Positions 1-64,000 of a DNA stretch of 64,000 nt are shown here, one piece after another. A program made the position numbers and the translations under genes. Each line of letters begins with the position of its first letter. Positions within the stretch are counted from its first letter, which is position 1. Location: assembly GCA_034004025.1 (NCBI GenBank), contig JAVEXM010000001.1, positions 4,203 through 68,202 on the forward strand. The letters run 5' to 3'. The DNA is from Bacteroidales bacterium (lineage in GTDB: Bacteria; Bacteroidota; Bacteroidia; Bacteroidales; VadinHA17). The notes below the pieces were generated by a model. The model saw only the letters and a list, made by a program, of their open reading frames with translations, made no database searches and was not told the DNA's origin.

Positions 1-1494
1 ACCAAATATACCGGCGACCTGAAGCTGCCGGGCATGCTTCATGCACGTATACTCAGGCCTCCGTCGCACGGGGCGACACTGGTCTCTGCCGACCTCTCCG
101 GTGCCGAGGCAATCGAAGGGGTAAGGGTCGTTCGCGACGGCGACTTCATTGCAGTGCTGAGTGAAGAGCGTGACCTCGTTGACCTGGCTGTGGTACGGAT
201 AGACGCAGAGTACGCCTTTGATGAGATGAAGGTCAGCGATGAGACGGTCTTTGATCACATCAACAAAGGTGAGTACAGGGTCAATGTTGTGCGCAGTGCA
301 GGAGATATTGAGGCGGCACCGGAAATATGCAACAGGCTGTTCGAACAGGAATACCACGACCCTTATCTTGCACATGCTCCCATCGAAACGCACACAGCCC
401 TTGCCCGTTTCGAGGGAGACAAGCTGACGGTCTGGGCCTCCACACAGTCGCCCTTCGGGTTGCAGGACAGCCTGGTGAGGGAGTTTGGCCTGCCGCTGGA
501 GAAGGTGAGGGTTATTACTCCCTTCGTCGGCGGCGGCTTCGGAGGTAAGAGTCCTCACCGCCAGGGTGTCGAGGCTGCAAAGCTGGCGCGTATGACCGGA
601 AGACCGGTGATGGTGGCCTGGACCCGCGATGAGGAGTTCTTCTATGACACCTTCCATCCGGCATCGGTGGTGAAGGTGAAATCGGGTATTGACAGCGAGG
701 GAAAGCTCCTTCTGTGGGATTACCATGTTTATCTTGCAGGGACAAGAGGTGCGGATGTGATATATGATGTGCCACATAACCGGATCACCAGCTACAGTGA
801 AGATAGAGACAGATATCCTGTCCATCCATTTGGCACCGGAGCGTGGCGGGCACCCAACAACAACACCAACACCTTCGCACGCGAGACTCAGGTTGACATC
901 ATGGCCGCAACGGCAGGTATCGACCCGCTGGAGTTCCGGCTGAAGAACCTCAGGGATGAGAAGATGATCGGTGTCCTGAAAGCGGTGGCAGAGAAATTCG
1001 GATATGTACCCGGCAAGACTCCTTCAGGAAGAGGCATAGGCATTGCCTGCGGTACGGACGCAGGCACCTGGGTGGCCCACATGGCTGAAGTGGAGGTTGA
1101 CCGGAATACGGGGAAGGTGAAGGTGTTACGGCTGGCATGTGCCCAGGATATGGGACTCTGTGTCAATCCGCAGGGTGCATTGTTGCAGATGGAGAGCTGC
1201 CTTACCATGGGACTCGGATACACGCTCACCGAGGAGGTGAAGTACGAGGGAGGCAACATTCGCGACAGGAACTTCGACAGCTACGAGATACCGCGTTTCT
1301 CATGGTTGCCGAAGCTTGACTGCGTCATCATGGACCGGAAGGACCAGGCGCCGCAGGGTGGAGGTGAACCTGCAATTATAGGCGTAGGTGCGGCAGTGGG
1401 CAACGCCATCTTTGACGCCACCGGCGCCAGGCTCTTCAGGGTTCCGTTTACGCCGGAGAGAGTGCTGGAGGCGATAAACAGTCTGAAAGTCTAA
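1..1494 (+). CDS. xanthine dehydrogenase/aldehyde oxidase family molybdopterin-binding subunit, C-terminal part (5' end lies outside the window)
   Basis: Frame 1 is open from nt 1 (TKYTGDLKLPGMLHARILRPP...). The ORF track gives 34..1494. The GGGFGGK motif and the QGGGEPA segment near the C-terminus are typical of this family. Confidence 0.8.
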   Translation, partial: TKYTGDLKLPGMLHARILRPPSHGATLVSADLSGAEAIEGVRVVRDGDFIAVLSEERDLVDLAVVRIDAEYAFDEMKVSDETVFDHINKGEYRVNVVRSAGDIEAAPEICNRLFEQEYHDPYLAHAPIETHTALARFEGDKLTVWASTQSPFGLQDSLVREFGLPLEKVRVITPFVGGGFGGKSPHRQGVEAAKLARMTGRPVMVAWTRDEEFFYDTFHPASVVKVKSGIDSEGKLLLWDYHVYLAGTRGADVIYDVPHNRITSYSEDRDRYPVHPFGTGAWRAPNNNTNTFARETQVDIMAATAGIDPLEFRLKNLRDEKMIGVLKAVAEKFGYVPGKTPSGRGIGIACGTDAGTWVAHMAEVEVDRNTGKVKVLRLACAQDMGLCVNPQGALLQMESCLTMGLGYTLTEEVKYEGGNIRDRNFDSYEIPRFSWLPKLDCVIMDRKDQAPQGGGEPAIIGVGAAVGNAIFDATGARLFRVPFTPERVLEAINSLKV

Positions 1495-1506
1495 AGGTCC
1501 TGATTT

Positions 1507-1661
1507 TCAGTCTTCAGCCTACAGTCACCAGTCTTCAGTCCTGACTGCCGACTGCCGACTGCGATTGCCGACTGCCGACTGCAACTGCCGACTGCCGACT
1601 GTCGACTGCAACTGCCGACTGCGATTGCCAACTGCCGCATGCGACTGCCGACTGCCGACTG
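1507..1661. repeat. CAGT/ACTG-core 6-7 nt microsatellite array, locus 1 (5 units in CAGT orientation, then 18 units in ACTG orientation)
   Basis: Hand-parsed units: tcagtct tcagcct acagtca ccagtct tcagtcc | tgactg ccgactg ccgactg cgattg ccgactg ccgactg caactg ... ccgactg ccgactg. The array starts 13 nt after the TAA stop at 1492-1494. Confidence 0.9.
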
Positions 1662-1682
1662 AACCATGAGCATCATGAGAAG

Positions 1683-1717
1683 AAAAAAGGAGGGAAGCCA
1701 AAGCCACCCTCCTTTTT
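1683..1717. terminator. bidirectional rho-independent terminator hairpin between the convergent xdh-like and susD-like genes
   Basis: aaaaaaggaggg (1683-1694) pairs with ccctccttttt (1707-1717) across a 12-nt loop. A-run and T-run flanks give a U-tract on both strands. Confidence 0.75.
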
Positions 1718-1736
1718 ATATAGACAGACTAAAACT

Positions 1737-3179
1737 CTATTTACCTGCTGAATACCACGAGTTCTGCTCAAGGAGATTATTGACCTCCATCTCGCGGAAG
1801 GGTATGGGAAGTATAAGGTTACCGGCATCGTATGCAAAGCCACCGATATTCATCTCCCACCTCTTGAGGTCATGCAGACGGTGCCCTTCCCAGCAAAGTT
1901 CGAGGTATCTCTCCTCCCTTATCTGTTCCCGGGTCACTTCCGTAGTGTAAAGTGGCGCCTCGGCCCTGTCGCGGATAATGTTGATATCCTCTGTCGGGGT
2001 GTTCGGACCTACGTCTGCTGCAGGATTTTCGAAGTTGGCCTCTGCCCTTATGAGGTACATCTCAGCGAGCCTGATGAGGGGAATATTCCTATAGTAGTCG
2101 CCCCACTTGGAAGTGTTGATCCCACCATTGTTGAGGATTGTTCCAACACCCTTGTAATACATCATCGTGATATTATCGATAGTATATCCTGTCTCGGTAT
2201 CAGACTGATACATACCTCGAAGGTCAGACGGAGCGAACCTGTTGAGAAACACCTGCTGGATCTCATAGTCTCCCCTGCCTGCGCCGGCCAGGGATGCATA
2301 CATCACAGGCAGCCATCCAATGCTTGAGTTTATGTTCTTCTGAATGGCGAAGATGTCCTCAACCGAATTCTCTGCATTGTTGAAGGCTCCCAGTGGAGTA
2401 GCCGTCAGTCCGAACAGATCACTCTCTATGACCCTGTTGGCTTCATTGGCTGCCGAGGCCATGTTTCCCGTCTGGAGGTACAGCCTGGCAAGCACGGCGC
2501 TTGCTGTCATTGATGAGGCATAGACGCCGTTTTCGTCAGGCAGCAGGTCGCGTGCAGCGATGAGGTCCTGTTCCGCTCTCAGATAGCACTCCTCCACACT
2601 GTTCCTTGGCACCGGTACAGCATCTGCCACATCACTGGTGGGGGTCAGCACAATGGGAATACCCGGCTGGTTGTTTGACTGATTTGGCTCATAGGGAAGT
2701 CCGAAGATCCTGGTCAGTTCGAATATAGTCCAGCCCCTGAGGAACAGAGCCTCACCCTTAACCAGGTCGGCATCGTCGCTGTCCAGCAGCGCAATGACAT
2801 CATCCTGCAACAGTGTATTGCATGTGTTAATGAGACTGTAGGCCTCTGTCCAGGTATATTCAACGAAGCTGTTTGTTGTAGTGGCTTCTTTGTTGATAAA
2901 CTCACGTGGCTGCTGATATGTGCCCATGAATTTCAGGTCTGTAGTTGCGGCATACAGTTCACTGTACTCATTTAAGTACGATCCGAAGATTCCGTCGCTG
3001 CTTGCCTGGAGGTATGCACCCACCAGGGCAGCCTTTATGTTGTCAGGAGTGGTGAGGGCCACCTCTGCGTCGATTGACTGTTTTGGCTTAATCTCAAGCT
3101 TCTCTGTGCATGAGAACAGCATTGCCAATACCGGAACAATCAATATCCAGAATTTGTATTTGCTTATTATATTTTTCAT
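1737..3179 (-). CDS. SusD/RagB family nutrient-binding outer membrane lipoprotein
   Basis: 480 aa with a lipoprotein signal (..LAMLFSC TEK). It lies immediately downstream of a SusC-like gene, and its length and composition are typical of SusD-like proteins. Confidence 0.85.
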   Translation of the reverse strand: MKNIISKYKFWILIVPVLAMLFSCTEKLEIKPKQSIDAEVALTTPDNIKAALVGAYLQASSDGIFGSYLNEYSELYAATTDLKFMGTYQQPREFINKEATTTNSFVEYTWTEAYSLINTCNTLLQDDVIALLDSDDADLVKGEALFLRGWTIFELTRIFGLPYEPNQSNNQPGIPIVLTPTSDVADAVPVPRNSVEECYLRAEQDLIAARDLLPDENGVYASSMTASAVLARLYLQTGNMASAANEANRVIESDLFGLTATPLGAFNNAENSVEDIFAIQKNINSSIGWLPVMYASLAGAGRGDYEIQQVFLNRFAPSDLRGMYQSDTETGYTIDNITMMYYKGVGTILNNGGINTSKWGDYYRNIPLIRLAEMYLIRAEANFENPAADVGPNTPTEDINIIRDRAEAPLYTTEVTREQIREERYLELCWEGHRLHDLKRWEMNIGGFAYDAGNLILPIPFREMEVNNLLEQNSWYSAGK

Positions 3180-3197
3180 GACTATTGGTATTTAGCG

Positions 3198-6100
3198 TTA
3201 GAATGAGAGGTTTATACCAAGAGTATAGGTCCTTGCCTGCGGTGCAGTGTAGAAATCATAACCCTGGATAATGTTGTTGTTCTGCGTTGACCTGCCGGCT
3301 CCCAGATAGTTTACTTCAGGGTCCCATCCCTTGTACTTTGTCAGCGTATAGAGGTTCTGAACGCCAACATAGACTCTTACTGAGGACATGTTAATCCGTG
3401 ACGTCAGACTCTTGGGCAGTGTATAACCCAGGTTCACGTTTCTGAACCTGACATATGAACCGTCTGAGAGATATCTGCTTGACTCCTTCGTGCCGTTTCC
3501 GTCGCCAAGGCGTGCCTGGGGCACATCTGTGATGTCGCCCGGCTGTTGCCATCTGTTCATCTGGTCCACCGTCTGGTTGTCAAACCAGTCGCCGTTGGCC
3601 GACTGGTAAACACCGGCACCGTTGTAGATTTCATTGCCGTATACAAAGCTGATAAGCACGTTGAGATCTATGCCTGCATATTCAAAGTAGTTGTTGAAAC
3701 CGCCTGTAAAGTCAGGGTTGGGCGATCCAACTATCTGCTTCTCGGCAATGTTGTAGTTGTTTGTTGTCTCATCGCTGTCGGCGCTGATATAGTAAAGGGC
3801 ATCACCGTTTTCCGGATCCACACCTGCATATTTAACGATATTAAATACACCTATAGGCTGACCTTCCATAACATAGTTGATCGAGTTGGGTGTGATCTCA
3901 GGTCCGTTTATGTCGATGATGGTGTTCTTGTTAAACGCCATGTTGAAGTCTGTTGTCCAGATAAATTCACCGGTAAGGTTGTTTGAATGGATTGAGAATT
4001 CCACACCCTTGTTCTCCAGTTCACCCACGTTGCTCCAGACCCCTTCAAAGCCCGATGTTGCGGGAAGGGTTCTGTAAAGGAGCAGGTCAGTGGTTTTCTT
4101 CTGGTACCAGTCGAATTCACCTGTGATCCTGTTGTTAAAAAAGCCAAAGTCAAGGCCGAGGTTAAGCTGAGCGGTATTTTCCCATCCCAGTTCCCTGCTC
4201 TGCAGCTGCGTTACCTCCAGTCCTGTCCGACCGGCATAATTGACACCTGAATAGAGTGCAAGGTGGGCATAATCGGGAATTCCCGAGTTACCTGTGATAC
4301 CATAGCTGGCTCTTGCCTTCAGGTAGCTCAGGACATCCCTTATTCCTGACATGAAGTCCTCCTGGGTGATTATCCACCCGGCCGAGCCGGCAGGGAAGAA
4401 TCCGAACCTGTTGTCAATGCCGAATCTCGACGAACCGTCAACACGGCCGCTGAGGGTAAAGAAGTACTTTTCATTGATCTTGTAGTTTGCGCGTGCAAAG
4501 TAAGAGAGATATGAGGTAGCTTCCTCCCATCCACCGTAGGTAGTTACCTCGGCAGCGTTGCTTATGTTGGTAAAATCATCAGTAGGAAATCCTTTGCCGA
4601 CGATATCTGAACCAATGCTGTTTGACTGCTGGTATGACATACCTCCCACGAGGTTGATATGGTGAACGCCAAGCGTCTTTATATAGGTCAGGTAGTTTTC
4701 CCAGTTATAGTTGATAACCCTGACAGAACGGTTCTGTGCTTCACCTGCCGGTCCGCCGGTGATTGTCTCCCTGCCCCAGAAATTCTTCTCCCTAAGGTCA
4801 TATATGTCAGTACCAAACTCGCTCTTGAAGGAAAGGTCCTTATAAATCTTGTAGGCAGCATAGATGTTTGCCAGCGACCTGAACGATGTCTGGTTGTTGG
4901 TTTCGTCCCTGAGGGATATAAGGCTGTTATAATAAATGGTCTCAGTATTCAGCTCGCCTGTCTCCGGATCATAGACAGGGGTGAGGGGCGACTGTGCCAC
5001 GAGCTGCAGCGGGGTAGCGAATGCGTTGTCGTTCTGCACGCGTTCCATCTCAGTGCGGATGACGTTCATCTGCATGCCGAAGCTGAACTTTTCGGTAGCC
5101 TGCTGGTCAAGGTTGAGCCTTGCGCTCATCTTGTTCATGTTGTTGCCAAGAAGGATGCCTTTGGTATCGTCATATGAGAGGCCCGCATAATACCGGGTTT
5201 TTTCAGTACCACCAGATCCGGATACGTTGATCCTGTTGAGCGATCCTTTCTGAAAAGCCTCCTTCTGCCAGTCGGTATCGTAACCGTCATCCCATGTTGG
5301 GCCAACATACATTTCCCATATATCCTCCTTCGGAAGCCAATCCCATACCAGTCCGCCAACGGAGACGTTCTCCATGGACTCATTGAAGAGCTCAAGGTAC
5401 TGGTCGGCATTCAGCCACTCAACCATCCGGCTGGGCTCACTGATACCGGTAGTATACTGTACATCAAATTTTGTGGCACCCGCCTTGCCTCTCTTGGTCT
5501 GGATGATTACCACACCGTTTGAGGCCCTTGAGCCGTAGATGGCTGCTGCTGATGCATCCTTCAGGATCTGTATTGACTCCACATCAGTCATTGCAAGGTC
5601 AGCCAGCGGGCTGGTAGGCTGGTTCCCTGAATTGGAGAGGTTTTCTGCTGTGATAGGCACACCATCAACTACATACAGGGGCTGGTTGTTTGCTGAGACA
5701 GATGATGACCCACGGATCCTCATCTTCACCGTCTCGCCCAATTTTCCGCTGGCCTGCTCTATGAATACACCCGAGGTCTTACCCTGGATAGCCGACTCAA
5801 AGCTGGCAGAAGGGATCTCGGCTATACCCTTTGTCTCAACCTTGGTGATAGCTCCGGTGAGTTCCCTCTTAATGGCCGAACCATAACCAACGACAATGAC
5901 CTCATCAAGGCCCACATCATCAAGTTCCATAGTTACATTGATAACATTTCCGGTGCCGACCACAATTTCCTGTGACTTCATCCCTACATACCTGAAAACA
6001 AGGGTATTGCCAGGTTCTGCTGTGATGGAGTACTTTCCGTCCATGTCTGTGGCTGTTCCAACAGAGGTACCCTGGACAAGGACTGTGGCACCGATGACGG

Positions 6101-6209
6101 GCAATCCGTCACCTTTGTCTGTAATTACCCCGGTAATGGTATTCTGCTGTCCGACAGCAGAAAATCCCAAAACACAGGAGATCAGACTCATTAAAAATAG
6201 TTTTCTCAT
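3198..6209 (-). CDS. SusC/RagA family TonB-linked outer membrane transporter
   Basis: 1003 aa. It has a signal peptide, an N-terminal carboxypeptidase-regulatory-like segment (ITGVITDKGDGLPVIGATVLVQGTSVGTATDMDGKYSI), a plug/barrel, and a C-terminal ...YTLGINLSF. Confidence 0.9.
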   Translation of the reverse strand: MRKLFLMSLISCVLGFSAVGQQNTITGVITDKGDGLPVIGATVLVQGTSVGTATDMDGKYSITAEPGNTLVFRYVGMKSQEIVVGTGNVINVTMELDDVGLDEVIVVGYGSAIKRELTGAITKVETKGIAEIPSASFESAIQGKTSGVFIEQASGKLGETVKMRIRGSSSVSANNQPLYVVDGVPITAENLSNSGNQPTSPLADLAMTDVESIQILKDASAAAIYGSRASNGVVIIQTKRGKAGATKFDVQYTTGISEPSRMVEWLNADQYLELFNESMENVSVGGLVWDWLPKEDIWEMYVGPTWDDGYDTDWQKEAFQKGSLNRINVSGSGGTEKTRYYAGLSYDDTKGILLGNNMNKMSARLNLDQQATEKFSFGMQMNVIRTEMERVQNDNAFATPLQLVAQSPLTPVYDPETGELNTETIYYNSLISLRDETNNQTSFRSLANIYAAYKIYKDLSFKSEFGTDIYDLREKNFWGRETITGGPAGEAQNRSVRVINYNWENYLTYIKTLGVHHINLVGGMSYQQSNSIGSDIVGKGFPTDDFTNISNAAEVTTYGGWEEATSYLSYFARANYKINEKYFFTLSGRVDGSSRFGIDNRFGFFPAGSAGWIITQEDFMSGIRDVLSYLKARASYGITGNSGIPDYAHLALYSGVNYAGRTGLEVTQLQSRELGWENTAQLNLGLDFGFFNNRITGEFDWYQKKTTDLLLYRTLPATSGFEGVWSNVGELENKGVEFSIHSNNLTGEFIWTTDFNMAFNKNTIIDINGPEITPNSINYVMEGQPIGVFNIVKYAGVDPENGDALYYISADSDETTNNYNIAEKQIVGSPNPDFTGGFNNYFEYAGIDLNVLISFVYGNEIYNGAGVYQSANGDWFDNQTVDQMNRWQQPGDITDVPQARLGDGNGTKESSRYLSDGSYVRFRNVNLGYTLPKSLTSRINMSSVRVYVGVQNLYTLTKYKGWDPEVNYLGAGRSTQNNNIIQGYDFYTAPQARTYTLGINLSF

Positions 6210-6336
6210 GTTCTGAAAAGTTAGAGTTTGTAATAAAAAGAATAAACAAGATGAAGACCGCTAAAATATCAATTTATCACATTTAGTTTTGGAGGAAAAT
6301 GCAAAAAAAAGTTAAAGATATCAAAGCACCATAAAA

Positions 6337-6888
6337 TCAGGCTGAGGCAGGCTTGCTTCTGCTGAAGAATGAGAAGTTTACGTTTCCGTATTTTCGGTGT
6401 TCGGTCAGTGATGGGTGTGAGGAGAAATCGAGTGATTTCGGGTGCTCAAGGATGAAGAGGGTGGCAGGGGTTACGGCACGGGAACGCAGCACCATGTCGG
6501 GTATCATTGTCAGCCACTTAAGGTCATAGGGTGGGTCGGCAAATATTATGTCATAGCTCTTATGGCATATCTTAAGCCAGTCGCGCACATCCAGCCGGTG
6601 TACCTTGGCTGATGTAAGTTCCAGGCTCTGCAGGGTGCGACGGATGAATTCACAGTTGCGCCTGTCGGTCTCAATGATGTCAATGTCGGTGGTGCCCCTT
6701 GATGCAAATTCATAGCTGATGGCTCCGGTGCCCCCGAAGAGGTCGAGCAGAGATATCTCGGAGAATTCGTACCTGTTGTCGAGGATGTTCAGCAGGCCTT
6801 CGCGTGCGAAATCGGTTGTGGGCCGGGCCTTGAATCCTGCCGGTGGCTCGATGAACCGTCCCTTGAGTCTTCCTCCGATTATTCGCAC
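6337..6888 (-). CDS. rsmD: 16S rRNA (guanine966-N2)-methyltransferase RsmD
   Basis: 183 aa. N-terminal MRIIGGRLKGR, SAM-binding LDLFGGTGAISYE, and the catalytic ADPPY motif. Confidence 0.85.
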   Translation of the reverse strand: MRIIGGRLKGRFIEPPAGFKARPTTDFAREGLLNILDNRYEFSEISLLDLFGGTGAISYEFASRGTTDIDIIETDRRNCEFIRRTLQSLELTSAKVHRLDVRDWLKICHKSYDIIFADPPYDLKWLTMIPDMVLRSRAVTPATLFILEHPKSLDFSSHPSLTEHRKYGNVNFSFFSRSKPASA

Positions 6889-7739
6889 GATGCTGCAGTG
6901 AAGAGATTGAGCCAGCGGTGGAGATGCACTTCATTCATTACATAACTGAAACTGTGCTTTATAAGCGGTACGGCGAATTTAATATTCTCCGCAAAGTTCA
7001 GGAGTGAGATATGGCTCTCACTGTAAGGCTCGATGGTTCCGCTGATATGAATCGTCTCCTCTCTTGCGATGCCTCTCCTGTCAAGCACGTTAAAAAGAAA
7101 ATAGCCAGTGTCAGTGACCGCGGAGCAGGCAAAGCTGTTGCAAAAGACAAGGTTCCTGTTCTCGGTTATGATGACCGTGATAAAGCTCTTTTCAAAGTGA
7201 AGGTGAATATATCTTTCATCAGAGGACCGGCATGCAGCCGAGACATGGTGCAGCAACGGCCTGGTGTGATGCCATGGTGTGACGTCGCGCCATCGTGAGG
7301 CAAGTGTCTCAACAACATCTGTCTCCGCAGAGAAGAGCACAACCCCGTCGGGAAAATCCAGCCTGTTTGAGTATATCTCCGTCTCTTCGGCGGAGTGATG
7401 GTTAAAGCGGAAATAATCTTCCTGGAGGGCAGGCTCGTATACGGGTGCGGGCACCATGGTGTAGCGAAGTGAAGGGACGGTGATGAATACCTTCCGGTAT
7501 TTTCTCTTCAGGAAGTCGTCAGCCTCTATGATTTCCCCGATGGGCCTGAGGGCTGTGTCATCAGGAATAGCTCGAGGGTAGTGTCTCAGCATGACATACC
7601 TGCCCCGAAGGAGGTCAAGAACCGCCAGGGAGACGCCCTCTTCAGAAAGTTCGAGTGTAAGGTCGTAATTGTCTGTCGCGTTTATGTCGAGGGTCTCGTC
7701 AAGGAGCTCCAGGGGATATAGCTGCGACCTGCTCATCAA
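6879..7739 (-). CDS. DUF3822-like protein (conserved Bacteroidota partner of rsmD)
   Basis: 286 aa, overlapping rsmD by 10 nt. The call rests mainly on remembered synteny and general resemblance, not on a search. Confidence 0.5.
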   Translation of the reverse strand: MMSRSQLYPLELLDETLDINATDNYDLTLELSEEGVSLAVLDLLRGRYVMLRHYPRAIPDDTALRPIGEIIEADDFLKRKYRKVFITVPSLRYTMVPAPVYEPALQEDYFRFNHHSAEETEIYSNRLDFPDGVVLFSAETDVVETLASRWRDVTPWHHTRPLLHHVSAACRSSDERYIHLHFEKSFITVIITENRNLVFCNSFACSAVTDTGYFLFNVLDRRGIAREETIHISGTIEPYSESHISLLNFAENIKFAVPLIKHSFSYVMNEVHLHRWLNLFTAASCE

Positions 7740-8371
7740 TCCTCCCAGTTCCCGGCATTGTTATTGGGTATCTTCACATCACCCACCTTCATGCCCGGGA
7801 AACCGGTGATCTTTGTCCTCTGATCATTGTAGTTTACCACCAGCTGGCGGTCGAGGTCTCCCAGGAATACATCGTTCAGGACGTAAGCCTCGAAGACGTT
7901 GACCATCACCATTGACGTGGTCATCACCCTGCCCGCCGACATCTGGAACTCCGTATCCTCCATTCCGGGTACGAAACGCAGGTTCTCAATGGGGTAACCC
8001 TGGTAGAATATTGAATCACGTACCGGAATGTAGCTGGTATCCCTGCTGATGAGACCTCTTTTTACGGCTTCTCTTTCGCTTGTGATACCCTCCGCGATCA
8101 TCTCGTCAGTGAGTGCGCCACGTTTGAAGACGAGAGGCAGGGAGTCGGTCTTGAGGAATGTGATCAGCGTGTCAAAGCTTCCTGTGTAGTATCCCTTGAC
8201 TGACTTGAACGCCTCCTGTGCTGTACGGATGTCGATAAGCCGTTCTTTGACAGCCGCTTCCCTCGCATCTTTTTCCTTGTTGAACCGGATCGGTTCCATG
8301 ATGCTCTGGATGAGGAAATAAGCGAGCACAAGAATAATCACTGAAAATACGATGTTGAGAGCCGTTTTCAT
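7736..8371 (-). CDS. hypothetical N-terminally membrane-anchored protein
   Basis: 211 aa with a single N-terminal TM helix (ALNIVFSVIILVLAYFLI). It overlaps the downstream gene by 4 nt, suggesting translational coupling. No recognised motif. Confidence 0.6.
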   Translation of the reverse strand: MKTALNIVFSVIILVLAYFLIQSIMEPIRFNKEKDAREAAVKERLIDIRTAQEAFKSVKGYYTGSFDTLITFLKTDSLPLVFKRGALTDEMIAEGITSEREAVKRGLISRDTSYIPVRDSIFYQGYPIENLRFVPGMEDTEFQMSAGRVMTTSMVMVNVFEAYVLNDVFLGDLDRQLVVNYNDQRTKITGFPGMKVGDVKIPNNNAGNWED

Positions 8372-8449
8372 ATTTTTCCGATAGATTGTTGAGTAACTTT
8401 GTGCAAATTTATAAAAAAAGCAGACCGGTATACGGATTGTTGGAAGAAA

Positions 8450-9868
8450 ATGAGGAAGGAGAATATCTGCAATCTTCTGGAAAAGAATCTGGGATACATA
8501 CCTACCGCGGATCAGTCCGACTGCATGCGTCTGCTCGCGGAATTCATCGTTGCCAATACCAATGATGTGATCTTCCTGTTGACCGGTTATGCCGGCACGG
8601 GCAAGACCAGCGTCATTGCCTCGCTGGTGAGCACTCTCACCACTCTTCGCCAGAAATCCGTTCTTCTCGCACCAACGGGCAGGGCCGCCAAGGTTCTGAA
8701 ATCCTATTCAGGCCAGGAGGCTCACACCATCCACCGGAAGATATACAGGCAGAAGTCGGCCACTGACGGGGTGGGCAAGTTCGTTCTTGACCGCAACCTT
8801 CATAAGGACACATATTTCATTGTGGATGAGTCGTCTATGATACCCGATGAATCATCTGACGGCTCAATGTTCGGCAGCGGGAAGCTGCTTGAGGATCTGC
8901 TGGAATATGTATATACCGGCCGCGACTGCAAGCTGGTGCTTGTGGGTGACGTGGCGCAGCTGCCGCCGGTGGGGTCGATTGTCAGTCCGGCCCTGGATGA
9001 GAATGTGCTTCGCGCCACCGGTTTTGCCCTTGAGACCTTCGAGCTGCGCCAGGTGATAAGGCAGAGCGAGGGTTCAGGCATACTGATGAATGCCACCGCC
9101 GTGAGGCAACAGGTGAACGACGGAGACCTGTCGGTGCCGGAACTGGTGCTGCAGCCATATAACGATATTGAGAGGCTGAGCGGCAATGACCTGATTGAAA
9201 GGCTCAGTGAGTCATATGACAGGTGCGGTACTGACGGTGCCATTGTAGTGGTCAACTCCAATAACCTGGCCAACAGGTATAACCAGGGAATCCGCAACCG
9301 TGTCTTTTACCGTGAGGAGGAGATAAGCACAGGTGACATCGTCATGGTTGTCAAGAATAATTATTACTGGCTCCGCGACGAGGAGAACAGTTCATTCATT
9401 GCCAACGGCGATATAGCCGAGGTGCGAAGGATCAGGAAATTCGAGGAGATGTACGGCCTGCACTATGCCGACATGACGCTCTGGTTTCGTGATGCGGAGT
9501 TGGAACTCGATGCCAAGGTGATGCTGGACACCCTCACTCTGCCCACCCCGTCACTCACTGCTGAGAAGTCGCGTGAGCTCTATTTCACCGTTCTGGCTGA
9601 TTATCCTGAAATACGGTCGAAGCGTAAACAGTTCGAGACGGTAAGGAACGACCCCTACTATAATGCCCTGCAGATCAAGTTCGCCTATGCCGTCACCTGC
9701 CACAAGTCGCAGGGCGGACAGTGGGAGAGGGTCTTTATTGACCAGGGTATGTTCAACCGGCAGGAGCCTACCATCGATTACCTGCGATGGTTTTACACGG
9801 CGCTGACAAGGGCGACGGAGAAGGTGTACCTGGTAAACTTCCCGGATAGCTGGTTCAGTCGGCAGTAG
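8450..9868 (+). CDS. RecD-like ATP-dependent DNA helicase (SF1)
   Basis: Walker A GYAGTGKTS, Walker B FIVDESSM, and C-terminal AYAVTCHKSQGGQW. I prefer the ATG at 8450 over the TTG at 8399 given by the ORF track. Confidence 0.8.
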   Translation: MRKENICNLLEKNLGYIPTADQSDCMRLLAEFIVANTNDVIFLLTGYAGTGKTSVIASLVSTLTTLRQKSVLLAPTGRAAKVLKSYSGQEAHTIHRKIYRQKSATDGVGKFVLDRNLHKDTYFIVDESSMIPDESSDGSMFGSGKLLEDLLEYVYTGRDCKLVLVGDVAQLPPVGSIVSPALDENVLRATGFALETFELRQVIRQSEGSGILMNATAVRQQVNDGDLSVPELVLQPYNDIERLSGNDLIERLSESYDRCGTDGAIVVVNSNNLANRYNQGIRNRVFYREEEISTGDIVMVVKNNYYWLRDEENSSFIANGDIAEVRRIRKFEEMYGLHYADMTLWFRDAELELDAKVMLDTLTLPTPSLTAEKSRELYFTVLADYPEIRSKRKQFETVRNDPYYNALQIKFAYAVTCHKSQGGQWERVFIDQGMFNRQEPTIDYLRWFYTALTRATEKVYLVNFPDSWFSRQ

Positions 9869-10034
9869 CAGTCGGCAGTCAGCAGTAGCAGTCGGCAGTC
9901 TGCAGTACCAGTCGGCAGTCAGCAGTACCAGTCGGCAGTCGGCAGTAGCAGTCGGCAGTAGCAGTCGGCAGTCAGCAGTACCAGTCGGCAGTCGGCAGTA
10001 GCAGTCGGCAGTCAGCAGTACCAGTCGGCAGTAG
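9856..10034. repeat. CAGT-core 6-7 nt microsatellite array, locus 2 (27 units)
   Basis: The units are cagtcgg (x12), cagtcag (x4), cagtctg (x1), cagtag (x6) and cagtac (x4). A 40-bp higher-order block (cagtcgg cagtcag cagtac cagtcgg cagtcgg cagtag) occurs at 9909-9948 and 9962-10001. The helicase TAG stop (9866-9868) lies inside unit 2. Confidence 0.9.
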
Positions 10035-10047
10035 TCGTTTCAGCGAC

Positions 10048-10113
10048 GAAATCGCAAATCGCACATCACAAATTCGTAAGTCAGACATCGCAAATCCCAA
10101 ATCGCAAATCCCT
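10048..10113. repeat. second heptamer array with an AAATC core (about 9 units)
   Basis: gaaatcg caaatcg cacatca caaattc gtaagtc agacatc gcaaatc ccaaatc gcaaatc. The 7-nt period holds throughout, and the array ends about 20 nt before the next ORF start. Confidence 0.8.
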
Positions 10114-10134
10114 TATGCTGCGGTTTGATTATAT

Positions 10135-11499
10135 TTGTGCTTTCTCCGACGGGTGGAAATCAATGAAAAACTAACATACCGCAGGATCTTCCTGTTCTGG
10201 AGCCCCCTGGCTCTTACATGGCTGATGATGGCTGTGGAGCAGCCGTTCCTGATTGCTTTTGTGGCCAGGCTGGCTGAAGCGAAGATCAATCTTGCGGCTT
10301 TCGGAATCGCAGGCTCCTTTGCCATGATCATCGAGGCCCCGATAATCATGCTGATGAGCGCCTCCACTGCTCTTGTCACGGGACGGCACTCATATCTGAA
10401 ACTAAAAAGGTTCACCGATATCCTGAATGCCGGTATCACCGGCGTGCAGCTTGTCATACTTATCCCGCCGGTATTCAGGTTCATTGTTACTGATCTCATG
10501 GGAGTGCCCGAGGATGTTGCCAGGCTGGCACACATCGCACTGATAATTTTCCTGCCGTGGGCCGCATCCATCGGTTACAGGAGGTTTTACCAGGGTATCC
10601 TGATCAGGTATAACCTTACAAGGCGGGTGACATATGGCACCATGGTCCGGCTTTCAGTCATTGTTATAATGGGACTGATCCTCTATTCTGCAGGAATAAA
10701 CGGGGCATACGTCGGCGCCGGGGCTATGTCGCTGGCGGTCCTGTGTGAAGCAATAGCAACCCGAATGATGGCTGCGGGAACGCTGAAGAGCCTGCTGCAG
10801 AAAGAGGATAGCGAGAACGGTCATATAGGACTCAGATCCATCACCAGGTTCTATTATCCGCTGGCTATCACCTCAATACTGTCTCTCGGGGTTCATCCCT
10901 TTGTCACCTTCTTCCTCGGAAGGAGCTATATGGCGGTGGAGTCGCTGGCCGTACTTCCGGTTGTCAGTTCGCTGGTATTCATCTTCAGGAGCATAGGACT
11001 GTCATACCAGGAGGTGAACATCGCCCTGATCGGGCGGCAAAAACAGAACTACGGCCTTTTGAGGAATTTTGCAGTCTATCTGGGGATTATAGTAACGGTG
11101 CTGGTCACCTTACTGGCCTTTACTCCTCTCGCTGACCTGTGGTTCATAAACATCTCGGGTCTTACCCAGGAGCTTGCCGATCTCTCATATCTTCCTCTTC
11201 AGATAATGATCCTACTGCCTGCTCTGACAATACTTCTTAATTTCCAGAGATCCCTTCTTATTATCAACGGGACCACGGGCCCGATATCTAAGGCTACGGC
11301 AGTGGAGCTCATCTCCATAATCGTTGTCCTGCTTGTGTGTGTGGTATTCCTGAACATGGCAGGGGTGGTCGCCGCCGCCATTGCATTTACGATCGGCAAG
11401 TGCATGTCAACACTTTACCTGGTACCCAGGCAGGCGGCTGCCGTTAAGGGATGGAAGGTATTATATCCCAGGGTATTTGCAGCAAGTAGTAATGCTTGA
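10135..11499 (+). CDS. polytopic membrane protein, MATE/MOP-flippase-superfamily-like
   Basis: 454 aa with about 12 hydrophobic segments. The N-terminal pattern (IFLFWSPLALTWLMMAVEQPFLIAFVARLAEAKINLAAFGIA) resembles MATE-type transporters. The start codon is uncertain (TTG at 10135). Confidence 0.5.
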   Translation: MCFLRRVEINEKLTYRRIFLFWSPLALTWLMMAVEQPFLIAFVARLAEAKINLAAFGIAGSFAMIIEAPIIMLMSASTALVTGRHSYLKLKRFTDILNAGITGVQLVILIPPVFRFIVTDLMGVPEDVARLAHIALIIFLPWAASIGYRRFYQGILIRYNLTRRVTYGTMVRLSVIVIMGLILYSAGINGAYVGAGAMSLAVLCEAIATRMMAAGTLKSLLQKEDSENGHIGLRSITRFYYPLAITSILSLGVHPFVTFFLGRSYMAVESLAVLPVVSSLVFIFRSIGLSYQEVNIALIGRQKQNYGLLRNFAVYLGIIVTVLVTLLAFTPLADLWFINISGLTQELADLSYLPLQIMILLPALTILLNFQRSLLIINGTTGPISKATAVELISIIVVLLVCVVFLNMAGVVAAAIAFTIGKCMSTLYLVPRQAAAVKGWKVLYPRVFAASSNA

Positions 11500-11582
11500 T
11501 TGTCTTCAGCACGACTGCGGATACTGAAATCCTGTTCCGTAGTATTACCGTTCCTGTGCGACGCGGGCCCTGAACCGTTCTG

Positions 11583-11999
11583 TTACTCTCCGATAATTTT
11601 TACCAGTATCCGTTTACGGCGCTTGCCGTCATATTCGCCGTAGAAGATCTGCTCCCAGGGGCCGAAGTCGAGCCTGCCTTCTGTTATGGCCACAACCACC
11701 TCACGCCCCATCAGCTGACGCTTCATGTGTGCATCGGCGTTGTCCTCAAAGCCGTTGTGCCGGTACTGTGAGTGAGGCTTCTCCGGTGCCAGCTTCTCAA
11801 GCCACACCTCGAAGTCGTGATGCAGTCCGCTCTCATCATCATTGATGAAGACGGAACTGGTTATATGCATCGCGTTGACCAGCACAAGGCCTTCCCTCAC
11901 GCCGCTTGCGGCCAGGCACTGTTCCACCTGGGGCGTGATGTTTATATAGTCTCTCCTGTTTGGGGTCTCAACCCACAGCTCTTTGCGGTATGACTTCAT
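11583..11999 (-). CDS. YjbQ/UPF0047 family protein (secondary thiamine-phosphate synthase-type)
   Basis: 138 aa. The sequence from INITPQV to [28 protein letters not shown] and on to [13 protein letters not shown] matches the family pattern. It overlaps the upstream gene by 4 nt. Confidence 0.8.
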
Positions 12000-13729
12000 A
12001 GTTTCATGTCAGCTATTACATTGTCTATCCTCTTCTCCAGTCCCTGCCACAGCTCTTCAAACCGGGTTACATCACTCATCTCCGTGTTGGCACTGAAATA
12101 GAACTTTATCTTCGGCTCGGTGCCGGAAGGGCGGACAGATATTTTCGTTCCGTCGGCCAGGAAGAACTGCAGGACGTTTGACTTCTCCATATCGAGGGCT
12201 GTCTTTTTTCCGGTGACAAGGTCCGTTGACAGCAGTGCCAGGTAATCGTTGTACATGATCACTTTGCTGCCGGCTATCTCCTTCGGCGGGCTGTTGCGGA
12301 ATCCTTCCATCATGCCCTTTATCTCTGCTGCACCCTCGGCGCCCTTTCTCACAACATTAACCAGCTTCTCGCGGTAGAGTCCGTATTCTGCATAGATGTC
12401 GAGCAACAGCTCCCACAGCGACTTCCCGTTGTCATGTGCCCATGCAGCTGCCTCGGCAATAAGGGTGATGGCTGATACACCATCCTTGTCGCGCACATAG
12501 TCGCCGGCCAGGTAGCCGAAGCTCTCCTCTCCGCCGCCGATATACTTCTCCCTGCCCTCGAGATCGCGCATCAGCTCGGCAAAGAACTTGAAGCCTGTCA
12601 GCACCCTGTACGACTTCACCCCGTTCCTGCCTGCTATGCCTCCCAGGAGGTCAGAGGTGACGATGGTATAAATAATGTACTCATTGCCCCTGAGCTCCCC
12701 GTTCTGTTTCTTCTGCGAGATAATGTACCAGGTGAGCAGTGCGCCGGTCTGGTTTCCGTTGAGAAGGATAAACTCACCCGAGGGTTTTCTGACGGCCACA
12801 CCCAGACGGTCGCCGTCGGGGTCAGTGGCCATGACCAGGTCGGCTCCCTTTTCCTTTGCCAGCGCCACAGCCATGGATAGTGCGTCGGGATCTTCAGGGT
12901 TGGGGGAACGGACCGTCGGGAAATTTCCGTCGGGCACCGACTGTTCCTTCACTGTGTGTACGTTGGTGAAGCCGTACATGGCAAGTGCCTCGGGGACAAT
13001 TTTATATCCGGTCCCGTGCAGGGGCGTATAGACAATCCCGATGTCATGATGGCGTCTGATCACATCGGGGTTGATGCTGAGAGCCTTAACGGCATCAAGA
13101 TATTTTTTGTCTGTCTCCTCACCAAGCATAATGATCCGTGATTCATCGCCTCCGGTTTTTATATCGCTCACGGATCTGATAGTGCGGACCTCTTCTATAA
13201 TACCCTTGTCATGCGGCGAGACCACCTGTCCGCCGTCGTTCCACGACACCTTGTAGCCGTTGTACTCTTTCGGGTTGTGTGAGGCGGTGATGTTGACCCC
13301 GCCGTCGCATCCGTAGAGTCTTATGGCGTATGAGAGTTCTGGCGTCGGCCTGAGCGACTCGAAGAGGTATGCGGTAAAGCCATTGGCAGTGAAGATATCG
13401 GCTGCCACCCTGGCGAAGTAGCTGCTGTTGTTGCGGCAGTCGTGGGCGATAGCCACCTTGATTGCCGAAGGGTTGGCAGCATGTTTCTTAAGGTAGTTTG
13501 CAAAACCCTGGGTAGCCATGCCGAGCGTATAGCGGTTCATCCTGTTGGTGCCGGCGCCCATGATGCCGCGCAGTCCGCCGGTGCCGAACTCAAGATCCTG
13601 GTAGAAGGCATCGATGAGTCCCTTCTCATCATTTTCAAGCAGGTTCTGCACCTCCCTGCGTGTAGTTTCGTCAAACTCTTCTCCGAGCCAGGCAGTGGCT
13701 CTTTTCCTGATTTCGTCGATGTTGATCAT
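11996..13729 (-). CDS. phosphoglucomutase/phosphomannomutase family phospho-sugar mutase
   Basis: 577 aa with the active-site [13 protein letters not shown] and the metal loop [10 protein letters not shown]. Confidence 0.9.
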
Positions 13730-14598
13730 ATTCGGTTGATTTTTGTGATGCAGTTGTTAAGGCTGGTGCGCCAGTGGGGTATGGTAAGGTTATAGTGTTC
13801 CCTGATCTTGCTCTTGTCGAGCACGCTGTAGGCAGGTCGTATAACCTTTGACGGAAACTGTGAGCTCCTTACCGGTATTACTTCACATGCTGATCCGGCG
13901 GCTGCCACGATCTCCGCTGCCAGGTCATACCAGCTGCAGACCCCCTCATTGGAGTAGTTGAAGATGCCGGGCACGAAGAGGTGCCTGTTCTGAATGACCC
14001 CGCTGATGATGTCAAGGATTGCTGCTGCGAGGTCTGCCGCATATGTCGGTGACCCCACCTGGTCGAATACCACGCTGATGCTCTCTTCCGACCCTGCCTT
14101 TCGCAGTATGGTTCTGACAAAATTGCTGCCATAGGAGGAGTAGAGCCAGGAGGTGCGGATGATAAGGGTATGGGGCCATCCCATGGCTGCCCTCTCGCCG
14201 GCAAGCTTGCTGCGGCCGTAGGCTGAGACAGGGGAGGGTATGTCATCCTCGGACCAGGGCACCGGGCTGCTGCCGTCAAAGACATAATCGGTCGATATCT
14301 GTATCAGCCTGCAGTCGGTTCCCGTGAGGGCGCTGACGATATTCTCAACACCCTTGCCGTTGATGAGTGTTGCAGCCTCCTCTTCATCCTCGGCCCTGTC
14401 AACGGCGGTCCATGCCGCACAGTTGACTATCCAGGAGGGGTCCTGCTCAGCGATGAATGAAGATGTCGCATCACGATTGGTGATATCGAGTTCGGCCATG
14501 TCGGTAAAGACGAAATTGTAGCCGCTGTAGCGGGCAGATCTCTCTCTTATCTCGCTGCCGAGCTGTCCGGATGCGCCGGTCACCAGAATGGTTGTCAT
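13726..14598 (-). CDS. rfbD: dTDP-4-dehydrorhamnose reductase
   Basis: 290 aa with the Rossmann motif VTGASGQLGSE and STDYVFDG. It sits in rfb context and overlaps both neighbours by 4 nt. Confidence 0.85.
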   Translation of the reverse strand: MTTILVTGASGQLGSEIRERSARYSGYNFVFTDMAELDITNRDATSSFIAEQDPSWIVNCAAWTAVDRAEDEEEAATLINGKGVENIVSALTGTDCRLIQISTDYVFDGSSPVPWSEDDIPSPVSAYGRSKLAGERAAMGWPHTLIIRTSWLYSSYGSNFVRTILRKAGSEESISVVFDQVGSPTYAADLAAAILDIISGVIQNRHLFVPGIFNYSNEGVCSWYDLAAEIVAAAGSACEVIPVRSSQFPSKVIRPAYSVLDKSKIREHYNLTIPHWRTSLNNCITKINRI

Positions 14599-15155
14599 TC
14601 ACTAAAGATAAAGTTTGTTTTGATATCCCTGAAGAGCGGTTGCTTTAAATCTTTAGGGCTTATTATCTCGCTGCCTTTTTCTATCATCCAGTTGATGCCG
14701 AGGGCGGGGTCCATGGCGTTTATGCCTCCCTCATGTGCCATAGAATAGTTATTGTCGCACTTGTACAGCACGATGGCCTTTTCGCTCAGTACTGAGAAGC
14801 CGTGTGCAAAACCCTTGGGTATCAGGAACTGCAGCTTCTTTTCCGAGTCTATGATCAGTCCGTACCACTTGCCGAAGGTGGGGGAGCCCCTGCGGAGGTC
14901 AAGGGCCACGTCATAGATGCGTCCTTCGATGACCCTGATCAGTTTTGCCTGCGCGAACGGCTCTTCCTGGTAGTGCAGTCCGCGTATGACGCCGGCCGAA
15001 GAGCTTGATTCGTTATCCTGTACCGGCTCATAGACCACTCCGTTATCGCTGAATTTGCGTTTGTTGTAACTCTCGAAGAAGTAGCCTCGCGGATCATTGA
15101 AGACATCAGGCTCAATTATCAGGAGTCCGGGGAATTCAGTTTTGTGTACTCTCAT
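14595..15155 (-). CDS. rfbC: dTDP-4-dehydrorhamnose 3,5-epimerase
   Basis: 186 aa cupin protein with RGLHYQ and GFAHGF motifs. Confidence 0.9.
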   Translation of the reverse strand: MRVHKTEFPGLLIIEPDVFNDPRGYFFESYNKRKFSDNGVVYEPVQDNESSSSAGVIRGLHYQEEPFAQAKLIRVIEGRIYDVALDLRRGSPTFGKWYGLIIDSEKKLQFLIPKGFAHGFSVLSEKAIVLYKCDNNYSMAHEGGINAMDPALGINWMIEKGSEIISPKDLKQPLFRDIKTNFIFSE

Positions 15156-15156
15156 C

Positions 15157-16029
15157 TCAGTTCTGGTCGTTTGCCATCTTGAGCAGGTACTGGCCGTACT
15201 GGCTCTTTGCCAGGGGTTTGGCCAGCTCCAGCAGCTGTTCTTTGCTGATGAAGCCGCTCTTGTAGGCTATCTCCTCGATGCAGGAGGCACTCAGTCCCTG
15301 CCTCTGTTCGAGGGTTGCTATGAAGTTGGATGCCTGCAGCAGGCTGTCGAAGGTTCCCGTGTCGAGCCATGCTATCCCGCGTCCAAGGAGTTTCACCTCC
15401 AGCAGACCCTCTTCAAGATAGAGCCTGTTGAGGTCTGTGATCTCCAGCTCGCCGCGTGGGGAGGGCTTCAGTCCGCGGGCCCGTGATGCCACGGTGTTGT
15501 CATAAAAGTAAAGTCCGGTTACGGCATAGTTCGATTTCGGCTTCTGCGGTTTCTCCTCAATGCTCACAGCCCTGTAACTGTCGTCGAATTCGACGACGCC
15601 GTAACGCTCCGGGTCGTTCACGGCATAACCGAATACCGCGGCACCCTTTTTAAGGGTGGCTGCCTCCCTGAGTATGGTGCCGAAACCATGGCCGTAGAAG
15701 ATATTGTCACCAAGGATCATGCATACATTGTCGTTGCCAATGAAATCCTCCCCGATGATAAATGCCTGCGCCAGCCCGTCGGGTGAGGGCTGCTCGCGGT
15801 ACGAGAAATGCATGCCCAGCCTGGAGCCGTCGCCCAGCAGGGAGCGGAAGCTCGGAAGGTCGCGAGGTGTTGAAATAAGCAGTATATCCCTTATCCCCGC
15901 CAGCATCAGCGCCGAGAGCGGGTAATATATCATCGGCTTGTCATAGACGGGCAGCAACTGCTTGGAAACGGCCTCGGTAATGGGGTGAAGCCGTGTGCCG
16001 GCGCCGCCGGCAAGAATAATCCCCTTCAT
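15157..16029 (-). CDS. rfbA: glucose-1-phosphate thymidylyltransferase
   Basis: 290 aa. N-terminal [18 protein letters not shown]...[17 protein letters not shown]. Confidence 0.9.
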
Positions 16030-16167
16030 CAGTAAAATATTTAGTTATACAAAAGACAAAAATAGAAAAAAGGAGCAATCTGAACGTTTAACGTCCGTCA
16101 TCGGATCCTGTTAATTCTTAACGTCTGAAAATCTGCTTATTGTTCATTTGCTAAATAAAAAATTTGC

Positions 16168-16175
16168 TATCTTTG
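16168..16175 (+). promoter_or_regulatory. Bacteroidota -7 promoter motif (TAnnTTTG) upstream of rpsA
   Basis: TATCTTTG at 16168-16175, with a TTTG at 16147-16150 as a possible -33 element. It lies 59 nt upstream of the ATG at 16234. Confidence 0.5.
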
Positions 16176-16233
16176 CAAGCAATTTTCAAACAACATAATG
16201 TCTAACTTATTAATTGTCAACTAATTTATTGAA

Positions 16234-18366
16234 ATGAGTGAAAACAAGGAAAAGGTCGAAAACAAAGAAAATGAAGACCTTAATTTAACAGAGAGCGGAG
16301 CTGAGAATAAGGGCACAGAAGAGGTTGCCGCGGAATCAACAACTGAAGAGGTGTCCGAAGAATCAACAACCGAAGAGGTTGCCGCAGAATCAGCACCCGA
16401 AGAGGTTGCTGCAGAATCAACAACCGAAGAGGTTGCCGCAGAATCAGCACCCGAAGAGGTGGTTACTGAGTCGGCAGGCGAGATGGTTGAAGAAGAGAAA
16501 CCCATCCTGAAGGAAAAGAAAGAAAAAAAGGTGAAGGCTGGAGATGCTGATGCTGCGGTAGCAGCGGCAGCAGCGGCGGCATCACCTGAAGAATTTGACT
16601 GGGACGCCTATGAAAAAGGAGGCTTCACGGCGCAGTCGAGCCGTGCTGACCAGGAGAAGCTCTACGAAGAGACTCTCTCAACAGTGGCTGTTGACGAGGT
16701 TGTCGAGGGCAAAGTGATCTCGATGAACAACCGCGAGGTAGTTATCAACATCGGGCAGAAGTCCGAGGGTGTTGTCAGTCTGAACGAATTCCGCTACAAT
16801 CCCGACCTCAAGGTTGGAGATATGGTGGAGGTTTATGTCGACAGCCAGGAAGACAAGAGGGGGCAGCTCGTTCTCTCGCACAAGAAGGCCAGGGCTTACA
16901 ATTCCTGGGACAGGGTCAACTCGGCCCTTGAGAACAATGAGATCATCACCGGTTACATCAAGTGCCGCACAAAGGGCGGTATGATTGTAGATGTCTTCGG
17001 CATAGAGTCGTTCCTGCCGGGTTCGCAGATAGATGTCAAGCCCATACGCGACTATGACGTCTATGTTGGCAAGACCATGGAGTTCAAGGTTGTAAAGATC
17101 AACCAGGAGTTCAAGAACGTTGTTGTTTCGCACAAGGCTCTCATTGAGGCCGAGCTTGAGCAGCAGAAGAAGGAGATCATCTCCAAGCTTGAAAAGGGAC
17201 AGGTCCTCGAGGGTACTGTCAAGAACATCACCTCCTACGGTGTATTCATTGATCTGGGCGGCGTTGACGGGCTCATTCACATCACCGATCTTTCATGGGG
17301 CAGGGTCAACCATCCCGAGGAGATTGTACAGCTTGACCAGAAGCTGAATGTGGTTATACTTGACTTTGATGACGACAAGAAGCGGATAGCTCTCGGGCTG
17401 AAGCAGCTTACGCCTCATCCGTGGGATTCGCTCAGTGAGACACTCAAGGTTGGTGACACCGTCAAGGGCAAGGTTGTTGTGATGGCCGATTACGGTGCCT
17501 TTGTAGAGATCACCACCGGTGTTGAGGGGCTCATTCATGTCTCTGAGATGTCATGGTCACAGCATCTTCGCAGTGCCCAGGAGTTCATGAAGGTAGGCGA
17601 CGAGGTTGATGCGGTGATACTCACCCTCGACCGTGAAGAGCGCAAGATGTCTCTGGGCATCAAGCAGCTTAAGCCCGACCCGTGGCAGAATATCGAACAG
17701 AAGTACAGCCTCAATTCGCGTCATAAGGCACGTGTCCGTAACTTCACCAACTTCGGCGTCTTTGTTGAGATTGAAGAGGGTGTCGACGGTCTGATACATA
17801 TTTCAGACCTCTCCTGGACAAAGAAGATCAAGCATCCTGCTGAGTTTACCTCCATTGATGCGGAGATCGATGTGGTTGTTCTTGAGATCGACAAGGATAA
17901 CAGGAGGCTCAGCCTGGGCCACAAGCAGCTCGAGGAGAACCCCTGGGACGTGTTCGAGGATCTCTTTACCGTTGATTCGGTGCATGAGGGAACAATAATT
18001 GAACTGTTTGACAAGGGTGCCATTATAGCTCTTCCTTACGGTGTTGAGGGGTTTGCAACTCCCAAGCACCTGGTCAAGGAAGACGGCACGGCAGCTGCCG
18101 CTGACGAGAAGCTCGATTTCAAGGTAATAGAGTTCAACAAGGGTGCCAAGAAGATCATCGTGTCACACAGCCGTATATATGAGGACGTGAAGAAGGGTAC
18201 CGAGACCGCATCAAAGAGGTCGGAGGCAGAAAATACAAGGAAGGCAACCCGCAAGATCAAGTCCAGTCTTGAGAAGACAACGCTCGGAGACATCAGTGAA
18301 CTGGCGGCCCTGAAGGAAGAGATGGAAGAAAAAGAGGCCAGAAGTATAGGTAAAAAGAAAAAATAA
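16234..18366 (+). CDS. rpsA: 30S ribosomal protein S1 with an acidic repeat-containing N-terminal extension
   Basis: 710 aa. From about aa 125 (EEFDWDAYEKGG...) it reads as a canonical six-S1-domain protein. The N-terminal 120 aa or so are extra. Confidence 0.9.
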   Translation: MSENKEKVENKENEDLNLTESGAENKGTEEVAAESTTEEVSEESTTEEVAAESAPEEVAAESTTEEVAAESAPEEVVTESAGEMVEEEKPILKEKKEKKVKAGDADAAVAAAAAAASPEEFDWDAYEKGGFTAQSSRADQEKLYEETLSTVAVDEVVEGKVISMNNREVVINIGQKSEGVVSLNEFRYNPDLKVGDMVEVYVDSQEDKRGQLVLSHKKARAYNSWDRVNSALENNEIITGYIKCRTKGGMIVDVFGIESFLPGSQIDVKPIRDYDVYVGKTMEFKVVKINQEFKNVVVSHKALIEAELEQQKKEIISKLEKGQVLEGTVKNITSYGVFIDLGGVDGLIHITDLSWGRVNHPEEIVQLDQKLNVVILDFDDDKKRIALGLKQLTPHPWDSLSETLKVGDTVKGKVVVMADYGAFVEITTGVEGLIHVSEMSWSQHLRSAQEFMKVGDEVDAVILTLDREERKMSLGIKQLKPDPWQNIEQKYSLNSRHKARVRNFTNFGVFVEIEEGVDGLIHISDLSWTKKIKHPAEFTSIDAEIDVVVLEIDKDNRRLSLGHKQLEENPWDVFEDLFTVDSVHEGTIIELFDKGAIIALPYGVEGFATPKHLVKEDGTAAAADEKLDFKVIEFNKGAKKIIVSHSRIYEDVKKGTETASKRSEAENTRKATRKIKSSLEKTTLGDISELAALKEEMEEKEARSIGKKKK
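16318..16479 (+). repeat. in-frame 27-bp x6 tandem repeat (EEVAAESTT / EEVAAESAP units) inside the rpsA 5' region
   Basis: Six consecutive 9-aa units, EEVAAESTT EEVSEESTT EEVAAESAP EEVAAESTT EEVAAESAP EEVVTESAG, parsed by hand from 16318. Confidence 0.9.
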
Positions 18367-18396
18367 CCTTACATTTAGTTGCCAAAATAATCAGCC

Positions 18397-18735
18397 ATGG
18401 ACTTTAACATTGAGAACAAGAAACAGTGCACGGTTATCAGTATCGAGACAGAGAAGCTTGATACTCATATCGCCCCCTCGCTCAAATCAGAACTGGTGCT
18501 CATCTCCGGCAAGGGAGAGAGAAACATCATTCTTGATCTGCAGAAATGTCAGTATTGTGATTCATCAGGTCTGAGTGCCATCCTGGTGGCAAACAGGCTC
18601 TGCAAGAATGCAGGCGGCACCTTTGTGCTGTGCGGCCTCAACGAGGCTGTAGAGCGGCTGATAACCATTTCACAGCTTGACACTGTGCTTTCAATTACAG
18701 CAGATATCGAGGAAGCAGAGAAGATCATCTCCTGA
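18397..18735 (+). CDS. STAS domain protein (anti-sigma-factor-antagonist-like)
   Basis: 112 aa. The segment LDLQKCQYCDSSGLSAIL contains the conserved phosphorylatable-Ser context. Confidence 0.8.
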   Translation: MDFNIENKKQCTVISIETEKLDTHIAPSLKSELVLISGKGERNIILDLQKCQYCDSSGLSAILVANRLCKNAGGTFVLCGLNEAVERLITISQLDTVLSITADIEEAEKIIS

Positions 18736-18749
18736 TGCCGGGCGGCAGA

Positions 18750-19664
18750 ATGTCGTTCAGGCTTACCATACTGGGTACAAGTTCTGCTCTGCCAACCTCA
18801 GACCGATATCCTACCGCTCATGTACTTAACGTGCATGAGCGGTTGTTTTTAATAGACTGCGGCGAAGGTACCCAGATGCAGATGCGCAGATACCGCATCC
18901 GTTTTGGAAAGATCAACCACATTTTTATAAGCCATCTTCACGGAGATCACTATTTCGGCTTATACCCGCTTCTCTCGTCATTCAATCTCATGGGCAGGAA
19001 GACACCTCTTCACCTCTATGCCCCGGAGCCCGTGGAAGAGCTGACCCGGAGGCACCTGTCCGATTTTGACATCAACCTCGGCTTCGAGCTGGTGATCCAT
19101 AGCCTGAAAAGCCGTGAATGCTCTCTAATTCTTAACGACAAGAGGGTTGAGGTCTTCTCCTTTCCTCTCAGGCACCGCATACCCTCGTACGGATTTCTCT
19201 TCAGGGAGAAGAGGGCGGAGAGGAACATCATTCCGGAGATGATCGGGAAGCACGGCCTGACGATAGCTGAGATAGCTCTCCTCAAGCAGGGGAGTGATAT
19301 TGTGCGCGAAGGGGGCGAGCCGGTCATTTGTAAAGAGGTCACCCTTCCTCCGCCTGAGCCGGTCTCCTATGCATTCTGCAGTGACACTGCCTGGTTCCCT
19401 GAGCTGTCGGAGTATGTCAGGGGTGTTGATCTTCTCTATCATGAGGCGACATTCGGTGACGATAATGAAGATCTGGCCCACAAAACGGGTCACTCCACGG
19501 CCCGGCATGCAGCTACCGTTGCGCGCGATGCGGGGGTGAAGAGGCTGGTAATAGGCCATTTCTCGGCTCGCTACAGAACGGTTGAAGGGCTGGAGGAGGA
19601 AGCCCGCCAGGTGTTTGCCGCAACTGAGGCAGCACGTGAAGGTGCCTCTTATATTATAGGCTGA
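18750..19664 (+). CDS. rnz: ribonuclease Z
   Basis: It has the metallo-beta-lactamase motif SHLHGDH. MSFRLTILGTSSALP is a typical N-terminus, so I prefer the ATG at 18750 over 18735. Confidence 0.85.
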   Translation: MSFRLTILGTSSALPTSDRYPTAHVLNVHERLFLIDCGEGTQMQMRRYRIRFGKINHIFISHLHGDHYFGLYPLLSSFNLMGRKTPLHLYAPEPVEELTRRHLSDFDINLGFELVIHSLKSRECSLILNDKRVEVFSFPLRHRIPSYGFLFREKRAERNIIPEMIGKHGLTIAEIALLKQGSDIVREGGEPVICKEVTLPPPEPVSYAFCSDTAWFPELSEYVRGVDLLYHEATFGDDNEDLAHKTGHSTARHAATVARDAGVKRLVIGHFSARYRTVEGLEEEARQVFAATEAAREGASYIIG

Positions 19665-19726
19665 TGGATTGTGAAGCTCAGATTGATTATCTTTGAGCCC
19701 GACAAAATAATTCTAATTATCCCCGC

Positions 19727-21256
19727 GTGCAGGAAAAGATACTGATCCTCGATTTCGGATCTCAGTATACGCAGCTCATCGCACGGCGTGTGCGTGAGCT
19801 CCATGTGTACTGTGAGATATATCCCTTCAACCATTTCCCCGCTCCTGACGAGAGTGTCAGGGGAGTGATACTCTCCGGGAGTCCCTTCTCCGTCCGTGAT
19901 GCCGGCGCCCCGGTGCCCGACCTCACCGGCATCAAGGGACATCTGCCCCTGCTGGGGGTCTGTTACGGGGCACAGTACCTCACACAGGCATACGGCGGGG
20001 AGGTGCTGCCGTCAGACACCCGCGAATATGGACGCGCCAGACTGGTGTCGGTCGACATGAATGATCCGCTCTTCACAGGCATTATAGCCGGGACCCAGGT
20101 ATGGATGTCCCACGGTGACACTATAGCACGCATACCCGACAGTTACATGATCACAGGATCAACGGAGGATGTGAAGGTTGCAGCATTCAGAATAGAGGGG
20201 GAGCAGAGCTGGGGTATCCAGTTTCATCCGGAGGTCTATCATACAACCGAAGGTCTTACAATGCTTGGTAATTTTGTCAGAGGTATCTGCGGCTGCAATG
20301 CCGGCTGGACACCTGAGTCGTTTGTTGAGATGACGGTAAGGTCGCTCAGGGAACAGATCGGCAATGACGGGGTGGTGCTGGGCCTCTCCGGCGGTGTCGA
20401 CTCATCTGTCGCCGCCCTGCTGCTTGACAGGGCCATAGGCGACAGGCTGACCTCCATTTTCGTCGACAACGGGCTGCTACGCAAGAATGAGTATGAGTCG
20501 GTGCTGGAGGCCTACAGGAGGATGGGTCTGAACGTCAGGGGTGTGGATGCCTCTGACTCCTTTATGCTGGGCCTCAGGGGGGTGGATGACCCGGAGACCA
20601 AAAGAAAGATCATCGGTCGTATATTCATTGAAGTGTTTGACCGTGAGGCCAGTAAGGTGAAGTATGTGAAGTGGCTGGCACAGGGTACCATCTATCCTGA
20701 TGTGATCGAATCCGTTTCGGTCAACGGCCCTTCGGCAACGATAAAATCGCATCACAATGTGGGAGGCCTGCCTGACAGGATGCATCTGAAGGTGGTGGAG
20801 CCCCTGCGCCTTCTCTTCAAGGATGAGGTGAGAAGGGTGGGGCAGGCGCTGAATATGCCCCGGGAGATACTCGGCAGACATCCTTTTCCCGGACCGGGGC
20901 TGGCCATACGTATCATCGGGGATGTCACACCTGAGAAGCTGACCACCCTCCGGGAAGCTGATGCCATTTTTGTGAACGGACTGAAGGAGAGCGGTTATTA
21001 CGACACTGTATGGCAGGCCGCCGTCATCCTCCTTCCCGTGCAGTCGGTAGGCGTCATGGGTGACGAAAGAACGTATGAAAATGCCGTTGTGCTGCGTGCC
21101 GTTACCTCTACCGACGGTATGACGGCCGACTGGAGCCACCTGCCCCATGAGTTTCTTGCCGATGTCTCAAACCAGATCATTAACAGGGTCAGAGGCGTCA
21201 ACAGGGTAGTATTTGACATAAGCTCGAAGCCCCCTTCAACAATTGAGTGGGAGTAA
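19727..21256 (+). CDS. guaA: glutamine-hydrolysing GMP synthase
   Basis: 509 aa. It has the GATase LGVCYGAQ motif, the ATP-PPase P-loop SGGVDSS, and the C-terminal [12 protein letters not shown] start is likely. Confidence 0.95.
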
Positions 21257-21287
21257 CAGCTGCACTTTTAATTATGAAAAAACTGAA

Positions 21288-22895
21288 ATGGTAAAGAGAT
21301 CTGTATTTTTTCTGACGGTATTGATATTTGCTCATTTTTCGGGGCTCAGGGCCCAGGGACTTACACAGGAGACCTTTAAAATTGGTAAGACGCTGGCGCT
21401 GCTTGAGGCCATATATGTTGACAGTGTTGATATATCTGACATCGCCGAGCAGATGATAATCACTACCCTGAGGAATCTTGACCCTCACTCGGTTTACATT
21501 CCTGCCGAGGATGTGCAGGAGCAGAATGAGCCTTTGCAGGGTAATTTTGAAGGCATTGGCATTCAGTTCAATGTGCTCAATGATACAATAATAATAATAT
21601 CACCCATACCCGGAGGCCCCTCGGAGAGGGTCGGCATTCAGGCCGGCGACAGGATTGTGGCCATTGCCGGCGAGAAGGTGACAGGGGTTGCAATAACAAC
21701 CACAGGTGTGCAGAAGAGGCTGAGGGGTGCCAAAGGGACCAAAGTGGATGTGACAATCTTCAGGAAGGGCGAGAAGGAGTTACTCGACTTCACCATCACG
21801 CGCGACAAGATACCTGTCAACAGTCTTGATGCTGCCTACATGCTGTCGGACAACACGGGATACATAAAGCTCAGCCGGTTCTCCGACCAGACGGCCGCGG
21901 AGTTTGAACTGGCGGCGGAAAAGCTGCTCCTGAACAGGATGGAAAATCTGATCATCGACCTGCGTGGCAACTCCGGTGGCTATATGGTGCCTGCTGTGCA
22001 GATCGCCGATGAGATGCTTCCGCAGGAGGAGCTCATCGTATATCTTGAGGGTCTTCATACGTCAAGGCAGGAGTACCGGTCAGCCCCTTCCGGCAGCCTC
22101 ACCGGTGCACGGATAGCAGTGCTGATTGACGAAGGCTCTGCCTCTGCCAGTGAGATACTCGCAGGAGCGGTACAGGACTGGGACCGGGGTATAGTAATCG
22201 GGCGCAGGAGTTTCGGCAAAGGACTGGTCCAGAACGGTTTCTCATTGCCTGACGGGTCGGAGATAAGGCTCACCATTGCCCGGTATTACACGCCGTCGGG
22301 GCGTTCAATACAGACCCCTTACAACGAAGGTTTCGACAAGTATTTCCAGACATTTTACAGCAGGTACTTCAATGGGGAACTGATTCATGCCGACAGCCTT
22401 GGGCTGCCTGACTCGCTGAAAGCATATACGATCACCAACAAGAGAATCGTTTACGGCGGCGGTGGTATCACGCCGGATGTCTTTATACCCATAGATACAA
22501 CATACTATTCGGATTATTACCGTGACATGATCAGGACCTCCACCATCCTCAGTTTCATGGTGGGCTACACTGACAGCAACCGCAAATCGCTTTTGCGCAG
22601 GTACAGGACCTTCGACCGCTTCAACGACGAGTTCGCCTTTGATGCTGAGACAATAGCAGCGCTGAAGGCGGCCGGGGAAAAGAACGGTGTGAAGTTTGAC
22701 GGTGCGCAGTATGACATCTCCGCACCTGAGATGCTGAGGGTGATGAAGGGGCTTGTCGCCCGCGACCTCTGGGATATGAATGAATATTACATGGTTGTCA
22801 ACCGGGAGGATCATGCTATTGACAAAGCGTTGTCAATATTGAATGACCCGGCACTTTATGACCGGTTTCTGGGTTACCGCAGGGAGGTGCAATGA
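21288..22895 (+). CDS. S41 family C-terminal processing peptidase
   Basis: It has a signal peptide (MVKRSVFFLTVLIFAHF), a PDZ-like GIQAGDRIVAIAGEKV, the catalytic-Ser region GSASASEILAGA, and the Lys region RRSFGKGLVQ. I prefer the ATG at 21288. Confidence 0.85.
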   Translation: MVKRSVFFLTVLIFAHFSGLRAQGLTQETFKIGKTLALLEAIYVDSVDISDIAEQMIITTLRNLDPHSVYIPAEDVQEQNEPLQGNFEGIGIQFNVLNDTIIIISPIPGGPSERVGIQAGDRIVAIAGEKVTGVAITTTGVQKRLRGAKGTKVDVTIFRKGEKELLDFTITRDKIPVNSLDAAYMLSDNTGYIKLSRFSDQTAAEFELAAEKLLLNRMENLIIDLRGNSGGYMVPAVQIADEMLPQEELIVYLEGLHTSRQEYRSAPSGSLTGARIAVLIDEGSASASEILAGAVQDWDRGIVIGRRSFGKGLVQNGFSLPDGSEIRLTIARYYTPSGRSIQTPYNEGFDKYFQTFYSRYFNGELIHADSLGLPDSLKAYTITNKRIVYGGGGITPDVFIPIDTTYYSDYYRDMIRTSTILSFMVGYTDSNRKSLLRRYRTFDRFNDEFAFDAETIAALKAAGEKNGVKFDGAQYDISAPEMLRVMKGLVARDLWDMNEYYMVVNREDHAIDKALSILNDPALYDRFLGYRREVQ

Positions 22896-24043
22896 GGCTT
22901 CTTGCCAAGACCCTGCTGGGGCTTGAAGAGCCACTTGCATCAGAGCTCCGGGCTATGGGGGCCGCAGATGTCACACTCCTCAACAGGGCGGTGGCCTTTG
23001 AAGGCCCCAAATCAATGCTTTACGGAGTCAATTACAACAGCCGCCTGGCGGTCTCGGTGCTCATGCCCGTTGCCTCCTTCACTGTTGCAGGCAAGAGGGA
23101 TCTGTACAATGAGGCGGTGGCCATTGAGTGGGACCGCTGGCTTGACACACGGAAGACCTTTGCCGTAACGGCAGTGGTCAACTCACCTCACTTTGACCAT
23201 TCGGGATATGTGGCGCTTGTGGTTAAGGATGCCGTGGCCGATTTCTTCCGCAGGCTCACGCAGGAGCGTCCTTCAGTCGACCAGAAGTCGCCGGACCTGC
23301 TCATCAATGTCCATATCAGCAACGAAAAGGTGACAGTCTCCCTAGACTCGACCGTTACCCCTCTCTACAGGAGAGGATACCGTCGGGGCCATTCCGAAGC
23401 TCCCTTGAACGAAGTACTGGCTGCCGGGATGATTGCACTGTCCGGATGGAAGGCTGAGAGACCTCTTGCTGACGGCATGTGTGGGTCGGGAACCATACCC
23501 GCGGAGGCAGGTCTGATGGCATGCAACATCGCCCCCGGCAAGTTCAGGAGGAATTTCGGATTTATGCGATGGAAAGATTATGATGCCGCCCTATTCAGGT
23601 CGGTGAAGTTCGAGGCTGAGAAGAGAGAGAGACGCTCTCCTGTAAAAATATACGGGTCAGACATATCTGAGGAGGCCTGCAGGACAGCCACCCTGAACAT
23701 AAGTGAGGCAGGCCTTGCTGATACGGTGGAGATAACACAGCGCGATTTCATGACAAGCCCGGCACCGGCAGAGGAGGGGACGCTGATAATCAATCCTCCT
23801 TACGGACGCCGGATTGCTACTGACAGCATCACTGAGTTCTACGGTGCTGCAGGCTCAGCCCTTAAACACAGTTACTCAGGATATACCGCCTGGATACTGT
23901 CAGGAGAACCTGATGGGTTTAAGTCGTTGGGCCTGAAACCATTCAAAAAATATGACCTTCTGAACGGCGACATAAAGTGCCGGTTTGCCGGCTACGAACT
24001 CTACAGCGGTTCGAGGAAGCGAACGGCTCCTGCCGCAGAGTGA
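22892..24043 (+). CDS. THUMP domain-containing class I SAM-dependent RNA methyltransferase
   Basis: 383 aa with DGMCGSGTI (SAM site) and INPPYGRR (N6/N2-MTase motif IV). An ATGA start/stop overlap joins it to the upstream gene. Confidence 0.75.
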   Translation: MRLLAKTLLGLEEPLASELRAMGAADVTLLNRAVAFEGPKSMLYGVNYNSRLAVSVLMPVASFTVAGKRDLYNEAVAIEWDRWLDTRKTFAVTAVVNSPHFDHSGYVALVVKDAVADFFRRLTQERPSVDQKSPDLLINVHISNEKVTVSLDSTVTPLYRRGYRRGHSEAPLNEVLAAGMIALSGWKAERPLADGMCGSGTIPAEAGLMACNIAPGKFRRNFGFMRWKDYDAALFRSVKFEAEKRERRSPVKIYGSDISEEACRTATLNISEAGLADTVEITQRDFMTSPAPAEEGTLIINPPYGRRIATDSITEFYGAAGSALKHSYSGYTAWILSGEPDGFKSLGLKPFKKYDLLNGDIKCRFAGYELYSGSRKRTAPAAE

Positions 24044-24144
24044 CAATCACGTTTTCAGCACATACTGCAACCTTGTTCAAAAAAAGCTTGTCATCTAATA
24101 AAATAAAATGCTATTTGGGTAAGTTCTCTATTAGCGACAAACCT

Positions 24145-24152
24145 TATATTTG
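24145..24152 (+). promoter_or_regulatory. Bacteroidota -7 promoter motif (TAnnTTTG) upstream of the siaB-like gene
   Basis: TATATTTG at 24145-24152, 13 nt upstream of the ATG at 24165. Confidence 0.5.
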
Positions 24153-24164
24153 CACACGGGCCCG

Positions 24165-24719
24165 ATGAGCTTTGATCTTGAAAATCTTGTGAGTGACCTT
24201 GACATCAGAGGGGCTGTTCTCTACTTCAAGGGAAATGTTGACTCGGAGATTATCAACAGAGCTCTTGACCTTGTGGAGGGCAAGCTTCTGGCTACGCGTG
24301 AGACCCCAAGAATAAGAAAGAAGGTCTACAACGTGCTGGTCGAGAGTTTGCAGAATCTTTATCACCATGCCGACCTGGTGCCTCGTGGATATCATGCCTC
24401 AAGGCCCGACAGGTACGGACTGGTGGTGATGGAAAAGCTGGGGAAAGGGTACAGGGTGACGACATGCAACTTTGTGTCAGCGGTGCATGTGAGAGAGCTT
24501 GAAGAAAAGCTGACCAGGATAAACCGTTCATCGGCTGAGGAGATCAAGGAGATGTACAAGGATATACTCAATCATCAGGAGATAACGGCAAAAGGACTGG
24601 GAGGACTGGGTTTACTTGACATAGCAAGAAAGACAGGTCACAGGATTGACTTCAGGTTCAAGAAATATGACAATCAAAATACAGCCTTTCGCCTCACGGC
24701 ACTGGTAGCAACGGAATAG
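24165..24719 (+). CDS. SiaB-like protein kinase (RsbW/GHKL-like partner-switch kinase)
   Basis: About 184 aa. The C-terminal GLGGLGLLDIARKTG matches the SiaB GAGLGLIDIARKS region. It lies directly upstream of a DUF1987 gene, as in siaB-siaC. Confidence 0.7.
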   Translation: MSFDLENLVSDLDIRGAVLYFKGNVDSEIINRALDLVEGKLLATRETPRIRKKVYNVLVESLQNLYHHADLVPRGYHASRPDRYGLVVMEKLGKGYRVTTCNFVSAVHVRELEEKLTRINRSSAEEIKEMYKDILNHQEITAKGLGGLGLLDIARKTGHRIDFRFKKYDNQNTAFRLTALVATE

Positions 24720-24743
24720 GACAATTAACAAAAAAGGATAACT

Positions 24744-25124
24744 ATGGAACCGATCATTATTGAAGGAACACCCAAAACACCGTCAGTTAAATTTGACGCC
24801 ACCGAGGGCACTTTTGAGATCAAGGGGAGATCGATCCCTGAAAATTCGGTTGAGTTTTACAAGCCTCTCAACGAATGGCTTGACAATTACATGCAGGTGC
24901 CACTTGACAAGACGGTGGTAAACATCAGGCTTGAATATTTCAACACCAGCTCGTCCAAATGCATTCTTGATGTGTTCAAGCGTCTTGAAGCCATTCACAA
25001 GTCGAAACATGATGTGGAGATCAACTGGTTCTATGAAGAGGACGATGAGGACATGCTCGAGGCAGGTGAGGACTACGATTCAATAATCAAGGTCCCGTTC
25101 AAGATGATAGAGATAGTTGAGTAA
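24744..25124 (+). CDS. SiaC-like DUF1987 regulatory phosphoprotein
   Basis: 126 aa. GRSIPENSVEFYKPL and LEYFNTSSSKCILDVF parallel the Pseudomonas SiaC segments GDSYPENSYELF and LLYLNTSSIKAMMDIL, which contain the phospho-Thr region. Confidence 0.75.
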   Translation: MEPIIIEGTPKTPSVKFDATEGTFEIKGRSIPENSVEFYKPLNEWLDNYMQVPLDKTVVNIRLEYFNTSSSKCILDVFKRLEAIHKSKHDVEINWFYEEDDEDMLEAGEDYDSIIKVPFKMIEIVE

Positions 25125-25161
25125 CCCCTGAACAGATAAGTAAAAGATCGGTTGTTTAAAT

Positions 25162-25201
25162 ATGCAGAGGGTGTCAGCCTTGCGGCCGGCACCCTCTGCA
25201 T
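25162..25201. terminator. bidirectional terminator hairpin between the convergent siaC-like and ABC genes
   Basis: A perfect 12-bp stem, atgcagagggtg (25162-25173) with caccctctgcat (25190-25201), and a 16-nt GC-rich loop. It is followed by tttg. Confidence 0.75.
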
Positions 25202-25221
25202 TTGTAATTACCTCCAATTTG

Positions 25222-28200
25222 TCAGTTGCCCTGGTGCCTGTACCTCCATGCCTTCTTCAACTTCACCGAGGAGTCGAGAATCCTGTACAGCACCCTGAAA
25301 TAGAGCAGCAGGTATAAGATGGCCGTCATAACCCAGATGACCCCTGTATTTACCGCCAGGGTGCCGGCATAGATCCCGAGGATCCGCTTGCGGGGGGCAT
25401 AGAAGTGTGCCTTTACGAACATATTTTCCGGGTCCTGGAATATCTGGTCGTAGTTCTGGTAGAGCCTGTCCTTGTAGCGTTTGATCTTGGTCTTTTCATT
25501 GTCGTTCCTGACGAACTCCCCGAGTGACTCATTTGTATACTCTTTCTTCATCCTGATGAACCCCTCACGGTCGGCCCGCTCAAAAGCCATGATGCTCTGG
25601 TCGCGGGCTTCCACGGCCTCTTTTGACACCTCTATATAATACCTGCGCACCTTCTCAATGTACTCACGTGCAGCCTCTGTTGCCGCAAGGCTGATGTTGT
25701 CAGGGTCTATGATCCCCGGATCAAAGGCTATTGCGGGGGTGAAGGCAAGCTCTTCCTCCGTCTCATTACGGATCAGTATCATATCGTGCCTGTCGGAATC
25801 ATCCAGCCTCTCTCTTTCAATGTTGCTCTCAACCCTGGAGAGGATGCTCCTCATCTCGTTATACCAGATATCCTTCTTGAACTTTGCAATACTGATGATC
25901 TTGTCATACTGGTAAAACTGTCTTTCGAACCTGTTGTTGATAAACTGGTCGACAGCCAGTGCCTCGTAACCCCAGCGGGCGGCAATGACCTCACCGTAGA
26001 CAGGTATTGATACCGGCGACGAGATGTTGGGGTTCAGCCTGTCATACTTAACGATAATACCGCTTAGGATTATCTGAGGAATAACGAGGAAAGGGATCAG
26101 TATGTAGATTGTCACCACTGTCTTGAAACTGTCGGATATAAGCAGGCCCATCATGTTCGCTGTTGCCCAGCAGGAGAAGAGCACAATCCAATACTCAAAC
26201 CACATTCCCTTTATGCCGAAGATGGTGTTACCCACCGCAACGAACATGGCGGCCTGAATGGCTGAGATCAGGAACTGTACCCCTATCTTTGAGAGAAGGT
26301 AGCTGTTCCGGCTGAGGTCGAGGAACGACTCCCGCCTCAGTATCTTTCTGTCCTTGATGATCTCCTCAGCACTGACGGTGAGCCCCATGAAGATGGCCAC
26401 GATGACCGACATGAAGATATAGACGGGGAGGTTACTGTTCTGAATGAGCATGTATGCCGGTTCGCGCACACTCTCGTCGAAATACCTGATTATATAGGCG
26501 AGGAAGAGAGCCAGCACCGGGGCCTCAAGCAGTGTAACCACAAGGTACTGTGTGTCTGACAGCTTGGTCAGTATGTCCCGCCTGGCATAGACAAGAAACT
26601 GTTTTAACCTGCCGGGGGTCTGGAGGGTTATCTCCGGGATCCCGTTGCCCGGAACCGGTGCTGCAGGCATTTCCTCCCTGTGTTCGTTGTAATGCGCATT
26701 CCATTCGGAAGGCGATACCTTCCTGGTCTGCGTCGGACGCCCGAATTCATCGAGCACCCTCGACTCCACTATGCTGAAGATCTGTTCGGGGTTGACATTG
26801 CCGCAGGCGGGACACTCGCTGTCATTGTACCTGGGAAGCTGCATCCTGTCCTTGAAGTAACCAATGGAGCTGACAGGGACACCGTAGTATATCATATAAC
26901 CGCCGCTGTCAAGGAAGATGAGCCTGTCAAACATCTTGAAGATATCCGATGAGGGCTGGTGTATTACTACAAAGATCAGTTTGCCTTTTAGCTTGAGGTC
27001 GTTGAGCAGGTCAAGGATGTTCTCCGAATCGAGCGACGAGAGTCCGGATGTAGGCTCATCGAGGAAGAGGATGGCAGGCTCCCTGATAAGTTCGAGCGAG
27101 ATGTTAAGTCTTTTGCGCTGCCCCCCGGAGATCTTCTTGTTGAGGGGTGTTCCCACCTTCATGTCCCTGATCTCATAGAGGCCCAGGCTGTGAAGCACAT
27201 CCTCGACCTTTGACGAGATCTCAGGGTCGGTGAGATTCCCGAAGCAGAGTTTGGCGTTGTAGAAGAGGTTCTCAAAGACTGACAGTTCTTCAATAAGAAG
27301 GTCATCCTGCGATACATAGCCTATCAGTCCCTTAACCTTGTCACCTTCGTCGTGGATATTGACGCCGTTTATCAGTACCTCACCGGCGTGGGGTCTGTTG
27401 ATTCCGTTGAGGACACTCAGCAGCGTTGATTTTCCGGCTCCGGAAGCACCCATTATGCCAATGAGTCTGCCAGACTCTTCCGTGAAGCTCATGGAGTGTA
27501 GACCCAGGTCTCCCTCCTTGAACTTGTACTCAATGTTCCGCACATCATAGACCACACGTGACGCCAGTGCCTTCTCATCGAGGAACTGTCTTATCACCTC
27601 GCTGTAGTAGATCGGTTTGCTGCTCATGAACTTGAGTGAGGCGCCGCGCTCAAAGAGATATACCCTGTCGTCATGCCGCAGCTGGCCGCTGAGCAGCAGT
27701 TCGCCGGTGCCGAATGACCTTACGAAGAGCATGTCTGCCTGGGGCAGATTGAGGAACCGTACCTGGCCCCGCAGCGTCTCGTTCCTGATGTGATGGGTCT
27801 TTTCAAAATTTTCTCCGGGTTCACTGTCGATGACAAGCACCCTGGATGAATCCGGCACCTCTGACCGTGATGAGAGTACAAACTCGCGAATGAGATGATA
27901 GTCATCGGGATCAACATTGAAGCCCTCGGCAGCCGTGATAATGAACTCCAGCTCGGTGCCGCTCACCTCGGCACCGTCGGAGCGGCAGTATTCAAGGAGC
28001 TGCACCAGGACAATGATCTTCTGGTTCAGGGTCAGCTGGGTCCCGATGTCGAAACAGATCTTTATTATCCTTACGGAGATGGCCGCGTTCCTGCGGGCTT
28101 CATTCCCCTTTTTCAGCCGCTGCTGTGCCTCGGTATAATAGTTGTCGAAGATCTTCAGATAGGCATCCACTCCTTCCTGGTTGAGCTGGGGCCTGAGAAA

Positions 28201-28296
28201 CGCCTCCACAACCCTGCGCCTGTCAGTGCCGTTGCCCTGCGCGGGGGCAATGATGGCAAAGAGATGCATCAGGGTCCTTAATATCTTCTCATTCAT
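25222..28296 (-). CDS. fused ABC transporter ATPase + ABC-2-type permease with N- and C-terminal extensions of unknown function
   Basis: 1024 aa. Walker A is GASGAGKST (about aa 283-291), the signature is ISGGQRKRL, and Walker B is ILFLDEPTSGLS. A multi-TM region spans about aa 570-800, with one further TM helix near the C-terminus. Confidence 0.85.
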   Translation of the reverse strand: MNEKILRTLMHLFAIIAPAQGNGTDRRRVVEAFLRPQLNQEGVDAYLKIFDNYYTEAQQRLKKGNEARRNAAISVRIIKICFDIGTQLTLNQKIIVLVQLLEYCRSDGAEVSGTELEFIITAAEGFNVDPDDYHLIREFVLSSRSEVPDSSRVLVIDSEPGENFEKTHHIRNETLRGQVRFLNLPQADMLFVRSFGTGELLLSGQLRHDDRVYLFERGASLKFMSSKPIYYSEVIRQFLDEKALASRVVYDVRNIEYKFKEGDLGLHSMSFTEESGRLIGIMGASGAGKSTLLSVLNGINRPHAGEVLINGVNIHDEGDKVKGLIGYVSQDDLLIEELSVFENLFYNAKLCFGNLTDPEISSKVEDVLHSLGLYEIRDMKVGTPLNKKISGGQRKRLNISLELIREPAILFLDEPTSGLSSLDSENILDLLNDLKLKGKLIFVVIHQPSSDIFKMFDRLIFLDSGGYMIYYGVPVSSIGYFKDRMQLPRYNDSECPACGNVNPEQIFSIVESRVLDEFGRPTQTRKVSPSEWNAHYNEHREEMPAAPVPGNGIPEITLQTPGRLKQFLVYARRDILTKLSDTQYLVVTLLEAPVLALFLAYIIRYFDESVREPAYMLIQNSNLPVYIFMSVIVAIFMGLTVSAEEIIKDRKILRRESFLDLSRNSYLLSKIGVQFLISAIQAAMFVAVGNTIFGIKGMWFEYWIVLFSCWATANMMGLLISDSFKTVVTIYILIPFLVIPQIILSGIIVKYDRLNPNISSPVSIPVYGEVIAARWGYEALAVDQFINNRFERQFYQYDKIISIAKFKKDIWYNEMRSILSRVESNIERERLDDSDRHDMILIRNETEEELAFTPAIAFDPGIIDPDNISLAATEAAREYIEKVRRYYIEVSKEAVEARDQSIMAFERADREGFIRMKKEYTNESLGEFVRNDNEKTKIKRYKDRLYQNYDQIFQDPENMFVKAHFYAPRKRILGIYAGTLAVNTGVIWVMTAILYLLLYFRVLYRILDSSVKLKKAWRYRHQGN

Positions 28297-28454
28297 CCCG
28301 GAGTGATTTTGCTCGCCTGTAATAGAGTTCTGAATTATTAATAACGAAGTACAGCGGCCTATAGTATCCGTAATCTGTCATATTGGCATGATTTTACCGC
28401 CGTGGGCGGTGTGGCAAAAAAATTGAACAGCAGGAGGTAAAAGAGAGAGATATC

Positions 28455-31046
28455 ATGAATTTTGAAAATTTTACAATTAAAGCTCAGGAATCGGTTCAGA
28501 AGGCGGCTGAGGTAGCTGCCGGAAAGGGGCATCAGGCCATCGAGTGCGGGCATCTGCTCAAGGGGATGGTCACCGAGGCCGAAAGCATAGTGTCATACAT
28601 ACTCTCAAAGAACGGTGTCAACAGCCCCGTTTTTAACAAGGCCGTTGATGATCTTATTGAGAGCTATCCCCGTGTAAGCGGCGGCGAACCCTATTTCTCG
28701 CAGGCCTGTTCTTCGGTCTTCAGCCGTGCGGCAGATCACGCCGCGAAGATGCAGGACCGGTTTGTGTCTGTTGAGCACATCCTCCTTGCAATACCGGAGG
28801 GATCAGATGCTGCCGCCAGGCTGATGAAGGAGCAGGGTATCACCCCTGACACCCTCAATGCAGCCATACGTGACCTGCGCAAGGGTGCGAAGGTCACCGG
28901 CCAGTCGCAGGAGGAGACCTACGACTCCCTGAACCGTTATGCCATCGACCTGAATGAGCGTGCACGCGTTGGCAAGCTCGATCCTGTCATCGGAAGGGAT
29001 GAAGAGATAAGGCGTGTGCTGCAGATTCTATCACGCCGCTCAAAGAACAACCCCATCCTCATCGGGGAGCCCGGCGTCGGCAAGACCGCCATAGCCGAGG
29101 GACTGGCCCACCGTATTGTCCGCGGAGACGTACCCGAGGGCCTTCTTGACAGGAAGATCTATTCGCTTGATATGGGAGCCCTGATAGCAGGGGCAAAATA
29201 CAAGGGGGAGTTTGAGGAGAGGCTCAAATCAGTTGTTAATGAGGTGATAGCCTCTGACGGCGAAGTGATCCTCTTCATTGACGAGATACACACTCTCGTC
29301 GGTGCCGGCAAGGGAGAGGGGGCCATGGATGCCGCCAACATACTCAAGCCGGCGCTGGCCAAGGGTGAGCTGCGGGCCATCGGGGCCACCACACTGAGTG
29401 AGTACCAGAAGTACTTTGAGACAGACAAGGCCCTGCAGCGCCGCTTCCAGGTGGTCATGATAAATGAGCCCGACAGGGCTGACGCCATCTCAATACTGCG
29501 CGGCCTGAGGGAGAAGTACGAGGCACATCACAAGGTGATAATAAGGGATGAAGCTATCATTGCGGCCGTTGACCTGTCATACAGGTACATCACTGACAGG
29601 TTTCTTCCTGACAAGGCTATAGATCTTATCGATGAGGCCGCTGCCCGTCTCAGGCTGGAGATGAACTCCGTGCCGGAGGAGATAGACAGTGCCGACAGGC
29701 TCATCAGGCAGCTGGAGATAGAGCGTGAGGCCGTTCGCCGTGACGGTGATTCTGTCAAGGAGAAGGAGCTCTCGAAGGAGATAGCCGACCTCGCTGCAAA
29801 CCGCGATGAGCTGAAGGCCCGCTGGCGCTCGGAGAAGGATCTTGTCGAGAGCCTGCAGAAGAAGAAGCAGGAGGCTGAGGAACTGCGGTTCCAGGCTGAG
29901 AGCGCTGAGAGAGCGGGCGACTACGGCAGGGTGGCCGAGATACGTTACGGACGTCTGGTGGAGAATGAGAGCGAGTCAGCCGCACTGCAGAAAGAGATAG
30001 AGGAGAAGAGGGGTACGGGTTCAATGGTTCGCGATGATGTGCGTGCCGACGACATCGCCGAGATCGTCTCACGCTGGACAGGCATACAGGTATCACGTAT
30101 GCTCGAGAGCGAGAGGGACAAGCTCCTGAGGCTCGAGGAGGAGCTGCACAAAAGGGTCGTAGGACAGGATGAGGCCATAGCCGCCGTCTCTGATGCCGTG
30201 CGCAGATCAAGGGCAGGTCTTCAGGATGACAAGAAGCCTGTGGGCTCATTCATCTTCCTGGGTACCACGGGCGTGGGAAAGACAGAGCTGGCAAGGGCAC
30301 TGGCGGAATACCTCTTCAACAATGAGAACCTGATGACACGCATAGACATGACCGAATACCAGGAGAGACACAGTGTCTCCAGGCTTGTGGGAGCACCTCC
30401 CGGGTATGTGGGTTATGACGAGGGAGGGCAGCTGACAGAGGCAATAAGGCACAAGCCCTATTCCGTGGTTCTCCTCGATGAGATTGAGAAGGCGCATCCC
30501 GATGTATTCAATATCCTGCTCCAGGTACTGGACGACGGGAGGCTTACGGACAACAAGGGGCGTACTGTCAATTTCCGTAACACAATTGTCATAATGACCT
30601 CCAACCTCGGCTCTTCGCTTATACGCGAGAGCATCGGCGAGAGCAACGGCGAGCTCAGTGAGGATAAGGCTGATAAACTGAAGAATGAGATGGTACAGCT
30701 TCTCAGGAACACCCTGAGACCCGAGTTTGTCAACCGTGTGGACGAGATCGTCATGTTCAGGCCTCTGACTGTGGAACAGATACGCGAGATAGTAAGGCTG
30801 CAGTTCGGAAGAGTGGCCCGGATGCTTGAGGAGAAGGGCATCAGGAGTGAGCTGACGGAGAGGGCGGTAGAGTGGCTTGCCGACAAAGGGTTTGATCCCC
30901 TCTTCGGGGCACGGCCGGTGAAGAGACTGATACAGAAGGAGATAGTTAATGAGCTCTCAAAGGCAATAATTGCCGGCGAGGTTGACAGGGAGAAGACGGT
31001 AAGGATAGATATTCAGGGGGGTAACCTGGTTATCACCAACGGTTAG
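28455..31046 (+). CDS. clpB: ATP-dependent chaperone ClpB
   Basis: 863 aa with a Clp N-domain, two AAA+ P-loops ([16 protein letters not shown]) and a long coiled-coil middle domain. Confidence 0.95.
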
Positions 31047-31393
31047 TACGAGGGTCCGTTACGGTAACTCTCAAGGCAGCTCTCGCGGTCAGTGTGTATG
31101 TCAAGGGCTTTGTGAAGCTGAAGGAGCTCAAAGAGCTCCCTGGCTGACTCTGACAGGCCGCAGAGCCTGATGGAGCAGTAGTTGGAGTGTGAGACCCTCA
31201 GCAGGTGAAGTATCATGGCAAAAGCGGTACTGTCGAGGTAGTTGACACCGTCAAGGTCCAGGACAACCTTTGTGTAGGGTGTCTCAAAAAGCTTTAATAT
31301 TCCAGGCCTGATGGCGTCAATATTCAGGGCATTGATCCTGTCAGTTGTGAAGCTGATCACCTCAATGCCGTCAATTTTTTCTGAGGTCACCAT
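31043..31393 (-). CDS. STAS domain protein (anti-sigma-factor-antagonist-like)
   Basis: 116 aa with DLDGVNYLDSTAFAMIL, the conserved Ser context. Its stop codon overlaps the clpB stop; the convergent genes overlap by 4 nt. Confidence 0.75.
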   Translation of the reverse strand: MVTSEKIDGIEVISFTTDRINALNIDAIRPGILKLFETPYTKVVLDLDGVNYLDSTAFAMILHLLRVSHSNYCSIRLCGLSESARELFELLQLHKALDIHTDRESCLESYRNGPSY

Positions 31394-31399
31394 TGGAAA

Positions 31400-31753
31400 C
31401 TACTTTGACCTGGAAAGATAGTCGTTGATCTCTGCCGTCACCGTTGAGGCATCATCCCGGAACTTCTGTATGAACTCCCCGTAGCGTTCCTTCTGTTCAC
31501 CGGCCTTGGCCAGCAGCTCAAACTCCTTGAGCATTTTGGAGGTATCCTCCATGCCCATCACTGATACTGAGCCTTTAGCCTTGTGTGCAAGCAGCCCCAG
31601 CTCATAGTATTTTTCATTTTCGAGCAGCTCATTCATCTCCGCCACAAACTCCGGGATCTGGCTCATGAAGATGCCGGCTATCTCCTCCATCGTGGCAGGG
31701 TCTCCTCCGGTGACGTTGATCAGGTATTCGGGATTGAATATGGTATATTCCAT
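31400..31753 (-). CDS. stand-alone Hpt (histidine phosphotransfer) domain protein
   Basis: LAHKAKGSVSVMG fits the Hpt HxxKG motif. I prefer the start at 31753 (MEYTIFNPEY...) because a TATATTTG -7 motif lies inside the longer ORF-track extension. Confidence 0.75.
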   Translation of the reverse strand: MEYTIFNPEYLINVTGGDPATMEEIAGIFMSQIPEFVAEMNELLENEKYYELGLLAHKAKGSVSVMGMEDTSKMLKEFELLAKAGEQKERYGEFIQKFRDDASTVTAEINDYLSRSK

Positions 31754-31777
31754 TTTCAGCAACTTTGGTTCCGGATA

Positions 31778-31785
31778 CAAATATA
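31778..31785 (-). promoter_or_regulatory. Bacteroidota -7 promoter motif (TAnnTTTG, minus strand) upstream of the Hpt gene
   Basis: The plus strand reads caaatata, which is TATATTTG on the minus strand. It lies 25 nt upstream of the ATG at 31753. Confidence 0.5.
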
Positions 31786-31905
31786 GAAATAATGTAACCT
31801 TCAGCCTCTCAGGAGTCTCTAAAAGAGCCCTGTCAAACATGATTTATCGCATCTATTATTCTGGTTAAAAATGATACTTTTGCTTAAGATACTAAAAGTT
31901 TTGTC

Positions 31906-33018
31906 ATGAAAAATACTCCGTTTCTTAAGTACCATGAGGCCCTGGGTGCCAGAATCATTCCTTTTGCCGGTTACAATATGCCCGTGGAGTATGCGGGGAT
32001 CACTGAGGAGCATGTTACCGTGAGGGAGAAAGTGGGTGTCTTTGATGTCTCGCACATGGGTGAGTTCTGGGTAAACGGACCGCGGGCGCTTGATTTCCTG
32101 CAATACATCACCACAAATGATGTGTCGGCCCTGACTGACGGCAAGGTGCAGTATACATGTTTCCCCAACGGCAGGGGAGGTATCGTTGACGATCTTCTCA
32201 TCTATCGCTTCAGTGCGGAGAAGTATCTGCTCGTGGTCAATGCGGCAAACATTGAGAAGGACTGGGAATGGTGTGTCAGCCATGCCGGGCGTTTCGGCAT
32301 TGAAGCCGGTCCGGGCAAGGATCTGCACAATGCTTCCGAATGGACTGCCCAGCTGGCAATACAGGGTCCGCTGGCCCTGCAGGCTATGCAGAAGCTGACG
32401 GAGGAGTCAGTGACGGACATGGATTACTATACCTTTAAGGTGCTTACATTTGCCGGGATTGAGAAGGTTATCTTCTCCACCACAGGATATACAGGTGCGG
32501 GCGGATGTGAGATATACATCAGGAATGAGGATGCCCCCCGTCTCTGGGAGGCGGTCTTCAAGGCGGGAGAAGAGTTTGGCATCAGGCCGGTGGGCCTGGG
32601 TGCCAGGGACACACTGCGCCTTGAGATGGGCTTCTGTCTCTACGGCAATGATATAAATGATACCACTTCACCCATTGAGGCAGGCCTGGGCTGGATCACG
32701 AAATTCGTGCCCGGCAAGGACTTTATTGACAGGGAGTTGCTGCTCAGACACAAGGAGGAGGGCACGGGACGGCGCCTGAAGGGTTTTGTGATGGTCGACA
32801 AGGGTATCCCCAGACAGCATTATGAGGTTGTTGATGCTGAAGGTAACAACATAGGAGAGGTCACCTCAGGGACAATGTCACCGATGCTGAAACAGGGTAT
32901 AGGGATGGCATACCTGAACCGTAACTTCTGGAAAACTGACACAGAGATATTTATACGCGTCAGGGGAAAGGACCTTAAGGCAAAGGTTGTAACCCTGCCA
33001 TTCTATAAGAAACAGTAA
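31906..33018 (+). CDS. gcvT: glycine cleavage system aminomethyltransferase GcvT
   Basis: 370 aa. The N-terminal [26 protein letters not shown] is typical, as are the length and the C-terminal barrel. Confidence 0.9.
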
Positions 33019-33040
33019 CATCCGTTGCTCTCATCCGGAA

Positions 33041-33757
33041 ATGACACAGAAGTGGCTTGAAATATGCTTTACTCCTGCGATCTTCAGCGCGCACGCTGAT
33101 CGCGAGGCCATAATAGTGATTGTTGATGTGCTGCGTGCCACCAGCTCAATATGCAATGCCTTTGCCAACGGCGTGAAGGAGATCATTCCCGTATCGACGG
33201 TTGAGGAAGCGCGGGAGATGAAGGGAAAGGGGCATCTTCTTGCCGCTGAGCGTGACGGTTTTGTGCTCAGCTTCGCCGACTTCGGCAACTCGCCCTTCAA
33301 CTTCACAGCTGAGAAGGTGCAGGGGAGGAGTGTCGTTTACAGCACAACCAACGGCACCGGAATCATGAACAGGGCCTCTGAGTGTCATGAGGTGGTGATA
33401 GGGTCATACCTCAACTTCTCGTCGCTGTGCAACTGGCTGGAAGCACAGGAGCGAAAGGTGATCATCGTCTGCGCCGGGTGGAAGAACCGCTTCAACATTG
33501 AGGATACACTATGCGCGGGAGCCATTGCTGACAGGCTGCTTCGGGGAGGCGGGTTCAGGACAATCTGTGATTCGGTGCATGCTGCCACTGACCTGTGGAA
33601 AGTGGCAAAAGATGATCTGTTGGGATACATGGAGAAGGCAGCACAGAGATCAAGGCTCAGGGACAAGGGGCTGGATGACTGTCTTGAATTTTGTCATACA
33701 TTTGATGTAACGGAAAAGATACCGGTCCTGCGCGACGGAAAGCTTGTGGCAATGTGA
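33041..33757 (+). CDS. 2-phosphosulfolactate phosphatase (ComB) family protein
   Basis: 238 aa. The IVIVDVLRATSSI and AERDG segments resemble the ComB family. Confidence 0.7.
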   Translation: MTQKWLEICFTPAIFSAHADREAIIVIVDVLRATSSICNAFANGVKEIIPVSTVEEAREMKGKGHLLAAERDGFVLSFADFGNSPFNFTAEKVQGRSVVYSTTNGTGIMNRASECHEVVIGSYLNFSSLCNWLEAQERKVIIVCAGWKNRFNIEDTLCAGAIADRLLRGGGFRTICDSVHAATDLWKVAKDDLLGYMEKAAQRSRLRDKGLDDCLEFCHTFDVTEKIPVLRDGKLVAM

Positions 33758-33843
33758 CACGAAATGAGTGTCTCGCTGACGGCACCTCGTAACGGTCACC
33801 GGCAGAACAGAATTAACAGAGTAACAATATAAAATTATCGAAG

Positions 33844-34914
33844 ATGAAAAAACACAACTTTTATGCAGGCCCTTCTATCATGCCTCAGTATACCAATGAG
33901 AAGGTGATAGAAGCGATCAGGGATTTTGCAGGAACCGGCCTCTCAATAATGGAGATCTCACATCGCAGCAAGGAATTTGTGGCAGTGATGGACAGTGCGG
34001 TGAATCATGTCAGGGAACTGCTGGATGTTCCTGAGGGTTATTCCGTGATATTCCTCGGCGGAGGGGCAAGCCTTCAGTTTGCAATGTTGCCTATGAACCT
34101 CATGGAGAAGAAATCCGCCTACCTGAACACAGGCGAATGGGCCGGCAAGGCACTTAAAGAGGCTAAGCTGTTCGGGGAGGTTGTTGAGGTGGCTTCATCG
34201 AAAGACAAAAACTTCAACTATATCCCCAAAGGATACACGGTACCCTCTGATGCCGATTATTTTCATATCACAACCAACAATACCATTTACGGTACTGAGA
34301 TGAAGGAAGACCCTGATGTCTCAATACCCCTTGTGGCTGACATGTCGTCGGATATCTTCAGCCGTCCGGTTGATGTCTCAAAATATTCGGTCATCTATGG
34401 CGGTGCCCAGAAGAATCTTGCTCCGGCAGGGGTCACCTTTGTCATCATTAAGGACTCTGTCCTGGGCAGGGTCACCCGCCCGATTCCAACCATGCTCAAT
34501 TACAAGACCCACATTGATAAGGAGTCTATGTTCAACACTCCCCCTGTAATGGTTGTCTTTGCTGCCCTGAAGACCCTGGAATGGCTGAAGCAGAAAGGTG
34601 GTCTCAGTGCCATGCATAAGATCAACAGGGAGAAGGCAGCACTGCTGTATGATGAGATAGAGCGCAATAAGCTCTTTAAGGCTACCGTTCCCGACCACAA
34701 TGACAGATCGCTGATGAACGCATGCTTTGTCATGTCAGAAAGCTATACCGGGCTGGAGAAGGATTTTGCCGAGTTTGCCAAATCAAAAGGCATGATCGGG
34801 ATTGCCGGTCACCGGTCCGTGGGCGGGTTCCGCGCTTCACTCTACAACGCGTTGCCTGTTGAGAGTGTAAAAGCCCTGGTTGACTGCATGAAAGAGTTTG
34901 AAAACAAATACTAA
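33844..34914 (+). CDS. serC: phosphoserine aminotransferase
   Basis: 356 aa. The N-terminal [10 protein letters not shown], the GGGASLQF segment and the overall length are typical of SerC. Confidence 0.9.
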
Positions 34915-34925
34915 ACCGCAGCATC

Positions 34926-35852
34926 ATGAAAATACTGGTAGCCACAGAAAAACCGTTTGCTCCCCAGGCCGTCTCGCAGATACGCGATGTGGCTGAGAAG
35001 GGCGGGCACACTCTCGCTCTCCTGGAGAAATATACCGCTCCGGAGGAGCTCCGCGCAGCTGTTGCCGATGCAGATGCAATGATAGTGCGTTCCGATATTG
35101 TCGATGCCGCCCTTCTGGCTTCCGCCCCTAAACTCAGGATAGTTGTCAGGGCCGGAGCCGGTTATGATAATCTTGATCTGAACGGATGCACTGCCTCCGG
35201 TGTCGTGGCCATGAACACCCCCGGCCAGAACTCCAACGCTGTCGCCGAGCTGGCTTTTGGCATGATGCTCTATTCTGCCCGCGGAGGCTTTAACGGCAAG
35301 ACGGGGTCAGAGCTCATGGGCAAGAGTCTCGGGCTTCATGCCTTTGGTTATGTGGGCAGATGCATGGCCAGGATAGCTGCCGGCTTCGGAATGGAGATCT
35401 ACGCATACGATCCGTTTGTAGATCACAAGGCAATACGTGATGCAGGTGTGACACCCGTTGACACGATCGAGGAACTCTACTCCACATGTCAGTACGTCTC
35501 ACTTCATATACCGGCCAACGAGAAGACCAGGGGCTCCATCGGCGAAAAACTGATCTCACTGATGCCGGCCGGCGGGGTGCTGGTGAATACTGCCCGCAAG
35601 GAGGTCATCAATGAGGCTGAGCTCGCAGCAATGATGGAGAAGAGGAGTGACATTAAGTATCTTTCCGATGTCGCGCCTGACAACGCCTCTCTCTTTGCCG
35701 AGAAGTTTGCCGGACGCTATTTCTTTACACCGAAGAAGATGGGTGCACAGACGGAAGAGGCAAATATCAACGCCGGCGTCGCCGCCGCAAGACAGATAGT
35801 AGCTTTCTTTGCTACCGGAGACGAAACCTGCAGAGTAAACAAACCCAAATAG
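34926..35852 (+). CDS. serA: D-3-phosphoglycerate dehydrogenase (short D-2-hydroxyacid dehydrogenase type)
   Basis: 308 aa with RAGAGYDNLD and the NAD-binding LGLHAFGYVGR. It is adjacent to serC. Confidence 0.8.
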   Translation: MKILVATEKPFAPQAVSQIRDVAEKGGHTLALLEKYTAPEELRAAVADADAMIVRSDIVDAALLASAPKLRIVVRAGAGYDNLDLNGCTASGVVAMNTPGQNSNAVAELAFGMMLYSARGGFNGKTGSELMGKSLGLHAFGYVGRCMARIAAGFGMEIYAYDPFVDHKAIRDAGVTPVDTIEELYSTCQYVSLHIPANEKTRGSIGEKLISLMPAGGVLVNTARKEVINEAELAAMMEKRSDIKYLSDVAPDNASLFAEKFAGRYFFTPKKMGAQTEEANINAGVAAARQIVAFFATGDETCRVNKPK

Positions 35853-35872
35853 AAAACTGTTAATTATCAGAT

Positions 35873-37123
35873 ATGGCTTTTGTTAAACCGTTCCGGGGAC
35901 TCCGTCCGCCGGCCAGCCTGGCAGCGGAGATCGCCTGCCTGCCCTATGATGTCATGAACCCGGCAGAGGCTGCCGTCATGGCCCGGGGAAAGGAGAAATC
36001 TCTTCTGCACATCACCAAGTCAGAGATAGATCTGCCCGAGGGCACTGATGTCCATTCGGAGGAGGTCTACCGGAAGGCTTTTGAGAACTTCACCGCATGG
36101 CAGGAGAGAGGATGGCTCGTGCAGGATAAGTCGCCCCATTTTTATATCTATGCCCAGACAATGAAGGGACGCACGCAGTACGGCATTGTGGGTGCTGCAT
36201 CGGTGGATGACTATCTCTCTGGTGTAATCAAAAAGCATGAGCTGACCAGGCCTGACAAGGAGGAAGACCGTATGGTTCATGTGCGGTCCAACAATGCCAA
36301 CATTGAGCCTGTATTCTTTGCATACCCTGCTGTCAGGGAGCTCGATGCCATTGTGGAACGGATCGTCAGCAAGGAAAAGCCGGAATACGATTTTGTGGCT
36401 GAAGACAGAATAGGTCATCACTTCTGGGTTGTGCGGGATAAGAAGACCAATGCCTCAATTGAAAGGATCTTTGCCGAAAAGGTGCCTTTCATGTATGTGG
36501 CCGACGGGCATCACAGGACAGCTGCTGCCGCACTGGTCGGCAAGGAGAAGAGGGAACGAAACCCGGCACACCGGGGGGACGAGGAGTACAACTTCTTTCT
36601 TGCGGTGCACTTCCCGGATAATCAGCTTAAGATCCTCGACTACAACAGGGTGGTGAAGGATCTGAACGGCATGACTCCGGAACAGCTCCTTGAGAAACTG
36701 AAGGAGTCCTTCACAGTTACACCGAAGGGTACCAAAACATACCGTCCCGGCAGGCTGCACAACTTCGGGATGTACCTTGACGGACAGTGGTACAGCCTTA
36801 CTGCCATGAAGGGCACCTACGACGATTCCGACCCCATAGGCGTTCTTGACGTAACGATTCTTACAGAGCAGGTGCTTGTTCCGCTGCTTGACATCCAGGA
36901 TCTCAGAAGATCGAAACGTATAGATTTTATCGGCGGGATAAGAGGCATGGGTGAACTGAAGCGCAGGGTTGACAGTGGTGAGATGAAGGTGGCATTTGCC
37001 CTCTATCCGGTATCAATGAAGCAGCTGATAACCATCGCCGACACCGGTAATATAATGCCACCCAAGACAACCTGGTTCGAGCCCAAGCTGAGAAGCGGGC
37101 TGGTCATTCATAAACTTGACTGA
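35873..37123 (+). CDS. DUF1015 family protein
   Basis: 416 aa with N-terminal MAFVKPFRGLRP and YVADGHHR. It sits in the conserved position after serC-serA, as I remember it in Bacteroides. Confidence 0.7.
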   Translation: MAFVKPFRGLRPPASLAAEIACLPYDVMNPAEAAVMARGKEKSLLHITKSEIDLPEGTDVHSEEVYRKAFENFTAWQERGWLVQDKSPHFYIYAQTMKGRTQYGIVGAASVDDYLSGVIKKHELTRPDKEEDRMVHVRSNNANIEPVFFAYPAVRELDAIVERIVSKEKPEYDFVAEDRIGHHFWVVRDKKTNASIERIFAEKVPFMYVADGHHRTAAAALVGKEKRERNPAHRGDEEYNFFLAVHFPDNQLKILDYNRVVKDLNGMTPEQLLEKLKESFTVTPKGTKTYRPGRLHNFGMYLDGQWYSLTAMKGTYDDSDPIGVLDVTILTEQVLVPLLDIQDLRRSKRIDFIGGIRGMGELKRRVDSGEMKVAFALYPVSMKQLITIADTGNIMPPKTTWFEPKLRSGLVIHKLD

Positions 37124-37141
37124 CGGGGTTCGTCAGGCATT

Positions 37142-37816
37142 ATGGATACAATTGCAACGAATATTGAAAATCTGCTGAGGGAGCTTCCCCCGGAGGTGAA
37201 GGTCGTTGCAGTAACCAAAACCCGCACTGCCGGGGAGGCCATGGAAGCCTACATGGCAGGACTGAGGATCTTCGGCGAGAACCGTGTACAGGAGCTTGGA
37301 GCCAAAAAAGATCTGCTTCCTGATGATGTTATATGGCATCTCATTGGGCACCTGCAGTCAAACAAGGTGAAGCAGGCGGTAGCCATGGCCTCAATGATTG
37401 AGTCCGTGGATTCGCTGAAGCTGCTGGCAAAGATTGATGACGAAGCGGTCAGACAGGATAAGCAGATCGATTGCCTGCTGCAGTTCCACATTGCCTCCGA
37501 GGAGACAAAACAGGGTTTCGGCATTGAGGAGGCCGACAGCACCGACTGGAAGGAGGTTGCAGCATCGCTGCGTGCCATACGGATATGCGGTGTCATGGGA
37601 ATGGCAACCTTCACTGATGATATTGAACAGGTGAGGAGAGAATTCCGGATGCTGTCGCTGATCTTCAGAAACATACGCGACAGGCACTTCAGCGACAGGG
37701 ATTTCTTCAGGGAGATATCAATGGGAATGACAGGCGACTGGCCCCTCGCCGTTGAGGAGGGGAGCACCATGATCAGGGTAGGAACACTTATATTTGGAGA
37801 ACGAATTATCAAATAA
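37142..37816 (+). CDS. YggS family pyridoxal-phosphate homeostasis protein
   Basis: 224 aa. VAVTKTRT contains the PLP Lys, and the FGENRVQE, HLIGHLQSNK and MGMTGD motifs are present. Confidence 0.85.
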   Translation: MDTIATNIENLLRELPPEVKVVAVTKTRTAGEAMEAYMAGLRIFGENRVQELGAKKDLLPDDVIWHLIGHLQSNKVKQAVAMASMIESVDSLKLLAKIDDEAVRQDKQIDCLLQFHIASEETKQGFGIEEADSTDWKEVAASLRAIRICGVMGMATFTDDIEQVRREFRMLSLIFRNIRDRHFSDRDFFREISMGMTGDWPLAVEEGSTMIRVGTLIFGERIIK

Positions 37817-37817
37817 A

Positions 37818-38795
37818 ATGAGCACAATCAGTACACGTTACATGGGACTCAATCTTAAGAGTCCTGTCATAGCCGGGAGTTCGAATTTCACATCCAAGGT
37901 TGATTCAATAAAGGAAGCTGAGGCAGCGGGTGCCGGGGCTGTCGTCCTCAAATCACTGTTTGAGGAGCAGATAGTCTCCCTGGCTCATTCGATGTCCTCA
38001 GAAGGGTCATATCCCGAGGCTGACGATTACCTGCAGTACTATACCCGGACCAACAGCGTTGAAACCTATCTTGATCTGATCAGAAACGCCCGCAACAGCG
38101 TTCAGATACCGGTGATAGCCAGCATCAACTGCTTTTCCTCAAAAGGGTGGACAGATTTTGCCGTTGAGATAGAAAAAGCCGGTGCCAGCGCACTGGAGGT
38201 GAACATTTTCTTCATTCCTGTGGACCGAAACCAGAAGGCTTCTGATTCTGAAGCTCTATACTTCAGGATCATAGACAGCCTCACGAAAAAGCTGAAGATT
38301 CCAGTGACTGTAAAGATAGGCCTGCGCTTCTCCAACCTGCTCAATTTCGCATGGCAGATACATAACCACGGAGCCTCGGGCATTGTAATGTTCAACAGGT
38401 TCTATGAACCTGATTTTGATATAAACACCATGGAGGTGGTTCCTGCCTCCGTGCTCTCCAATCCTGTTGAACAACGTTATGTTCTGCGGTGGGTAGGAAT
38501 GGTCAGTGCACAGGATGTCAAGATTGACATTTCAGCCACAACCGGAGTCTATACAGGGGAAGATGCCATCAAATACCTCCTGGCCGGGGCCACCACGGTA
38601 CAGGTCTGTTCTGCACTTTACAGGAGGGGTTTCAGGGTGATAACAGAGATTAACGATGCAATCCATAAGTGGATGGATGACAAGGAGTTCAAGACCATCG
38701 ACGACTTCAGGGGGAGGCTTAACTACCGGAATATTGGCAATCCGGCTCTCTTTGAGAGATCCCAGTTCATGAAGCATTACAGCTCCTACATTTAG
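37818..38795 (+). CDS. dihydroorotate dehydrogenase-like (class 1 DHOD/DHPD-like TIM barrel) protein
   Basis: About 325 aa. The N-terminal YMGLNLKSPVIAGSS...GAGAVVLKSLFEEQ is typical of the DHOD-like family. I prefer the ATG at 37818. Confidence 0.7.
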   Translation: MSTISTRYMGLNLKSPVIAGSSNFTSKVDSIKEAEAAGAGAVVLKSLFEEQIVSLAHSMSSEGSYPEADDYLQYYTRTNSVETYLDLIRNARNSVQIPVIASINCFSSKGWTDFAVEIEKAGASALEVNIFFIPVDRNQKASDSEALYFRIIDSLTKKLKIPVTVKIGLRFSNLLNFAWQIHNHGASGIVMFNRFYEPDFDINTMEVVPASVLSNPVEQRYVLRWVGMVSAQDVKIDISATTGVYTGEDAIKYLLAGATTVQVCSALYRRGFRVITEINDAIHKWMDDKEFKTIDDFRGRLNYRNIGNPALFERSQFMKHYSSYI

Positions 38796-38802
38796 CAGGA
38801 AG

Positions 38803-39318
38803 CTACTGTTTTAGTATTGCCATCAGTTCTGCCGCCAGTTTCTGCAATGGAGTATCATATTGTGTCATTGTACTGTCAAGACGGGCTATGATCCCCGCTT
38901 TGTGGTCAGCACTGATTGTCTCTGAACAGTTTTCCAAAACGGTAAAGCACTCGAGGGAGGTCATATAATCTCCCCACATGAAAGCTTCGCCCAATTCCAC
39001 GGCATATTCCGAGTAGTCGAGTCCCGACTGCCAGCATGAAGATGCCAGCATAGCCTTTGTTTCCGGCTTCTTTACACTGTCAAGAGATCCGATGACCTCA
39101 GGGCGTCCCGATCTTTCCTTCATGTCATTGAAAAATGCCGCAATTGCAGATTTTATCTCCTCCCTGTCGGTCTCATCGTAGAATCGGGCCAGAAGCATGA
39201 TCGCCCCCTCAAAAGGTTCTTCTGCCCTCAGCATACTAATCCGGTCATTTATCTCGTTATACTTTCCGTTACTGAGTATTCTGCGGAGCTCGGCAAGTTT
39301 CTTTTCAGACTTAATCAT
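38803..39318 (-). CDS. hypothetical protein (helical, no recognised motif)
   Basis: A 171-aa ORF with coding-like composition, convergent with the DHOD-like gene across only 7 nt. Confidence 0.55.
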   Translation of the reverse strand: MIKSEKKLAELRRILSNGKYNEINDRISMLRAEEPFEGAIMLLARFYDETDREEIKSAIAAFFNDMKERSGRPEVIGSLDSVKKPETKAMLASSCWQSGLDYSEYAVELGEAFMWGDYMTSLECFTVLENCSETISADHKAGIIARLDSTMTQYDTPLQKLAAELMAILKQ

Positions 39319-39436
39319 TATGGTTAATTTTGAACAAATTTATGTGTAATAATAACTTAAGGGCACATTTGATTATAAAAAAAATAAGTGTAATTTGGTC
39401 GGGTGTAAGCCTGTGAACTCTAAAAACAAGATCATT

Positions 39437-40357
39437 ATGAACAGTAATCTTAAAATTCTGCCACTTATCCTGGGAGTGACAGCTCTCTCGATCTGTCTGG
39501 TCGGCACATCATGCAAGGGAAAGACAAAAGGAGACACTTCGAAGGTGACCACGGAGGCTGTCAGTGCTGATGAGCAGACCATGGAGCAGATAAAGACCGC
39601 AGAGAAGGTTTTCAATGCTCTTCCCACTCCTCTGGAGGTAGCACAGCTGATCAAGGAGGCAGGTGCCAGTTTTGATGCCACACTGCTTAATCCCGTAGAG
39701 AACAGGAGCAATTATACCACCAGCAAGAGTATGGCTCTGAACCTTGGGATTTTTGTCTGTGATCTCAGTTTTGCGAGTATGTACGACGAGACCTCACTCC
39801 TTGTCAACTATATGGAGGCAGCCGAGAATATGGCAACGGGGCTGGGGATACTGGATGCAATAGATGAAACAACAATTGAGCGGCTGGAGCAGAATATCAA
39901 CAACCGGGATGTAATTATGGAGATAGTGTCAGAAACCTTCCTCAACTCACAGGCCTACCTGGAGGATGACGAACAGCACGCTGTTGCTGCCACAATCATC
40001 GCGGGAGGCTTCATTGAAGGGCTATATATCTCTACCAACATGGTTGATATGAAGAACTACAGGGGCAATAAGCTGGTAGGCACTATCGCTGACCAGAAGA
40101 TGTCAGTTGATGACATGATCCGTCTCCTCGAGACCTACAATGACAACAGTGCAATTCAGGAACTGATCGGCCCCATAAGGGAACTTAAGCTCATTTTTGA
40201 CAGGGTCGAACGTTCGTCGGCACCCTCATCAGCACAGTTGGATAAGGCTACCGGAGTGACTGAGATTTCCGGGTCGGCAATTTCAGAGATGAAACCGGAA
40301 GTGTTCACGGCTATCAAGGAGAAGGTTGGAGAGATCAGAAACGCATACGTAAAATAG
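39437..40357 (+). CDS. hypothetical lipoprotein
   Basis: A signal peptide plus lipobox-like LVGTSC KGK starts from the ATG at 39437, so I prefer this start over 39395. The protein is about 306 aa, mostly helical, with no recognised motif. Confidence 0.6.
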   Translation: MNSNLKILPLILGVTALSICLVGTSCKGKTKGDTSKVTTEAVSADEQTMEQIKTAEKVFNALPTPLEVAQLIKEAGASFDATLLNPVENRSNYTTSKSMALNLGIFVCDLSFASMYDETSLLVNYMEAAENMATGLGILDAIDETTIERLEQNINNRDVIMEIVSETFLNSQAYLEDDEQHAVAATIIAGGFIEGLYISTNMVDMKNYRGNKLVGTIADQKMSVDDMIRLLETYNDNSAIQELIGPIRELKLIFDRVERSSAPSSAQLDKATGVTEISGSAISEMKPEVFTAIKEKVGEIRNAYVK

Positions 40358-40363
40358 GGTCCG

Positions 40364-40807
40364 ATGAAACAGATTATACAAACAATTGTTCTGACAGTAC
40401 TCCTCTCACTTATCGGGGGAGGAGAAACAGCCGCACAGTGCAAGGGATTTGCCAAGTCGCTGTGTAAGAAGGAGCTGGGCGCATATCTTCATGACGGCAA
40501 CTATCATGCAGCAGTGCTGGTGGAAGGGGAGGAGGCTGAGCTCTACAAGACTTTCTACTCTGATCTCGATTACCGGCTTGTGATCTGCGGTGCCGACGGA
40601 CTTCCGCCCATCGAGTTCACGGTTCTTGATGCCACCGGCAAGGTGCTCTACTCAAACACGGAGGGGGGGCTGACCAATGTCTGGGATTTCAAGCTGGAGG
40701 CCAGCCAGCAGCTGAAGATAATGATCAAGGTGACTACATTCGGTATCAAGGATGAACTTCCCGCCAGCGGCTGCGTGGCAATAATGTTCGGTTTCAGAGC
40801 CAAATAA
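40364..40807 (+). CDS. hypothetical secreted protein
   Basis: 147 aa with a signal peptide (..GGGETAAQ C) and four Cys. It starts 6 nt after the lipoprotein gene, so the two are probably co-transcribed. Confidence 0.55.
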   Translation: MKQIIQTIVLTVLLSLIGGGETAAQCKGFAKSLCKKELGAYLHDGNYHAAVLVEGEEAELYKTFYSDLDYRLVICGADGLPPIEFTVLDATGKVLYSNTEGGLTNVWDFKLEASQQLKIMIKVTTFGIKDELPASGCVAIMFGFRAK

Positions 40808-40831
40808 AACTCACATAAGGTAATAAGCCGG

Positions 40832-40859
40832 GGGTGTCTTGTAATTCAGAAAGACACCC
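40832..40859. terminator. bidirectional terminator hairpin between convergent genes
   Basis: A perfect 9-bp stem, gggtgtctt (40832-40840) with aagacaccc (40851-40859), and a 10-nt loop. The 3' flank tctttc is T-rich. Confidence 0.65.
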
Positions 40860-40863
40860 TCTT

Positions 40864-41403
40864 TCATTTCTGCCCCTCCTCAAACAATGTCCGGCACCTG
40901 TTGCAAAGACTGCTGCTCTTCTGGTCAATGTCTTCGACGTAAGTGCTTGAACGCATGACGCATTCAGGTGCATGACAGTGCAGAAGTCCGAATGTGTGGC
41001 CCAGCTCATGTATCACCTCCTTGATGGCCCGGGCAAGAAGAATATCTTCATTCTTATTCATACCGTAAAGCTCGTTCCTCAGGCGATATATTGAAGCAAT
41101 TGCGGTCTTTTGACCCAGGACGGCCTGGCCGAATATGTAAGTGAGAATGGGAATGTAGAGGTCAATCCTGAAGAGACATATCAGCCTGTCATATATGTTA
41201 TGGGTGCACCCGTTAAGATGATGAAGGAGCTTATTACCGTCATATTGCCGCCTTGCCGGATTGTAGTAGGGGTTGAGATCCAGGTGACACTCCTCGGTAC
41301 TGACCTGGTACCTGAACTCAGATTCAACTGCCAGTGCGATACTTCTCAGAAACTCCTTTTCAAAAGGGCCGTTAGAAAGCAATATTATTTTTTTCTCTTT
41401 CAA
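40864..41403 (-). CDS. archaemetzincin-type zinc metallopeptidase (M54-like)
   Basis: 179 aa. HELGHTFGLLHCHAPECVM-(16 aa)-CNRC fits the archaemetzincin signature HExxHxxGxxxCxxxxCxM...CxxC, with a spacer of 16 rather than 17. Confidence 0.85.
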   Translation of the reverse strand: MKEKKIILLSNGPFEKEFLRSIALAVESEFRYQVSTEECHLDLNPYYNPARRQYDGNKLLHHLNGCTHNIYDRLICLFRIDLYIPILTYIFGQAVLGQKTAIASIYRLRNELYGMNKNEDILLARAIKEVIHELGHTFGLLHCHAPECVMRSSTYVEDIDQKSSSLCNRCRTLFEEGQK

Positions 41404-41423
41404 TGAGCAAGAATCGTTGATGG

Positions 41424-42764
41424 CTAATCTTTCTGCTTCAGACCATACTTCCTGATTTTGTTGTAAAGAGTTACTCTGTCAACATTCAGTGCCCTGGCAG
41501 AGCGGGACACATTCCAGCCGTACTTTATCAGTATCTCCTCAATGTGTCTCTTCTCAAGCTCTTCGAGGCTTTCAACAGAGCTGCTGATAGCTTCCTTTCC
41601 CATCGGAAGGTCTTTCAGCTTTATCTCCTTTCCGTTACCGATAACTATCGCGCGTTCGATCATATTCTCCAGTTCCCGTACATTCCCGGGGAACTCGAAC
41701 TGTTCCAGGTGTTTAATGGCTGCCGGATCAATTGTTATCAGGTCACGGCTCATGGAGGTGCAGTATTTCTTAATGAAGTGACTGACAAGCAGCGGTATAT
41801 CTTCAGTTCTTTCACGCAATGGAGGGATGGTGATATTGACGACATTAAGCCTGTAGAAGAGATCCTCGCGGAAGTTGCCGTTTTCTACCATCCCTTTCAG
41901 GTCCCTGTTAGTAGCGCATATGACTCTGAAATCAGATGTGATCTCCCTGTTGCCTCCCACTCGTACGAAGCTTTTGGTTTCAAGGACTCTCAGCAGCTCG
42001 ATCTGCATCTTGGGTGAGATGGTGGCTATCTCATCAAGGAAGATAGTGCCGCCGTCTGCCATTTCGAATCTGCCTTTGCGGTTGAATGTGGCTCCGGTGA
42101 AGGCGCCTTTCTCATGGCCGAAGAGCTCACTTTCGAGGAGGCTCTCGGTCAGGGCGCCGCAATGAACCGTGATGAGGGGGAAGTACCTGCGCGCAGAGTT
42201 CGAATGAATCGCTCTTGCAACCAGCTCCTTGCCAGTACCGCTCTCACCTGTGATAATTACCGAGGAATTTGACTGGGCCACACTCTCAATCTGATCAAGC
42301 ACTTTTCGGATTGCATCACTCTGACCGATAAAATCATCTATGGCTTCAAGGTTGGTGACTCTGTTTTTCAGGGCCTCATTTTCCCCTCGGAGAGCTATCT
42401 GTGCCGCAGCATTTCGGATAAGGTGCGACAGGTCATCAGGATCAAAAGGCTTGGTGACATAATCAAAAGCACCGTCTTTAAGCGCCTGCACAGCAGTGTC
42501 AACCGATGCAAATGCAGTCATGATGATGACGATGGAATCCCTGTTCAGGGCTTTGATACGCCGATGCATCTCCATCCCGTCCATGCCCGGCATCTTTATG
42601 TCCGCAAGGATGATATCAAAATCCCTGACCTCAAGCAGCTGAAGCGCTTTCTTTGCGTTCTCGGCACACTCTACGCTGTACCCGTCCTCAATGAACCAGT
42701 TCAGCAATGAATCCCTGACGGATTCTTCATCGTCAACAATCAGAATGGAAATCTTTTCTGCCAT
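41424..42764 (-). CDS. sigma-54-dependent response regulator (NtrC family enhancer-binding protein)
   Basis: 446 aa. It has a REC domain (ILADIKMPGMDG), AAA+ GESGTGKE, the GAFTGA loop, and a C-terminal Fis-type HTH. Confidence 0.9.
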   Translation of the reverse strand: MAEKISILIVDDEESVRDSLLNWFIEDGYSVECAENAKKALQLLEVRDFDIILADIKMPGMDGMEMHRRIKALNRDSIVIIMTAFASVDTAVQALKDGAFDYVTKPFDPDDLSHLIRNAAAQIALRGENEALKNRVTNLEAIDDFIGQSDAIRKVLDQIESVAQSNSSVIITGESGTGKELVARAIHSNSARRYFPLITVHCGALTESLLESELFGHEKGAFTGATFNRKGRFEMADGGTIFLDEIATISPKMQIELLRVLETKSFVRVGGNREITSDFRVICATNRDLKGMVENGNFREDLFYRLNVVNITIPPLRERTEDIPLLVSHFIKKYCTSMSRDLITIDPAAIKHLEQFEFPGNVRELENMIERAIVIGNGKEIKLKDLPMGKEAISSSVESLEELEKRHIEEILIKYGWNVSRSARALNVDRVTLYNKIRKYGLKQKD

Positions 42765-42774
42765 ATCATCCGTC

Positions 42775-44445
42775 TTACACGTTTTTTATAGGAAAAACCA
42801 GTGATATTGTGGTTCCTCTGCCTACCACGGAATCCACTTCTATCTTACCGCCATGATTCTGCACTATCCCGTGAACGATTGGAAGTCCCAGCCCGATACC
42901 CCTGGCATCCCGCTTTGTCGAAAAGAAAGGTTCGAAAATGTGGGAGATATCTTCCGGAGCTATGCCCGAACCGTTATCCGATATCTCAAGTCTTACAGTA
43001 TCACTATCACTGTTTAGTGTCCGGAGAACAATTTCACCGTTATCGGTCACCGCTTCGGAGGCGTTTACCAGCAGGGCGATGCATGCCTGTTTTACCTGGT
43101 TGGGACTGCAGTAGATGAGGTCAGAACGGGCTGACAGATCTGTCAGGAAGGTGATGTTGGCGATCTTTATGTGATGCATCATCAGATCATGTGTGTCCTG
43201 GACTATCTCATTCAGGTGCCTCTCCTCGAAGTCATCCTGGTCTTTCTGCGAGAAATCGAGAAGCCCCTTGACTATATCACCGCAGCGTTTGGTCTCGGTC
43301 TCAATGAGCTTGAGCTTCCGGAGCATGTTATCCTTCTTTTCGGGGTCAATATCCTGACCGTCAAGCTGCTTGTAAACCAGTTTTGTATAAATAAGTATCC
43401 CCGACAATGGGTTGTTGATTTCGTGTGCCACTGATGCCGAGAGCTTACCGAGGGAGGCTATCCTTTCTACATTAATCAGTTCATTTTGCGCTTCCGAAAG
43501 CTCTTCGGACTTTTTCTGAACCTTGTACTCAAGTTGTTTTGACCAGTTCTCCAGCTCCTCAGTTGCGTTGTCAATGTTGTCGAGCATGTTATTGAATGCC
43601 AGTGAGACCATCTTCATGTCGTCAAGCAGGTCAGGCCTTATATCCAGCCTGGTCTTCAGTTTCCCGGCTGAAACTGCTTCACTCGCCGTAATGAGTCTGT
43701 TCAGCGGATCTTTGATCTTCTTTCTGGTAAAGAGAATTAACATCAGGACAATGATGGCTGTAATTATCAGTGCCATGAGGAGAAACTCAACAGAGGATTT
43801 CTGCAGGGCATTGTCGAGATCCTTGAGAGGCATCCTGATAATCAGTGAGCCGAGCACCTCATCGGTTTCACTGTGTGCGTGGCATGATGCAGTGTAGCAT
43901 GACATCTCATTCAGGATCGGCCTCCTTATAAGCAGGTGCCTCTGCCCCGGCCGGTTGGGATTCATGCTGCAATCGCTCTTCTCATCAATTATCATGTAGC
44001 TCCTCTCTCTCTTGGCAAACATCTCGTTAAGATCGGAGTGACATGCAATACAGTCGGGATTACTGTGATATTCTGTTTCAGAGGTGAAGGAAGAATATGC
44101 CAGGTTGTCATTCTGGTCATAGAGATTGACATCGTCAATGCCCGGCATGGTGTTGATGATATCGAGTGTTCCGTGGAGCGTGCTCTTGTCGTTCTCAAGC
44201 ATTGATGTGTACAGCGCCCCCTCCACTATTGCACCTATGTTATTTCCGTTCTGTTTGAGCACAGTGTTGAAATAATTAACATAGACCGTCCTGAAGATTA
44301 TATTGAACGAAAGAAAAAGGACAATGGCAGCGAATGCAATTATTCCTACAACCCTGCTGTAGATCGTTGATTTGAGTCTGAAGTAACTGATTATGCGGGT
44401 CAGCAATGATCTGCGAATGGGGCTGTTGTCACCTGTGGTTGCCAT
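42775..44445 (-). CDS. sensor histidine kinase with a Cys/His-motif periplasmic domain and HAMP
   Basis: 556 aa. Two TM helices (about aa 31-53 and 221-239) flank a loop containing CIACH (aa 132-136) and CYTASCH (aa 183-189). It has the H-box SVAHEINNPLSG and the N/G boxes LVNASEAV, DNGSGI and GIGLGLPIV. Confidence 0.85.
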   Translation of the reverse strand: MATTGDNSPIRRSLLTRIISYFRLKSTIYSRVVGIIAFAAIVLFLSFNIIFRTVYVNYFNTVLKQNGNNIGAIVEGALYTSMLENDKSTLHGTLDIINTMPGIDDVNLYDQNDNLAYSSFTSETEYHSNPDCIACHSDLNEMFAKRERSYMIIDEKSDCSMNPNRPGQRHLLIRRPILNEMSCYTASCHAHSETDEVLGSLIIRMPLKDLDNALQKSSVEFLLMALIITAIIVLMLILFTRKKIKDPLNRLITASEAVSAGKLKTRLDIRPDLLDDMKMVSLAFNNMLDNIDNATEELENWSKQLEYKVQKKSEELSEAQNELINVERIASLGKLSASVAHEINNPLSGILIYTKLVYKQLDGQDIDPEKKDNMLRKLKLIETETKRCGDIVKGLLDFSQKDQDDFEERHLNEIVQDTHDLMMHHIKIANITFLTDLSARSDLIYCSPNQVKQACIALLVNASEAVTDNGEIVLRTLNSDSDTVRLEISDNGSGIAPEDISHIFEPFFSTKRDARGIGLGLPIVHGIVQNHGGKIEVDSVVGRGTTISLVFPIKNV

Positions 44446-44581
44446 TGCGGTTGTTTTTAGCGGTGTTACATCTCTTTGCAGTTATGCACCTCACTTCCAG
44501 GGGGAATTGCAAAGAGTGTATAAATCCTCTACAATGTACAAAAAAATCTTCAGGTGACCATTACTGACCTCACGACAGGTA

Positions 44582-46243
44582 TTATCTGAGGAACTTCACC
44601 TGGAACTCTTCCCAGACCTCAGGTCCGAATTCCTCAAGAAGTCCATCCTTAAACTCACCTCCATCCTGTAAAACCACATGAGCATATCTTAAATCGCCGG
44701 TGCCTGGCATTACTGAGAGAAAATCCCTTATTCGAGCAAATTCCTCTTTCAGGTAATCGATATATTTTCCGGCTATGACCATCAGGCGTGATTCCTTCTC
44801 CCAGTTGTCAGCTTCGATGGCATAGATCCAGCCCTCATCATACGGTGAGCTGTTCATTATCCCGGCATCTGCTGCCAGCCTCTCATTCCTCATGACTATT
44901 CTGCCACTTACCGGAGATTTCAGATCAAGCTGTTTGCCGTTCTGAATCACAGACACCACATGCTCTCCCTTGCGTACCTTTTCTCCGGGGTCCTTCATCC
45001 TCAGGCGGGTTACAGACCCGGTGAGATGTTGCAGGAAGTCGTCAATGCCGATCCTCACCAGGCCATCTTTTTCCATGAAGGCCCATGTATGACCTTTATC
45101 AAACAATATTCCGGCAGGTGTGATCAAAGACTTCAGGCTGAATGCCACTGATGGCTTTTGCATGGGTGAGACGATCTCTTCTGCACCTGACCTGGTTAAC
45201 CGGTATATTGCGTATGCTGCTGATGTAACTGTCACAATCACAGCAAGGATCCAGAGCCAGGCCCTGAATATCGGACGACTGTCTCTGCCAGCCATTACCA
45301 TTGCCTGGTCAGTAACCAGTGCATCCCTTCTGTTCATGCCTTCCCCACGGGCAAGGGCGGTAAAGCCTGTTCCTGCCAGTATGGGCTGTCCGTCGACCAG
45401 TACATATTTTATCAGATCGGAGGGTGCTCCCGGGGCCGGATTTGCGGCTGAGGCAGCATAGATATTATTGCACAGGGCTTTCGGATACTTGCCAATATAG
45501 ACCCCTCTGCTGAAACTGTTGTAATCGGCATAGAACTGTTCAAAATAGTCCGACCTTGCATTATTGTTCACATCCACGGGTATTATTTGTATGCCATCAA
45601 CGAATCCCTGGCCTGTCGGATCGGTTATATCTGCCAGGCGGCAGAATGCTATTGACTGCGGGTTACTGTTGAGGGCAGCCGGAATATCTGCAGAGGAGAG
45701 CGAGGTTGTGGCTCCGACAAGAGCCGGATCTGTTTGAGTGAACCTTGAGAGAGCACTGACCACTGCTATGTCATCAGGTATTAAAATGTTGACGGGGGAG
45801 GGGTTCTCATTATTGAGCAGCTCACCCCAGGTGGGAGTACCCTCAGCAGTCAGAATGCCGACAAACCTACCGGGAGAGATTCCGCTTGCCGTGATGCCGG
45901 AAAGGAAAGGATTCGTTGCACTCATAACCGGAACAATCACATCGCGCCCGACAACTATTTTCCACGCAGCTGTCTTTTCGGCGTTCCCCGATGAATTGCC
46001 GGTGATGAACATAATGTCCGCGCCTGCAAACTCCTCTGACGGGAGAACGGTCACCTCTGCATCGGGGTACTTTGCCCGAAATCCTTCGACCCACATCTTT
46101 GTCAGGGTCTCAGTTTCCGGGGAAGTTGCAACGCTGACCAGGTTTACAGGATTCTGAGCAGGTTCACTTTTGCTCTTCTGGCCGGCCATGATGCCGAAGT
46201 GAAGCATAATCAGGCATATCGTCAAAGGAATAATTCTTTTCAT
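44582..46243 (-). CDS. signal peptide + periplasmic PBP-like (PstS/phosphate-binding-type) domain + single TM helix + cytoplasmic GcvH-like domain fusion protein
   Basis: 553 aa with an N-terminal signal and a TM helix at about aa 325-347 (IFRAWLWILAVIVTVTSAAYAIY). The C-terminal part (GHTWAFMEKDGLVRIGIDDFLQHLTGSV...KSPVSGRIV...SSPYDEGWIYAIE) tracks the glycine-cleavage H-protein pattern. The PBP assignment is weaker and rests on resemblance only. Confidence 0.6.
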   Translation of the reverse strand: MKRIIPLTICLIMLHFGIMAGQKSKSEPAQNPVNLVSVATSPETETLTKMWVEGFRAKYPDAEVTVLPSEEFAGADIMFITGNSSGNAEKTAAWKIVVGRDVIVPVMSATNPFLSGITASGISPGRFVGILTAEGTPTWGELLNNENPSPVNILIPDDIAVVSALSRFTQTDPALVGATTSLSSADIPAALNSNPQSIAFCRLADITDPTGQGFVDGIQIIPVDVNNNARSDYFEQFYADYNSFSRGVYIGKYPKALCNNIYAASAANPAPGAPSDLIKYVLVDGQPILAGTGFTALARGEGMNRRDALVTDQAMVMAGRDSRPIFRAWLWILAVIVTVTSAAYAIYRLTRSGAEEIVSPMQKPSVAFSLKSLITPAGILFDKGHTWAFMEKDGLVRIGIDDFLQHLTGSVTRLRMKDPGEKVRKGEHVVSVIQNGKQLDLKSPVSGRIVMRNERLAADAGIMNSSPYDEGWIYAIEADNWEKESRLMVIAGKYIDYLKEEFARIRDFLSVMPGTGDLRYAHVVLQDGGEFKDGLLEEFGPEVWEEFQVKFLR

Positions 46244-46587
46244 ATCATTGATTGTTGATGTATTACACTATTCTATAACGCCTGTCCAATATGCATGCCA
46301 AACATTATAATGAAATGATAATGAGGGATATAGAATGTAATATGATATCTTCAGGCCGACGGTAAGTGTTGAAATAATATACAATTAGTATTAATGATTA
46401 ATATAAATAACAGAGAATAAACAAGTTAGAACTATGTGTAAAATATATACATGTGTTTAATATTACAACACTCTTAAAAATCCCAGAACGTAAGTAAATT
46501 ATATTCAATCATATAGAATGTCAACAAAGATCAGCAGCAATTTCTGATCATTTTTGATTCGGGAGTAGGTTGCGTTCCTGCTTTTTT

Positions 46588-46595
46588 TATATTTG
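46588..46595 (+). promoter_or_regulatory. Bacteroidota -7 promoter motif (TAnnTTTG) upstream of zwf
   Basis: TATATTTG at 46588-46595, 113 nt upstream of the zwf ATG. Confidence 0.4.
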
Positions 46596-46707
46596 TTACT
46601 GTTACCAGGCTGTGCTAAGCGGTTGAAAATCCTGTAATTTCAGGTATTCGGGCGAACAGGGGTCAGCTACCGGAGAGGATGTGAATTGGCAAATAAAACA
46701 CAAATGA

Positions 46708-48228
46708 ATGGAGAGGCCTGACAATCTGATAATTGTGATTTTCGGAGGCAGGGGTGACCTGGCTATGAGGAAGATCGTGCCGGCGTTGTATGCTCTTCAT
46801 GTTGAGAATCTGATGCCTGAAAAGTATGCGGTGGTGGCGACGGGCAGGACCGGGGTTACTGATGAGGCATATCGCGGGGAGGTGAAAAAGAGCCTGGCCG
46901 CAGTAACGGAAGAAAAGTCCGGAACGAACACAGATGAGTTTGTTGCTTTATTTCATTACATCGATTTTGATACATCCGTTGCCGGTGACTACAACAAGCT
47001 TCCTGATTTTCTTGATATGATAAGGCAAAAGTTCACCCTTGGCGGAAACATACTTTTTTACCTCTCTGTTCCTCCTGATCTGTACGGTGTGATACCCCGC
47101 AATCTGGCCCTGCAGGGTCTGAACAATGAGGGTGACGGCTGGAAGAGGATGATCATTGAGAAGCCGTTCGGTTACGACTACAGGAGTGCGGAAAAACTTA
47201 ACAGCACTCTTCTTGAGACTTGGAACGAAAGTCAGATATTCCGCATTGATCATTACCTGGGCAAGGAGACGGTACAGAATATCCTTGTGACAAGATTCTC
47301 AAACGGCATCTTCGAACCCCTGTGGAACCGTAATTATGTACATCATGTAGAGATCACCTCCTCAGAGACACTGGGTGTTGAGATGAGGGGATCCTACTAT
47401 GAAGATTCCGGTGCTTTGCGTGACATGGTCCAGAACCATCTGCTGCATCTGGCGGGTTTCGTTGCCATGGAGCCGCCCTCGTCAATAGATTCAACCTCAA
47501 TCAGGAATGAACTTGTGAAGGTTTTTGAGTCGCTCAGGCCGATCAGCAGTGAGGAGGTTCACAGGAACGCCATACGCGGACAGTATACCGGGGCTCATGT
47601 CAGGGGGGAATGGCTGAAGGGATACCGTGAAGAGGTGAATGTGGACCCGGGCTCGATGACTGAGACATTTGCCGCACTTAAATTTTACATTGATAACTGG
47701 AGGTGGGGCGGGGTGCCCTTTTATATAAGAACAGGCAAGAGACTGCCGACACGTGTCACCGAGGCAGTGATACACTTCAAGCCGACACCTCACTACCTCT
47801 TCTCGGGTCAGAGCTTTTGCGATGGGTGTAACCAGCTCATCATAAGGATACAGCCTGATGAGGGTATCCTGTTAAAGTTCGGCATGAAAATCCCCGGTGC
47901 CGGGTTCAAGGTAAAGAACGTAAATATGGACTTTCACTACTCTGACCTTGCCGCCGAAAGGATACCCGAAGCGTATGAGAGACTTCTGTACGACTGCATG
48001 AAGGGTGATTCCACCCTCTATACCAGGTCAGACGCCGTGCTGGCTGCATGGAAGTTCCTTGACCCTGTGCTTGAAGCCTGGAAAAACGACGACTCAATTC
48101 CTGTTTACGGGTATCCTGCGGGGACCTGGGGTCCGGAGAAGGCTGATGACCTTATAGAGGAGCCCGAACTTACATGGAGATACCCATGTAAAAATCTTGC
48201 CGAAGATGGTGTTTATTGTGAATTATAA
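46708..48228 (+). CDS. zwf: glucose-6-phosphate dehydrogenase
   Basis: 506 aa with IFGGRGDLAMRK (NADP site) and the active-site RIDHYLGKE. Confidence 0.9.
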   Translation: MERPDNLIIVIFGGRGDLAMRKIVPALYALHVENLMPEKYAVVATGRTGVTDEAYRGEVKKSLAAVTEEKSGTNTDEFVALFHYIDFDTSVAGDYNKLPDFLDMIRQKFTLGGNILFYLSVPPDLYGVIPRNLALQGLNNEGDGWKRMIIEKPFGYDYRSAEKLNSTLLETWNESQIFRIDHYLGKETVQNILVTRFSNGIFEPLWNRNYVHHVEITSSETLGVEMRGSYYEDSGALRDMVQNHLLHLAGFVAMEPPSSIDSTSIRNELVKVFESLRPISSEEVHRNAIRGQYTGAHVRGEWLKGYREEVNVDPGSMTETFAALKFYIDNWRWGGVPFYIRTGKRLPTRVTEAVIHFKPTPHYLFSGQSFCDGCNQLIIRIQPDEGILLKFGMKIPGAGFKVKNVNMDFHYSDLAAERIPEAYERLLYDCMKGDSTLYTRSDAVLAAWKFLDPVLEAWKNDDSIPVYGYPAGTWGPEKADDLIEEPELTWRYPCKNLAEDGVYCEL

Positions 48229-48257
48229 TTAGTTTTATGTCCTGATTGTTGCAGAAC

Positions 48258-48989
48258 ATGTCATACTCAGTCAGAGTGTTCCCCGACCGCGAAGCCCTGG
48301 CGCAAAGTTTCGCTGCAATGCTGATCAAGGATCTTGACAGGATTGAACCCGACCATTACTACACCGTTGCGCTCTCAGGCGGTTCAACGCCGGAGTTTAT
48401 CTTCAAATATATCTCGGACAATTATGCTGACAGGATAAGCTGGGGTAAGATGCTGGTTTTCTGGGGCGATGAGCGATGCGTCGGCCCGGACGACAGTGAG
48501 AGCAACTTCCGTATGGCTTATGACAGCCTGTTGCAGAACGTGCCTATCCCCGATGCCAATATTCTCAGGATCAGGGGAGAGGATGATCCGGATGCAGAAG
48601 CCAAACAGTATTCTGAACTTGTCAGCTCGATGATCCCCTTCTTCAACGGGACTCCGCAGTTTGACCTGATGCTGCTGGGTGTCGGAGATGACGGTCACAC
48701 TGCATCGGTCTTCCCTGACAGGCCTGATCTCTTTGCTACAGCACGTCTCTTCGATGTGGCGGTTCATCCCGGCACCGGCCTCAGGAGGATCACGGCCACC
48801 GGACGGCTTATCAACAACTCATCCAAAGTATACTATATAGTTACAGGCAAGGGCAAGGCCTCCATCGTTTCGGAGATAGTGGAAAAGAAGCCCGGGTCCG
48901 AGAGGTATCCGGCATCATGGGTCAAGCCGGGTTCGGGTCAGCTGTTGTGGATGCTGGACGTTGAGGCTGCTTCGTTGCTGAAGAAATAG
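48258..48989 (+). CDS. pgl: 6-phosphogluconolactonase
   Basis: LSGGSTP and LLGVGDDGHTASVFP motifs. I prefer the ATG at 48258 over the TTG at 48246. Confidence 0.8.
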   Translation: MSYSVRVFPDREALAQSFAAMLIKDLDRIEPDHYYTVALSGGSTPEFIFKYISDNYADRISWGKMLVFWGDERCVGPDDSESNFRMAYDSLLQNVPIPDANILRIRGEDDPDAEAKQYSELVSSMIPFFNGTPQFDLMLLGVGDDGHTASVFPDRPDLFATARLFDVAVHPGTGLRRITATGRLINNSSKVYYIVTGKGKASIVSEIVEKKPGSERYPASWVKPGSGQLLWMLDVEAASLLKK

Positions 48990-49019
48990 TCACACTACAA
49001 TCAAACTAACCAACTCTAT

Positions 49020-50159
49020 ATGATCGCAGGTATTCTTAAAGAGACAGGGAAGGAAAACAGGGTCGCACTCCTTCCCGGTGAAGCGGCAGCATTGAAAAAG
49101 CTCGGACTTGAAATTATGGTTGAGCATGGAGCCGGTGAGAGAGCATTTGCCCCGGACAGTGAATACCAGGCTGCCGGCGTCTCACCCACATCGAGGAATG
49201 AGATTCTCTCCAAAGCAGATCTCCTCCTGTGCATCAATCCTCCGGTGGCTGAGAATGTCGGCAACTTCAGGGCAGGACAGATTCTCTGTACTATCCTTGA
49301 CCCGGTTGAAAACAGGGAGTGGCTGGAAAAGATCAGGCAGAGGGAAGTTACCCTTCTTGCCCTTGACCTTGTGCCCAGGATCACCAGGGCACAGTCGATG
49401 GACATCCTCTCTTCAATGGCTACGGTATCAGGTTACAAGGCGGTGCTGGAGGCTGCCTCCCTGCTGCCCCGGTTTTTCCCGATGTTCATGACGGCCGCCG
49501 GAACCATCAAGCCTGCGCGAATGCTGATACTGGGTGCCGGCGTTGCCGGACTCCAGGCTATAGCCATAGCCCGTAAGCTGGGGGCTGTGGTTGAGGTTTT
49601 TGATGTAAGGTCGGCTGTGAAGGAGGAGGTGAAGAGCCTGGGTGGCAAATTTGTCGAGGTAGAGGGAGCGGTTGAGGATGCTTCCGCCGGCGGCTATGCC
49701 GTGGAACAGACGGAGGAATTCAAACGGCGCCAGCAGGAGCTCATCCAGCAACGCGCTGCCGCCGCTGACGTGATCATCGCCACAGCACAGATACCCGGCA
49801 GAAGGGCCCCGGTACTGATCCTGAAGGAGACAGTGGCCAGAATGAAGCCGGGGTCAGTGATCATTGACCTCGCAGCCTCGTCAGGTGGCAACTGTGAGCT
49901 TACAGAAAACGGCGTTGCCGTTAATGCCAACGGGGTCACAATAATAGGAAAATCAAACTATCCCTCGGAGATGCCGTCCGATGCCAGCCGGATGTTCGGC
50001 AACAACATAATCAATCTCCTCAAAATCATGGTTGACAGGGAGGGGAATATCGTGCCGGATATGGCAGACGAGGTCATCTTCGGTACCACGGCGGTGCACG
50101 GCGGAGAGTATGTCAGTCCAAGGGTAAAACAGATGCTTGATATAAAACAAACTGCATAA
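49020..50159 (+). CDS. pntAA: NAD(P) transhydrogenase subunit alpha, part 1 (dI)
   Basis: 379 aa, alanine-dehydrogenase/PNT-like, with the Rossmann motif ILGAGVAGLQAIA. Confidence 0.85.
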   Translation: MIAGILKETGKENRVALLPGEAAALKKLGLEIMVEHGAGERAFAPDSEYQAAGVSPTSRNEILSKADLLLCINPPVAENVGNFRAGQILCTILDPVENREWLEKIRQREVTLLALDLVPRITRAQSMDILSSMATVSGYKAVLEAASLLPRFFPMFMTAAGTIKPARMLILGAGVAGLQAIAIARKLGAVVEVFDVRSAVKEEVKSLGGKFVEVEGAVEDASAGGYAVEQTEEFKRRQQELIQQRAAAADVIIATAQIPGRRAPVLILKETVARMKPGSVIIDLAASSGGNCELTENGVAVNANGVTIIGKSNYPSEMPSDASRMFGNNIINLLKIMVDREGNIVPDMADEVIFGTTAVHGGEYVSPRVKQMLDIKQTA

Positions 50160-50461
50160 TGGAAGGATTTCTTGAATTTTTTATGGCGAACAGGGGCATC
50201 ATCTACATGGTGATTCTCTCAATATTCCTGGGCATAGAGGTTATAAGCCATGTGCCTGCAATACTCCACACCCCGCTGATGTCAGGTGCAAACGCCATCC
50301 ACGGGGTCGTAATTATCGGAGCTATTATTGTCATGGGCCATGCAGAGACCACCGGGGCAATGATCCTCGGTTTTCTCGCCGTTGTGCTCGGCACGCTGAA
50401 CGTTGTTGGCGGTTTTGTCGTCACCGACAGGATGCTTGAGATGTTTAAAAAGAAAAAATAA
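50159..50461 (+). CDS. pntAB: NAD(P) transhydrogenase subunit alpha, part 2 (membrane)
   Basis: 100 aa with three hydrophobic helices. Its ATG overlaps the pntAA stop by 1 nt. Confidence 0.8.
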   Translation: MEGFLEFFMANRGIIYMVILSIFLGIEVISHVPAILHTPLMSGANAIHGVVIIGAIIVMGHAETTGAMILGFLAVVLGTLNVVGGFVVTDRMLEMFKKKK

Positions 50462-50497
50462 CCCTGATTTATCCCGGTCGCTGCAAATAGTCGCACT

Positions 50498-51934
50498 ATG
50501 AATGATGTTTCCCAGTTTTCAGCAGGTGTCTCGGTGCTTGAGATAACCTATATAATTGCCTCTGTCTTTTTCATCCTCGGATTGAAGATGCTCAGTCATC
50601 CCCTCACGGCAAGGAGGGGCAATATTATTGCTGCCATCGGCATGATCCTGGCCATTGCTGCCACCATACTGTTCCACCAGAAAGATGGGGCACCGATTGG
50701 CAATATAGGATGGATCCTGGCCGCCATGATTATCGGTACCGCCATCGGATGGATCATAGCCGTAAAGGTGAAGATGACAGCGATGCCTCAGCTGGTCTCT
50801 TTCTTTAACGGTATGGGAGGCGCTGCCGCTGCCCTCATATCAATGATGGAGTTCCCGCACATCAGCAGCGAACTTATTGCACGAACAGGCATGGCTAACG
50901 GTCATGTCCTGGCTATACTTCTGGGCCTGGTGATTGGGTCGGTCTCATGGTCCGGCAGCATGATCGCCTTTGGTAAGCTTGACGGCTGGATAGGTGATCT
51001 GAGGGTCAAGGCAATGAAATATGTCAATGTTACGATCCTGGTTTTTATAATCGCCTTTATTGCTTACATAATGACCCGTGACGTACAGGCCTCCTCGGAG
51101 CTGACTCCCCTGATACTGATTCTCTTTGCCGTTGCTGTTGCCTACGGGGTGCTCTTCGTGATGCCCATCGGCGGTGCTGACATGCCGGTGGTGATATCGC
51201 TGCTCAACAGCTTCACCGGCGTAGCGGCAGCTATGGGCGGATTCCTCTACAGTAACCAGGCGATGCTTACCGGCGGGATACTTGTCGGATCAGCAGGAAC
51301 CATACTCACAATACTGATGTGCCGCGCCATGAACCGCTCACTGCTCAATGTCATCGTCGGTGTCTTCGGTGGCGGCGGAGCGGCCGCAGCAGCAGAGGGT
51401 GGCACCGTAAAGGAGATAACCGTGTCAGACGCCGCCGTGCTGCTAAGCTATTCAAAGAAGGTGGTGATAGTGCCGGGCTACGGACTGGCAGTGGCACAGG
51501 CACAGCATATATGCCATGAGCTGGACAAGCTTCTGGATGAGAAAGGGGTGGAGGTGAAGTATGCAATTCACCCTGTGGCAGGACGTATGCCCGGCCATAT
51601 GAACGTACTGATGGCTGAGGCCGATGTTCCCTATGAACAGCTGGTTGAGAGCGACGAGGTCAATCCCGACCTTCCCAACACCGACGTGATCGTGGTCATC
51701 GGTGCCAATGACGTTGTTAACCCGGCCGCCGAGGATGATCCTTCGAGCCCGATCTTCGGTATGCCCATCGTAAGGGCACGTGACGCCAGAAACATCATCG
51801 TCATGAAGCGGGGAATGGGTAAGGGCTACGCTGCCATAGAGAACATGCTCTTTTTCAACGACAAGACCCGAATGCTCTTCGGTGATGCCAAGAGCACACT
51901 GCAGGCACTGGTTACGGAGGTAAAGGCGTTGTAG
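50498..51934 (+). CDS. pntB: NAD(P) transhydrogenase subunit beta
   Basis: 478 aa with a polytopic N-terminal part and a C-terminal dIII domain (VPGYGLAVAQAQH...GANDVVNPAA). Confidence 0.9.
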   Translation: MNDVSQFSAGVSVLEITYIIASVFFILGLKMLSHPLTARRGNIIAAIGMILAIAATILFHQKDGAPIGNIGWILAAMIIGTAIGWIIAVKVKMTAMPQLVSFFNGMGGAAAALISMMEFPHISSELIARTGMANGHVLAILLGLVIGSVSWSGSMIAFGKLDGWIGDLRVKAMKYVNVTILVFIIAFIAYIMTRDVQASSELTPLILILFAVAVAYGVLFVMPIGGADMPVVISLLNSFTGVAAAMGGFLYSNQAMLTGGILVGSAGTILTILMCRAMNRSLLNVIVGVFGGGGAAAAAEGGTVKEITVSDAAVLLSYSKKVVIVPGYGLAVAQAQHICHELDKLLDEKGVEVKYAIHPVAGRMPGHMNVLMAEADVPYEQLVESDEVNPDLPNTDVIVVIGANDVVNPAAEDDPSSPIFGMPIVRARDARNIIVMKRGMGKGYAAIENMLFFNDKTRMLFGDAKSTLQALVTEVKAL

Positions 51935-51936
51935 GG

Positions 51937-52031
51937 CAGTCGGCAGTCAGCAGTCGGCAGTCGGCAGTCGGCAGTCGGCAGTCAGTAACTAATTGATTGA
52001 CTGCCGACTGAAGGCTGAAGACTGAAGACTG
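51937..52031. repeat. CAGT/ACTG-core heptamer array, locus 3 (7 CAGT-oriented units, 12-nt spacer, 5 ACTG-oriented units) forming a 13-bp perfect hairpin
   Basis: cagtcgg cagtcag cagtcgg x4 cagtcag | taactaattgat | tgactg ccgactg aaggctg aagactg aagactg. The stem pairs 51972-51984 with 51998-52010. The array begins 3 nt after the pntB stop and ends 1 nt before the stop of the convergent gene. Confidence 0.9.
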
Positions 52032-52032
52032 A

Positions 52033-53139
52033 CTATCTCGCCAGATCCTTAATGACGTCAGAAATGTGCCCCCAATACCTTTTGTGGAACTTCAGGCTCT
52101 TTTTGCCCAGCATTGAATGATATGTCTGCGGCTCGTCTTCCGGGGCGAATTTAACTTTTGCACGGTCTTCATACAGTGATGACACCTCGGGGTGAAACTG
52201 CACCGCAAAGACATTCGGATACCTGACATGGGCTATCCCCTCTACCACCTTGCCATCCATCGAGAGGGCGGTAATATCAAAACAGAGAGCCACATTTTTT
52301 ACAGACTGGTGATGATGGCTGTAAACAAGTGGCTGAATGCTTCGCGATACCTTTACGGTTTTCCCGAAGAATCCGTGCTCAGTGAACCTGACCGGATGAA
52401 TGCTGCTGCTCATGTAGTCAGGACCTTCCTTCACTTTCTGCCAGTTGTTCCGATGCTGGTTGTCACGGTCGATCAGTACATGTGTCTCCGGCCTGTAGCT
52501 ACCGTATATCTGTGCAGGGATATCCTGGTACAGGGTGCCACCGGCAGCCACGTTCATTGTCTGCATCCCCAGGCAGAAGCCTGTTACCAGGTAGTCAGGC
52601 TTTTCAGTGAGCAACGGTGTGTAGGTTGTGTTCCGTGTGCTTCCCAGAAGATGAAACAGAAAGGTTACCTCAAAAAAATGTCTCCCCGGGTCACCGGTCT
52701 CGGAATACCAGTTTTCCTCACCGTAGACTGACGGAGGAATGTCCTCTCCTCCAAAGAAGAGGACTCCTACGGAATTTTTGAAAATCAGACGGAGGTCGTC
52801 ACTGCATGGGTTCTCCCTGTAAAGAAGATCCTCTGTAAGCGGTCCCTTGACTTCGTGAAGGTGATAATCCTTCATGCCGACGGAATCGATATACTTTGCC
52901 GATTTGGAGAAATCGTATTTCTGACTGGAGTGCCAGACACCCACAAAATCTATAATGTCGGTATTAATATCAAGCAGTCCGTTTTTCACAAGGTAATCAA
53001 CAACTCCGATGTTACCGACGGTTGGGTTTACCAGGATGACATAATCTTTCTCCCTGCTGAACTCTGCACGGAAGAAGTTCTGTGCGGAGAGAGGGATAAA
53101 CAGCGAGAAAATCGCCAGGCAGAGGAACAGTTTTTTCAT
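52033..53139 (-). CDS. exported class-I glutamine amidotransferase-like / peptidase C26 (gamma-glutamyl hydrolase-type) protein
   Basis: 368 aa with a signal peptide (MKKLFLCLAIFSLFIPLSAQ). It has the nucleophile region GFCLGMQTMNVAAGG, then HHQSV and QFHPE. Confidence 0.7.
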   Translation of the reverse strand: MKKLFLCLAIFSLFIPLSAQNFFRAEFSREKDYVILVNPTVGNIGVVDYLVKNGLLDINTDIIDFVGVWHSSQKYDFSKSAKYIDSVGMKDYHLHEVKGPLTEDLLYRENPCSDDLRLIFKNSVGVLFFGGEDIPPSVYGEENWYSETGDPGRHFFEVTFLFHLLGSTRNTTYTPLLTEKPDYLVTGFCLGMQTMNVAAGGTLYQDIPAQIYGSYRPETHVLIDRDNQHRNNWQKVKEGPDYMSSSIHPVRFTEHGFFGKTVKVSRSIQPLVYSHHHQSVKNVALCFDITALSMDGKVVEGIAHVRYPNVFAVQFHPEVSSLYEDRAKVKFAPEDEPQTYHSMLGKKSLKFHKRYWGHISDVIKDLAR

Positions 53140-53170
53140 GCTGCAAATATTTATGCGGTAAAAGTAAATT

Positions 53171-54646
53171 TTATTCCGTTACAATACGCTCGTTATCACC
53201 CAGGTATTCAGTTCTGGGATTTTGATTGTTGAATGATGACATCATTTTATAAACTGCCGGTATCTGCCACGACAGTCGGCTCAGGATATCGGCCGGTATT
53301 GAACTGCGGCTGAAGGGTACCGCTTTGACATATTCCTGCAAATCGCCTGCCTTGCGGCCATATTTGTATTCATAGGTGAATGAACCGTCATCACGCAGTA
53401 CCGCATTCCTGTTCAGGATATTCGGTACGCTGACGTAGAATTCGCTCTCTGCTTTTTCGGAGTTGCTGAGGAGGCCTTTGACTGACAGGTGGTCATAGAG
53501 CTGGTCGGCGACAACCGAAGCCGGGTTGACCAGGATCAGGTCCTCTGCTATCAGTGATCGATAAACATATTCGCCGTTTTCACGGTGGTTCCTCAGCCGT
53601 TCAAACTCCTCCCTGAATGTCTCAAGGAAAAAGGGATAATGGGTGCATGCCAGCACTACCGAGTTAAGAGGCAGGGCGTCAGGGCTGTTCCTGATCTTTT
53701 CCATCAGGCTCACAACATGGAAGGCTATATAGTTCTCCACCGAGTTGATCTGAATGTTTTCCGGAGCTGCAGCGTCACCTTCAAAGAGCATCGCACCGTT
53801 TTCAAGGTCGAAATCGTAACGGTCCCACAACCGGAGATCTATCTTCATCTCACCGGAGCAGGTGTCTGAGGGTCCCCTGTAACCCGGACGGGGTGCGGTG
53901 GCTCTCCTGTCAATAGCCTCTGCGCTCTCATCTATGGCCTCAGCAATGCCTATGCCCGCCTGCTGGAATACCATGATATTCTCTTCCTGTCCGTCGGCTT
54001 TGTTAACCCTGGTGATGCTCGCGGGATAAGCTCCTGACTTCACCGTTCCGTCGGTGGCCATTACAGCGATTGTGCCATTCTCTCCCGGGGAAAAATTTCC
54101 GAAAGCACCCAATGCCCCCGCATCAACCACACCAATGACGCCGATGTCTGATCCGGCCTGAGACAGAAATTGCCTGACGGTGTCGAGACCATATGCGGTT
54201 GCAGTGTTGCATGCAATAACTATTGCCTTGACAGGACTCTTGTCAGTCTCATACCTTCGCGCATCACCTGAGCGGTAGTATTTATTGCCCAGGAGAAACT
54301 GAACATCTTTCATGATATGTTCAATCAGAAGCGGCGTGTTGTTCTCGAGGGCATAGCTTCCGTAGGGCATATTGGCAAGATCGCCGTAGTATATATAAGA
54401 TTCCCTCGCAAGCTCCTCATGGTCAATTATATCAGCCAGAACCGACAGTCCTCCGGTCCCTGAGTCGAAAACCCCGATCGGCAGCGCACTGTTGCCTGAA
54501 GGATAATTCTTAAAGTCGATATGCCAGAAACTGTCAGGGTGGTTCATTATGGCATCCCTGATTCCGCCGGGTTTGTCACACGAGATGAAGATCAGCAGCA
54601 GCAGGGCAATTGGGATGATGCGCTTAAGGAACAGGAATTGTTTCAT
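53171..54646 (-). CDS. Asp/Glu racemase family (glutamate-racemase-like) protein with a lipoprotein-type signal and large insertions
   Basis: 491 aa with N-terminal ..LLLLIFISC DKPG. All four MurI-type motifs are present: GVFDSGTGGLSVL, YYGDLANMPYG, VIACNTAT and LACTHYPF. Confidence 0.7.
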   Translation of the reverse strand: MKQFLFLKRIIPIALLLLIFISCDKPGGIRDAIMNHPDSFWHIDFKNYPSGNSALPIGVFDSGTGGLSVLADIIDHEELARESYIYYGDLANMPYGSYALENNTPLLIEHIMKDVQFLLGNKYYRSGDARRYETDKSPVKAIVIACNTATAYGLDTVRQFLSQAGSDIGVIGVVDAGALGAFGNFSPGENGTIAVMATDGTVKSGAYPASITRVNKADGQEENIMVFQQAGIGIAEAIDESAEAIDRRATAPRPGYRGPSDTCSGEMKIDLRLWDRYDFDLENGAMLFEGDAAAPENIQINSVENYIAFHVVSLMEKIRNSPDALPLNSVVLACTHYPFFLETFREEFERLRNHRENGEYVYRSLIAEDLILVNPASVVADQLYDHLSVKGLLSNSEKAESEFYVSVPNILNRNAVLRDDGSFTYEYKYGRKAGDLQEYVKAVPFSRSSIPADILSRLSWQIPAVYKMMSSFNNQNPRTEYLGDNERIVTE

Positions 54647-54802
54647 GCAGGTCAGGATTTAGGTTAATTCCATTGCATAAATGTAACATCACGGACGGAA
54701 TTTGCAATGCAGAATGCTGTGCAACATTTGCCGGATTATGACGCTTCAAGCATCCCGGATAATAAATTTGTGCCCTGATAAATCTTTGCATTAAAAAATC
54801 AC

Positions 54803-54810
54803 TATTTTTG
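54803..54810 (+). promoter_or_regulatory. Bacteroidota -7 promoter motif (TAnnTTTG) abutting box 1 upstream of arsR
   Basis: TATTTTTG at 54803-54810. Its last base is the first base of the inverted repeat. Confidence 0.5.
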
Positions 54811-54829
54811 TTTCGTCGTTTCCCGAAAT
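54810..54829. promoter_or_regulatory. inverted-repeat box 1 (GTTTCG-N8-CGAAAT), candidate ArsR operator
   Basis: gtttcg tcgtttcc cgaaat, ending 3 nt before the arsR ATG. This is one of three near-identical boxes. Confidence 0.6.
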
Positions 54830-54832
54830 GAA

Positions 54833-55150
54833 ATGGAAGCTAAACAGGCCAGAAAAAAATATTATTCGGATGATCAGGAGAAGCTGGCGGGGTATGCCAA
54901 AGCACTGTCTCACCCGGTGCGGGTATTCGTAATGGATTTTCTGGCAAACAATCTCGACAAATGCTGTTACAGCGGTGATATGGCGGAGGAACTGCCCATT
55001 GCCCGTTCGACCCTGTCGGAACATCTGAAGGAGTTGAAGAAGGCGGGACTGATACAGGGCGAGATCAACCCACCCTATATTAAATACTGCATCAACAGGG
55101 AGAATTGGGACGAGGCAAAATTGTTACTGAATAAATTTTTCAAGCGATAA
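54833..55150 (+). CDS. arsR: ArsR/SmtB family metalloregulatory transcriptional repressor
   Basis: 105 aa with a winged HTH (LSHPVRVFVMDFL...IARSTLSEHLKELKKAGLI). A vicinal Cys pair (DKCCYSGD) sits at the position of the ELCVCDL metal(loid) site. Confidence 0.85.
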   Translation: MEAKQARKKYYSDDQEKLAGYAKALSHPVRVFVMDFLANNLDKCCYSGDMAEELPIARSTLSEHLKELKKAGLIQGEINPPYIKYCINRENWDEAKLLLNKFFKR

Positions 55151-55165
55151 AAAATTTAATATAGT

Positions 55166-55185
55166 ATTTCGGCGTTTTACGAAAT
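55166..55185. promoter_or_regulatory. inverted-repeat box 2 (ATTTCG-N8-CGAAAT), candidate ArsR operator
   Basis: atttcg gcgtttta cgaaat, ending 18 nt before the ATG at 55204. Confidence 0.6.
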
Positions 55186-55203
55186 GAAAGGAGAATAATC
55201 AAT

Positions 55204-55437
55204 ATGGAAATTAAAATCCTGGGGCCCGGGTGCCCCAAATGCAAAACCCTGGAGAAACTGACATACGAAGTGGTTGAACAGAATGGAATAGAGGCGACGG
55301 TCTCCAAGGTAGAGGACATTGTAGCCATAATGAACTACGGTGTCATGACAACCCCGGCCCTTGTGGTCAATGAGAAGGTTGTTCTGAAGGGACGGTTACC
55401 GTCAGCAGAAGAACTTAAGAAGCTACTAACCAACTAA
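55204..55437 (+). CDS. small thioredoxin-fold redox-active disulfide protein (CPKC)
   Basis: 77 aa. MEIKILGPGCPKCKTLE is typical of the 'redox-active disulfide protein 2' type of mini-thioredoxin. Confidence 0.85.
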   Translation: MEIKILGPGCPKCKTLEKLTYEVVEQNGIEATVSKVEDIVAIMNYGVMTTPALVVNEKVVLKGRLPSAEELKKLLTN

Positions 55438-55451
55438 ATAATTGCAGGTTT

Positions 55452-55892
55452 ATGAAAAAGGTAATCTGGATTTCAATAGTTGTTCTGGCTCTCGTTGCCT
55501 TCCTGGCTTTCAGGCCGGGTGGTAAAGCAGATGTCAGTTCTGATGCGGCCGTAACAGCAGCAGACAAGGTGGAAGTAATTTATTTTCACTTCTCACGCAG
55601 ATGCGTAACCTGTATGGCAGTTGAGAACAAGACCCGTGAGGCCATAATGGCGCTTTATCCTGATGAATACAATAAGGGCACGATCACCTTCGCCTCGTTA
55701 AATCTTGAGGATGAAAAGAACAAGCCCGTTGCCGAAAAGGCAAAGGTCACAGGGCAGGCATTGCTCATCATGAGCGGGGAGTTCAGGAAAGACCTTACAG
55801 CCGACGGATTTATGTATGCCAACAACAACTTTGACAGGTGGAAGGCTGAGATCAAAAAGGCAATCGATCCTCTCCTGAAAGAGATTAAATAG
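55452..55892 (+). CDS. membrane-anchored thioredoxin-fold CXXC protein (resembles the family annotated as ArsF-like)
   Basis: 146 aa with an N-terminal TM anchor and a CVTC motif in YFHFSRRCVTCMAVE. The ArsF-family label is from memory of annotation practice and has not been verified. Confidence 0.6.
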   Translation: MKKVIWISIVVLALVAFLAFRPGGKADVSSDAAVTAADKVEVIYFHFSRRCVTCMAVENKTREAIMALYPDEYNKGTITFASLNLEDEKNKPVAEKAKVTGQALLIMSGEFRKDLTADGFMYANNNFDRWKAEIKKAIDPLLKEIK

Positions 55893-55895
55893 TGC

Positions 55896-56597
55896 ATGGA
55901 ACTTCTTCAAAGGCTTCTTGAGAATTCACAGTACTCGTTTATCACGGCGGCAATCCTTGGGCTGATGACTGCCATCAGCCCATGCCCGCTGGCTACCAAT
56001 ATTTCGGCAATAGGTTTTATCAGCCGTGATCTTACTGACCGGAGAAGGGTTTTTCTCAACGGACTCGTTTATACCCTTGGAAGAGCCATAACATATGTCG
56101 GTATTGCGTTGATCATATTCTTTGGCGCCAGCCAGATGGATATCTCCGGCTGGTTCCAGAGATGGGGAGAGAAACTGCTGGGCCCGGTTCTGATTCTGAT
56201 AGGTCTGTTTATGCTCGACATCATAAAACTAAAGCTTCCGGGCGGCATGGGATCATTTACGGAGAAGATAGGGGAGAGGGGCAGAAAGAGTTATCTGAAC
56301 ACCCTGCTTCTTGGAATTCTGTTTGCAATGGCCTTTTGCCCCTACAGCGGAGTTTTGTACTTCGTAATGCTGATACCTATGACAGTAGCCAGTGCTGACG
56401 GACTCTATCTGCCCCTGATCTTTGCAATCGCAACCGGTATTCCTGTGATCATCTTTGCATGGCTTCTGGCCTATGCGGTTGGCAACGTAGGCAAGATGTA
56501 CAGCAGGATCAGGACATTTGAACTCTGGTTCAGAAGAGTTGTGGCGGTACTGTTCATTGGCGTAGGAATCTATTACATTATAATAACCTACCTGTAA
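55896..56597 (+). CDS. CcdA/DsbD-family thiol-disulfide transfer membrane protein (family also annotated as ArsG-like)
   Basis: 233 aa with about 6 TM helices and two membrane-embedded Cys in SPCPL and FCPYS contexts. Confidence 0.75.
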   Translation: MELLQRLLENSQYSFITAAILGLMTAISPCPLATNISAIGFISRDLTDRRRVFLNGLVYTLGRAITYVGIALIIFFGASQMDISGWFQRWGEKLLGPVLILIGLFMLDIIKLKLPGGMGSFTEKIGERGRKSYLNTLLLGILFAMAFCPYSGVLYFVMLIPMTVASADGLYLPLIFAIATGIPVIIFAWLLAYAVGNVGKMYSRIRTFELWFRRVVAVLFIGVGIYYIIITYL

Positions 56598-56613
56598 AAA
56601 AAATTAAAAATGC

Positions 56614-56633
56614 ATTTCGGGTTTTTACGAAAT
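56614..56633. promoter_or_regulatory. inverted-repeat box 3 (ATTTCG-N8-CGAAAT), candidate ArsR operator
   Basis: atttcg ggttttta cgaaat, ending 19 nt before the ATG at 56653. Confidence 0.6.
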
Positions 56634-56652
56634 AAAAATCTTTAAAATAATA

Positions 56653-57996
56653 ATGGAACTCAGGAAAGAACTGAAGATCCTTCTGTGGATCATTGTGGTA
56701 TTTGTATTCGCGTTCTTCATGCCGATTGAAAGCGCCCGTTTCAACACGGCGATTGCTGCGACTTTCGATCTGGTCAGGTGGTATGCCCGGGAACATGTGA
56801 TATTATGCCTCCTGCCGGCATTCTTTATTGCAGGTGTCATCTCGGTATTTGTCAGCCAGGGATCGGTTATCAAATATTTTGGTGCGAATGCGAAGAAGTG
56901 GCTGGCCTATTCTGTGGCTGCCGTTTCCGGTACGATCCTGGCAGTCTGCTCATGTACTATCCTCCCGCTGTTTTCAAGCATCCACAAGCGCGGTGCCGGC
57001 CTCGGCCCGGCAATTGCCTTCCTCTATTCCGGCCCTGCAATCAATATCCTGGCAATCATTCTGACGGCCCGTATCCTGGGGTTTGAGATGGGTGTTGCGC
57101 GAGTCATAGGAGCCGTGGTTTTCAGCGTGGTGATAGGAGTGATAATGTCACTGATCTATCGTAAGGAAGAGCAGCAGAAAAGAGAGGATCAGATGAACAT
57201 AGTTGCTGAGCCGGAGAAAAGGCCTATGTGGCAGACAATGACGCACTTCTTTACCCTTGTCATCATCCTGGTCTTTGCAAACTGGGGCAGCCCGGCTGCT
57301 GACGATACTTCAAGTGCATGGTACTATATCTGGTCCTATAAGTGGTACATCACCGGTTTCTTCAGCCTGGTGCTCGGGTGGTCACTGATCAGGATCCTTA
57401 AGATCAAATGGCACTGGGTTCTGGCCGCAGCGGCAGTAACCGTAATTTCGGTGCTCCTTTCGAACGCCTTCATTGAAAGTGCGAAGCTGAGACCACTGGT
57501 GCCCATGGTTGTGGGGATAGCAGCATTAAGCATTATTACGCTCTTCGATAAGCAGGATGATGAGAACCGTGAGTGGACACTCTCAACATGGGGTTTCGCC
57601 AAACAGATAATGCCCCTCCTTGCAATCGGGGTTGTGATTGCCGGTTTTCTCCTTGGGTCGACCCATGACGGCCAGAGTATCCCCGGGATTATACCGAATG
57701 AATGGATCGCAAAACTCGTTGGCGGCAACTCGGTATTCTCAAACTTCTTTGCATCAATAGTAGGTGCCTTCATGTACTTTGCCACACTCACAGAAGTGCC
57801 GATACTTCAGGGACTGATAGCCTCCGGTATGGGTAAGGGCCCTGCCCTGGCCCTGCTCCTTGCCGGGCCTTCGCTTTCTTTGCCTAATATGTTGGTTATC
57901 AGAGGTATTATTGGAAATCAGAAAACGGCAGTATACGTTGCCCTGGTTGTTGTTATGGCGACAATATCAGGCCTTATGTATGGATCAATCTTTTAA
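56653..57996 (+). CDS. polytopic permease (UPF0718 / ArsP-like permease family)
   Basis: 447 aa, multi-TM, with AVCSCTILPLF (a CxC in a TM helix) as in this permease family. Confidence 0.7.
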   Translation: MELRKELKILLWIIVVFVFAFFMPIESARFNTAIAATFDLVRWYAREHVILCLLPAFFIAGVISVFVSQGSVIKYFGANAKKWLAYSVAAVSGTILAVCSCTILPLFSSIHKRGAGLGPAIAFLYSGPAINILAIILTARILGFEMGVARVIGAVVFSVVIGVIMSLIYRKEEQQKREDQMNIVAEPEKRPMWQTMTHFFTLVIILVFANWGSPAADDTSSAWYYIWSYKWYITGFFSLVLGWSLIRILKIKWHWVLAAAAVTVISVLLSNAFIESAKLRPLVPMVVGIAALSIITLFDKQDDENREWTLSTWGFAKQIMPLLAIGVVIAGFLLGSTHDGQSIPGIIPNEWIAKLVGGNSVFSNFFASIVGAFMYFATLTEVPILQGLIASGMGKGPALALLLAGPSLSLPNMLVIRGIIGNQKTAVYVALVVVMATISGLMYGSIF

Positions 57997-58103
57997 TTTA
58001 ATTACCATCCCGGACAAAAAAGTCCAGGGACCGGGATGCACTCACTGCGCCAGGCTTTAAAAAGTTTTAACTCTTTTGACAGGTCTGTTACATCAGAAGT
58101 AAT

Positions 58104-58111
58104 TACATTTG
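58104..58111 (+). promoter_or_regulatory. Bacteroidota -7 promoter motif (TAnnTTTG) upstream of the His-rich ORF / RND operon
   Basis: TACATTTG at 58104-58111, 17 nt upstream of the TTG at 58128. Confidence 0.45.
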
Positions 58112-58127
58112 CCGAATATATTGATAC

Positions 58128-58508
58128 TTGCGTAAAGGAAGAAAGATAAAGAGCTGGTTATTATTTCTCTGTTGGCTGGTAATATTTGCTCACGGCATTA
58201 TTCCACATAACCATGCGCAGCACAGTCATCTGTTGCTGCACACACATATGCATGCATCTGTGTGCAATCATGACGTGGAGGAGCCTTCCGATGAGTTTCA
58301 GAATAAGTGTGACGATACGCCTGTCTGCAGGATCTCCGGACTGCTGTTCCATCAGCTATCGCAGGATAACCTTCCTCCACCATCAGATGCCCCTGACCTG
58401 ATATCCCCCGCATGGACGAAGGGATCAGCGGTAGTCAATACTGATCAGTTCTTTTACAGGGAACTCCCTCCGGGGTCAGTATCGTTGCGCGCTCCACCGT
58501 CAGCATAA
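58128..58508 (+). CDS. hypothetical membrane-anchored His-rich small protein (TTG start)
   Basis: 126 aa. It has one N-terminal TM helix (WLLFLCWLVIFAHG), then HGIIPHNHAQHSHLLLHTHMHASVCNHD. There is no in-frame ATG near the 5' end. The promoter motif just upstream supports expression. Confidence 0.45.
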   Translation: MRKGRKIKSWLLFLCWLVIFAHGIIPHNHAQHSHLLLHTHMHASVCNHDVEEPSDEFQNKCDDTPVCRISGLLFHQLSQDNLPPPSDAPDLISPAWTKGSAVVNTDQFFYRELPPGSVSLRAPPSA

Positions 58509-58567
58509 TCCGCGACCTGCGGTCTCTTCAATCCATCTTTTTACTGAATTTTTAAATATGCTGACAA

Positions 58568-59830
58568 ATGAAATCCATATTATATATGTTTTTTGTCCTG
58601 CTCCTGGCAGGATTCACCGCATGTGCCCCGAAGTCTGATCCCGGTCATAAATCAGATGAGGAACATGACCATGAGACTGTAACCACCGGTGCCCATGAGG
58701 ATGAACATGACCATGCGACTCTCACCACCGGTGCAGACGGGGATGAACATGACCATGCGACTCTCACCACCGGTGCGGACGGGGATGAATATGACCATAC
58801 AACTCTCGCCACCGGTGCGGATGATCATGAAACTGCGCATTTTGAGATCCTGACTATCACGAGGCAACCATTTTCTTTTGTTTTGAAGACCGGAGGCCGG
58901 ATCATGGCCGATAACCGGGATCTGGTCACGATCACTTCCAAATCATCAGGACTGGTGAAGTTCAGTGAGGATTTTTTACTTCCGGGAGTGAAGGTTGCGC
59001 GAGGAGAGTCGCTCTTTACCGTTGCCGGCGAACAGCTGGCAGATGATAACACGGATCTTAGATTCCGGCAGATCAAGTCTGATCTGGACCGTGCCAGAAT
59101 GAATTTTGAAAGGGCCGAAAAGCTTATTGTCGAAAAGATAATAACAGAAGAACATTACCTTACGGTGAGGAATGAGTATGAAAAGATTCGTAGCGAGTAT
59201 GATAATATTGCGGCCACATACAGTACGGGTGGGAGCAGGATAATCGCGCCGGCTGATGGCTACATTCGCGACATTCATGTTGCCGAGGGTCAGAAGGTCA
59301 CTGCAGGTCAGCCTCTGGCAACGGTGATATCAGGGCGCAGGCTTGTTCTCAGGGCTGATGTCAGGCCCGATGACCTCTCCACCGTTACATCAGTGGTGAG
59401 TGCCAATTTCCGGGTTGGGTACAGTGACAAAATATTCAAAACCGTTGATATGAACGGCCGTAAGATATCCTACGGCAAGAGTACGGGTGAGAGTTCTTTC
59501 TTAATCCCTGTCTACTTCAGTATTGATTATGACCCGGAGCTTATCGAGGGGACATATGCTGAGGTTTATCTCATCGGCAGACAGACAACTGATGCCTTGA
59601 CGGTCCCTGACAGTGCGCTTATGGAGGAGTTCGGAAGACTCTACGTGTTTGTGGAGCATGAAGATGGCGATTTTGGCAAGAGGTACATCACCGCCGGCTA
59701 CAGTGACGGGGAAAAGACCCTGGTGCTTTCAGGGCTTACTGAGGGTGAACGTATAGTTGCTTCAGACACTTACCTGGTCAAGTTGTCTCAGATGTCTTCC
59801 TCTGCGCCGGCACACAGTCACACCCATTAA
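58568..59830 (+). CDS. efflux RND transporter periplasmic adaptor (membrane fusion) lipoprotein with a His/Asp-rich N-terminal repeat
   Basis: 420 aa with the lipobox LLAGFTAC. The coiled-coil/barrel-sandwich body is typical of CzcB/CusB-like adaptors, and it is followed by a CzcA/CusA-type gene. Confidence 0.85.
   Translation: MKSILYMFFVLLLAGFTACAPKSDPGHKSDEEHDHETVTTGAHEDEHDHATLTTGADGDEHDHATLTTGADGDEYDHTTLATGADDHETAHFEILTITRQPFSFVLKTGGRIMADNRDLVTITSKSSGLVKFSEDFLLPGVKVARGESLFTVAGEQLADDNTDLRFRQIKSDLDRARMNFERAEKLIVEKIITEEHYLTVRNEYEKIRSEYDNIAATYSTGGSRIIAPADGYIRDIHVAEGQKVTAGQPLATVISGRRLVLRADVRPDDLSTVTSVVSANFRVGYSDKIFKTVDMNGRKISYGKSTGESSFLIPVYFSIDYDPELIEGTYAEVYLIGRQTTDALTVPDSALMEEFGRLYVFVEHEDGDFGKRYITAGYSDGEKTLVLSGLTEGERIVASDTYLVKLSQMSSSAPAHSHTH
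58655..58822 (+). repeat. in-frame 42-bp x4 tandem repeat encoding (D/G)(D/E)EHDH(A/E)T(L/V)TTGA(D/H)
   Basis: Units are DEEHDHETVTTGAH, EDEHDHATLTTGAD, GDEHDHATLTTGAD and GDEYDHTTLATGAD (aa 30-85 of the adaptor). Confidence 0.9.
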
Positions 59831-59841
59831 TCTGATTGACA

Positions 59842-62800
59842 ATGCTTGATAAAATAATTGACTTTTCCTTAAGGAACAGGCTGAGCATCGTTATAGGAGC
59901 TCTTCTGCTGATCATAACCGGTACTGTAGTCACAACCCGGATGGAGATCGATATCTTCCCCGAGCTGACGGCCCCCACTGTTGTAGTAATGACCGAGGCC
60001 AGCGGTATGGCACCGGAAGAGGTTGAAACACTGGTCTCATTCCCTATAGAAACGGCAGTCAACGGAGCAACTTCTATAAGGCGTGTAAGATCTACGTCAA
60101 CAATGGGTTTTTCGATTGTATTCGTCGAATTCGACTGGGGGACGGATATCTACAAAGCACGGCAGACAGTGGCAGAACGCCTTATCCAGGCAAACGCCAA
60201 ACTGCCTGAAGGGATTGAAAAGCCGGTCATTGCCCCGCAGACATCACTTCTGGGTGAGATGATGATCATTGCACTTGAATCGGATACGCTGACTCCCATG
60301 GAGCTCAGAACGATGGCTGACTGGACCGTGGCACCCAGACTGCTTGCAGTCGGAGGAGTGGCACAGGTAAATGTGATTGGCGGGGATATAAAGGAATATC
60401 AGATCCTTGCAGATCCCCTAAAGATGGATTTCTTCGGAGTAACCATGAGTGAACTGGTTGAGGCTAGCAAAGGGCTGAATACCAACACTTCAGGGTCATT
60501 CATCAATCAATACGGCAACAAGTATATCGTCAGAGGCATGGCGAGAAGCGACCGGCTTTCCGATCTGGCTAATTCGGTCATTAAAGTGTCGGGAAGCACG
60601 CCTGTCAGAATAGGTGACATCGCTTCAGTTGAAATCGGCAGTGCTCCTGCTATAGGAACGGCATCTTACCGCGGAAGAAGTGCAGTGCTGTTGACGGTTA
60701 CAAGACAGCCTGATGCAAACACCGTGGCCCTGGCCGACAATATTGGTGCAGTTATCAATGACATACAGTCCAATGCAGGCTCATCGGTCACTTTTCACGA
60801 TGATATATACAACCAGGCAGAATTCATTAATACCTCCGTCAGGAATGTGCTGAAGGCGCTGCTTGAAGGCGGAATATTCGTGGTAATCATTCTGTTTCTT
60901 TTCCTCTTCAATGTCAGGACTACCGTCATCTCTCTTCTTGCAATGCCGCTGTCGCTTCTTGTGGCCGTTATCACCCTTAAAGCTCTTGGCTATACGGTTA
61001 ATACAATGAGTCTTGGCGGTATGGCCATAGCGATCGGGTCATTGGTTGATGACGCGATCATTGACGTTGAGAACATATACAGGCAACTGCGCAAAAACGT
61101 TCTTTTACCTCCGGAAAAAAGGGAGCCAACAACAAGGGTTGTTTTCAGGGCATCATCTGAAGTAAGATCGTCAATCTGGAATGCCACGCTTATTATCATC
61201 ATTACATTTGTTCCGCTGTTTTTCCTTGGTGATCTTGAGGGAAGAATGCTGAGACCGCTGGGGATTTCCTTCATTGTATCTTTGTTTGCCTCGCTTATTG
61301 TTGCTGTCACTCTGACGCCGGTATTGAGCAGTTATTTTCTCACTGATGAAAAACGACTTCTGCGGGCAGTGAACGGCTCGTGGACTGAAAGGAATCTGGG
61401 CAGAATCTACCGCAGGGCACTTCAATTCACCTTAAACAGAAGCAGATGGCTGATAGGACTGACGGCAGCCCTCTTCCTGATATCCGTTTTGATGCTTTCA
61501 AGAGCAGGAAGTTCCTTTCTCCCAAACTTCAATGAGGGGGCGCTGACTGTAAACATATCACTCACTCCCGGCGTATCGCTGGAGGAGTCGGCCAGGATAG
61601 GCGTCAGGGCACAGGAAATATTGCTCGGTATTCCCGAAGTCACCACCGTAGCCTGCAAGACGGGGAGGGCCGAACTGGCCGAGCATTTCTTCGGTGAGAA
61701 TATGTCCGAACTGGATGTTCCCTTTGTGCTTGCCGACAGAAGCAGGGAGGAGTTTTTTGCAGATGTCCGTGAGAGACTCCGGCAAATACCCGGTGCAAGC
61801 ATAGAAGTCGGACAGCCCATAACCCACAGGATGGACAGGATGCTGTCAGGTACCAAGGCTAACATTGCCATCAAGCTTTTCGGAGATGATCTTAACGATC
61901 TTTACTCAACGGCAAACCTCATTAAATCTGAAATTGAAGATATTCCCGGAATAGGCGACCTGAACGTGGAGCAACTGATTGAAACGCCGCAGCTGAAAAT
62001 AAAACCTCGCCGGGAGATGCTTGCAAACTACGGCATTGACATGAACAGCTTTAACTCTTATATAACCTATGCTATAGGGGGACAGGCTGTATCCGATGTT
62101 TATGAAGAGGAGAGGCGGTTCCCGATAGTTGTCAGGCTGGATGATGAATACAGGGGCACAATGGAAGGTATCCGCAGCTCACTCATCGATACTCATGACG
62201 GCAGGAAAGTGCCACTGTCATCTGTTGCCGATATAGAATCCTCATCGGGACCCTCTTCAATCAACCGTGAGAATGTAAAGCGGAGGATCGTCATCTCGGT
62301 CAATACTGACGGGCGCGACGTAGGCAGTGTGGTTCGGGATATCAGGGAGAGGATAAACGAAGAGGTAACGCTGCCCCGGAATTACCACATTGAGTACGGC
62401 GGACAGTTTGAAAGCGCAGAAAATGCCGCCAGACGACTGTTGGCAACATCGGTGATCGCACTTCTCGTCATATTTTTGATCCTTTACCAGGAGTTTAAGA
62501 ACAGTTCCCTGGCTCTGATTGTGCTCCTGAACCTTCCGCTGGCCCTTATTGGCGGGATAATTGCCATTAAGCTCTCGTCCAATGTTGTGAGTATACCCTC
62601 AATTATCGGATTCATCACACTTTTCGGCATCGCTACCAGGAACGGCATACTGTTGATCTCAAGATATATTCACCTCAAGCAGGAGGGGAGGACTCTTCGT
62701 GAACGGATTATTTCCGGGTCGACTGACAGGCTCAACGCGATACTGATGACAGCCCTGACAGCGGCGCTGGCCCTTATACCCCTTGCCATTGGAGGAGACA

Positions 62801-62931
62801 GGCCGGGTAATGAGATACAGAGCCCGATGGCCATCGTGATTCTCGGAGGACTGCTCAGCTCAACACTGCTGAATGTTTTCATAATTCCTTCAGCCTATTA
62901 TCTAATTGAAAAAAGAGACAGAAATGATTAA
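59842..62931 (+). CDS. CusA/CzcA family heavy-metal efflux RND transporter
   Basis: About 1029 aa. The N-terminal MLDKIIDFSLRNRLSIVIGALLL is typical, it has 12 TM helices and two large periplasmic loops, and it sits in adaptor-pump-OMF gene order. Confidence 0.9.
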   Translation: MLDKIIDFSLRNRLSIVIGALLLIITGTVVTTRMEIDIFPELTAPTVVVMTEASGMAPEEVETLVSFPIETAVNGATSIRRVRSTSTMGFSIVFVEFDWGTDIYKARQTVAERLIQANAKLPEGIEKPVIAPQTSLLGEMMIIALESDTLTPMELRTMADWTVAPRLLAVGGVAQVNVIGGDIKEYQILADPLKMDFFGVTMSELVEASKGLNTNTSGSFINQYGNKYIVRGMARSDRLSDLANSVIKVSGSTPVRIGDIASVEIGSAPAIGTASYRGRSAVLLTVTRQPDANTVALADNIGAVINDIQSNAGSSVTFHDDIYNQAEFINTSVRNVLKALLEGGIFVVIILFLFLFNVRTTVISLLAMPLSLLVAVITLKALGYTVNTMSLGGMAIAIGSLVDDAIIDVENIYRQLRKNVLLPPEKREPTTRVVFRASSEVRSSIWNATLIIIITFVPLFFLGDLEGRMLRPLGISFIVSLFASLIVAVTLTPVLSSYFLTDEKRLLRAVNGSWTERNLGRIYRRALQFTLNRSRWLIGLTAALFLISVLMLSRAGSSFLPNFNEGALTVNISLTPGVSLEESARIGVRAQEILLGIPEVTTVACKTGRAELAEHFFGENMSELDVPFVLADRSREEFFADVRERLRQIPGASIEVGQPITHRMDRMLSGTKANIAIKLFGDDLNDLYSTANLIKSEIEDIPGIGDLNVEQLIETPQLKIKPRREMLANYGIDMNSFNSYITYAIGGQAVSDVYEEERRFPIVVRLDDEYRGTMEGIRSSLIDTHDGRKVPLSSVADIESSSGPSSINRENVKRRIVISVNTDGRDVGSVVRDIRERINEEVTLPRNYHIEYGGQFESAENAARRLLATSVIALLVIFLILYQEFKNSSLALIVLLNLPLALIGGIIAIKLSSNVVSIPSIIGFITLFGIATRNGILLISRYIHLKQEGRTLRERIISGSTDRLNAILMTALTAALALIPLAIGGDRPGNEIQSPMAIVILGGLLSSTLLNVFIIPSAYYLIEKRDRND

Positions 62932-64000
62932 GAAACTATTCATACTGGCAGTGGTCATTTTTATCTCGGGACCGCTGTCAGCACAATCAATTACGGAATT
63001 CCTGGAGAGGGTTTCTGAAAACAATCCCGGCATTACCGCATACAGAAAACTCCTTGAAGCAAGACGAGCTGAAGCCCGTACCGGGAATACTCCATCGGAT
63101 CCGTTCGTGTCTGGCGGTTTTATGCCGGGGAACAGTGATGCGGCGGGTGATAAAAAGACCTGGTCGGTATCACAGTCTTTCGATTTCCCGACAAAATACC
63201 TGCTTCAGAAGAAAATTAACAACAGCACCATTCTTCTTGCAGAACAGGAGTTTAACCTGGGGAGGATGAATACGCTGCTCGAAGCTGAACTTACACTCTT
63301 CGACCTTATTTATAATACAAAGGCTCTTGATAAACTGTTGGAAAGAAAAAAGGGATATGAAATGCTCCGGTCGGCATGGGAAAAAATGCTGGAAAACGGC
63401 GAGGCAACCATAATGGATTACAACAACATATTACTCGAACTTTCTGTCGTGAGCCTCGAAATCAACAGGAGAGAATCGGAACGGGAGATGCTCATGGAAA
63501 AACTTAATTACATGAGCGGATCGGATGCGGGCGAAATCAGATATGCTGATTACCCTGTTCATACACTGCCTGATCTTGAGCTTCTGATCACCGCGAAATC
63601 AGAATATCACCCGGCCTTTCTCATTCCTGAGCTTGAGTACAGTATCAGTCTTCAGGAATTCAGTCTGAGCAGGAGCGCTGCTCTTCCTGCATTTCAGGTT
63701 GGTTACGGATCGGAAATCGTTGCCGGTACGGCGTACACAGGCCCGGTTGCCGGACTGAGTATTCCGCTCTGGGCCAATTCAAACAGGGTCAGATCGGCAT
63801 CGGCTGCTGCTGATTATTCAGCTGCATTGCGGGATGCAACGGTACAAAAACTTAAATCGGAAACAAAAAATGAATATTACAATGCAATGGCATTGCAAAA
63901 AAGTTTTTATGAGATCAGGGAGCTGATCTCATCAGGGGGTGGCACAAAGTACCCCGACAAAGCCCTTGAGGCAGGAGAAATATCTGTTATAAACTATTTC
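62924..64000 (+). CDS. TolC-family outer membrane efflux protein (3' end lies outside the window)
   Basis: The ATG at 62924 overlaps the pump stop by 8 nt. The signal peptide is MIKKLFILAVVIFISGPLSAQS. I translated the frame by hand and it stays open to nt 64000 (359 codons), with content like helical OMF repeats. Confidence 0.8.
   Translation, partial: MIKKLFILAVVIFISGPLSAQSITEFLERVSENNPGITAYRKLLEARRAEARTGNTPSDPFVSGGFMPGNSDAAGDKKTWSVSQSFDFPTKYLLQKKINNSTILLAEQEFNLGRMNTLLEAELTLFDLIYNTKALDKLLERKKGYEMLRSAWEKMLENGEATIMDYNNILLELSVVSLEINRRESEREMLMEKLNYMSGSDAGEIRYADYPVHTLPDLELLITAKSEYHPAFLIPELEYSISLQEFSLSRSAALPAFQVGYGSEIVAGTAYTGPVAGLSIPLWANSNRVRSASAAADYSAALRDATVQKLKSETKNEYYNAMALQKSFYEIRELISSGGGTKYPDKALEAGEISVINYF

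What the first reader, a model, noticed from the sequence alone, without database searches (positions are those of the whole stretch)
44798..45112. Cytoplasmic GcvH-like domain fused behind a periplasmic binding-protein fold, apparently lacking the canonical lipoyl-lysine register
Residues 378-482 or so (GHTWAFMEKDGLVRIGIDDFLQHLTGSVTRLRMKDPGEKVRKGEHVVSVIQNGKQLDLKSPVSGRIV...SSPYDEGWIYAIE) follow the H-protein pattern: HxW, G(I/V)TD(F/Y)AQ-like, PVSG, PY..GW. Aligned back from PVSG, however, the only nearby Lys (K437) sits one position off the ESVK lipoylation site, and the ESV context is replaced by QNG. The domain may therefore be a non-lipoylated protein-interaction module, or it may carry a different modification. 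A membrane-tethered H-protein-like domain linked to a solute-binding fold is not a described architecture that I know of.
Basis: partly seen in the sequence, partly recalled or inferred. Interest (0 to 1): 0.6.

Follow-up and report, generated by a model that had tools for sequence, protein, structure and literature searches.

The report
Membrane-tethered H-protein-like domain without lipoyl lysine
A large, undescribed family of Bacteroidia membrane proteins joins a periplasmic phosphate-binding-protein fold to a cytoplasmic copy of the glycine-cleavage H-protein fold whose lipoic-acid attachment lysine is displaced by one residue, and it appears to act as a partner of a haem-containing sensor kinase rather than as a metabolic enzyme.

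Summary
Window 44582-46243 (-) encodes a 553-aa protein made of a signal peptide, a PstS-like periplasmic domain, one TM helix, a GCV_H domain (Pfam E 2.9e-23) and a family-specific helical tail.

The modelled H-like domain superposes on E. coli H-protein at about 1.0-1.3 Å, TM 0.94. MAFFT, profile-profile, HMM-HMM alignment and the model all put Gly436 at the lipoyl-lysine position and Lys437 one residue later, just after a tight Asn-Gly turn. That Lys becomes Arg, or Asn in a paralogue, in some intact operons. Its role as an obligatory lipoyl site is therefore unlikely.

The family is large: more than 140 clusters at 50% identity and 340 species genomes, all Bacteroidia. Its gene is always first in an operon behind a conserved sigma54-type promoter element. 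The usual order is A, HmcB-like FeS protein, HmcC/NrfD-like membrane protein, a second TM-GcvH-like paralogue, a histidine kinase with conserved periplasmic CxxCH and Cx4CH motifs, a sigma54 response regulator and an M54 peptidase. The window carries the reduced form, A-HK-RR-M54.

Best reading (inferred): a bitopic co-sensor/accessory subunit of a redox-sensing two-component system, with the H-fold reused as a non-lipoylated interaction module. I found no published description. It is a new variant of a known fold in a new context.

The parts
46286..46300 (-). sigma54-type -24/-12 promoter-like element (TGGCATGCATATTGG), 43 nt upstream of the ATG of gene A
   Evidence: TGGCAY-N5-TTG lies upstream of the orthologous gene in 71 of 75 loci. 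Of 49 strict matches in 1.17 Mb of loci plus window (about 9 expected), 38 lie just upstream of gene A. The -12 part is TTG[G/A], not the canonical TTGC, so the sigma54 assignment is inferred.
44582..46243 (-). Gene A: 553-aa signal peptide, PstS-like domain, TM helix, GcvH-like domain and helical tail
   Evidence: ORF. Exact and near-identical proteins exist in public MAGs (P0001 100%). The architecture is kept down to 36% identity.
46181..46243 (-). N-terminal signal peptide or signal anchor (residues 1-21)
   Evidence: Hydrophobic N-terminus MKRIIPLTICLIMLHFGIMAG. Modelled as helix 4-21. Cleavage was not tested.
45299..46150 (-). Periplasmic class II binding-protein domain of the PstS type (residues about 32-315), divergent
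   Evidence: Foldseek: 4jwo E 1.8e-13, and 4gd5, 4q8r, 1twy and 4n13 are all phosphate-binding proteins at 12-16% identity. Pfam PBP_like_2 is only 13-15 bits against a cut-off of 27. In a weak alignment to 4q8r, the GSTS and SGT phosphate-binding motifs are replaced by ATSP and AVV.
45539..45574 (-). EF-hand-like loop DVNNNARSDYFE (D224-E235) inside the periplasmic domain
   Evidence: D224, N226, N228 and E235 are invariant and D232 nearly so in 27 diverse homologues; distant members read DRNGNGLIDYNE. Metal binding is inferred from the pattern only.
45203..45262 (-). Single transmembrane helix (residues 328-347, AWLWILAVIVTVTSAAYAIY)
   Evidence: Sequence. Modelled as helix 325-350.
44774..45118 (-). 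Cytoplasmic GcvH-like (barrel-sandwich hybrid) domain, residues 376-490
   Evidence: Pfam GCV_H E 2.9e-23. pLDDT 83-92. Foldseek to H-proteins: rmsd 1.0-1.4 Å, TMt 0.92-0.95.
44918..44962 (-). Hairpin HVVSVIQNGKQLDLK (residues 428-442). Gly436 occupies the lipoyl-lysine column; Lys437 (codon 44933-44935) is one position later
   Evidence: Q434, G436 and K437 are conserved. Lys is replaced by Arg or Asn in some orthologues and paralogues.
44585..44773 (-). Family-specific C-terminal tail (residues 491-553) with invariant LQDGGE and GPEVWEEFQ-type motifs
   Evidence: Invariant in the A family and shared with the 236-aa paralogue. No Pfam match even at E 10. Modelled as three helices, with low confidence in the last 40 residues.
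44446..44581 (.). Short intergenic gap. In 59 of 75 related loci, hmcB-like, hmcC-like and the second TM-GcvH-like gene sit at this position
   Evidence: tblastn finds no hmcB or hmcC homologue anywhere in the window.
42775..44445 (-). Sensor histidine kinase (two TM helices, periplasmic domain, HAMP-HisKA-HATPase)
   Evidence: Pfam. Follows gene A in every locus with enough downstream sequence.
43879..44052 (-). Periplasmic CIACH (CxxCH) and CYTASCH (Cx4CH) haem-c attachment motifs of the kinase
   Evidence: CxxCH is present in 70/70 and Cx4CH in 69/70 orthologous kinases. Sub-threshold Pfam hits to Cytochrome_C7 and c3_2 span both motifs. Haem binding is inferred.
41424..42764 (-). NtrC-type sigma54-dependent response regulator (REC, AAA+, Fis-type HTH)
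   Evidence: Pfam Sigma54_activat E 7e-70 and Response_reg E 8.5e-32. 75-98% identical across the loci.
40864..41403 (-). M54 (archaemetzincin-like) metallopeptidase, last gene of the conserved operon
   Evidence: Pfam Peptidase_M54 E 1.8e-25. Conserved at this position in the loci.

Best explanation
Gene A encodes a bitopic accessory or co-sensor subunit of a sigma54-type two-component system that senses periplasmic or respiratory redox state. Shown: a signal peptide and a divergent PstS-fold domain precede one TM helix. A domain with the full H-protein fold and a conserved helical tail follow it. The gene is always the first of an operon that also encodes a kinase with two conserved periplasmic haem-c motifs, a sigma54 activator and an M54 peptidase. 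A conserved -24/-12-type element precedes it. In about four fifths of related loci an HmcB-like Tat-exported FeS protein, an HmcC/NrfD-like quinone-interacting membrane protein and a second TM-GcvH-like paralogue lie between A and the kinase. Inferred: the H-fold domain is not a lipoyl carrier. Gly436 sits at the lipoyl position, and the conserved Gln434/Lys437 pair flanking the tight Asn-Gly turn, together with the tail, forms a protein-contact surface on the cytoplasmic side. The most likely partner is the kinase's HAMP/DHp region, or the paralogue's equivalent domain. The periplasmic domain contacts the kinase's haem domain or binds a ligand other than phosphate. A thereby modulates kinase output. 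The phosphorylated regulator then activates the operon's own sigma54 promoter. The paralogue is lost together with hmcBC while A persists with the kinase. A therefore probably works with the kinase, and the paralogue with the HmcBC electron wire.
For: Fold and register. Lys not essential: Arg in 3 of 74 A orthologues, all in short operons lacking the paralogue, and Arg or Asn in 8 of 54 paralogues; Arg also in 2 of 140 cluster representatives and in P0096, P0106, P0113 and P0240. The position 3 residues before the Lys is Q/R/H/K, not Glu. A Lys placed one residue from the turn tip of a lipoyl domain is not lipoylated (Wallis and Perham 1994, as summarised in PMC6270654). Genuine lipoate carriers such as LbpA keep a strictly conserved Lys (PMC6067878). 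Operon: 59 of 75 loci show the long form or truncated stretches consistent with it, and 16 of 75 are A-HK-RR-M54; no locus with sufficient sequence lacks the kinase. Independent gene calls agree. HmcB E 1e-99 and HmcC E 6e-124. Haem motifs in 70/70 and 69/70 kinases. Promoter element in 71 of 75 loci. The paralogue has a positively charged stretch after its TM helix, which places its GcvH-like domain in the cytoplasm. No lipoate ligase, gcvT or gcvP lies in the operon.
Against: No interaction, topology, haem or modification data exist, so the mechanism is inferred from architecture and synteny. Lys437 is still 96-99% conserved in the A family, more than a generic contact residue usually is. 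The retained H-protein fold (about 1 Å) and the HxW, GxDD, SPxSG and PYxxGW motifs could mean the arm-binding cavity still has a function. The -12 element is TTG[G/A] rather than TTGC. The AlphaFold tail is low-confidence. The loss of phosphate-binding motifs rests on a weak alignment (E 0.49).
Confidence: 0.5

Rival explanations
1. The GcvH-like domain is a true acyl carrier. Lys437 is lipoylated, or carries another acyl or redox-active group, through a non-canonical or dedicated ligase, and the arm reports or relays redox state between the membrane redox module and the kinase.
For: Lys437 is Lys in 116/119 and 138/140 A-family sequences. The H-protein fold is kept at about 1 Å rmsd. Hdr-like systems use GcvH-like lipoate carriers (PMC6067878). 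The operon is associated with a Hmc-type module.
Against: The Lys is one residue off the tip in every profile alignment and in the model. A lipoyl domain with Lys at +1 or -1 is not lipoylated. Arg or Asn replaces the Lys in intact operons, including three with no other GcvH-like protein. The canonical Glu at -3 is absent. No ligase, HdrD-like or CCG-domain gene lies in the operon.
Confidence: 0.12
2. A and its paralogue are structural subunits of an HmcBC-type quinone-linked respiratory complex. The H-fold would be a cytoplasmic cap, like the barrel-sandwich domain of RnfC/NqrA, and not a signalling component. In the window lineage, which lost hmcBC, gene A would be a relic or serve another complex.
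For: 59 of 75 loci place A directly before hmcB-hmcC. The paralogue gives a weak RnfC_N barrel-sandwich hit, E 0.002. NrfD-type subunits normally carry accessory subunits (PMC8076601).
Against: A is retained under purifying selection (60-90% identity among short-form loci) next to the kinase in 16 loci that lack hmcBC, whereas the paralogue is always lost with hmcBC. The operon has no catalytic or cytochrome subunit other than the kinase.
Confidence: 0.2
3. The protein is a phosphate (or other oxyanion) receptor of the PstS type that signals phosphate status.
For: The closest solved folds of the N-terminal domain are phosphate-binding proteins. JGI annotations call some members 'ABC-type phosphate transport system substrate-binding protein'.
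Against: Sequence identity to PstS proteins is 12-16% and PBP_like_2 is below threshold. The GS(S/T)T and SGT anion-binding motifs are not kept in the available alignment. No pstCAB or phoU genes lie nearby.
Confidence: 0.05
4. It is an ordinary glycine-cleavage H protein, as some database records name the family.
For: Pfam GCV_H match. NCBI and JGI label the 236-aa paralogue 'glycine cleavage system protein H'.
Against: It scores below both curated GcvH cut-offs, has Gly at the lipoyl position, is membrane-anchored and fused, and has no gcvT or gcvP context.
Confidence: 0.02

Closest known systems
Glycine cleavage system H protein (GcvH; Pfam PF01597, TIGR00527)
   Same: Same fold (rmsd 1.0-1.4 Å, TM 0.92-0.95, about 30% identity). 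The HxW, G-I-[TD]-D, SP-x-SG and PY-x-GW motifs are kept, and the hairpin has the same length.
   Different: Gly replaces the lipoyl Lys, and the hairpin reads I-Q-N-G-K instead of E-S-V-K-A. The protein is tethered to the membrane, fused to a periplasmic domain and extended by a 60-residue tail. It scores below the equivalog cut-offs and has no gcvT/gcvP neighbours.
LbpA lipoate-binding proteins of the sHdr sulfur-oxidation system, and GcvH-L of the SirTM/macrodomain operon (PDB 5a35)
   Same: These are GcvH-fold proteins recruited outside glycine cleavage, LbpA in a redox context. 5a35 is a structural match to the first, low-confidence C-terminal model (E 1e-5).
   Different: Both keep a strictly conserved, lipoylated Lys at the canonical position, and LbpA has two conserved Cys (PMC6067878). 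The window domain has no Cys and a shifted, replaceable Lys. No hdr, ligase, sirtuin or macrodomain genes are nearby.
Periplasmic binding-protein co-sensors of histidine kinases (TorT-TorS, LuxP-LuxQ, ChvE-VirA); from my own knowledge
   Same: A class II binding-protein fold is encoded with, and presumably acts on, a membrane sensor kinase.
   Different: Those co-sensors are soluble periplasmic proteins. This one is anchored by a TM helix and carries a cytoplasmic H-fold domain and tail, so it could contact the kinase on both sides of the membrane. No ligand is known.
Hmc/Nhc/HybAB-type NrfC-NrfD membrane redox modules (HmcB, HmcC)
   Same: Sister loci encode HmcB-like (E 1e-99) and HmcC-like (E 6e-124) proteins between gene A and the kinase.
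   Different: There is no multihaem cytochrome HmcA, no HmcDEF and no hydrogenase. The only haem-motif protein in the operon is the kinase. The window itself lacks these genes.
Barrel-sandwich hybrid domains used as non-cofactor structural modules (RnfC/NqrA N-terminal domain, membrane fusion proteins); from my own knowledge plus a weak hit
   Same: The lipoyl/biotinyl-type fold is used without a cofactor at a membrane complex. The paralogue gives RnfC_N E 0.002, and some family members carry precomputed PF25917/PF25919 hits.
   Different: The window domain is a full H-protein fold rather than the minimal hybrid barrel, and its sequence similarity is clearly to GcvH.

Membership tests
Canonical GcvH (glycine cleavage H protein) | Scores above the curated cut-off of the equivalog/subfamily models | tested here: not met
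   TIGR00527 61.5 bits vs 115.85; NF002270 79.7 vs 117.
Canonical GcvH (glycine cleavage H protein) | H-protein fold (Pfam GCV_H domain) | tested here: met
   PF01597 82.5 bits vs 22.2. Foldseek rmsd 1.0-1.4 Å, TMt 0.92-0.95 to solved H-proteins.
Canonical GcvH (glycine cleavage H protein) | Lys at the tip of the hairpin in the E-S-V-K context (lipoyl attachment site) | tested here: not met
   Gly436 is in that column by MAFFT, mafft-profile and hhalign. The turn is N435-G436 in the model. Lys437 lies at +1 and is replaceable by Arg or Asn.
Canonical GcvH (glycine cleavage H protein) | Covalent lipoylation | not testable with these tools
   Needs mass spectrometry or a lipoylation assay.
Canonical GcvH (glycine cleavage H protein) | Small soluble protein acting with GcvT/GcvP | tested here: not met
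   553-aa membrane protein. The neighbours are a kinase, a regulator and a peptidase. The rest of the genome could not be examined.
LbpA (sHdr-associated lipoate-binding protein) | Strictly conserved lipoyl Lys, two conserved Cys, hdr-like gene neighbourhood (PMC6067878) | tested here: not met
   Shifted and variable Lys. No Cys in residues 376-553. No hdr genes in 75 loci.
PstS-family phosphate-binding protein | Class II binding-protein fold of the PstS type | tested here: met
   Foldseek 4jwo E 1.8e-13, with 4gd5, 4q8r, 1twy and 4n13.
PstS-family phosphate-binding protein | Passes the Pfam PBP_like_2 threshold and keeps the phosphate-binding Ser/Thr/Gly motifs | tested here: not met
   13-15 bits vs 27. 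GSTS is replaced by ATSP and SGT by AVV in the only available alignment, which is weak at E 0.49.
PstS-family phosphate-binding protein | Encoded with pstCAB/phoU | tested here: not met
   Not present in the window neighbourhood or in L081.
Accessory/co-sensor protein of a two-component system | Strict co-occurrence and co-orientation with a sensor kinase and response regulator | tested here: met
   All loci with enough downstream sequence carry HK-RR after gene A. A shared sigma54-type element precedes gene A in 71 of 75 loci.
Accessory/co-sensor protein of a two-component system | Physical interaction with, and modulation of, the kinase | not testable with these tools
   No complex prediction or experiment was available.

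The most novel reading that the evidence does not exclude
The membrane-tethered, lipoate-free GcvH-like domains (gene A and its 236-aa paralogue) are the cytoplasmic coupling elements of a previously unrecognised respiratory-state sensor. An HmcBC-type quinone-linked electron wire would poise the two haems of a histidine kinase, and the H-fold proteins would transmit or gate that signal to sigma54-dependent transcription. This would be a new type of multi-component redox-sensing system, widespread in anaerobic Bacteroidia, and a new non-cofactor use of the H-protein fold.
Probability: 0.3. Interest if true: 0.75.

Novelty: new variant of a known kind. Interest (0 to 1): 0.6.

Why it matters
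The H-protein fold is known almost only as a lipoyl carrier, in glycine cleavage, as a lipoyl relay, in sHdr LbpA and in GcvH-L. This family has hundreds of sequence clusters in which the fold is kept at about 1 Å but the attachment lysine is displaced and replaceable, and the domain is wired into a signalling operon.

If the model holds, it gives three things. First, a clean natural example of a cofactor-carrier fold turned into an interaction module. Second, an explanation for many database records mislabelled 'glycine cleavage system protein H'. Third, an entry point to how anaerobic Bacteroidia sense redox or respiratory state through a haem-containing kinase and sigma54, a poorly studied area.

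Tried and rejected
1. Pairwise phmmer to E. coli and Thermus GcvH aligns K437 with the lipoyl Lys by inserting two compensating gaps. I rejected this because the ungapped register is chosen by pairwise alignment to the pea and T. maritima proteins, by MAFFT, by profile-profile and HMM-HMM alignment, and by the model.
2. The first AlphaFold run on the C-terminal part, with 17 sequences, gave mean pLDDT 64. It was used only for a first Foldseek pass and then superseded by the 122-sequence full-length model.
3. The afdb50 fold library was unavailable.
4. Six literature searches found no paper on this architecture or operon, only background on LbpA, NrfD-like subunits, sigma54 regulons and lipoyl-domain mutagenesis.
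5. The tail (residues 480-553) and the paralogue's tail have no Pfam match even at E 10.
6. The kinase's periplasmic domain has no significant relative of solved structure.
7. The sigma70/terminator consensus scan was uninformative for this phylum, and no convincing terminator lies between gene A and the kinase.
8. The strict canonical sigma54 consensus with 2 mismatches is not enriched in the window as a whole (65 matches vs 64 expected). Only the comparative analysis revealed the conserved site.
9. I looked for hmcB, hmcC or a second GcvH-like gene elsewhere in the window and found none.
10. Repeats upstream of the promoter were not followed up as possible enhancer sites.
Full report
**The observation**

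The flagged stretch 44798-45112 (-) is residues 378-482 of a 553-aa ORF at 44582-46243 (-).
- It matches Pfam GCV_H over residues 381-500 (82.5 bits, E 2.9e-23).
- It stays well below the curated cut-offs of the true GcvH models (TIGR00527 61.5 vs 115.85; NF002270 79.7 vs 117).
- All significant PDB sequence matches are H-proteins (E about 1e-14).

A full-length AlphaFold model built on 122 homologues has pLDDT 83-92 over the H-like domain. That domain superposes on E. coli, Thermus and bovine H-proteins at rmsd 1.0-1.4 Å, target TM 0.92-0.95, over 122-128 alignment columns for targets of 125-127 residues. The H-protein-like domain is real and far beyond chance.

**Register of the lysine**

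The distance from the conserved Gly before the hairpin to the Pro of SPVSG is 18 residues, as in E. coli GcvH. MAFFT L-INS-i on a combined set, mafft-profile, and hhalign of an 81-sequence family alignment against four solved H-proteins (106 columns, no gap, probability 99.9%) all align V-I-Q-N-G-K-Q-L-D with A-E-S-V-K-A-A-S-D.

This puts Gly436 on the lipoyl lysine and Lys437 on the following alanine. Only pairwise phmmer against the E. coli and Thermus proteins forces K onto K, through two compensating one-residue gaps. The pairwise alignments to the pea and T. maritima proteins are ungapped.

The model shows strand 428-434, a two-residue Asn435-Gly436 turn and strand 437-442. Lys437 is therefore the first strand residue after the tip, paired with Gln434. 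The one inaccuracy is that K442 is also nearby, though it is not conserved.

**Is the lysine an attachment site?**

Conservation of Lys437:
- K in 116 of 119 close A-family proteins.
- K in 138 of 140 representatives of 50%-identity clusters.
- The exceptions are Arg.

Across one genome per species:
- The A protein has Arg in 3 of 74 loci (L028, L038, L040). All three are short-form operons with no second GcvH-like gene, so those systems have no lysine at the hairpin at all.
- The paralogue has Arg in 5 and Asn in 3 of 54.

Other points against lipoylation:
- The residue three before the Lys, a conserved Glu in H-proteins, is Q/R/H/K.
- In a lipoyl domain, a Lys introduced one position after the native one (A43K) was not lipoylated. 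Moving the Lys one position before (D41K/K42A) abolished lipoylation (Wallis and Perham 1994, as summarised in PMC6270654).
- Genuine non-glycine-cleavage lipoate carriers (LbpA) keep a strictly conserved Lys (PMC6067878).

Together these make obligatory lipoylation unlikely, though not excluded. The high conservation of Gln434, Gly436 and Lys437 points to a recognition surface at the hairpin. That last step is inference.

**The rest of the protein**

- Residues 1-21 are a signal peptide or anchor.
- Residues about 32-315 fold like PstS-type phosphate-binding proteins (Foldseek 4jwo E 1.8e-13, and 4gd5, 4q8r, 1twy, 4n13; 12-16% identity).
- This domain misses the Pfam PBP_like_2 threshold. In the only, weak, alignment it lacks the GSTS and SGT anion-binding motifs.
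- It contains an invariant D-x-N-x-N-G-x-x-D-x-x-E loop resembling an EF-hand.
- Residues 328-347 form the single TM helix.
- After the H-like domain comes a 60-residue tail with invariant LQDGGE and GPEVWEEFQ-type motifs. It has no Pfam match and is modelled as helices with low confidence.
- A signal peptide plus one TM helix puts the H-like domain in the cytoplasm. In the paralogue, the positively charged stretch after the TM helix agrees with this. Topology is inferred.

**Family and context**

The architecture is conserved down to 36% identity:
- 867 or more hits in the first search.
- 400 clusters at E ≤ 1e-30 in the exhaustive search, with nearly all of the top 150 about 560 aa long and the domain at the same position.
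- 340 species genomes, all Bacteroidia MAGs.

In 75 loci with a full-length A gene:
- 59 have A followed by an HmcB-like Tat FeS protein, and those with enough sequence continue with an HmcC/NrfD-like membrane protein, a 236-aa TM-GcvH-like paralogue, a histidine kinase, a sigma54 response regulator and an M54 peptidase.
- HmcB-like scores NCBIfam E 1e-99 and HmcC-like E 6e-124.
- The paralogue is 35-40% identical to A's C-terminal part and has the same QNGK hairpin and tail.
- 16 loci, including the window's lineage, have A-HK-RR-M54.
- Independent gene calls on a 1.46-Mb contig show the same seven genes.
- The window has no hmcB or hmcC homologue.

The kinase's periplasmic domain carries CxxCH in 70/70 and Cx4CH in 69/70 orthologues. 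Sub-threshold Cytochrome_C7/c3 hits span both motifs. It is the only haem-motif protein in the operon.

**Promoter**

A TGGCAY-N5-TTG element lies upstream of gene A in 71 of 75 loci. With the stricter TTG[GC] form, 38 of 49 matches in 1.17 Mb (about 9 expected) are at that position. The window copy is TGGCATGCATATTGG at 46286-46300 (-), 43 nt before the ATG.

This is the sigma54 -24/-12 pattern (consensus as in PMC12316311), except that the -12 GC is usually GG or GA. With a sigma54 activator in the operon, positive autoregulation is the simplest reading. This is inferred.

**Mechanism proposed**

The best-supported model has four parts.
- A is a bitopic co-sensor or accessory subunit of the kinase.
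- Its periplasmic domain contacts the kinase's haem domain or binds a non-phosphate ligand.
- Its cytoplasmic H-fold and tail contact the kinase's cytoplasmic part, or the paralogue.
- The H-fold serves as a non-lipoylated interaction module.

In long-form operons, HmcBC would link the menaquinone pool to the kinase haems, and the paralogue would belong to that wire. The reason is that the paralogue is always lost together with hmcBC, whereas A stays with the kinase.

Rivals:
- A non-canonical acylation of Lys437.
- A purely structural role in an Hmc-type complex.
- Phosphate sensing.
- An ordinary GcvH. Only this last one is clearly refuted.

**Comparison and novelty**

The domain has the H-protein fold, but it is not a member of GcvH proper. 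It fails the curated cut-offs, the lipoyl-lysine position and the genomic context. It is not LbpA or GcvH-L either.

No curated family covers the full-length protein. Six literature searches found no description. Public records call it hypothetical or, misleadingly, 'glycine cleavage system H protein'.

I rate it a new variant of a known kind, of moderate to high interest. The anatomy is solid and the family large. The function is inferred from synteny and conservation only.

Noticed in passing
window 43879-44052 (-), within the kinase gene 42775-44445: The sensor kinase has a periplasmic CxxCH and a Cx4CH motif, conserved in 70/70 and 69/70 orthologues with exactly five conserved Cys. This suggests a dihaem c-type sensor domain with no curated family and no solved relative.
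   Followed up: partly
L005 9039-11885; L047 8469-11491; L081 11749-14593; absent at window 44446-44581: Most related operons carry HmcB-like and HmcC/NrfD-like genes plus a 236-aa TM-GcvH-like paralogue between gene A and the kinase. The window's lineage has lost all three together. There is no HmcA-type cytochrome or catalytic subunit.
   Followed up: yes
window 45539-45574 (-): An invariant D-x-N-x-N-G-x-x-D-x-x-E loop (EF-hand-like) lies inside the PstS-like periplasmic domain. Distant homologues read DRNGNGLIDYNE, close to a textbook calcium loop.
   Followed up: partly
window 40864-41403 (-): An M54 (archaemetzincin-type) metallopeptidase is the conserved last gene of the operon in essentially all loci. 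Its link to the two-component system is unexplained.
   Followed up: no
window 46708-51934 (+); L081 4315-9561: A divergently transcribed zwf-pgl-pntA-pntB cluster (NADPH-generating enzymes and transhydrogenase) adjoins the operon in 37 of 80 loci. No sigma54-type element was seen on its side of the intergenic region in the window.
   Followed up: partly
L020, L035, L067 (downstream of the paralogue gene): Three loci carry two tandem copies of the haem-motif kinase before the response regulator.
   Followed up: no
window 5474-5488 (+): The only perfect canonical sigma54 consensus in the window (TGGCACCCGCCTTGC) lies inside, and antisense to, the 1003-aa ORF 3198-6209 (-). It is probably a chance match.
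   Followed up: no
public records of P0121, P0230 and many JGI entries: The 236-aa membrane-anchored paralogue is annotated 'glycine cleavage system protein H' in NCBI and JGI records. This is probably a systematic misannotation, given the shifted, replaceable Lys and the operon context.
   Followed up: partly
window 46308-46338 and 46491-46521; 46365-46383 / 46454-46472: A 31-nt direct repeat (74% identity) and a 19-nt inverted repeat lie in the AT-rich region upstream of the promoter element. They are candidate activator-binding sites.
   Followed up: no

Follow-up and report, generated by a model that had tools for sequence, protein, structure and literature searches.

An inverted pair of heptanucleotide repeat arrays fills the gap between the convergent pntB and Peptidase C26 genes of an uncultured Bacteroidales bacterium

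The DNA analysed here is a single stretch of 64,000 nucleotides (the window), which we assign to an uncultured Bacteroidales genome on the evidence of its SusD genes and of C26 homologues that bear the name Bacteroidales. Within it, two convergent genes enclose a short intergenic gap. On the plus strand, pntB, encoding the NAD(P) transhydrogenase beta subunit (50498–51934; Pfam PNTB, E 9e-175), has a translation ending in VKAL before a TAG stop codon at 51932–51934, and on the minus strand a Peptidase C26/class-I glutamine amidotransferase gene (52033–53139; Pfam Peptidase_C26 and GATase; the C26 gene hereafter) ends in DLAR before a TAG at 52033–52035. Direct reading of the sequence between them found the arrangement that an earlier note on this DNA had described: seven plus-strand heptamers at 51937–51985 (CAGTCGG, CAGTCAG, four further CAGTCGG and a final CAGTCAG), a 12-nt AT-rich spacer (taactaattgat, 51986–51997) forming the loop of a hairpin, and five inverse units at 51998–52031 (tgactg, ccgactg, aaggctg, aagactg and aagactg). 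Arrays and spacer cover 95 of the 98 nt from stop to stop, leaving 3 nt uncovered rather than the 4 nt previously counted. Tandem Repeats Finder (TRF) reported the left array as seven copies of GGCAGTC (period 7, 7.0 copies, 95% matches) starting at 51935, by which count it abuts the pntB stop codon, and gave 3.9 copies for the right arm. The inner right arm (tgactgccgactg, 51998–52010, plus strand) is made of GACTGCC-type units and is perfectly complementary to 51972–51984; the repeat search that recovered this 13-bp pairing, as the earlier note had it, revealed that the same arm can also pair perfectly with 51937–51949. The outer right arm (aaggctg aagactg aagactg, 52011–52031, plus strand) forms 5-bp helices with CAGTCGG units, separated by 2x2 mismatches. 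By TRF, both arms consist of head-to-tail 7-nt units in at least three copies, as heptanucleotide simple sequence repeats (SSRs) do, and, lying 12 nt apart on opposite strands, they constitute an inverted pair of heptamer arrays.

This repeat pattern is far above chance expectation. For CAGTCNNCAGTC, 24 copies were counted in the window where 0.21 would be expected, and all 24 fall within three CAGTC-type loci (locus 1, 1506–1661; locus 2, 9856–10032; locus 3, the junction element at 51937–52031), each of which starts no more than 12 nt from a stop codon. Heptanucleotide SSRs are typically present at several intergenic loci per genome, and here three were found in 64 kb. The junction sequence was identical in five independent assemblies from different samples and, over the part that it held, in a sixth; an assembly artefact is therefore excluded. 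The contig of the sixth assembly stops inside the locus 3 array, and altogether three of the six contigs covering locus 3 terminate at or near it.

Folded as RNA, the full element reaches −66 kcal/mol on the plus strand (z −7.8) and −50 kcal/mol on the minus strand (z −5.5), and folded as DNA it reaches −31 kcal/mol (z −5.8). The inner hairpin (51972–52010), with a stem of 13–15 bp, has an energy of −24.9 kcal/mol on the plus and −22.5 kcal/mol on the minus strand; beyond this perfect 13-bp core, interruptions break the stem at 5-bp intervals, and the loop spans 9–13 nt. The proposal that the right arm can pair with the left in several registers was borne out by constrained folds of −66.0, −64.4 and −63.0 kcal/mol, which place three registers within 3 kcal/mol. 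The element is the sole structured feature of the 98-nt gap, and this gap has the strongest folding energy per nucleotide among the intergenic gaps of the window (−0.56 kcal/mol/nt). A search of the whole window against Rfam at gathering thresholds returned no match, ruling out a known RNA family as the identity of the hairpin, and a tRNA and tmRNA search of the same window found none.

The two other CAGTC-type loci differ in layout. Locus 1 lies where a molybdopterin-binding-domain gene and a SusD-like gene converge; in the gap that separates them, five CAGTCTT-type units run straight into approximately 17 GACTGCC-type units. As the earlier note had stated, the distal AAGACTG and AAGGCTG units of the junction correspond, on the opposite strand, to the TCAGTCT and TCAGCCT units at 1506–1540, and the two loci share a composite architecture, locus 1 being the same layout seen from the other strand. 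Recurrence of that layout beyond the junction had been set beforehand as a test, and it was found both at locus 1 and in at least 120 metagenome contigs. When near-identical assemblies were compared (L134 and L136), the locus 1 array at 1543–1661 proved to have 7 additional nt in JGI 3300029797 and to lack 27 nt in ERZ926210, differences for which short-read assembly error is a possible source; with identical flanks on either side, these are changes of the kind that slippage predicts. Locus 2 (plus strand) is a one-orientation array with no inverted partner and a 20-nt higher-order period (CAGTCGG CAGTCAG CAGTAG). It begins within the last codons of a RecD/Pif1-like helicase open reading frame (ORF; 8399–9868) and provides its stop (TTC AGT CGG CAG TAG at 9854–9868, with the stop inside a CAGTAG unit), so that the helicase C-terminus might change with the number of units. 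Adjoining locus 2 is a plus-strand array of a different heptamer, AAATCGC (10049–10110), a unit that is also present at the pntB/C26 junction of two relatives (L130, 2668–2700; L632, about 3640–3680); the clade therefore re-uses a small heptamer vocabulary across loci. Two longer tandem repeats were also observed inside long ORFs of the window, one of 42 nt (3.8 copies, 58661–58821, ORF 58568–59830) and one of 27 nt (5.3 copies, 16318–16460, ORF 16234–18366), and these are presumably repeats of the encoded proteins.

Unit-number polymorphism at locus 1 and the overlap of locus 2 with the last helicase codons are both features that a phase-variation (contingency) switch, in which unit number turns a gene on or off, would be expected to display. 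For the junction we consider such a switch extremely improbable: contingency repeats sit in a reading frame or promoter, whereas the whole of locus 3 is enclosed by the two stop codons, where its length can change neither, and its length did not vary among the six assemblies in which it is covered, in one case partly.

The earlier note had further suggested that the array doubles as a bidirectional terminator, and this suggestion stood in part. The inverted arrays and the multi-register hairpin filling a convergent gap are as it described; a U-tract is missing on both strands, and the hairpin is inconstant among relatives. Like Rho-independent bidirectional terminators, the element is a stable stem-loop that is placed between two stops and is able to form in either transcript, its inner stem providing the stable GC-rich stem-loop just past the stop codon that is typical of intrinsic terminators. 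Unlike them, it has no flanking A-/U-tract, its loop is long, its stem is interrupted every 5 bp and it can pair in several registers. No U run follows the stem on either strand (tails ACUAUCUCGCC on the plus and CCCUACAACGCC on the minus strand), and a consensus terminator scan of 51935–52032 found nothing; together, these results rule out a canonical hairpin-plus-U-tract terminator. Ordinary GC stems with U-rich tails were detected in three other convergent gaps of the window (1683–1717, 25162–25201 and 40830–40859), so the genome does use the conventional terminator form, and the first of these, a hairpin with a T-run, lies directly beside the locus 1 array. Judged from the sequence, a terminator function is plausible, unproven and would be non-canonical. 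A stronger version holds that the element is a dedicated bidirectional transcription terminator, its arrays selected to stop polymerase arriving from pntB and from the C26 gene. The element's standing as the only structured feature in the gap, at the strongest energy per nucleotide of all the window's gaps, agrees with such a role. Against it, the missing U-tracts and the 9–13-nt loop are joined by the ordinary stems that serve other convergent gaps, by locus 1, where an adjoining hairpin and T-run leave the array unneeded for termination, and by locus 2, which has one orientation and no partner.

Comparison with orthologous junctions bears on the same question. Nine relatives with 62–89% C26 identity keep the convergent pntB/C26 arrangement (two of them, L128 and L129, share one C26 protein), and in eight of the nine the junction gap contains heptamer arrays. 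Their units differ, with CAGTCTT, AGCAGGC, GGCAGCA, GCGATTT and AATTAAG replacing one another, and the orthologous gaps are unalignable because of this unit turnover and of indels. A clear hairpin (RNA fold z ≤ −3.3) was found in four distinct genomes, with differing sequences: L127 (C26 identity 89%; CAGTCTT units facing GACTGCC units; z −3.6), L133 (85%; CAGT-core units on both arms; z −3.3), L128/L129 (83%; AGCAGGC units facing GCCTGCT units; z −4.4) and L132 (66%; a nested hairpin with no array; z −5.5). In three others the hairpin was weak, namely L130 (86%; GCGATTT 14-mers; z −2.4), L131 (71%; GGCAGCA units; z −1.7) and L632 (62%; AATTAAG and CAAATCG units; z −1.6), and in L631 (66%; GAGTAGG units followed by six GACTGCC/GATTGCC units) it was absent despite the arrays (z +1.7). 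Both arms were altered together in several genomes, including L128 and the window. The most persistent part of the junction was the GACTGCC-type units beside the C26 stop, which were retained down to 66% protein identity. Also persistent was the AT-rich centre: L631 has it in the orientation of the window, and L127 and L133 carry its reverse complement (at 13 of 14 bases in L133). In the comparison with orthologues that the earlier note had proposed, heptamer arrays were present in eight of nine relatives and a clear hairpin in only about half.

For a terminator under selection, the co-changing arms of L128 and the window and the significant hairpins of different sequence in L127, L128/L129, L132 and L133 are encouraging, but arrays lacking a hairpin altogether (L631) or forming only weak ones (L632, L131 and L130) are not what it predicts, and overall we regard a dedicated terminator as possible but doubtful. 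As arrays are kept across relatives while the hairpin varies, it is the repeat process that is persistent and not the hairpin. Elsewhere in the relatives, heptamer arrays were also observed right after the stop codons of other genes, in L128 at 6489–6539 and 5022–5050 and in L129 at about 2931–3015 (units GGCAATG/GGCAATA/GGCAAAA, and GATTTGA), and one such L129 array is broken by an N run marking an assembly gap.

How general the 7-nt period is was gauged from about 1 Mb of loci drawn from a scan for CAGTCNN units, in which arrays were called by TRF. This sample held 252 period-7 and 69 period-14 arrays, with every other period at 28 or fewer, and half of the period-7 arrays were built of units unrelated to CAGTC. 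In the low-GC loci, period-7 arrays were scarcer in divergent gaps (13 observed versus 26 expected) and commoner in convergent gaps (33 versus 25), a gap-class bias (p = 0.008, from statistics based on crude longest-ORF gene calls) that fits tolerance of arrays in promoter-free 3' regions. By eye, no bias in array orientation relative to transcription was seen in the genome sample. As a control, viral contigs, an imperfect proxy for bacterial genomes, were scanned for CAGTC and for three cores of equal base composition, giving 81 stretches for CAGTC, 64 for one control core and at least 120 for each of the remaining two; two of the control cores partly overlap each other. A special status of the CAGT core was rejected on this basis, the control cores being as frequent or more so in viral contigs. 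The exact inverted pair was found twice in viral contigs and a permuted control not at all, numbers too small to interpret. The name "CAGT-core array" used in the earlier note is accordingly too narrow, since the general feature is the 7-nt period and not a CAGT core. In agreement with this, heptamers have been described as outnumbering the other long SSRs in most of the prokaryotic genomes that were surveyed, with polymerase slippage as the proposed cause (Mrazek 2007, via PMC4679880 and PMC4692102).

The same unit is widely distributed nonetheless. When four CAGTCNN units were searched for in one genome per species, at least 120 matches were obtained, and those listed carry the labels Cyanobacteria, Acidobacteriota, Bacteroidota, Chloroflexota, Planctomycetota, Gemmatimonadota, Actinomycetota and others, with CAGTCGG arrays in genomes labelled as about seven phyla among the matches listed. 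The CAGTCGG/CAGTCAG mix of the window recurred in an Acidobacteriota genome (L110, GC 0.67; 1011–1085, 5065–5125, 5589–5656 and 6925–6971) and in a Chitinophagaceae genome (L081, GC 0.43; 1103–1177). In metagenomes, an inverted pair consisting of CAGTCGGCAGTC, 0–30 nt and GACTGCCGACTG was present in at least 120 contigs (L509–L628; GC 0.39–0.70 among the matches listed), with approximately four units per arm, a fairly regular size and variable loops. By crude longest-ORF calls that are most likely spurious, 52 of 114 non-redundant metagenome hairpins lay "inside genes" in GC-rich contigs. Among the papers searched for the unit dimer sequence, none contains it. As a separate observation, GGCAATA and GGCAATC were frequent outer units in the GC-rich metagenome contigs, with TATTGCC or GATTGCC as their counterparts in the opposite arm. 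A Planctomycetaceae contig (L014, 5716–5924) carries about 200 nt of contiguous heptamers in which the unit shifts gradually from CCCACTA via GACTGCC and CCACTGC to CCACTGA, a clear case of unit turnover inside one array.

Slippage alone fails to explain a shared unit and a shared inverted layout in very different organisms, and the persistence of GACTGCC units down to 66% identity exceeds what would be expected of a purely neutral microsatellite and may point to sequence-specific maintenance. One reading of these observations is that the array is a series of sites for a sequence-specific nucleic-acid-binding factor, the hairpin being secondary; candidates would be an OB-fold or cold-shock-type protein in which each domain reads about 7 nt, or else a DNA-binding protein. 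The CAGTCGG/CAGTCAG mix common to Acidobacteriota, Chitinophagaceae and Bacteroidales genomes points in this direction, as do the CAGTCGG arrays in about seven labelled phyla among the matches listed, the inverted pair in at least 120 metagenome contigs spanning GC 0.39–0.70 and the GACTGCC-type units retained beside the C26 stop across deep divergence, and binding by Csp, S1 or CsrA has been proposed for TAACTGA heptamers (MacGregor 2015, PMC4679880). Units nevertheless turn over freely at the pntB/C26 junction, arrays of unrelated heptamers are equally numerous in the genomes that hold CAGTC arrays, the control cores are as common as CAGTC in viral contigs or commoner, and no candidate protein was found, so that a binding-site array appears unlikely. 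We likewise find it improbable that GGCAGTC-type hairpins form one cross-phylum sequence-specific family, maintained or spread by a conserved factor or mobility mechanism. If this were true, the GACTGCC persistence, the shared CAGTCGG/CAGTCAG mix and the regular arms of about four units would be marks of a common 3'-end recognition system.

Among known systems, inverted pairs of this kind have been described in Xanthomonas, where 70–75 inverted GGGAATC pairs occur per genome and could form stem-loops (Rehm et al. 2015, PMC4692102). These arrays are mostly intergenic, typically about four units long and commoner between convergent than divergent genes, with repeat position and type (single or inverted pair) kept among Xanthomonas species while length and sequence vary (PMC4692102). 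The junction element resembles them in its tandem 7-nt units, its two nearby opposite-strand arrays, its intergenic position and the preference for convergent gaps. It differs in that the GGGAATC unit is rich in G-tracts and forms G-quadruplexes, whereas each unit here contains only GG rather than a tract of three and is no credible quadruplex former, and in its host, a member of the Bacteroidales rather than a gammaproteobacterium. Unit turnover and loop inversion at one orthologous junction, as seen here, were not found described for Xanthomonas in the available part of that source (PMC4692102).

TAACTGA direct repeats, reported from Beggiatoaceae, Cyanobacteria and some Bacteroidetes (MacGregor 2015, PMC4679880), are likewise intergenic heptamers containing ACTG or CAGT with a patchy cross-phylum spread that includes Bacteroidetes, and they too break contigs and vary between strains by indels in 7-nt steps (PMC4679880). 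In their type organism they lie just upstream of start codons in the sense orientation, with a proposed role in translation, whereas the arrays here lie downstream of stops; only a single inverted set was reported for them (PMC4679880), and their unit differs from CAGTCGG. By both unit and position, the element falls outside the TAACTGA class.

Short tandemly repeated repetitive (STRR) heptamers CCCCAGT, CAACAGT and TTGGTCA were reportedly described in filamentous cyanobacteria by Mazel et al. in 1990. The CAGTCNN scan recovered CAGTCCC and CAGTCAA in Nostoc, Calothrix and Microcoleus; these are the STRR1 and STRR3 units rotated, with the CAGTC core common to both. Some cyanobacterial STRR 7-bp repeats form hairpins, for example in the hupS–hupL gap, and an effect on transcript stability has been suggested for these repeats (PMC2670836). 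Like STRRs, the arrays here are intergenic 7-nt tandem repeats with many loci per genome, some of them hairpin-forming; unlike STRRs, their units end in GG or AG, they occur in another phylum, and at the junction two arrays together take up a convergent gap in the form of a single long hairpin. With CAGTCGG, CAGTCAG and CAGTCTT units outside a heterocyst-forming cyanobacterium, they are not STRRs in the strict sense. The junction element is a compound inverted heptanucleotide microsatellite of an STRR-like class, and a Bacteroidales case of repeats already described.

For the way in which the hairpin may work, the best analogy is offered by the REP and BIME elements of Enterobacteria and Pseudomonas. 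These are multi-copy extragenic hairpins, often located in 3' regions or between convergent genes, and REPs shield upstream mRNA from 3' exonucleases without efficient termination. REPs consist of fixed palindromic units of 20–40 nt that are mobilised by RAYT transposases, whereas the arms here are variable-copy tandem arrays of a 7-nt unit. This difference weighs on the idea that the element is itself a REP/BIME-like or MITE-like mobile palindrome spreading among intergenic sites. Several loci with related hairpins in 64 kb, the breaking of other assemblies' contigs at the arrays and the fairly regular metagenome copies with about four units per arm would all suit mobility. However, there is no fixed palindromic unit, terminal inverted repeats with target-site duplications were not visible, and the junction flanks and loop are vertically inherited among relatives, which makes a mobile element highly unlikely.

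Overall, we favour, as the probable account, an STRR-like inverted pair of heptamer SSRs kept by slippage in a permissive gap, with the hairpin serving as a non-canonical 3'-end structure. Enclosed by two stop codons, the gap has neither a promoter nor a start site and therefore tolerates arrays, which probably arose there from a small palindrome that was already present. Replication slippage would add or remove one unit, or one higher-order period, at a time, and exchange between the opposed arms, through recombination or template switching, may have kept them partly complementary and occasionally flipped the loop. A read-out transcript of either pntB or the C26 gene would carry a very stable multi-register hairpin 2–3 nt past its stop codon; the folding energies behind this step were computed and the functional steps inferred. 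By analogy with REPs, the hairpin most likely acts as a 3' barrier rather than as a classical terminator, blocking 3'-to-5' exonucleases and hindering convergent read-through, while the repeats themselves would be maintained mainly by mutational dynamics and not by selection for termination.

The locus provides a clear Bacteroidales case of heptamer repeats, and one with practical consequences, such arrays being places where short-read assemblies of these genomes break. It also offers one orthologous junction that can be traced through ten genomes, in which units are replaced, arms co-vary in several, the loop changes orientation and the hairpin is present in some and missing in others, a history which argues that the repeat process, and not termination, is the persistent feature. 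Ultimately, the pntB/C26 junction is a concrete site at which slippage, arm-to-arm copying and effects on 3' ends can be measured.

What the first reader, a model, noticed from the sequence alone, without database searches (positions are those of the whole stretch)
52033..54646. Apparently exported glutamate-racemase-like lipoprotein co-transcribed with an exported C26 gamma-glutamyl peptidase-like protein
The 491-aa upstream protein keeps all four MurI hallmark motifs, including both catalytic-Cys contexts (ACNTAT and ACTHYP). It nevertheless starts with a lipoprotein-type signal (LLLLIFISC) and is almost twice the normal length, with insertions between the motifs. The gene 31 nt downstream encodes a signal-peptide-bearing class-I amidotransferase/peptidase C26 fold (GFCLGMQ, HHQ, QFHPE) with its own N-terminal extension. 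Cofactor-independent racemases are normally cytoplasmic. An extracytoplasmic racemase plus gamma-glutamyl hydrolase pair would fit the processing of D-Glu/gamma-Glu-containing material such as peptidoglycan stem peptides, poly-gamma-glutamate or folyl-polyglutamates. I do not know this to be a described pathway.
Basis: partly seen in the sequence, partly recalled or inferred. Interest (0 to 1): 0.55.

Follow-up and report, generated by a model that had tools for sequence, protein, structure and literature searches.

The report
Exported glutamate racemase plus gamma-glutamyl hydrolase
A Bacteroidales genome carries a two-gene unit for a lipid-anchored, exported relative of glutamate racemase (normally cytoplasmic) and an exported gamma-glutamyl hydrolase; the racemase belongs to a large undescribed family whose neighbours and gene fusions point to scavenging D-glutamate from bacterial cell-wall peptides outside the cytoplasm.

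Summary
On the minus strand, 53171-54646 encodes a 491-aa MurI-like protein with a lipobox (…IFIS-C23). After a 31-nt gap, 52033-53139 encodes a 368-aa Peptidase_C26 protein with a signal peptide.

The racemase-like protein folds as MurI plus about 230 extra residues. It keeps every residue I checked against the MurI active site.

It belongs to a family found in at least 580 species genomes of Bacteroidota, Ignavibacteriota, Calditrichota and relatives. Of 199 members, 191 have the lipobox Cys and six have a type-I signal peptide instead, so export is a selected trait.

In Flavobacteriia, Cytophagia and Sphingobacteriia the gene sits in SusC/SusD operons. These also hold exported D-aminoacylase-like, beta-lactamase-fold and M14 hydrolases, GGT, a GltP-like symporter and an L-Ala-D/L-Glu-epimerase-like gene. 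Recurrent fusions join it to a GltS glutamate symporter, a D-aminoacylase-like domain, an S12 hydrolase, and (one representative) a D-glutamate-cyclase-like domain.

Most likely it racemises D-Glu to L-Glu in the periplasm during peptidoglycan-peptide salvage.

The C26 pairing is limited to one clade. It holds in all 13 distinct loci of 55% identity or more that carry C26, plus two rearranged cases elsewhere. Close relatives with the same synteny carry C26 alone.

I could not test for a canonical murI elsewhere in the genome. I found no description in the held literature.

The parts
53171..54646 (-). Gene for a 491-aa exported MurI-like (glutamate-racemase-like) lipoprotein. It has a MurI two-domain core plus three additions, at residues about 97-140, about 238-300 and about 395-491.
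   Evidence: ORF. TIGR00067 99.2 bits and PF01177 28.5 bits, both below cut-off. AlphaFold2 model with pLDDT 91.5 and pTM 0.89. The top 48 Foldseek PDB hits are all glutamate racemases, best target-normalised TM 0.80.
54578..54646 (-). Codons 1-23: lipoprotein signal peptide ending in the lipobox I-F-I-S-C23.
   Evidence: Translation checked. Cys23 is invariant in the 66-sequence alignment and present in 191 of 199 members. Six members have a type-I signal peptide instead.
54209..54211 (-). Codon of Cys146 (ACNTATA), the first catalytic thiol position of MurI.
   Evidence: Cys in 197 of 199, Ser in 2. Equivalent to H. pylori C70 as cited in PMC6927343.
53645..53647 (-). Codon of Cys334 (ACTHYP), the second catalytic thiol position of MurI.
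   Evidence: Cys in 198 of 199. Equivalent to H. pylori C181, followed by T182 and H183.
53140..53170 (-). 31-nt spacer between the two genes.
   Evidence: No terminator-like or promoter-like site falls in it. That scan uses the sigma-70 consensus, which is not the Bacteroidota promoter type.
52033..53139 (-). Gene for a 368-aa exported Peptidase_C26 / class-I glutamine-amidotransferase-fold hydrolase.
   Evidence: PF07722 86.4 bits and PF00117 52.5 bits. AlphaFold2 model with pLDDT 90.0. Best folds are PuuD 6vtv, Lin1909 3fij and SpuA 7d4r/7d50/7d53.
53083..53139 (-). Codons 1-19 of the C26 gene: type-I signal peptide (…IPLSA | QNFF).
   Evidence: The hydrophobic N-terminus is conserved and Gln20 is invariant in 35 homologues.
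52186..52575 (-). Span holding the C26 catalytic triad codons: Cys189 (52573-52575), His316 (52192-52194) and Glu318 (52186-52188).
   Evidence: All three are invariant in alignments A3 and A4.
51935..52032 (.). Long hairpin built from GACTGCC heptamer repeats and their inverted copies. It lies between the convergent C26 and pntB genes and is probably a two-way terminator.
   Evidence: Sequence. RNA fold -43.8 kcal/mol, z = -4.9 against shuffles.
54647..54832 (.). 186-nt region upstream of the racemase-like gene, shared with the divergent ArsR-family gene. This is the presumed promoter region.
   Evidence: No promoter was demonstrated.

Best explanation
**What the unit encodes.** It is a two-gene unit for extracytoplasmic enzymes.

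- The upstream product is made with a lipoprotein signal peptide and anchored by Cys23 on the periplasmic side of a membrane. It is a catalytically competent, cofactor-independent two-thiol racemase of a distinct long MurI-like family.
- Its most likely reaction is D-Glu to L-Glu on free glutamate. This would make the D-Glu released from peptidoglycan stem peptides usable and importable.
- The downstream product is secreted to the periplasm. It is a Cys-His-Glu gamma-glutamyl-amide hydrolase of the PuuD/SpuA type.
- In this clade the hydrolase most likely supplies the racemase by cutting gamma-glutamyl bonds, for example gamma-D-Glu-meso-DAP, or gamma-Glu oligomers.

**Shown here.**
- The genes and their motifs.
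- Conservation of the export signals.
- The MurI and PuuD-like folds.
- The family's breadth, its neighbourhoods and its fusions.

**Inferred.**
- The substrate.
- The direction of the reaction.
- The hand-over between the two enzymes.
- Co-transcription.
For: **Export is conserved.**
- The lipobox Cys is invariant in the 66-sequence alignment.
- 191 of 199 members have it, and six have swapped to a type-I signal peptide.
- The C26 signal peptide with Gln at +1 is conserved.

**The catalytic machinery is intact.** D61, S62, P94, Y95, G96, C146, N147, T148, T198, T201, C334, T335 and H336 are invariant or nearly so across 199 members. They match the residues listed for H. pylori MurI in PMC6927343: D7, S8, C70, T72, E150, C181, T182, H183. 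The MurI fold is recovered at target-normalised TM up to 0.80.

**Gene context points to D-amino-acid peptides.** 48 of 81 loci have a themed neighbour.
- Co-directional operons run: SusC, SusD, then an M14 or beta-lactamase-fold hydrolase, then an Amidohydro_3 gene, then the racemase gene, then an SDF symporter, GGT or DUF819.
- The Amidohydro_3 neighbour is closest to D-aminoacylase (E 8e-55) and N-acyl-D-glutamate deacylase (E 1e-46).
- The enolase-superfamily neighbour is closest to dipeptide and L-Ala-D/L-Glu epimerases.
- The SDF neighbour is closest to GltP.
- The hydrolases carry signal peptides, while the epimerase-like and DAP_DH_C-like genes do not.
- L003 places GltS and SDF genes directly upstream.
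- L034 and L062 place a BadF-type sugar kinase and an MFS transporter gene upstream.

**Fusions point the same way.**
- The racemase-GltS fusion recurs in 10 clusters at 90% identity, on many contigs.
- There are also fusions to Amidohydro_3, to the beta-lactamase/S12 fold (including cultured Pseudobacter, Flavihumibacter and Flavitalea), to M14, to D-glutamate-cyclase-like, to an AAE-type permease and to a GATase1-like domain.

**The C26 partner.** Its best folds are all gamma-glutamyl-amide hydrolases. Pairing holds in all 13 distinct loci of the 55-78% clade that hold C26. It recurs in L019 (a lipocalin gene intervenes) and in L022 (C26 upstream), which argues for more than inherited adjacency.
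Against: - No activity, localisation or transcript data exist.
- C26 homologues of 54-65% identity stand alone in all five loci examined. L089 and L090 have this window's exact synteny but no racemase gene or remnant. The hydrolase therefore does not need the racemase.
- Most racemase-family loci have no C26, and 33 of 81 have no informative neighbour.
- The direction of racemisation is not fixed by any result.
  - GltS is linked to D-Glu use by a D-Glu auxotroph (title of PMC12502697).
  - A reference in that paper reports that a periplasmic racemase, BsrF, suppressed D-Glu auxotrophy.
  - An anabolic role is therefore conceivable.
- Glu236, which I equate with H. pylori E150, is Gly or Ala in 44 of 199 members.
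- Two catalytic thiols must stay reduced outside the cytoplasm.
- HMM scores are below the curated MurI cut-offs.
Confidence: 0.55

Rival explanations
1. The two genes are neighbours without a shared pathway. The C26 hydrolase is the resident gene of this locus with its own substrate, such as gamma-glutamyl amines, glutathione-like compounds or folyl-polyglutamates. The racemase gene was inserted upstream of it in one lineage.
For: - L089 and L090 keep the order ArsR cluster, C26, pntBA, pgl, zwf without the racemase gene.
- Prolixibacteraceae-type C26 genes are also solitary.
- Most racemase-family loci lack C26.
Against: - All 13 distinct loci of the 55-78% clade that hold C26 keep it directly downstream, at short spacing.
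- The pair recurs in different arrangements in L019 and L022, which come from other lineages.
- A different GATase1-like domain is fused to the racemase in P0268.
Confidence: 0.2
2. The racemase works in the other direction, from L-Glu to D-Glu, in the periplasm. It would supply D-Glu for import into peptidoglycan synthesis, or for wall editing or signalling. This is what periplasmic PLP-dependent broad-spectrum racemases do.
For: - Periplasmic racemases BsrV, BsrF and RacK are known. A cited report says BsrF suppressed D-Glu auxotrophy in Vibrio fischeri, and mutant gltS alleles lower that auxotroph's D-Glu requirement (PMC12502697).
- Fusion to GltS fits import of either enantiomer.
- A canonical murI in this genome could not be checked.
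Against: - The context is catabolic and foraging in type: SusC/SusD, FecR, exported D-aminoacylase-like and D-peptidase-like hydrolases, GGT and a GltP-like symporter.
- The gene sits in accessory foraging-type operons rather than with wall-synthesis genes.
- I recovered catalytically dead paralogues.
Confidence: 0.12
3. The protein is not a free-glutamate racemase. The roughly 230 added residues retarget the MurI scaffold to another substrate, such as peptide-bound or N-acylated Glu (L-Ala-D-Glu, gamma-D-Glu-DAP, N-acetyl-Glu), or Asp.
For: - Scores fall below the MurI equivalog cut-offs.
- There are large conserved insertions and a C-terminal extension.
- Glu236 is not conserved.
- Neighbours act on dipeptides and N-acyl-D-amino acids.
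Against: - All residues that I equate with the glutamate-contacting ones of MurI are invariant: D61, S62, P94-Y95-G96, N147, T148, T201, T335 and H336.
- Fusions are to a glutamate symporter and a D-glutamate-cyclase-like domain, both of which handle free Glu.
Confidence: 0.1
4. It is the ordinary cytoplasmic housekeeping MurI with a mis-called start codon.
For: Some source annotations name family members 'glutamate racemase'. No other murI lies in the window.
Against: - The N-terminal signal is conserved across phyla, and in six members it is exchanged for a type-I signal.
- The protein is about 230 aa longer than solved MurIs.
- Fusions place a signal peptide ahead of the racemase domain and a membrane transporter after it.
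Confidence: 0.02

Closest known systems
Glutamate racemase MurI/RacE (TIGR00067; PDB 1zuw, 2dwu, 2jfx and others)
   Same: - Two-domain Asp/Glu-racemase fold.
- The DSG, PYG, CNT and CTH motifs, including both catalytic Cys.
   Different: - It is exported and lipid-anchored.
- It is 491 aa against 254-293 aa, with three conserved additions.
- It scores below the curated cut-offs.
- It sits in foraging-type operons rather than acting as a wall-synthesis housekeeping gene.
Periplasmic PLP-dependent broad-spectrum racemases (BsrV of Vibrio cholerae, BsrF of V. fischeri, RacK of Acinetobacter)
   Same: They are amino-acid racemases with a signal sequence that act in the periplasm (PMC12502697).
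   Different: By established knowledge these belong to the alanine-racemase fold and depend on PLP. The protein here has the cofactor-independent two-thiol MurI fold.
Gamma-glutamyl-amide hydrolases of family C26: PuuD (6vtv), SpuA (7d4r/7d50/7d53), Lin1909 (3fij)
   Same: - Best structural matches.
- Cys-His-Glu triad and the HHQ motif.
- Pfam C26 score above cut-off.
   Different: - It has a signal peptide.
- It is about 95 residues longer after cleavage, at the N-terminus, internally and in a C-terminal helix.
- It scores far below the PuuD equivalog cut-off: 29.6 bits against 266.
- Its substrate is unknown.
Postulated periplasmic peptidoglycan-peptide recycling route of Bacteroides thetaiotaomicron: BT1087 AmiA, BT1314 YkfC, BT1313 L-Ala-D/L-Glu epimerase, BT1086 (Xu et al. 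2015, PMC4600125)
   Same: - It is a Bacteroidota pathway that trims stem peptides outside the cytoplasm and deals with the D-Glu stereocentre.
- A homologue of the epimerase sits in some racemase-family operons.
   Different: - That route inverts D-Glu inside the dipeptide with an enolase-superfamily epimerase.
- It uses NlpC/P60 amidases.
- It includes no MurI-like or C26 enzyme.
D-aminoacylase / N-acyl-D-glutamate deacylase (1m7j, 3gip/3giq)
   Same: They are the closest solved relatives of the most frequent operon partner and fusion partner of the racemase family.
   Different: This partner is absent from the window. Here a C26 hydrolase occupies the adjacent position.

Membership tests
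Glutamate racemase MurI (TIGR00067 / PF01177) | Score at or above the curated family cut-off | tested here: not met
   TIGR00067 99.2 bits against 146.65. NF002035 90.1 against 328. PF01177 28.5 against 31.
Glutamate racemase MurI (TIGR00067 / PF01177) | Two-domain Asp/Glu racemase fold | tested here: met
   AlphaFold2 model with pLDDT 91.5. The top 48 Foldseek PDB hits are all MurI, with E down to 6e-16 and target-normalised TM up to 0.80.
Glutamate racemase MurI (TIGR00067 / PF01177) | Two catalytic cysteines and the helper residues (H. pylori D7, S8, C70, T72, E150, C181, T182, H183) | tested here: met
   D61, S62, C146, T148, E236, C334, T335 and H336 are all present in the window protein. 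All except E236 are at least 99% conserved in 199 members. E236 is conserved in 155 of 199. The residue list comes from PMC6927343. The correspondence rests on the alignments plus inference.
Glutamate racemase MurI (TIGR00067 / PF01177) | Cytoplasmic enzyme of about 250-290 aa that supplies D-Glu for UDP-MurNAc-peptide synthesis | tested here: not met
   491 aa with a conserved lipoprotein signal. Solved MurIs are 254-293 aa.
Glutamate racemase MurI (TIGR00067 / PF01177) | Interconversion of D- and L-glutamate | not testable with these tools
   Needs an enzyme assay.
Bacterial lipoprotein (signal peptidase II substrate) | A positively charged n-region, a hydrophobic h-region and a lipobox ending in Cys within the first 15-35 residues | tested here: met
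   K2, K8 and R9; then IIPIALLLLIF; then I-S-C23. The Cys is conserved in 191 of 199 members. This was judged by my own pattern check. No SignalP or LipoP run was available.
Peptidase C26 (gamma-glutamyl hydrolase / class-I amidotransferase-like) | Pfam PF07722 score above the gathering cut-off | tested here: met
   86.4 bits against 20.5.
Peptidase C26 (gamma-glutamyl hydrolase / class-I amidotransferase-like) | Cys-His-Glu catalytic triad on the nucleophile-elbow fold | tested here: met
   Cys189, His316 and Glu318 are invariant. The fold matches PuuD, SpuA and Lin1909.
PuuD (gamma-glutamyl-GABA hydrolase, NF008471) | Equivalog-level score | tested here: not met
   29.6 bits against a cut-off of 266. 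It is a C26 member but not a PuuD orthologue.
PUL-like SusC/SusD nutrient-acquisition operon | A SusC/SusD pair co-directional with the gene | tested here: not met
   There is no SusC/SusD pair near the window genes. The neighbours are pntAB/zwf/pgl and an ArsR cluster. The feature is met for 21 other family loci.

The most novel reading that the evidence does not exclude
This family is the first cofactor-independent (two-thiol) amino-acid racemase that works outside the cytoplasm. It is the stereochemical key step of a previously unrecognised class of SusC/SusD-type 'peptidoglycan-peptide utilisation loci' in Bacteroidota and allied phyla. These loci would let the bacteria feed on the D-glutamate of other bacteria's cell walls. 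In some lineages the racemase is physically fused to the glutamate importer.
Probability: 0.45. Interest if true: 0.72.

Novelty: new variant of a known kind. Interest (0 to 1): 0.62.

Why it matters
**Compartment.** By established knowledge, glutamate racemase is treated as a cytoplasmic, essential wall-synthesis enzyme and a drug target. An exported, lipid-anchored branch present in hundreds of species would extend the enzyme class to a new compartment and a catabolic role.

**A gap in D-amino-acid cycling.** D-Glu and other D-amino acids from peptidoglycan are a recognised part of slowly degraded organic matter in oceans and sediments. They are also abundant in guts and digesters. How Bacteroidota, the main polymer degraders, handle the D-stereocentre has been described only for a dipeptide epimerase route. 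The operons found here give a concrete, testable pathway in cultured strains of Flavobacterium, Polaribacter, Pedobacter, Echinicola and Anditalea.

**Annotation.** Source annotations call these proteins either 'glutamate racemase' or 'hypothetical protein'. Metabolic reconstructions may therefore count them wrongly as wall-synthesis genes.

Tried and rejected
1. **Second, canonical murI.** tblastn of the protein found none in the window and none in the 87 loci held at that point.
   - The rest of the MAG could not be reached.
   - The look-up of the window protein returned only a 3.2-kb contig.
   - The 'only murI' refuter therefore stays open.
2. **Literature.** Ten full-text searches (one rejected for syntax) combined glutamate racemase with periplasmic, lipoprotein, signal peptide, SusC, D-aminoacylase, peptidoglycan utilisation and D-glutamate catabolism. 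None gave a description of an exported MurI-like protein or of these operons. The library holds only open-access papers and bioRxiv preprints.
3. **Dedicated thiol-reducing system.** I considered whether the divergent ArsR / CxxC-protein / DsbD_2 / permease cluster keeps the two Cys enzymes reduced. I rejected it as specific evidence for two reasons. NCBIfam places the genes in the ArsF and ArsG organoarsenical families. The cluster also sits beside C26-only loci.
4. **P0268 fusion domain.** I tested whether the GATase1-like domain fused to the racemase in P0268 is a C26 homologue. BLASTP found no significant similarity, so it counts only as an analogous fold association.
5. **Promoter and terminator scan.** The scan of 51800-55000 was uninformative: counts matched the shuffles, and it uses the sigma-70 consensus only.
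6. **OngB caveat.** D-aminoacylase-like enzymes can be sugar-acid deacetylases (PMC12017989; PDB 9kb1). The operon partner scores better against D-aminoacylase and N-acyl-D-Glu deacylase, but its substrate is not settled.


Full report
**1. The observation**

The minus strand carries two ORFs: 53171-54646 (491 aa) and 52033-53139 (368 aa), 31 nt apart.

The upstream protein:
- It starts MKQFLFLKRIIPIALLLLIFIS-C23. It contains FDSGTGGL, NMPYG, ACNTATA and ACTHYP.
- It hits glutamate-racemase models only below their curated cut-offs. TIGR00067 gives 99.2 bits against 146.65, and PF01177 gives 28.5 against 31.
- Solved MurI chains of 254-293 aa align only with residues about 55-225 and about 326-354.

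The downstream protein:
- It starts MKKLFLCLAIFSLFIPLSA|QN.
- It is a clear Peptidase_C26 / class-I amidotransferase-fold protein: 86.4 bits against a cut-off of 20.5.
- Cys189, His316 and Glu318 are in place.

**2. The N-termini are real**

- In a 66-sequence alignment reaching down to 48% identity, Cys23 is invariant.
- Among 199 family members from databases and genomes, 191 have Cys at that column. Six full-length members instead have a classical type-I signal peptide, for example …LFAQG and …LIWSQE.
- A family that keeps export while swapping the type of signal is under selection for export.
- The C26 family keeps its hydrophobic leader and an invariant Gln at +1.
- No conserved acidic stretch follows Cys23. 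From what I recall of Bacteroides lipoprotein sorting, that argues for a periplasm-facing protein rather than a surface one. This point is inference.

**3. The fold and the active site**

The racemase-like protein:
- AlphaFold2 on the family alignment gave pLDDT 91.5 and pTM 0.89.
- The top 48 Foldseek PDB hits are all glutamate racemases, with target-normalised TM up to 0.80. An archaeal aspartate racemase comes next.
- The extra roughly 230 residues fall at about 97-140, about 238-300 and about 395-491. They are predicted with confidence and are conserved.
- D61, S62, P94-Y95-G96, C146-N147-T148, T198, T201 and C334-T335-H336 are at least 99% conserved in 199 members.
- These correspond to the residues listed for H. 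pylori MurI in PMC6927343: D7, S8, C70, T72, C181, T182 and H183.
- The equivalent of E150 (E236) is present here, but it is Gly or Ala in 44 of 199 members.

The C26 protein:
- Its model has pLDDT 90.0.
- Its best folds are PuuD, Lin1909 and SpuA. PuuD and SpuA act on gamma-glutamyl amides; Lin1909 is uncharacterised.

**4. How wide the family is**

- They span Rikenellaceae-like Bacteroidales, Flavobacteriia, Cytophagia, Sphingobacteriia, Chitinophagia, Ignavibacteriota, Calditrichota, Marinimicrobia/Fidelibacterota, KSB1 and others.
- Cultured carriers include Polaribacter, Flavobacterium, Pedobacter, Echinicola, Anditalea, Tenacibaculum and Flagellimonas.
- An exhaustive HMMER search of 50%-identity representatives found 123 clusters at E ≤ 1e-30.
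- That search also revealed three further things:
  - shorter exported sub-branches of about 450 aa and about 370 aa;
  - lipoprotein paralogues that have lost DSG, CNT and CTH (P0311, P0332);
  - multi-domain fusions.
- Sources name these proteins 'hypothetical protein', 'glutamate racemase' or 'Asp/Glu/hydantoin racemase'.

**5. Gene context**

I called ORFs within ±7 kb of the gene in 81 loci, clustered them, and named the clusters with Pfam, NCBIfam and PDB searches. 48 of 81 loci have at least one themed neighbour.

The recurring co-directional layout in Flavobacteriia, Cytophagia and Sphingobacteriia is:
1. FecR (in some loci).
2. SusC, then SusD.
3. One of: a DAP_DH_C-like dehydrogenase, an enolase-superfamily gene, or an unknown lipoprotein.
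4. An M14 carboxypeptidase-like or a beta-lactamase-fold serine hydrolase.
5. An Amidohydro_3 gene.
6. The racemase gene.
7. One of: an SDF symporter, M14, gamma-glutamyltranspeptidase, DUF819 or an fn3 lipoprotein.

The closest relatives of these partners:

| Partner | Loci | Closest relatives |
|---|---|---|
| Amidohydro_3 | 25 | D-aminoacylase (E 8e-55); N-acyl-D-glutamate deacylase (E 1e-46) |
| Enolase-superfamily gene | 3 | PDB 3iji (E 4e-102), then entries deposited as dipeptide epimerase and L-Ala-D/L-Glu epimerase |
| Beta-lactamase-fold hydrolase | 14 | D-aminopeptidase |
| SDF symporter | 8 | GltP |

From memory, 3iji is the B. thetaiotaomicron BT1313 epimerase.

Other points:
- By a simple hydrophobicity and lipobox check, the hydrolases are exported, while the epimerase-like and dehydrogenase-like genes are not.
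- L003 has SDF and GltS symporter genes immediately upstream.
- L034 and L062 have a BadF-type sugar kinase and an MFS transporter gene upstream.
- Taken together this is the gene content expected for uptake and dismantling of peptidoglycan-derived peptides that contain D-amino acids.

**6. Fusions**

| Fusion partner | Example proteins |
|---|---|
| Beta-lactamase/S12 fold | P0242, P0243; P0414, P0427, P0464 in cultured Pseudobacter, Flavihumibacter, Flavitalea |
| Amidohydro_3 | P0288 |
| M14 | P0419 |
| D-glutamate-cyclase-like domain | P0250 |
| AAE-type permease | P0410 |
| GATase1-like domain | P0268 |
| GltS sodium/glutamate symporter | P0271 |

- The GltS fusion is not an artefact. Ten clusters at 90% identity, of 914-979 aa and 56-100% identity, carry both domains on many contigs.
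- Each fusion I read keeps an N-terminal signal peptide.
- A racemase domain placed between a signal peptide and a glutamate transporter is hard to explain unless it handles glutamate on the outer side of the cytoplasmic membrane.

**7. The pairing with C26**

For a functional link:
- In all 13 distinct loci where the racemase-like protein is 55-78% identical to the window's and C26 is present, C26 follows directly.
- The pair recurs in L019, from an unclassified MAG, with a lipocalin gene between the two. It also recurs in L022, from Calditrichota, with C26 upstream.

Against an obligatory link:
- L017 (56%) and L018 (52%) lack C26. They have beta-lactamase-fold or Amidohydro_3 neighbours instead.
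- All five C26-centred loci I looked up lack the racemase gene.
- Two of those, L089 and L090, share this window's order (ArsR cluster, C26, pntBA, pgl, zwf) and hold no racemase remnant.

The hydrolase is therefore the resident gene at this locus, and the racemase gene is an addition or a loss. The link is plausible but not obligatory.

**8. Most likely mechanism**

Shown here: two exported enzymes. One has an intact MurI-type site and the other an intact C26 triad.

Inferred:
- The C26 enzyme frees glutamate from gamma-glutamyl amides. In peptidoglycan fragments the gamma-D-Glu-meso-DAP bond is the obvious candidate. Poly-gamma-glutamate is a second.
- The lipoprotein then converts D-Glu to L-Glu so it can be taken up by L-Glu carriers and assimilated.
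- In other lineages the D-Glu would come from the D-aminoacylase-like enzyme acting on L-Ala-D-Glu or N-acyl-D-Glu, from M14 peptidases or from GGT.

My confidence, by step:

| Step | Confidence |
|---|---|
| Export | about 0.85 |
| Glutamate as ligand | about 0.7 |
| Salvage role of the family | about 0.6 |
| Hand-over from C26 in this window | about 0.4 |

**9. Rivals**

- Unrelated neighbours (0.2).
- Periplasmic production of D-Glu, as with Bsr-type racemases (0.12). A periplasmic racemase has been reported to suppress D-Glu auxotrophy in Vibrio fischeri, and mutant gltS alleles lower that auxotroph's D-Glu requirement (PMC12502697).
- A retargeted substrate such as peptide-bound or N-acyl Glu (0.1).
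- A mis-called housekeeping MurI (0.02).

**10. Comparison with what is known**

- The protein works like MurI and shares its fold and its site. It fails two membership tests: the curated score and the cytoplasmic housekeeping architecture. It is best called a distinct exported MurI-like family.
- The known periplasmic racemases belong to the PLP-dependent alanine-racemase type.
- The only described extracytoplasmic handling of the D-Glu centre in Bacteroidota that I found is the postulated BT1087 / BT1314 / BT1313 route (PMC4600125). That route uses a dipeptide epimerase.
- None of the ten searches of the held literature returned a description of the family or of these operons.

**11. Limits**

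- There are no experimental data.
- No formal signal-peptide predictor was run.
- I could not check for a canonical murI elsewhere in this MAG.

**12. Verdict**

- It is a new variant of a known enzyme kind, with a testable ecological role.
- Interest 0.62.

Noticed in passing
window 51935-52032: The spacer between the convergent C26 and pntB genes is made of GACTGCC heptamer repeats followed by their inverted copies. It folds into one long hairpin (-43.8 kcal/mol, z = -4.9). It is probably a two-way terminator, but the heptamer array itself is unusual.
   Followed up: partly
window 54833-57996 (+): A divergently transcribed cluster of four genes:
- an ArsR-family regulator;
- an exported CxxC protein of the ArsF family;
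- a DsbD_2-type membrane protein of the ArsG family;
- an ArsP_1-type permease.

It is syntenic beside the racemase-C26 pair in L005-L013 and L015. It also sits beside C26 alone in L089 and L090. I considered it as a possible periplasmic thiol-reducing system for the two Cys enzymes, but found no specific support.
   Followed up: partly
window 46708-51934 (+): The genes zwf (G6PD), pgl, and pntA / pntA2 / pntB (proton-translocating transhydrogenase) form a conserved block convergent on the C26 gene. This NADPH-supply cluster keeps its place in relatives.
   Followed up: no
P0311, P0332 (representatives, about 492 aa): These lipoprotein paralogues have the same length and architecture but have lost the DSG, CNT and CTH motifs. 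They are likely catalytically dead relatives, perhaps binding proteins. P0095 has Ser for the first catalytic Cys, and P0097 has Ser for both.
   Followed up: no
P0271, P0390-P0398 (914-979 aa): A recurrent natural fusion of the exported racemase domain to a GltS sodium/glutamate symporter. It is present in ten clusters at 90% identity on many contigs. P0410 fuses the domain to an AAE-type permease with a TrkA_C domain.
   Followed up: partly
P0250 (822 aa): A fusion of the exported racemase domain to a D-glutamate-cyclase-like domain (PF14336). It suggests a route from L-Glu or D-Glu to 5-oxo-D-proline outside the cytoplasm.
   Followed up: no
L089 and L090, about 4400-5000: Close relatives with the same gene order as the window have only a 360-525-nt gap where the racemase gene would be, with no remnant. 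The racemase gene was therefore gained or lost cleanly at this spot.
   Followed up: partly
L032, L033, L035 (Ignavibacteriaceae), about 6800-10000: Here the racemase gene follows a class-IV aminotransferase gene (the fold of D-amino-acid transaminases) and a family-B DNA polymerase gene. A Beta-CASP RNase gene and a sigma factor gene follow it. This context is conserved in that lineage but I could not interpret it.
   Followed up: no
L069 11727-12164: A second, partial copy of the C-terminal third of the racemase-like gene lies about 900 nt downstream of the full gene (39% identity to residues 340-485).
   Followed up: no
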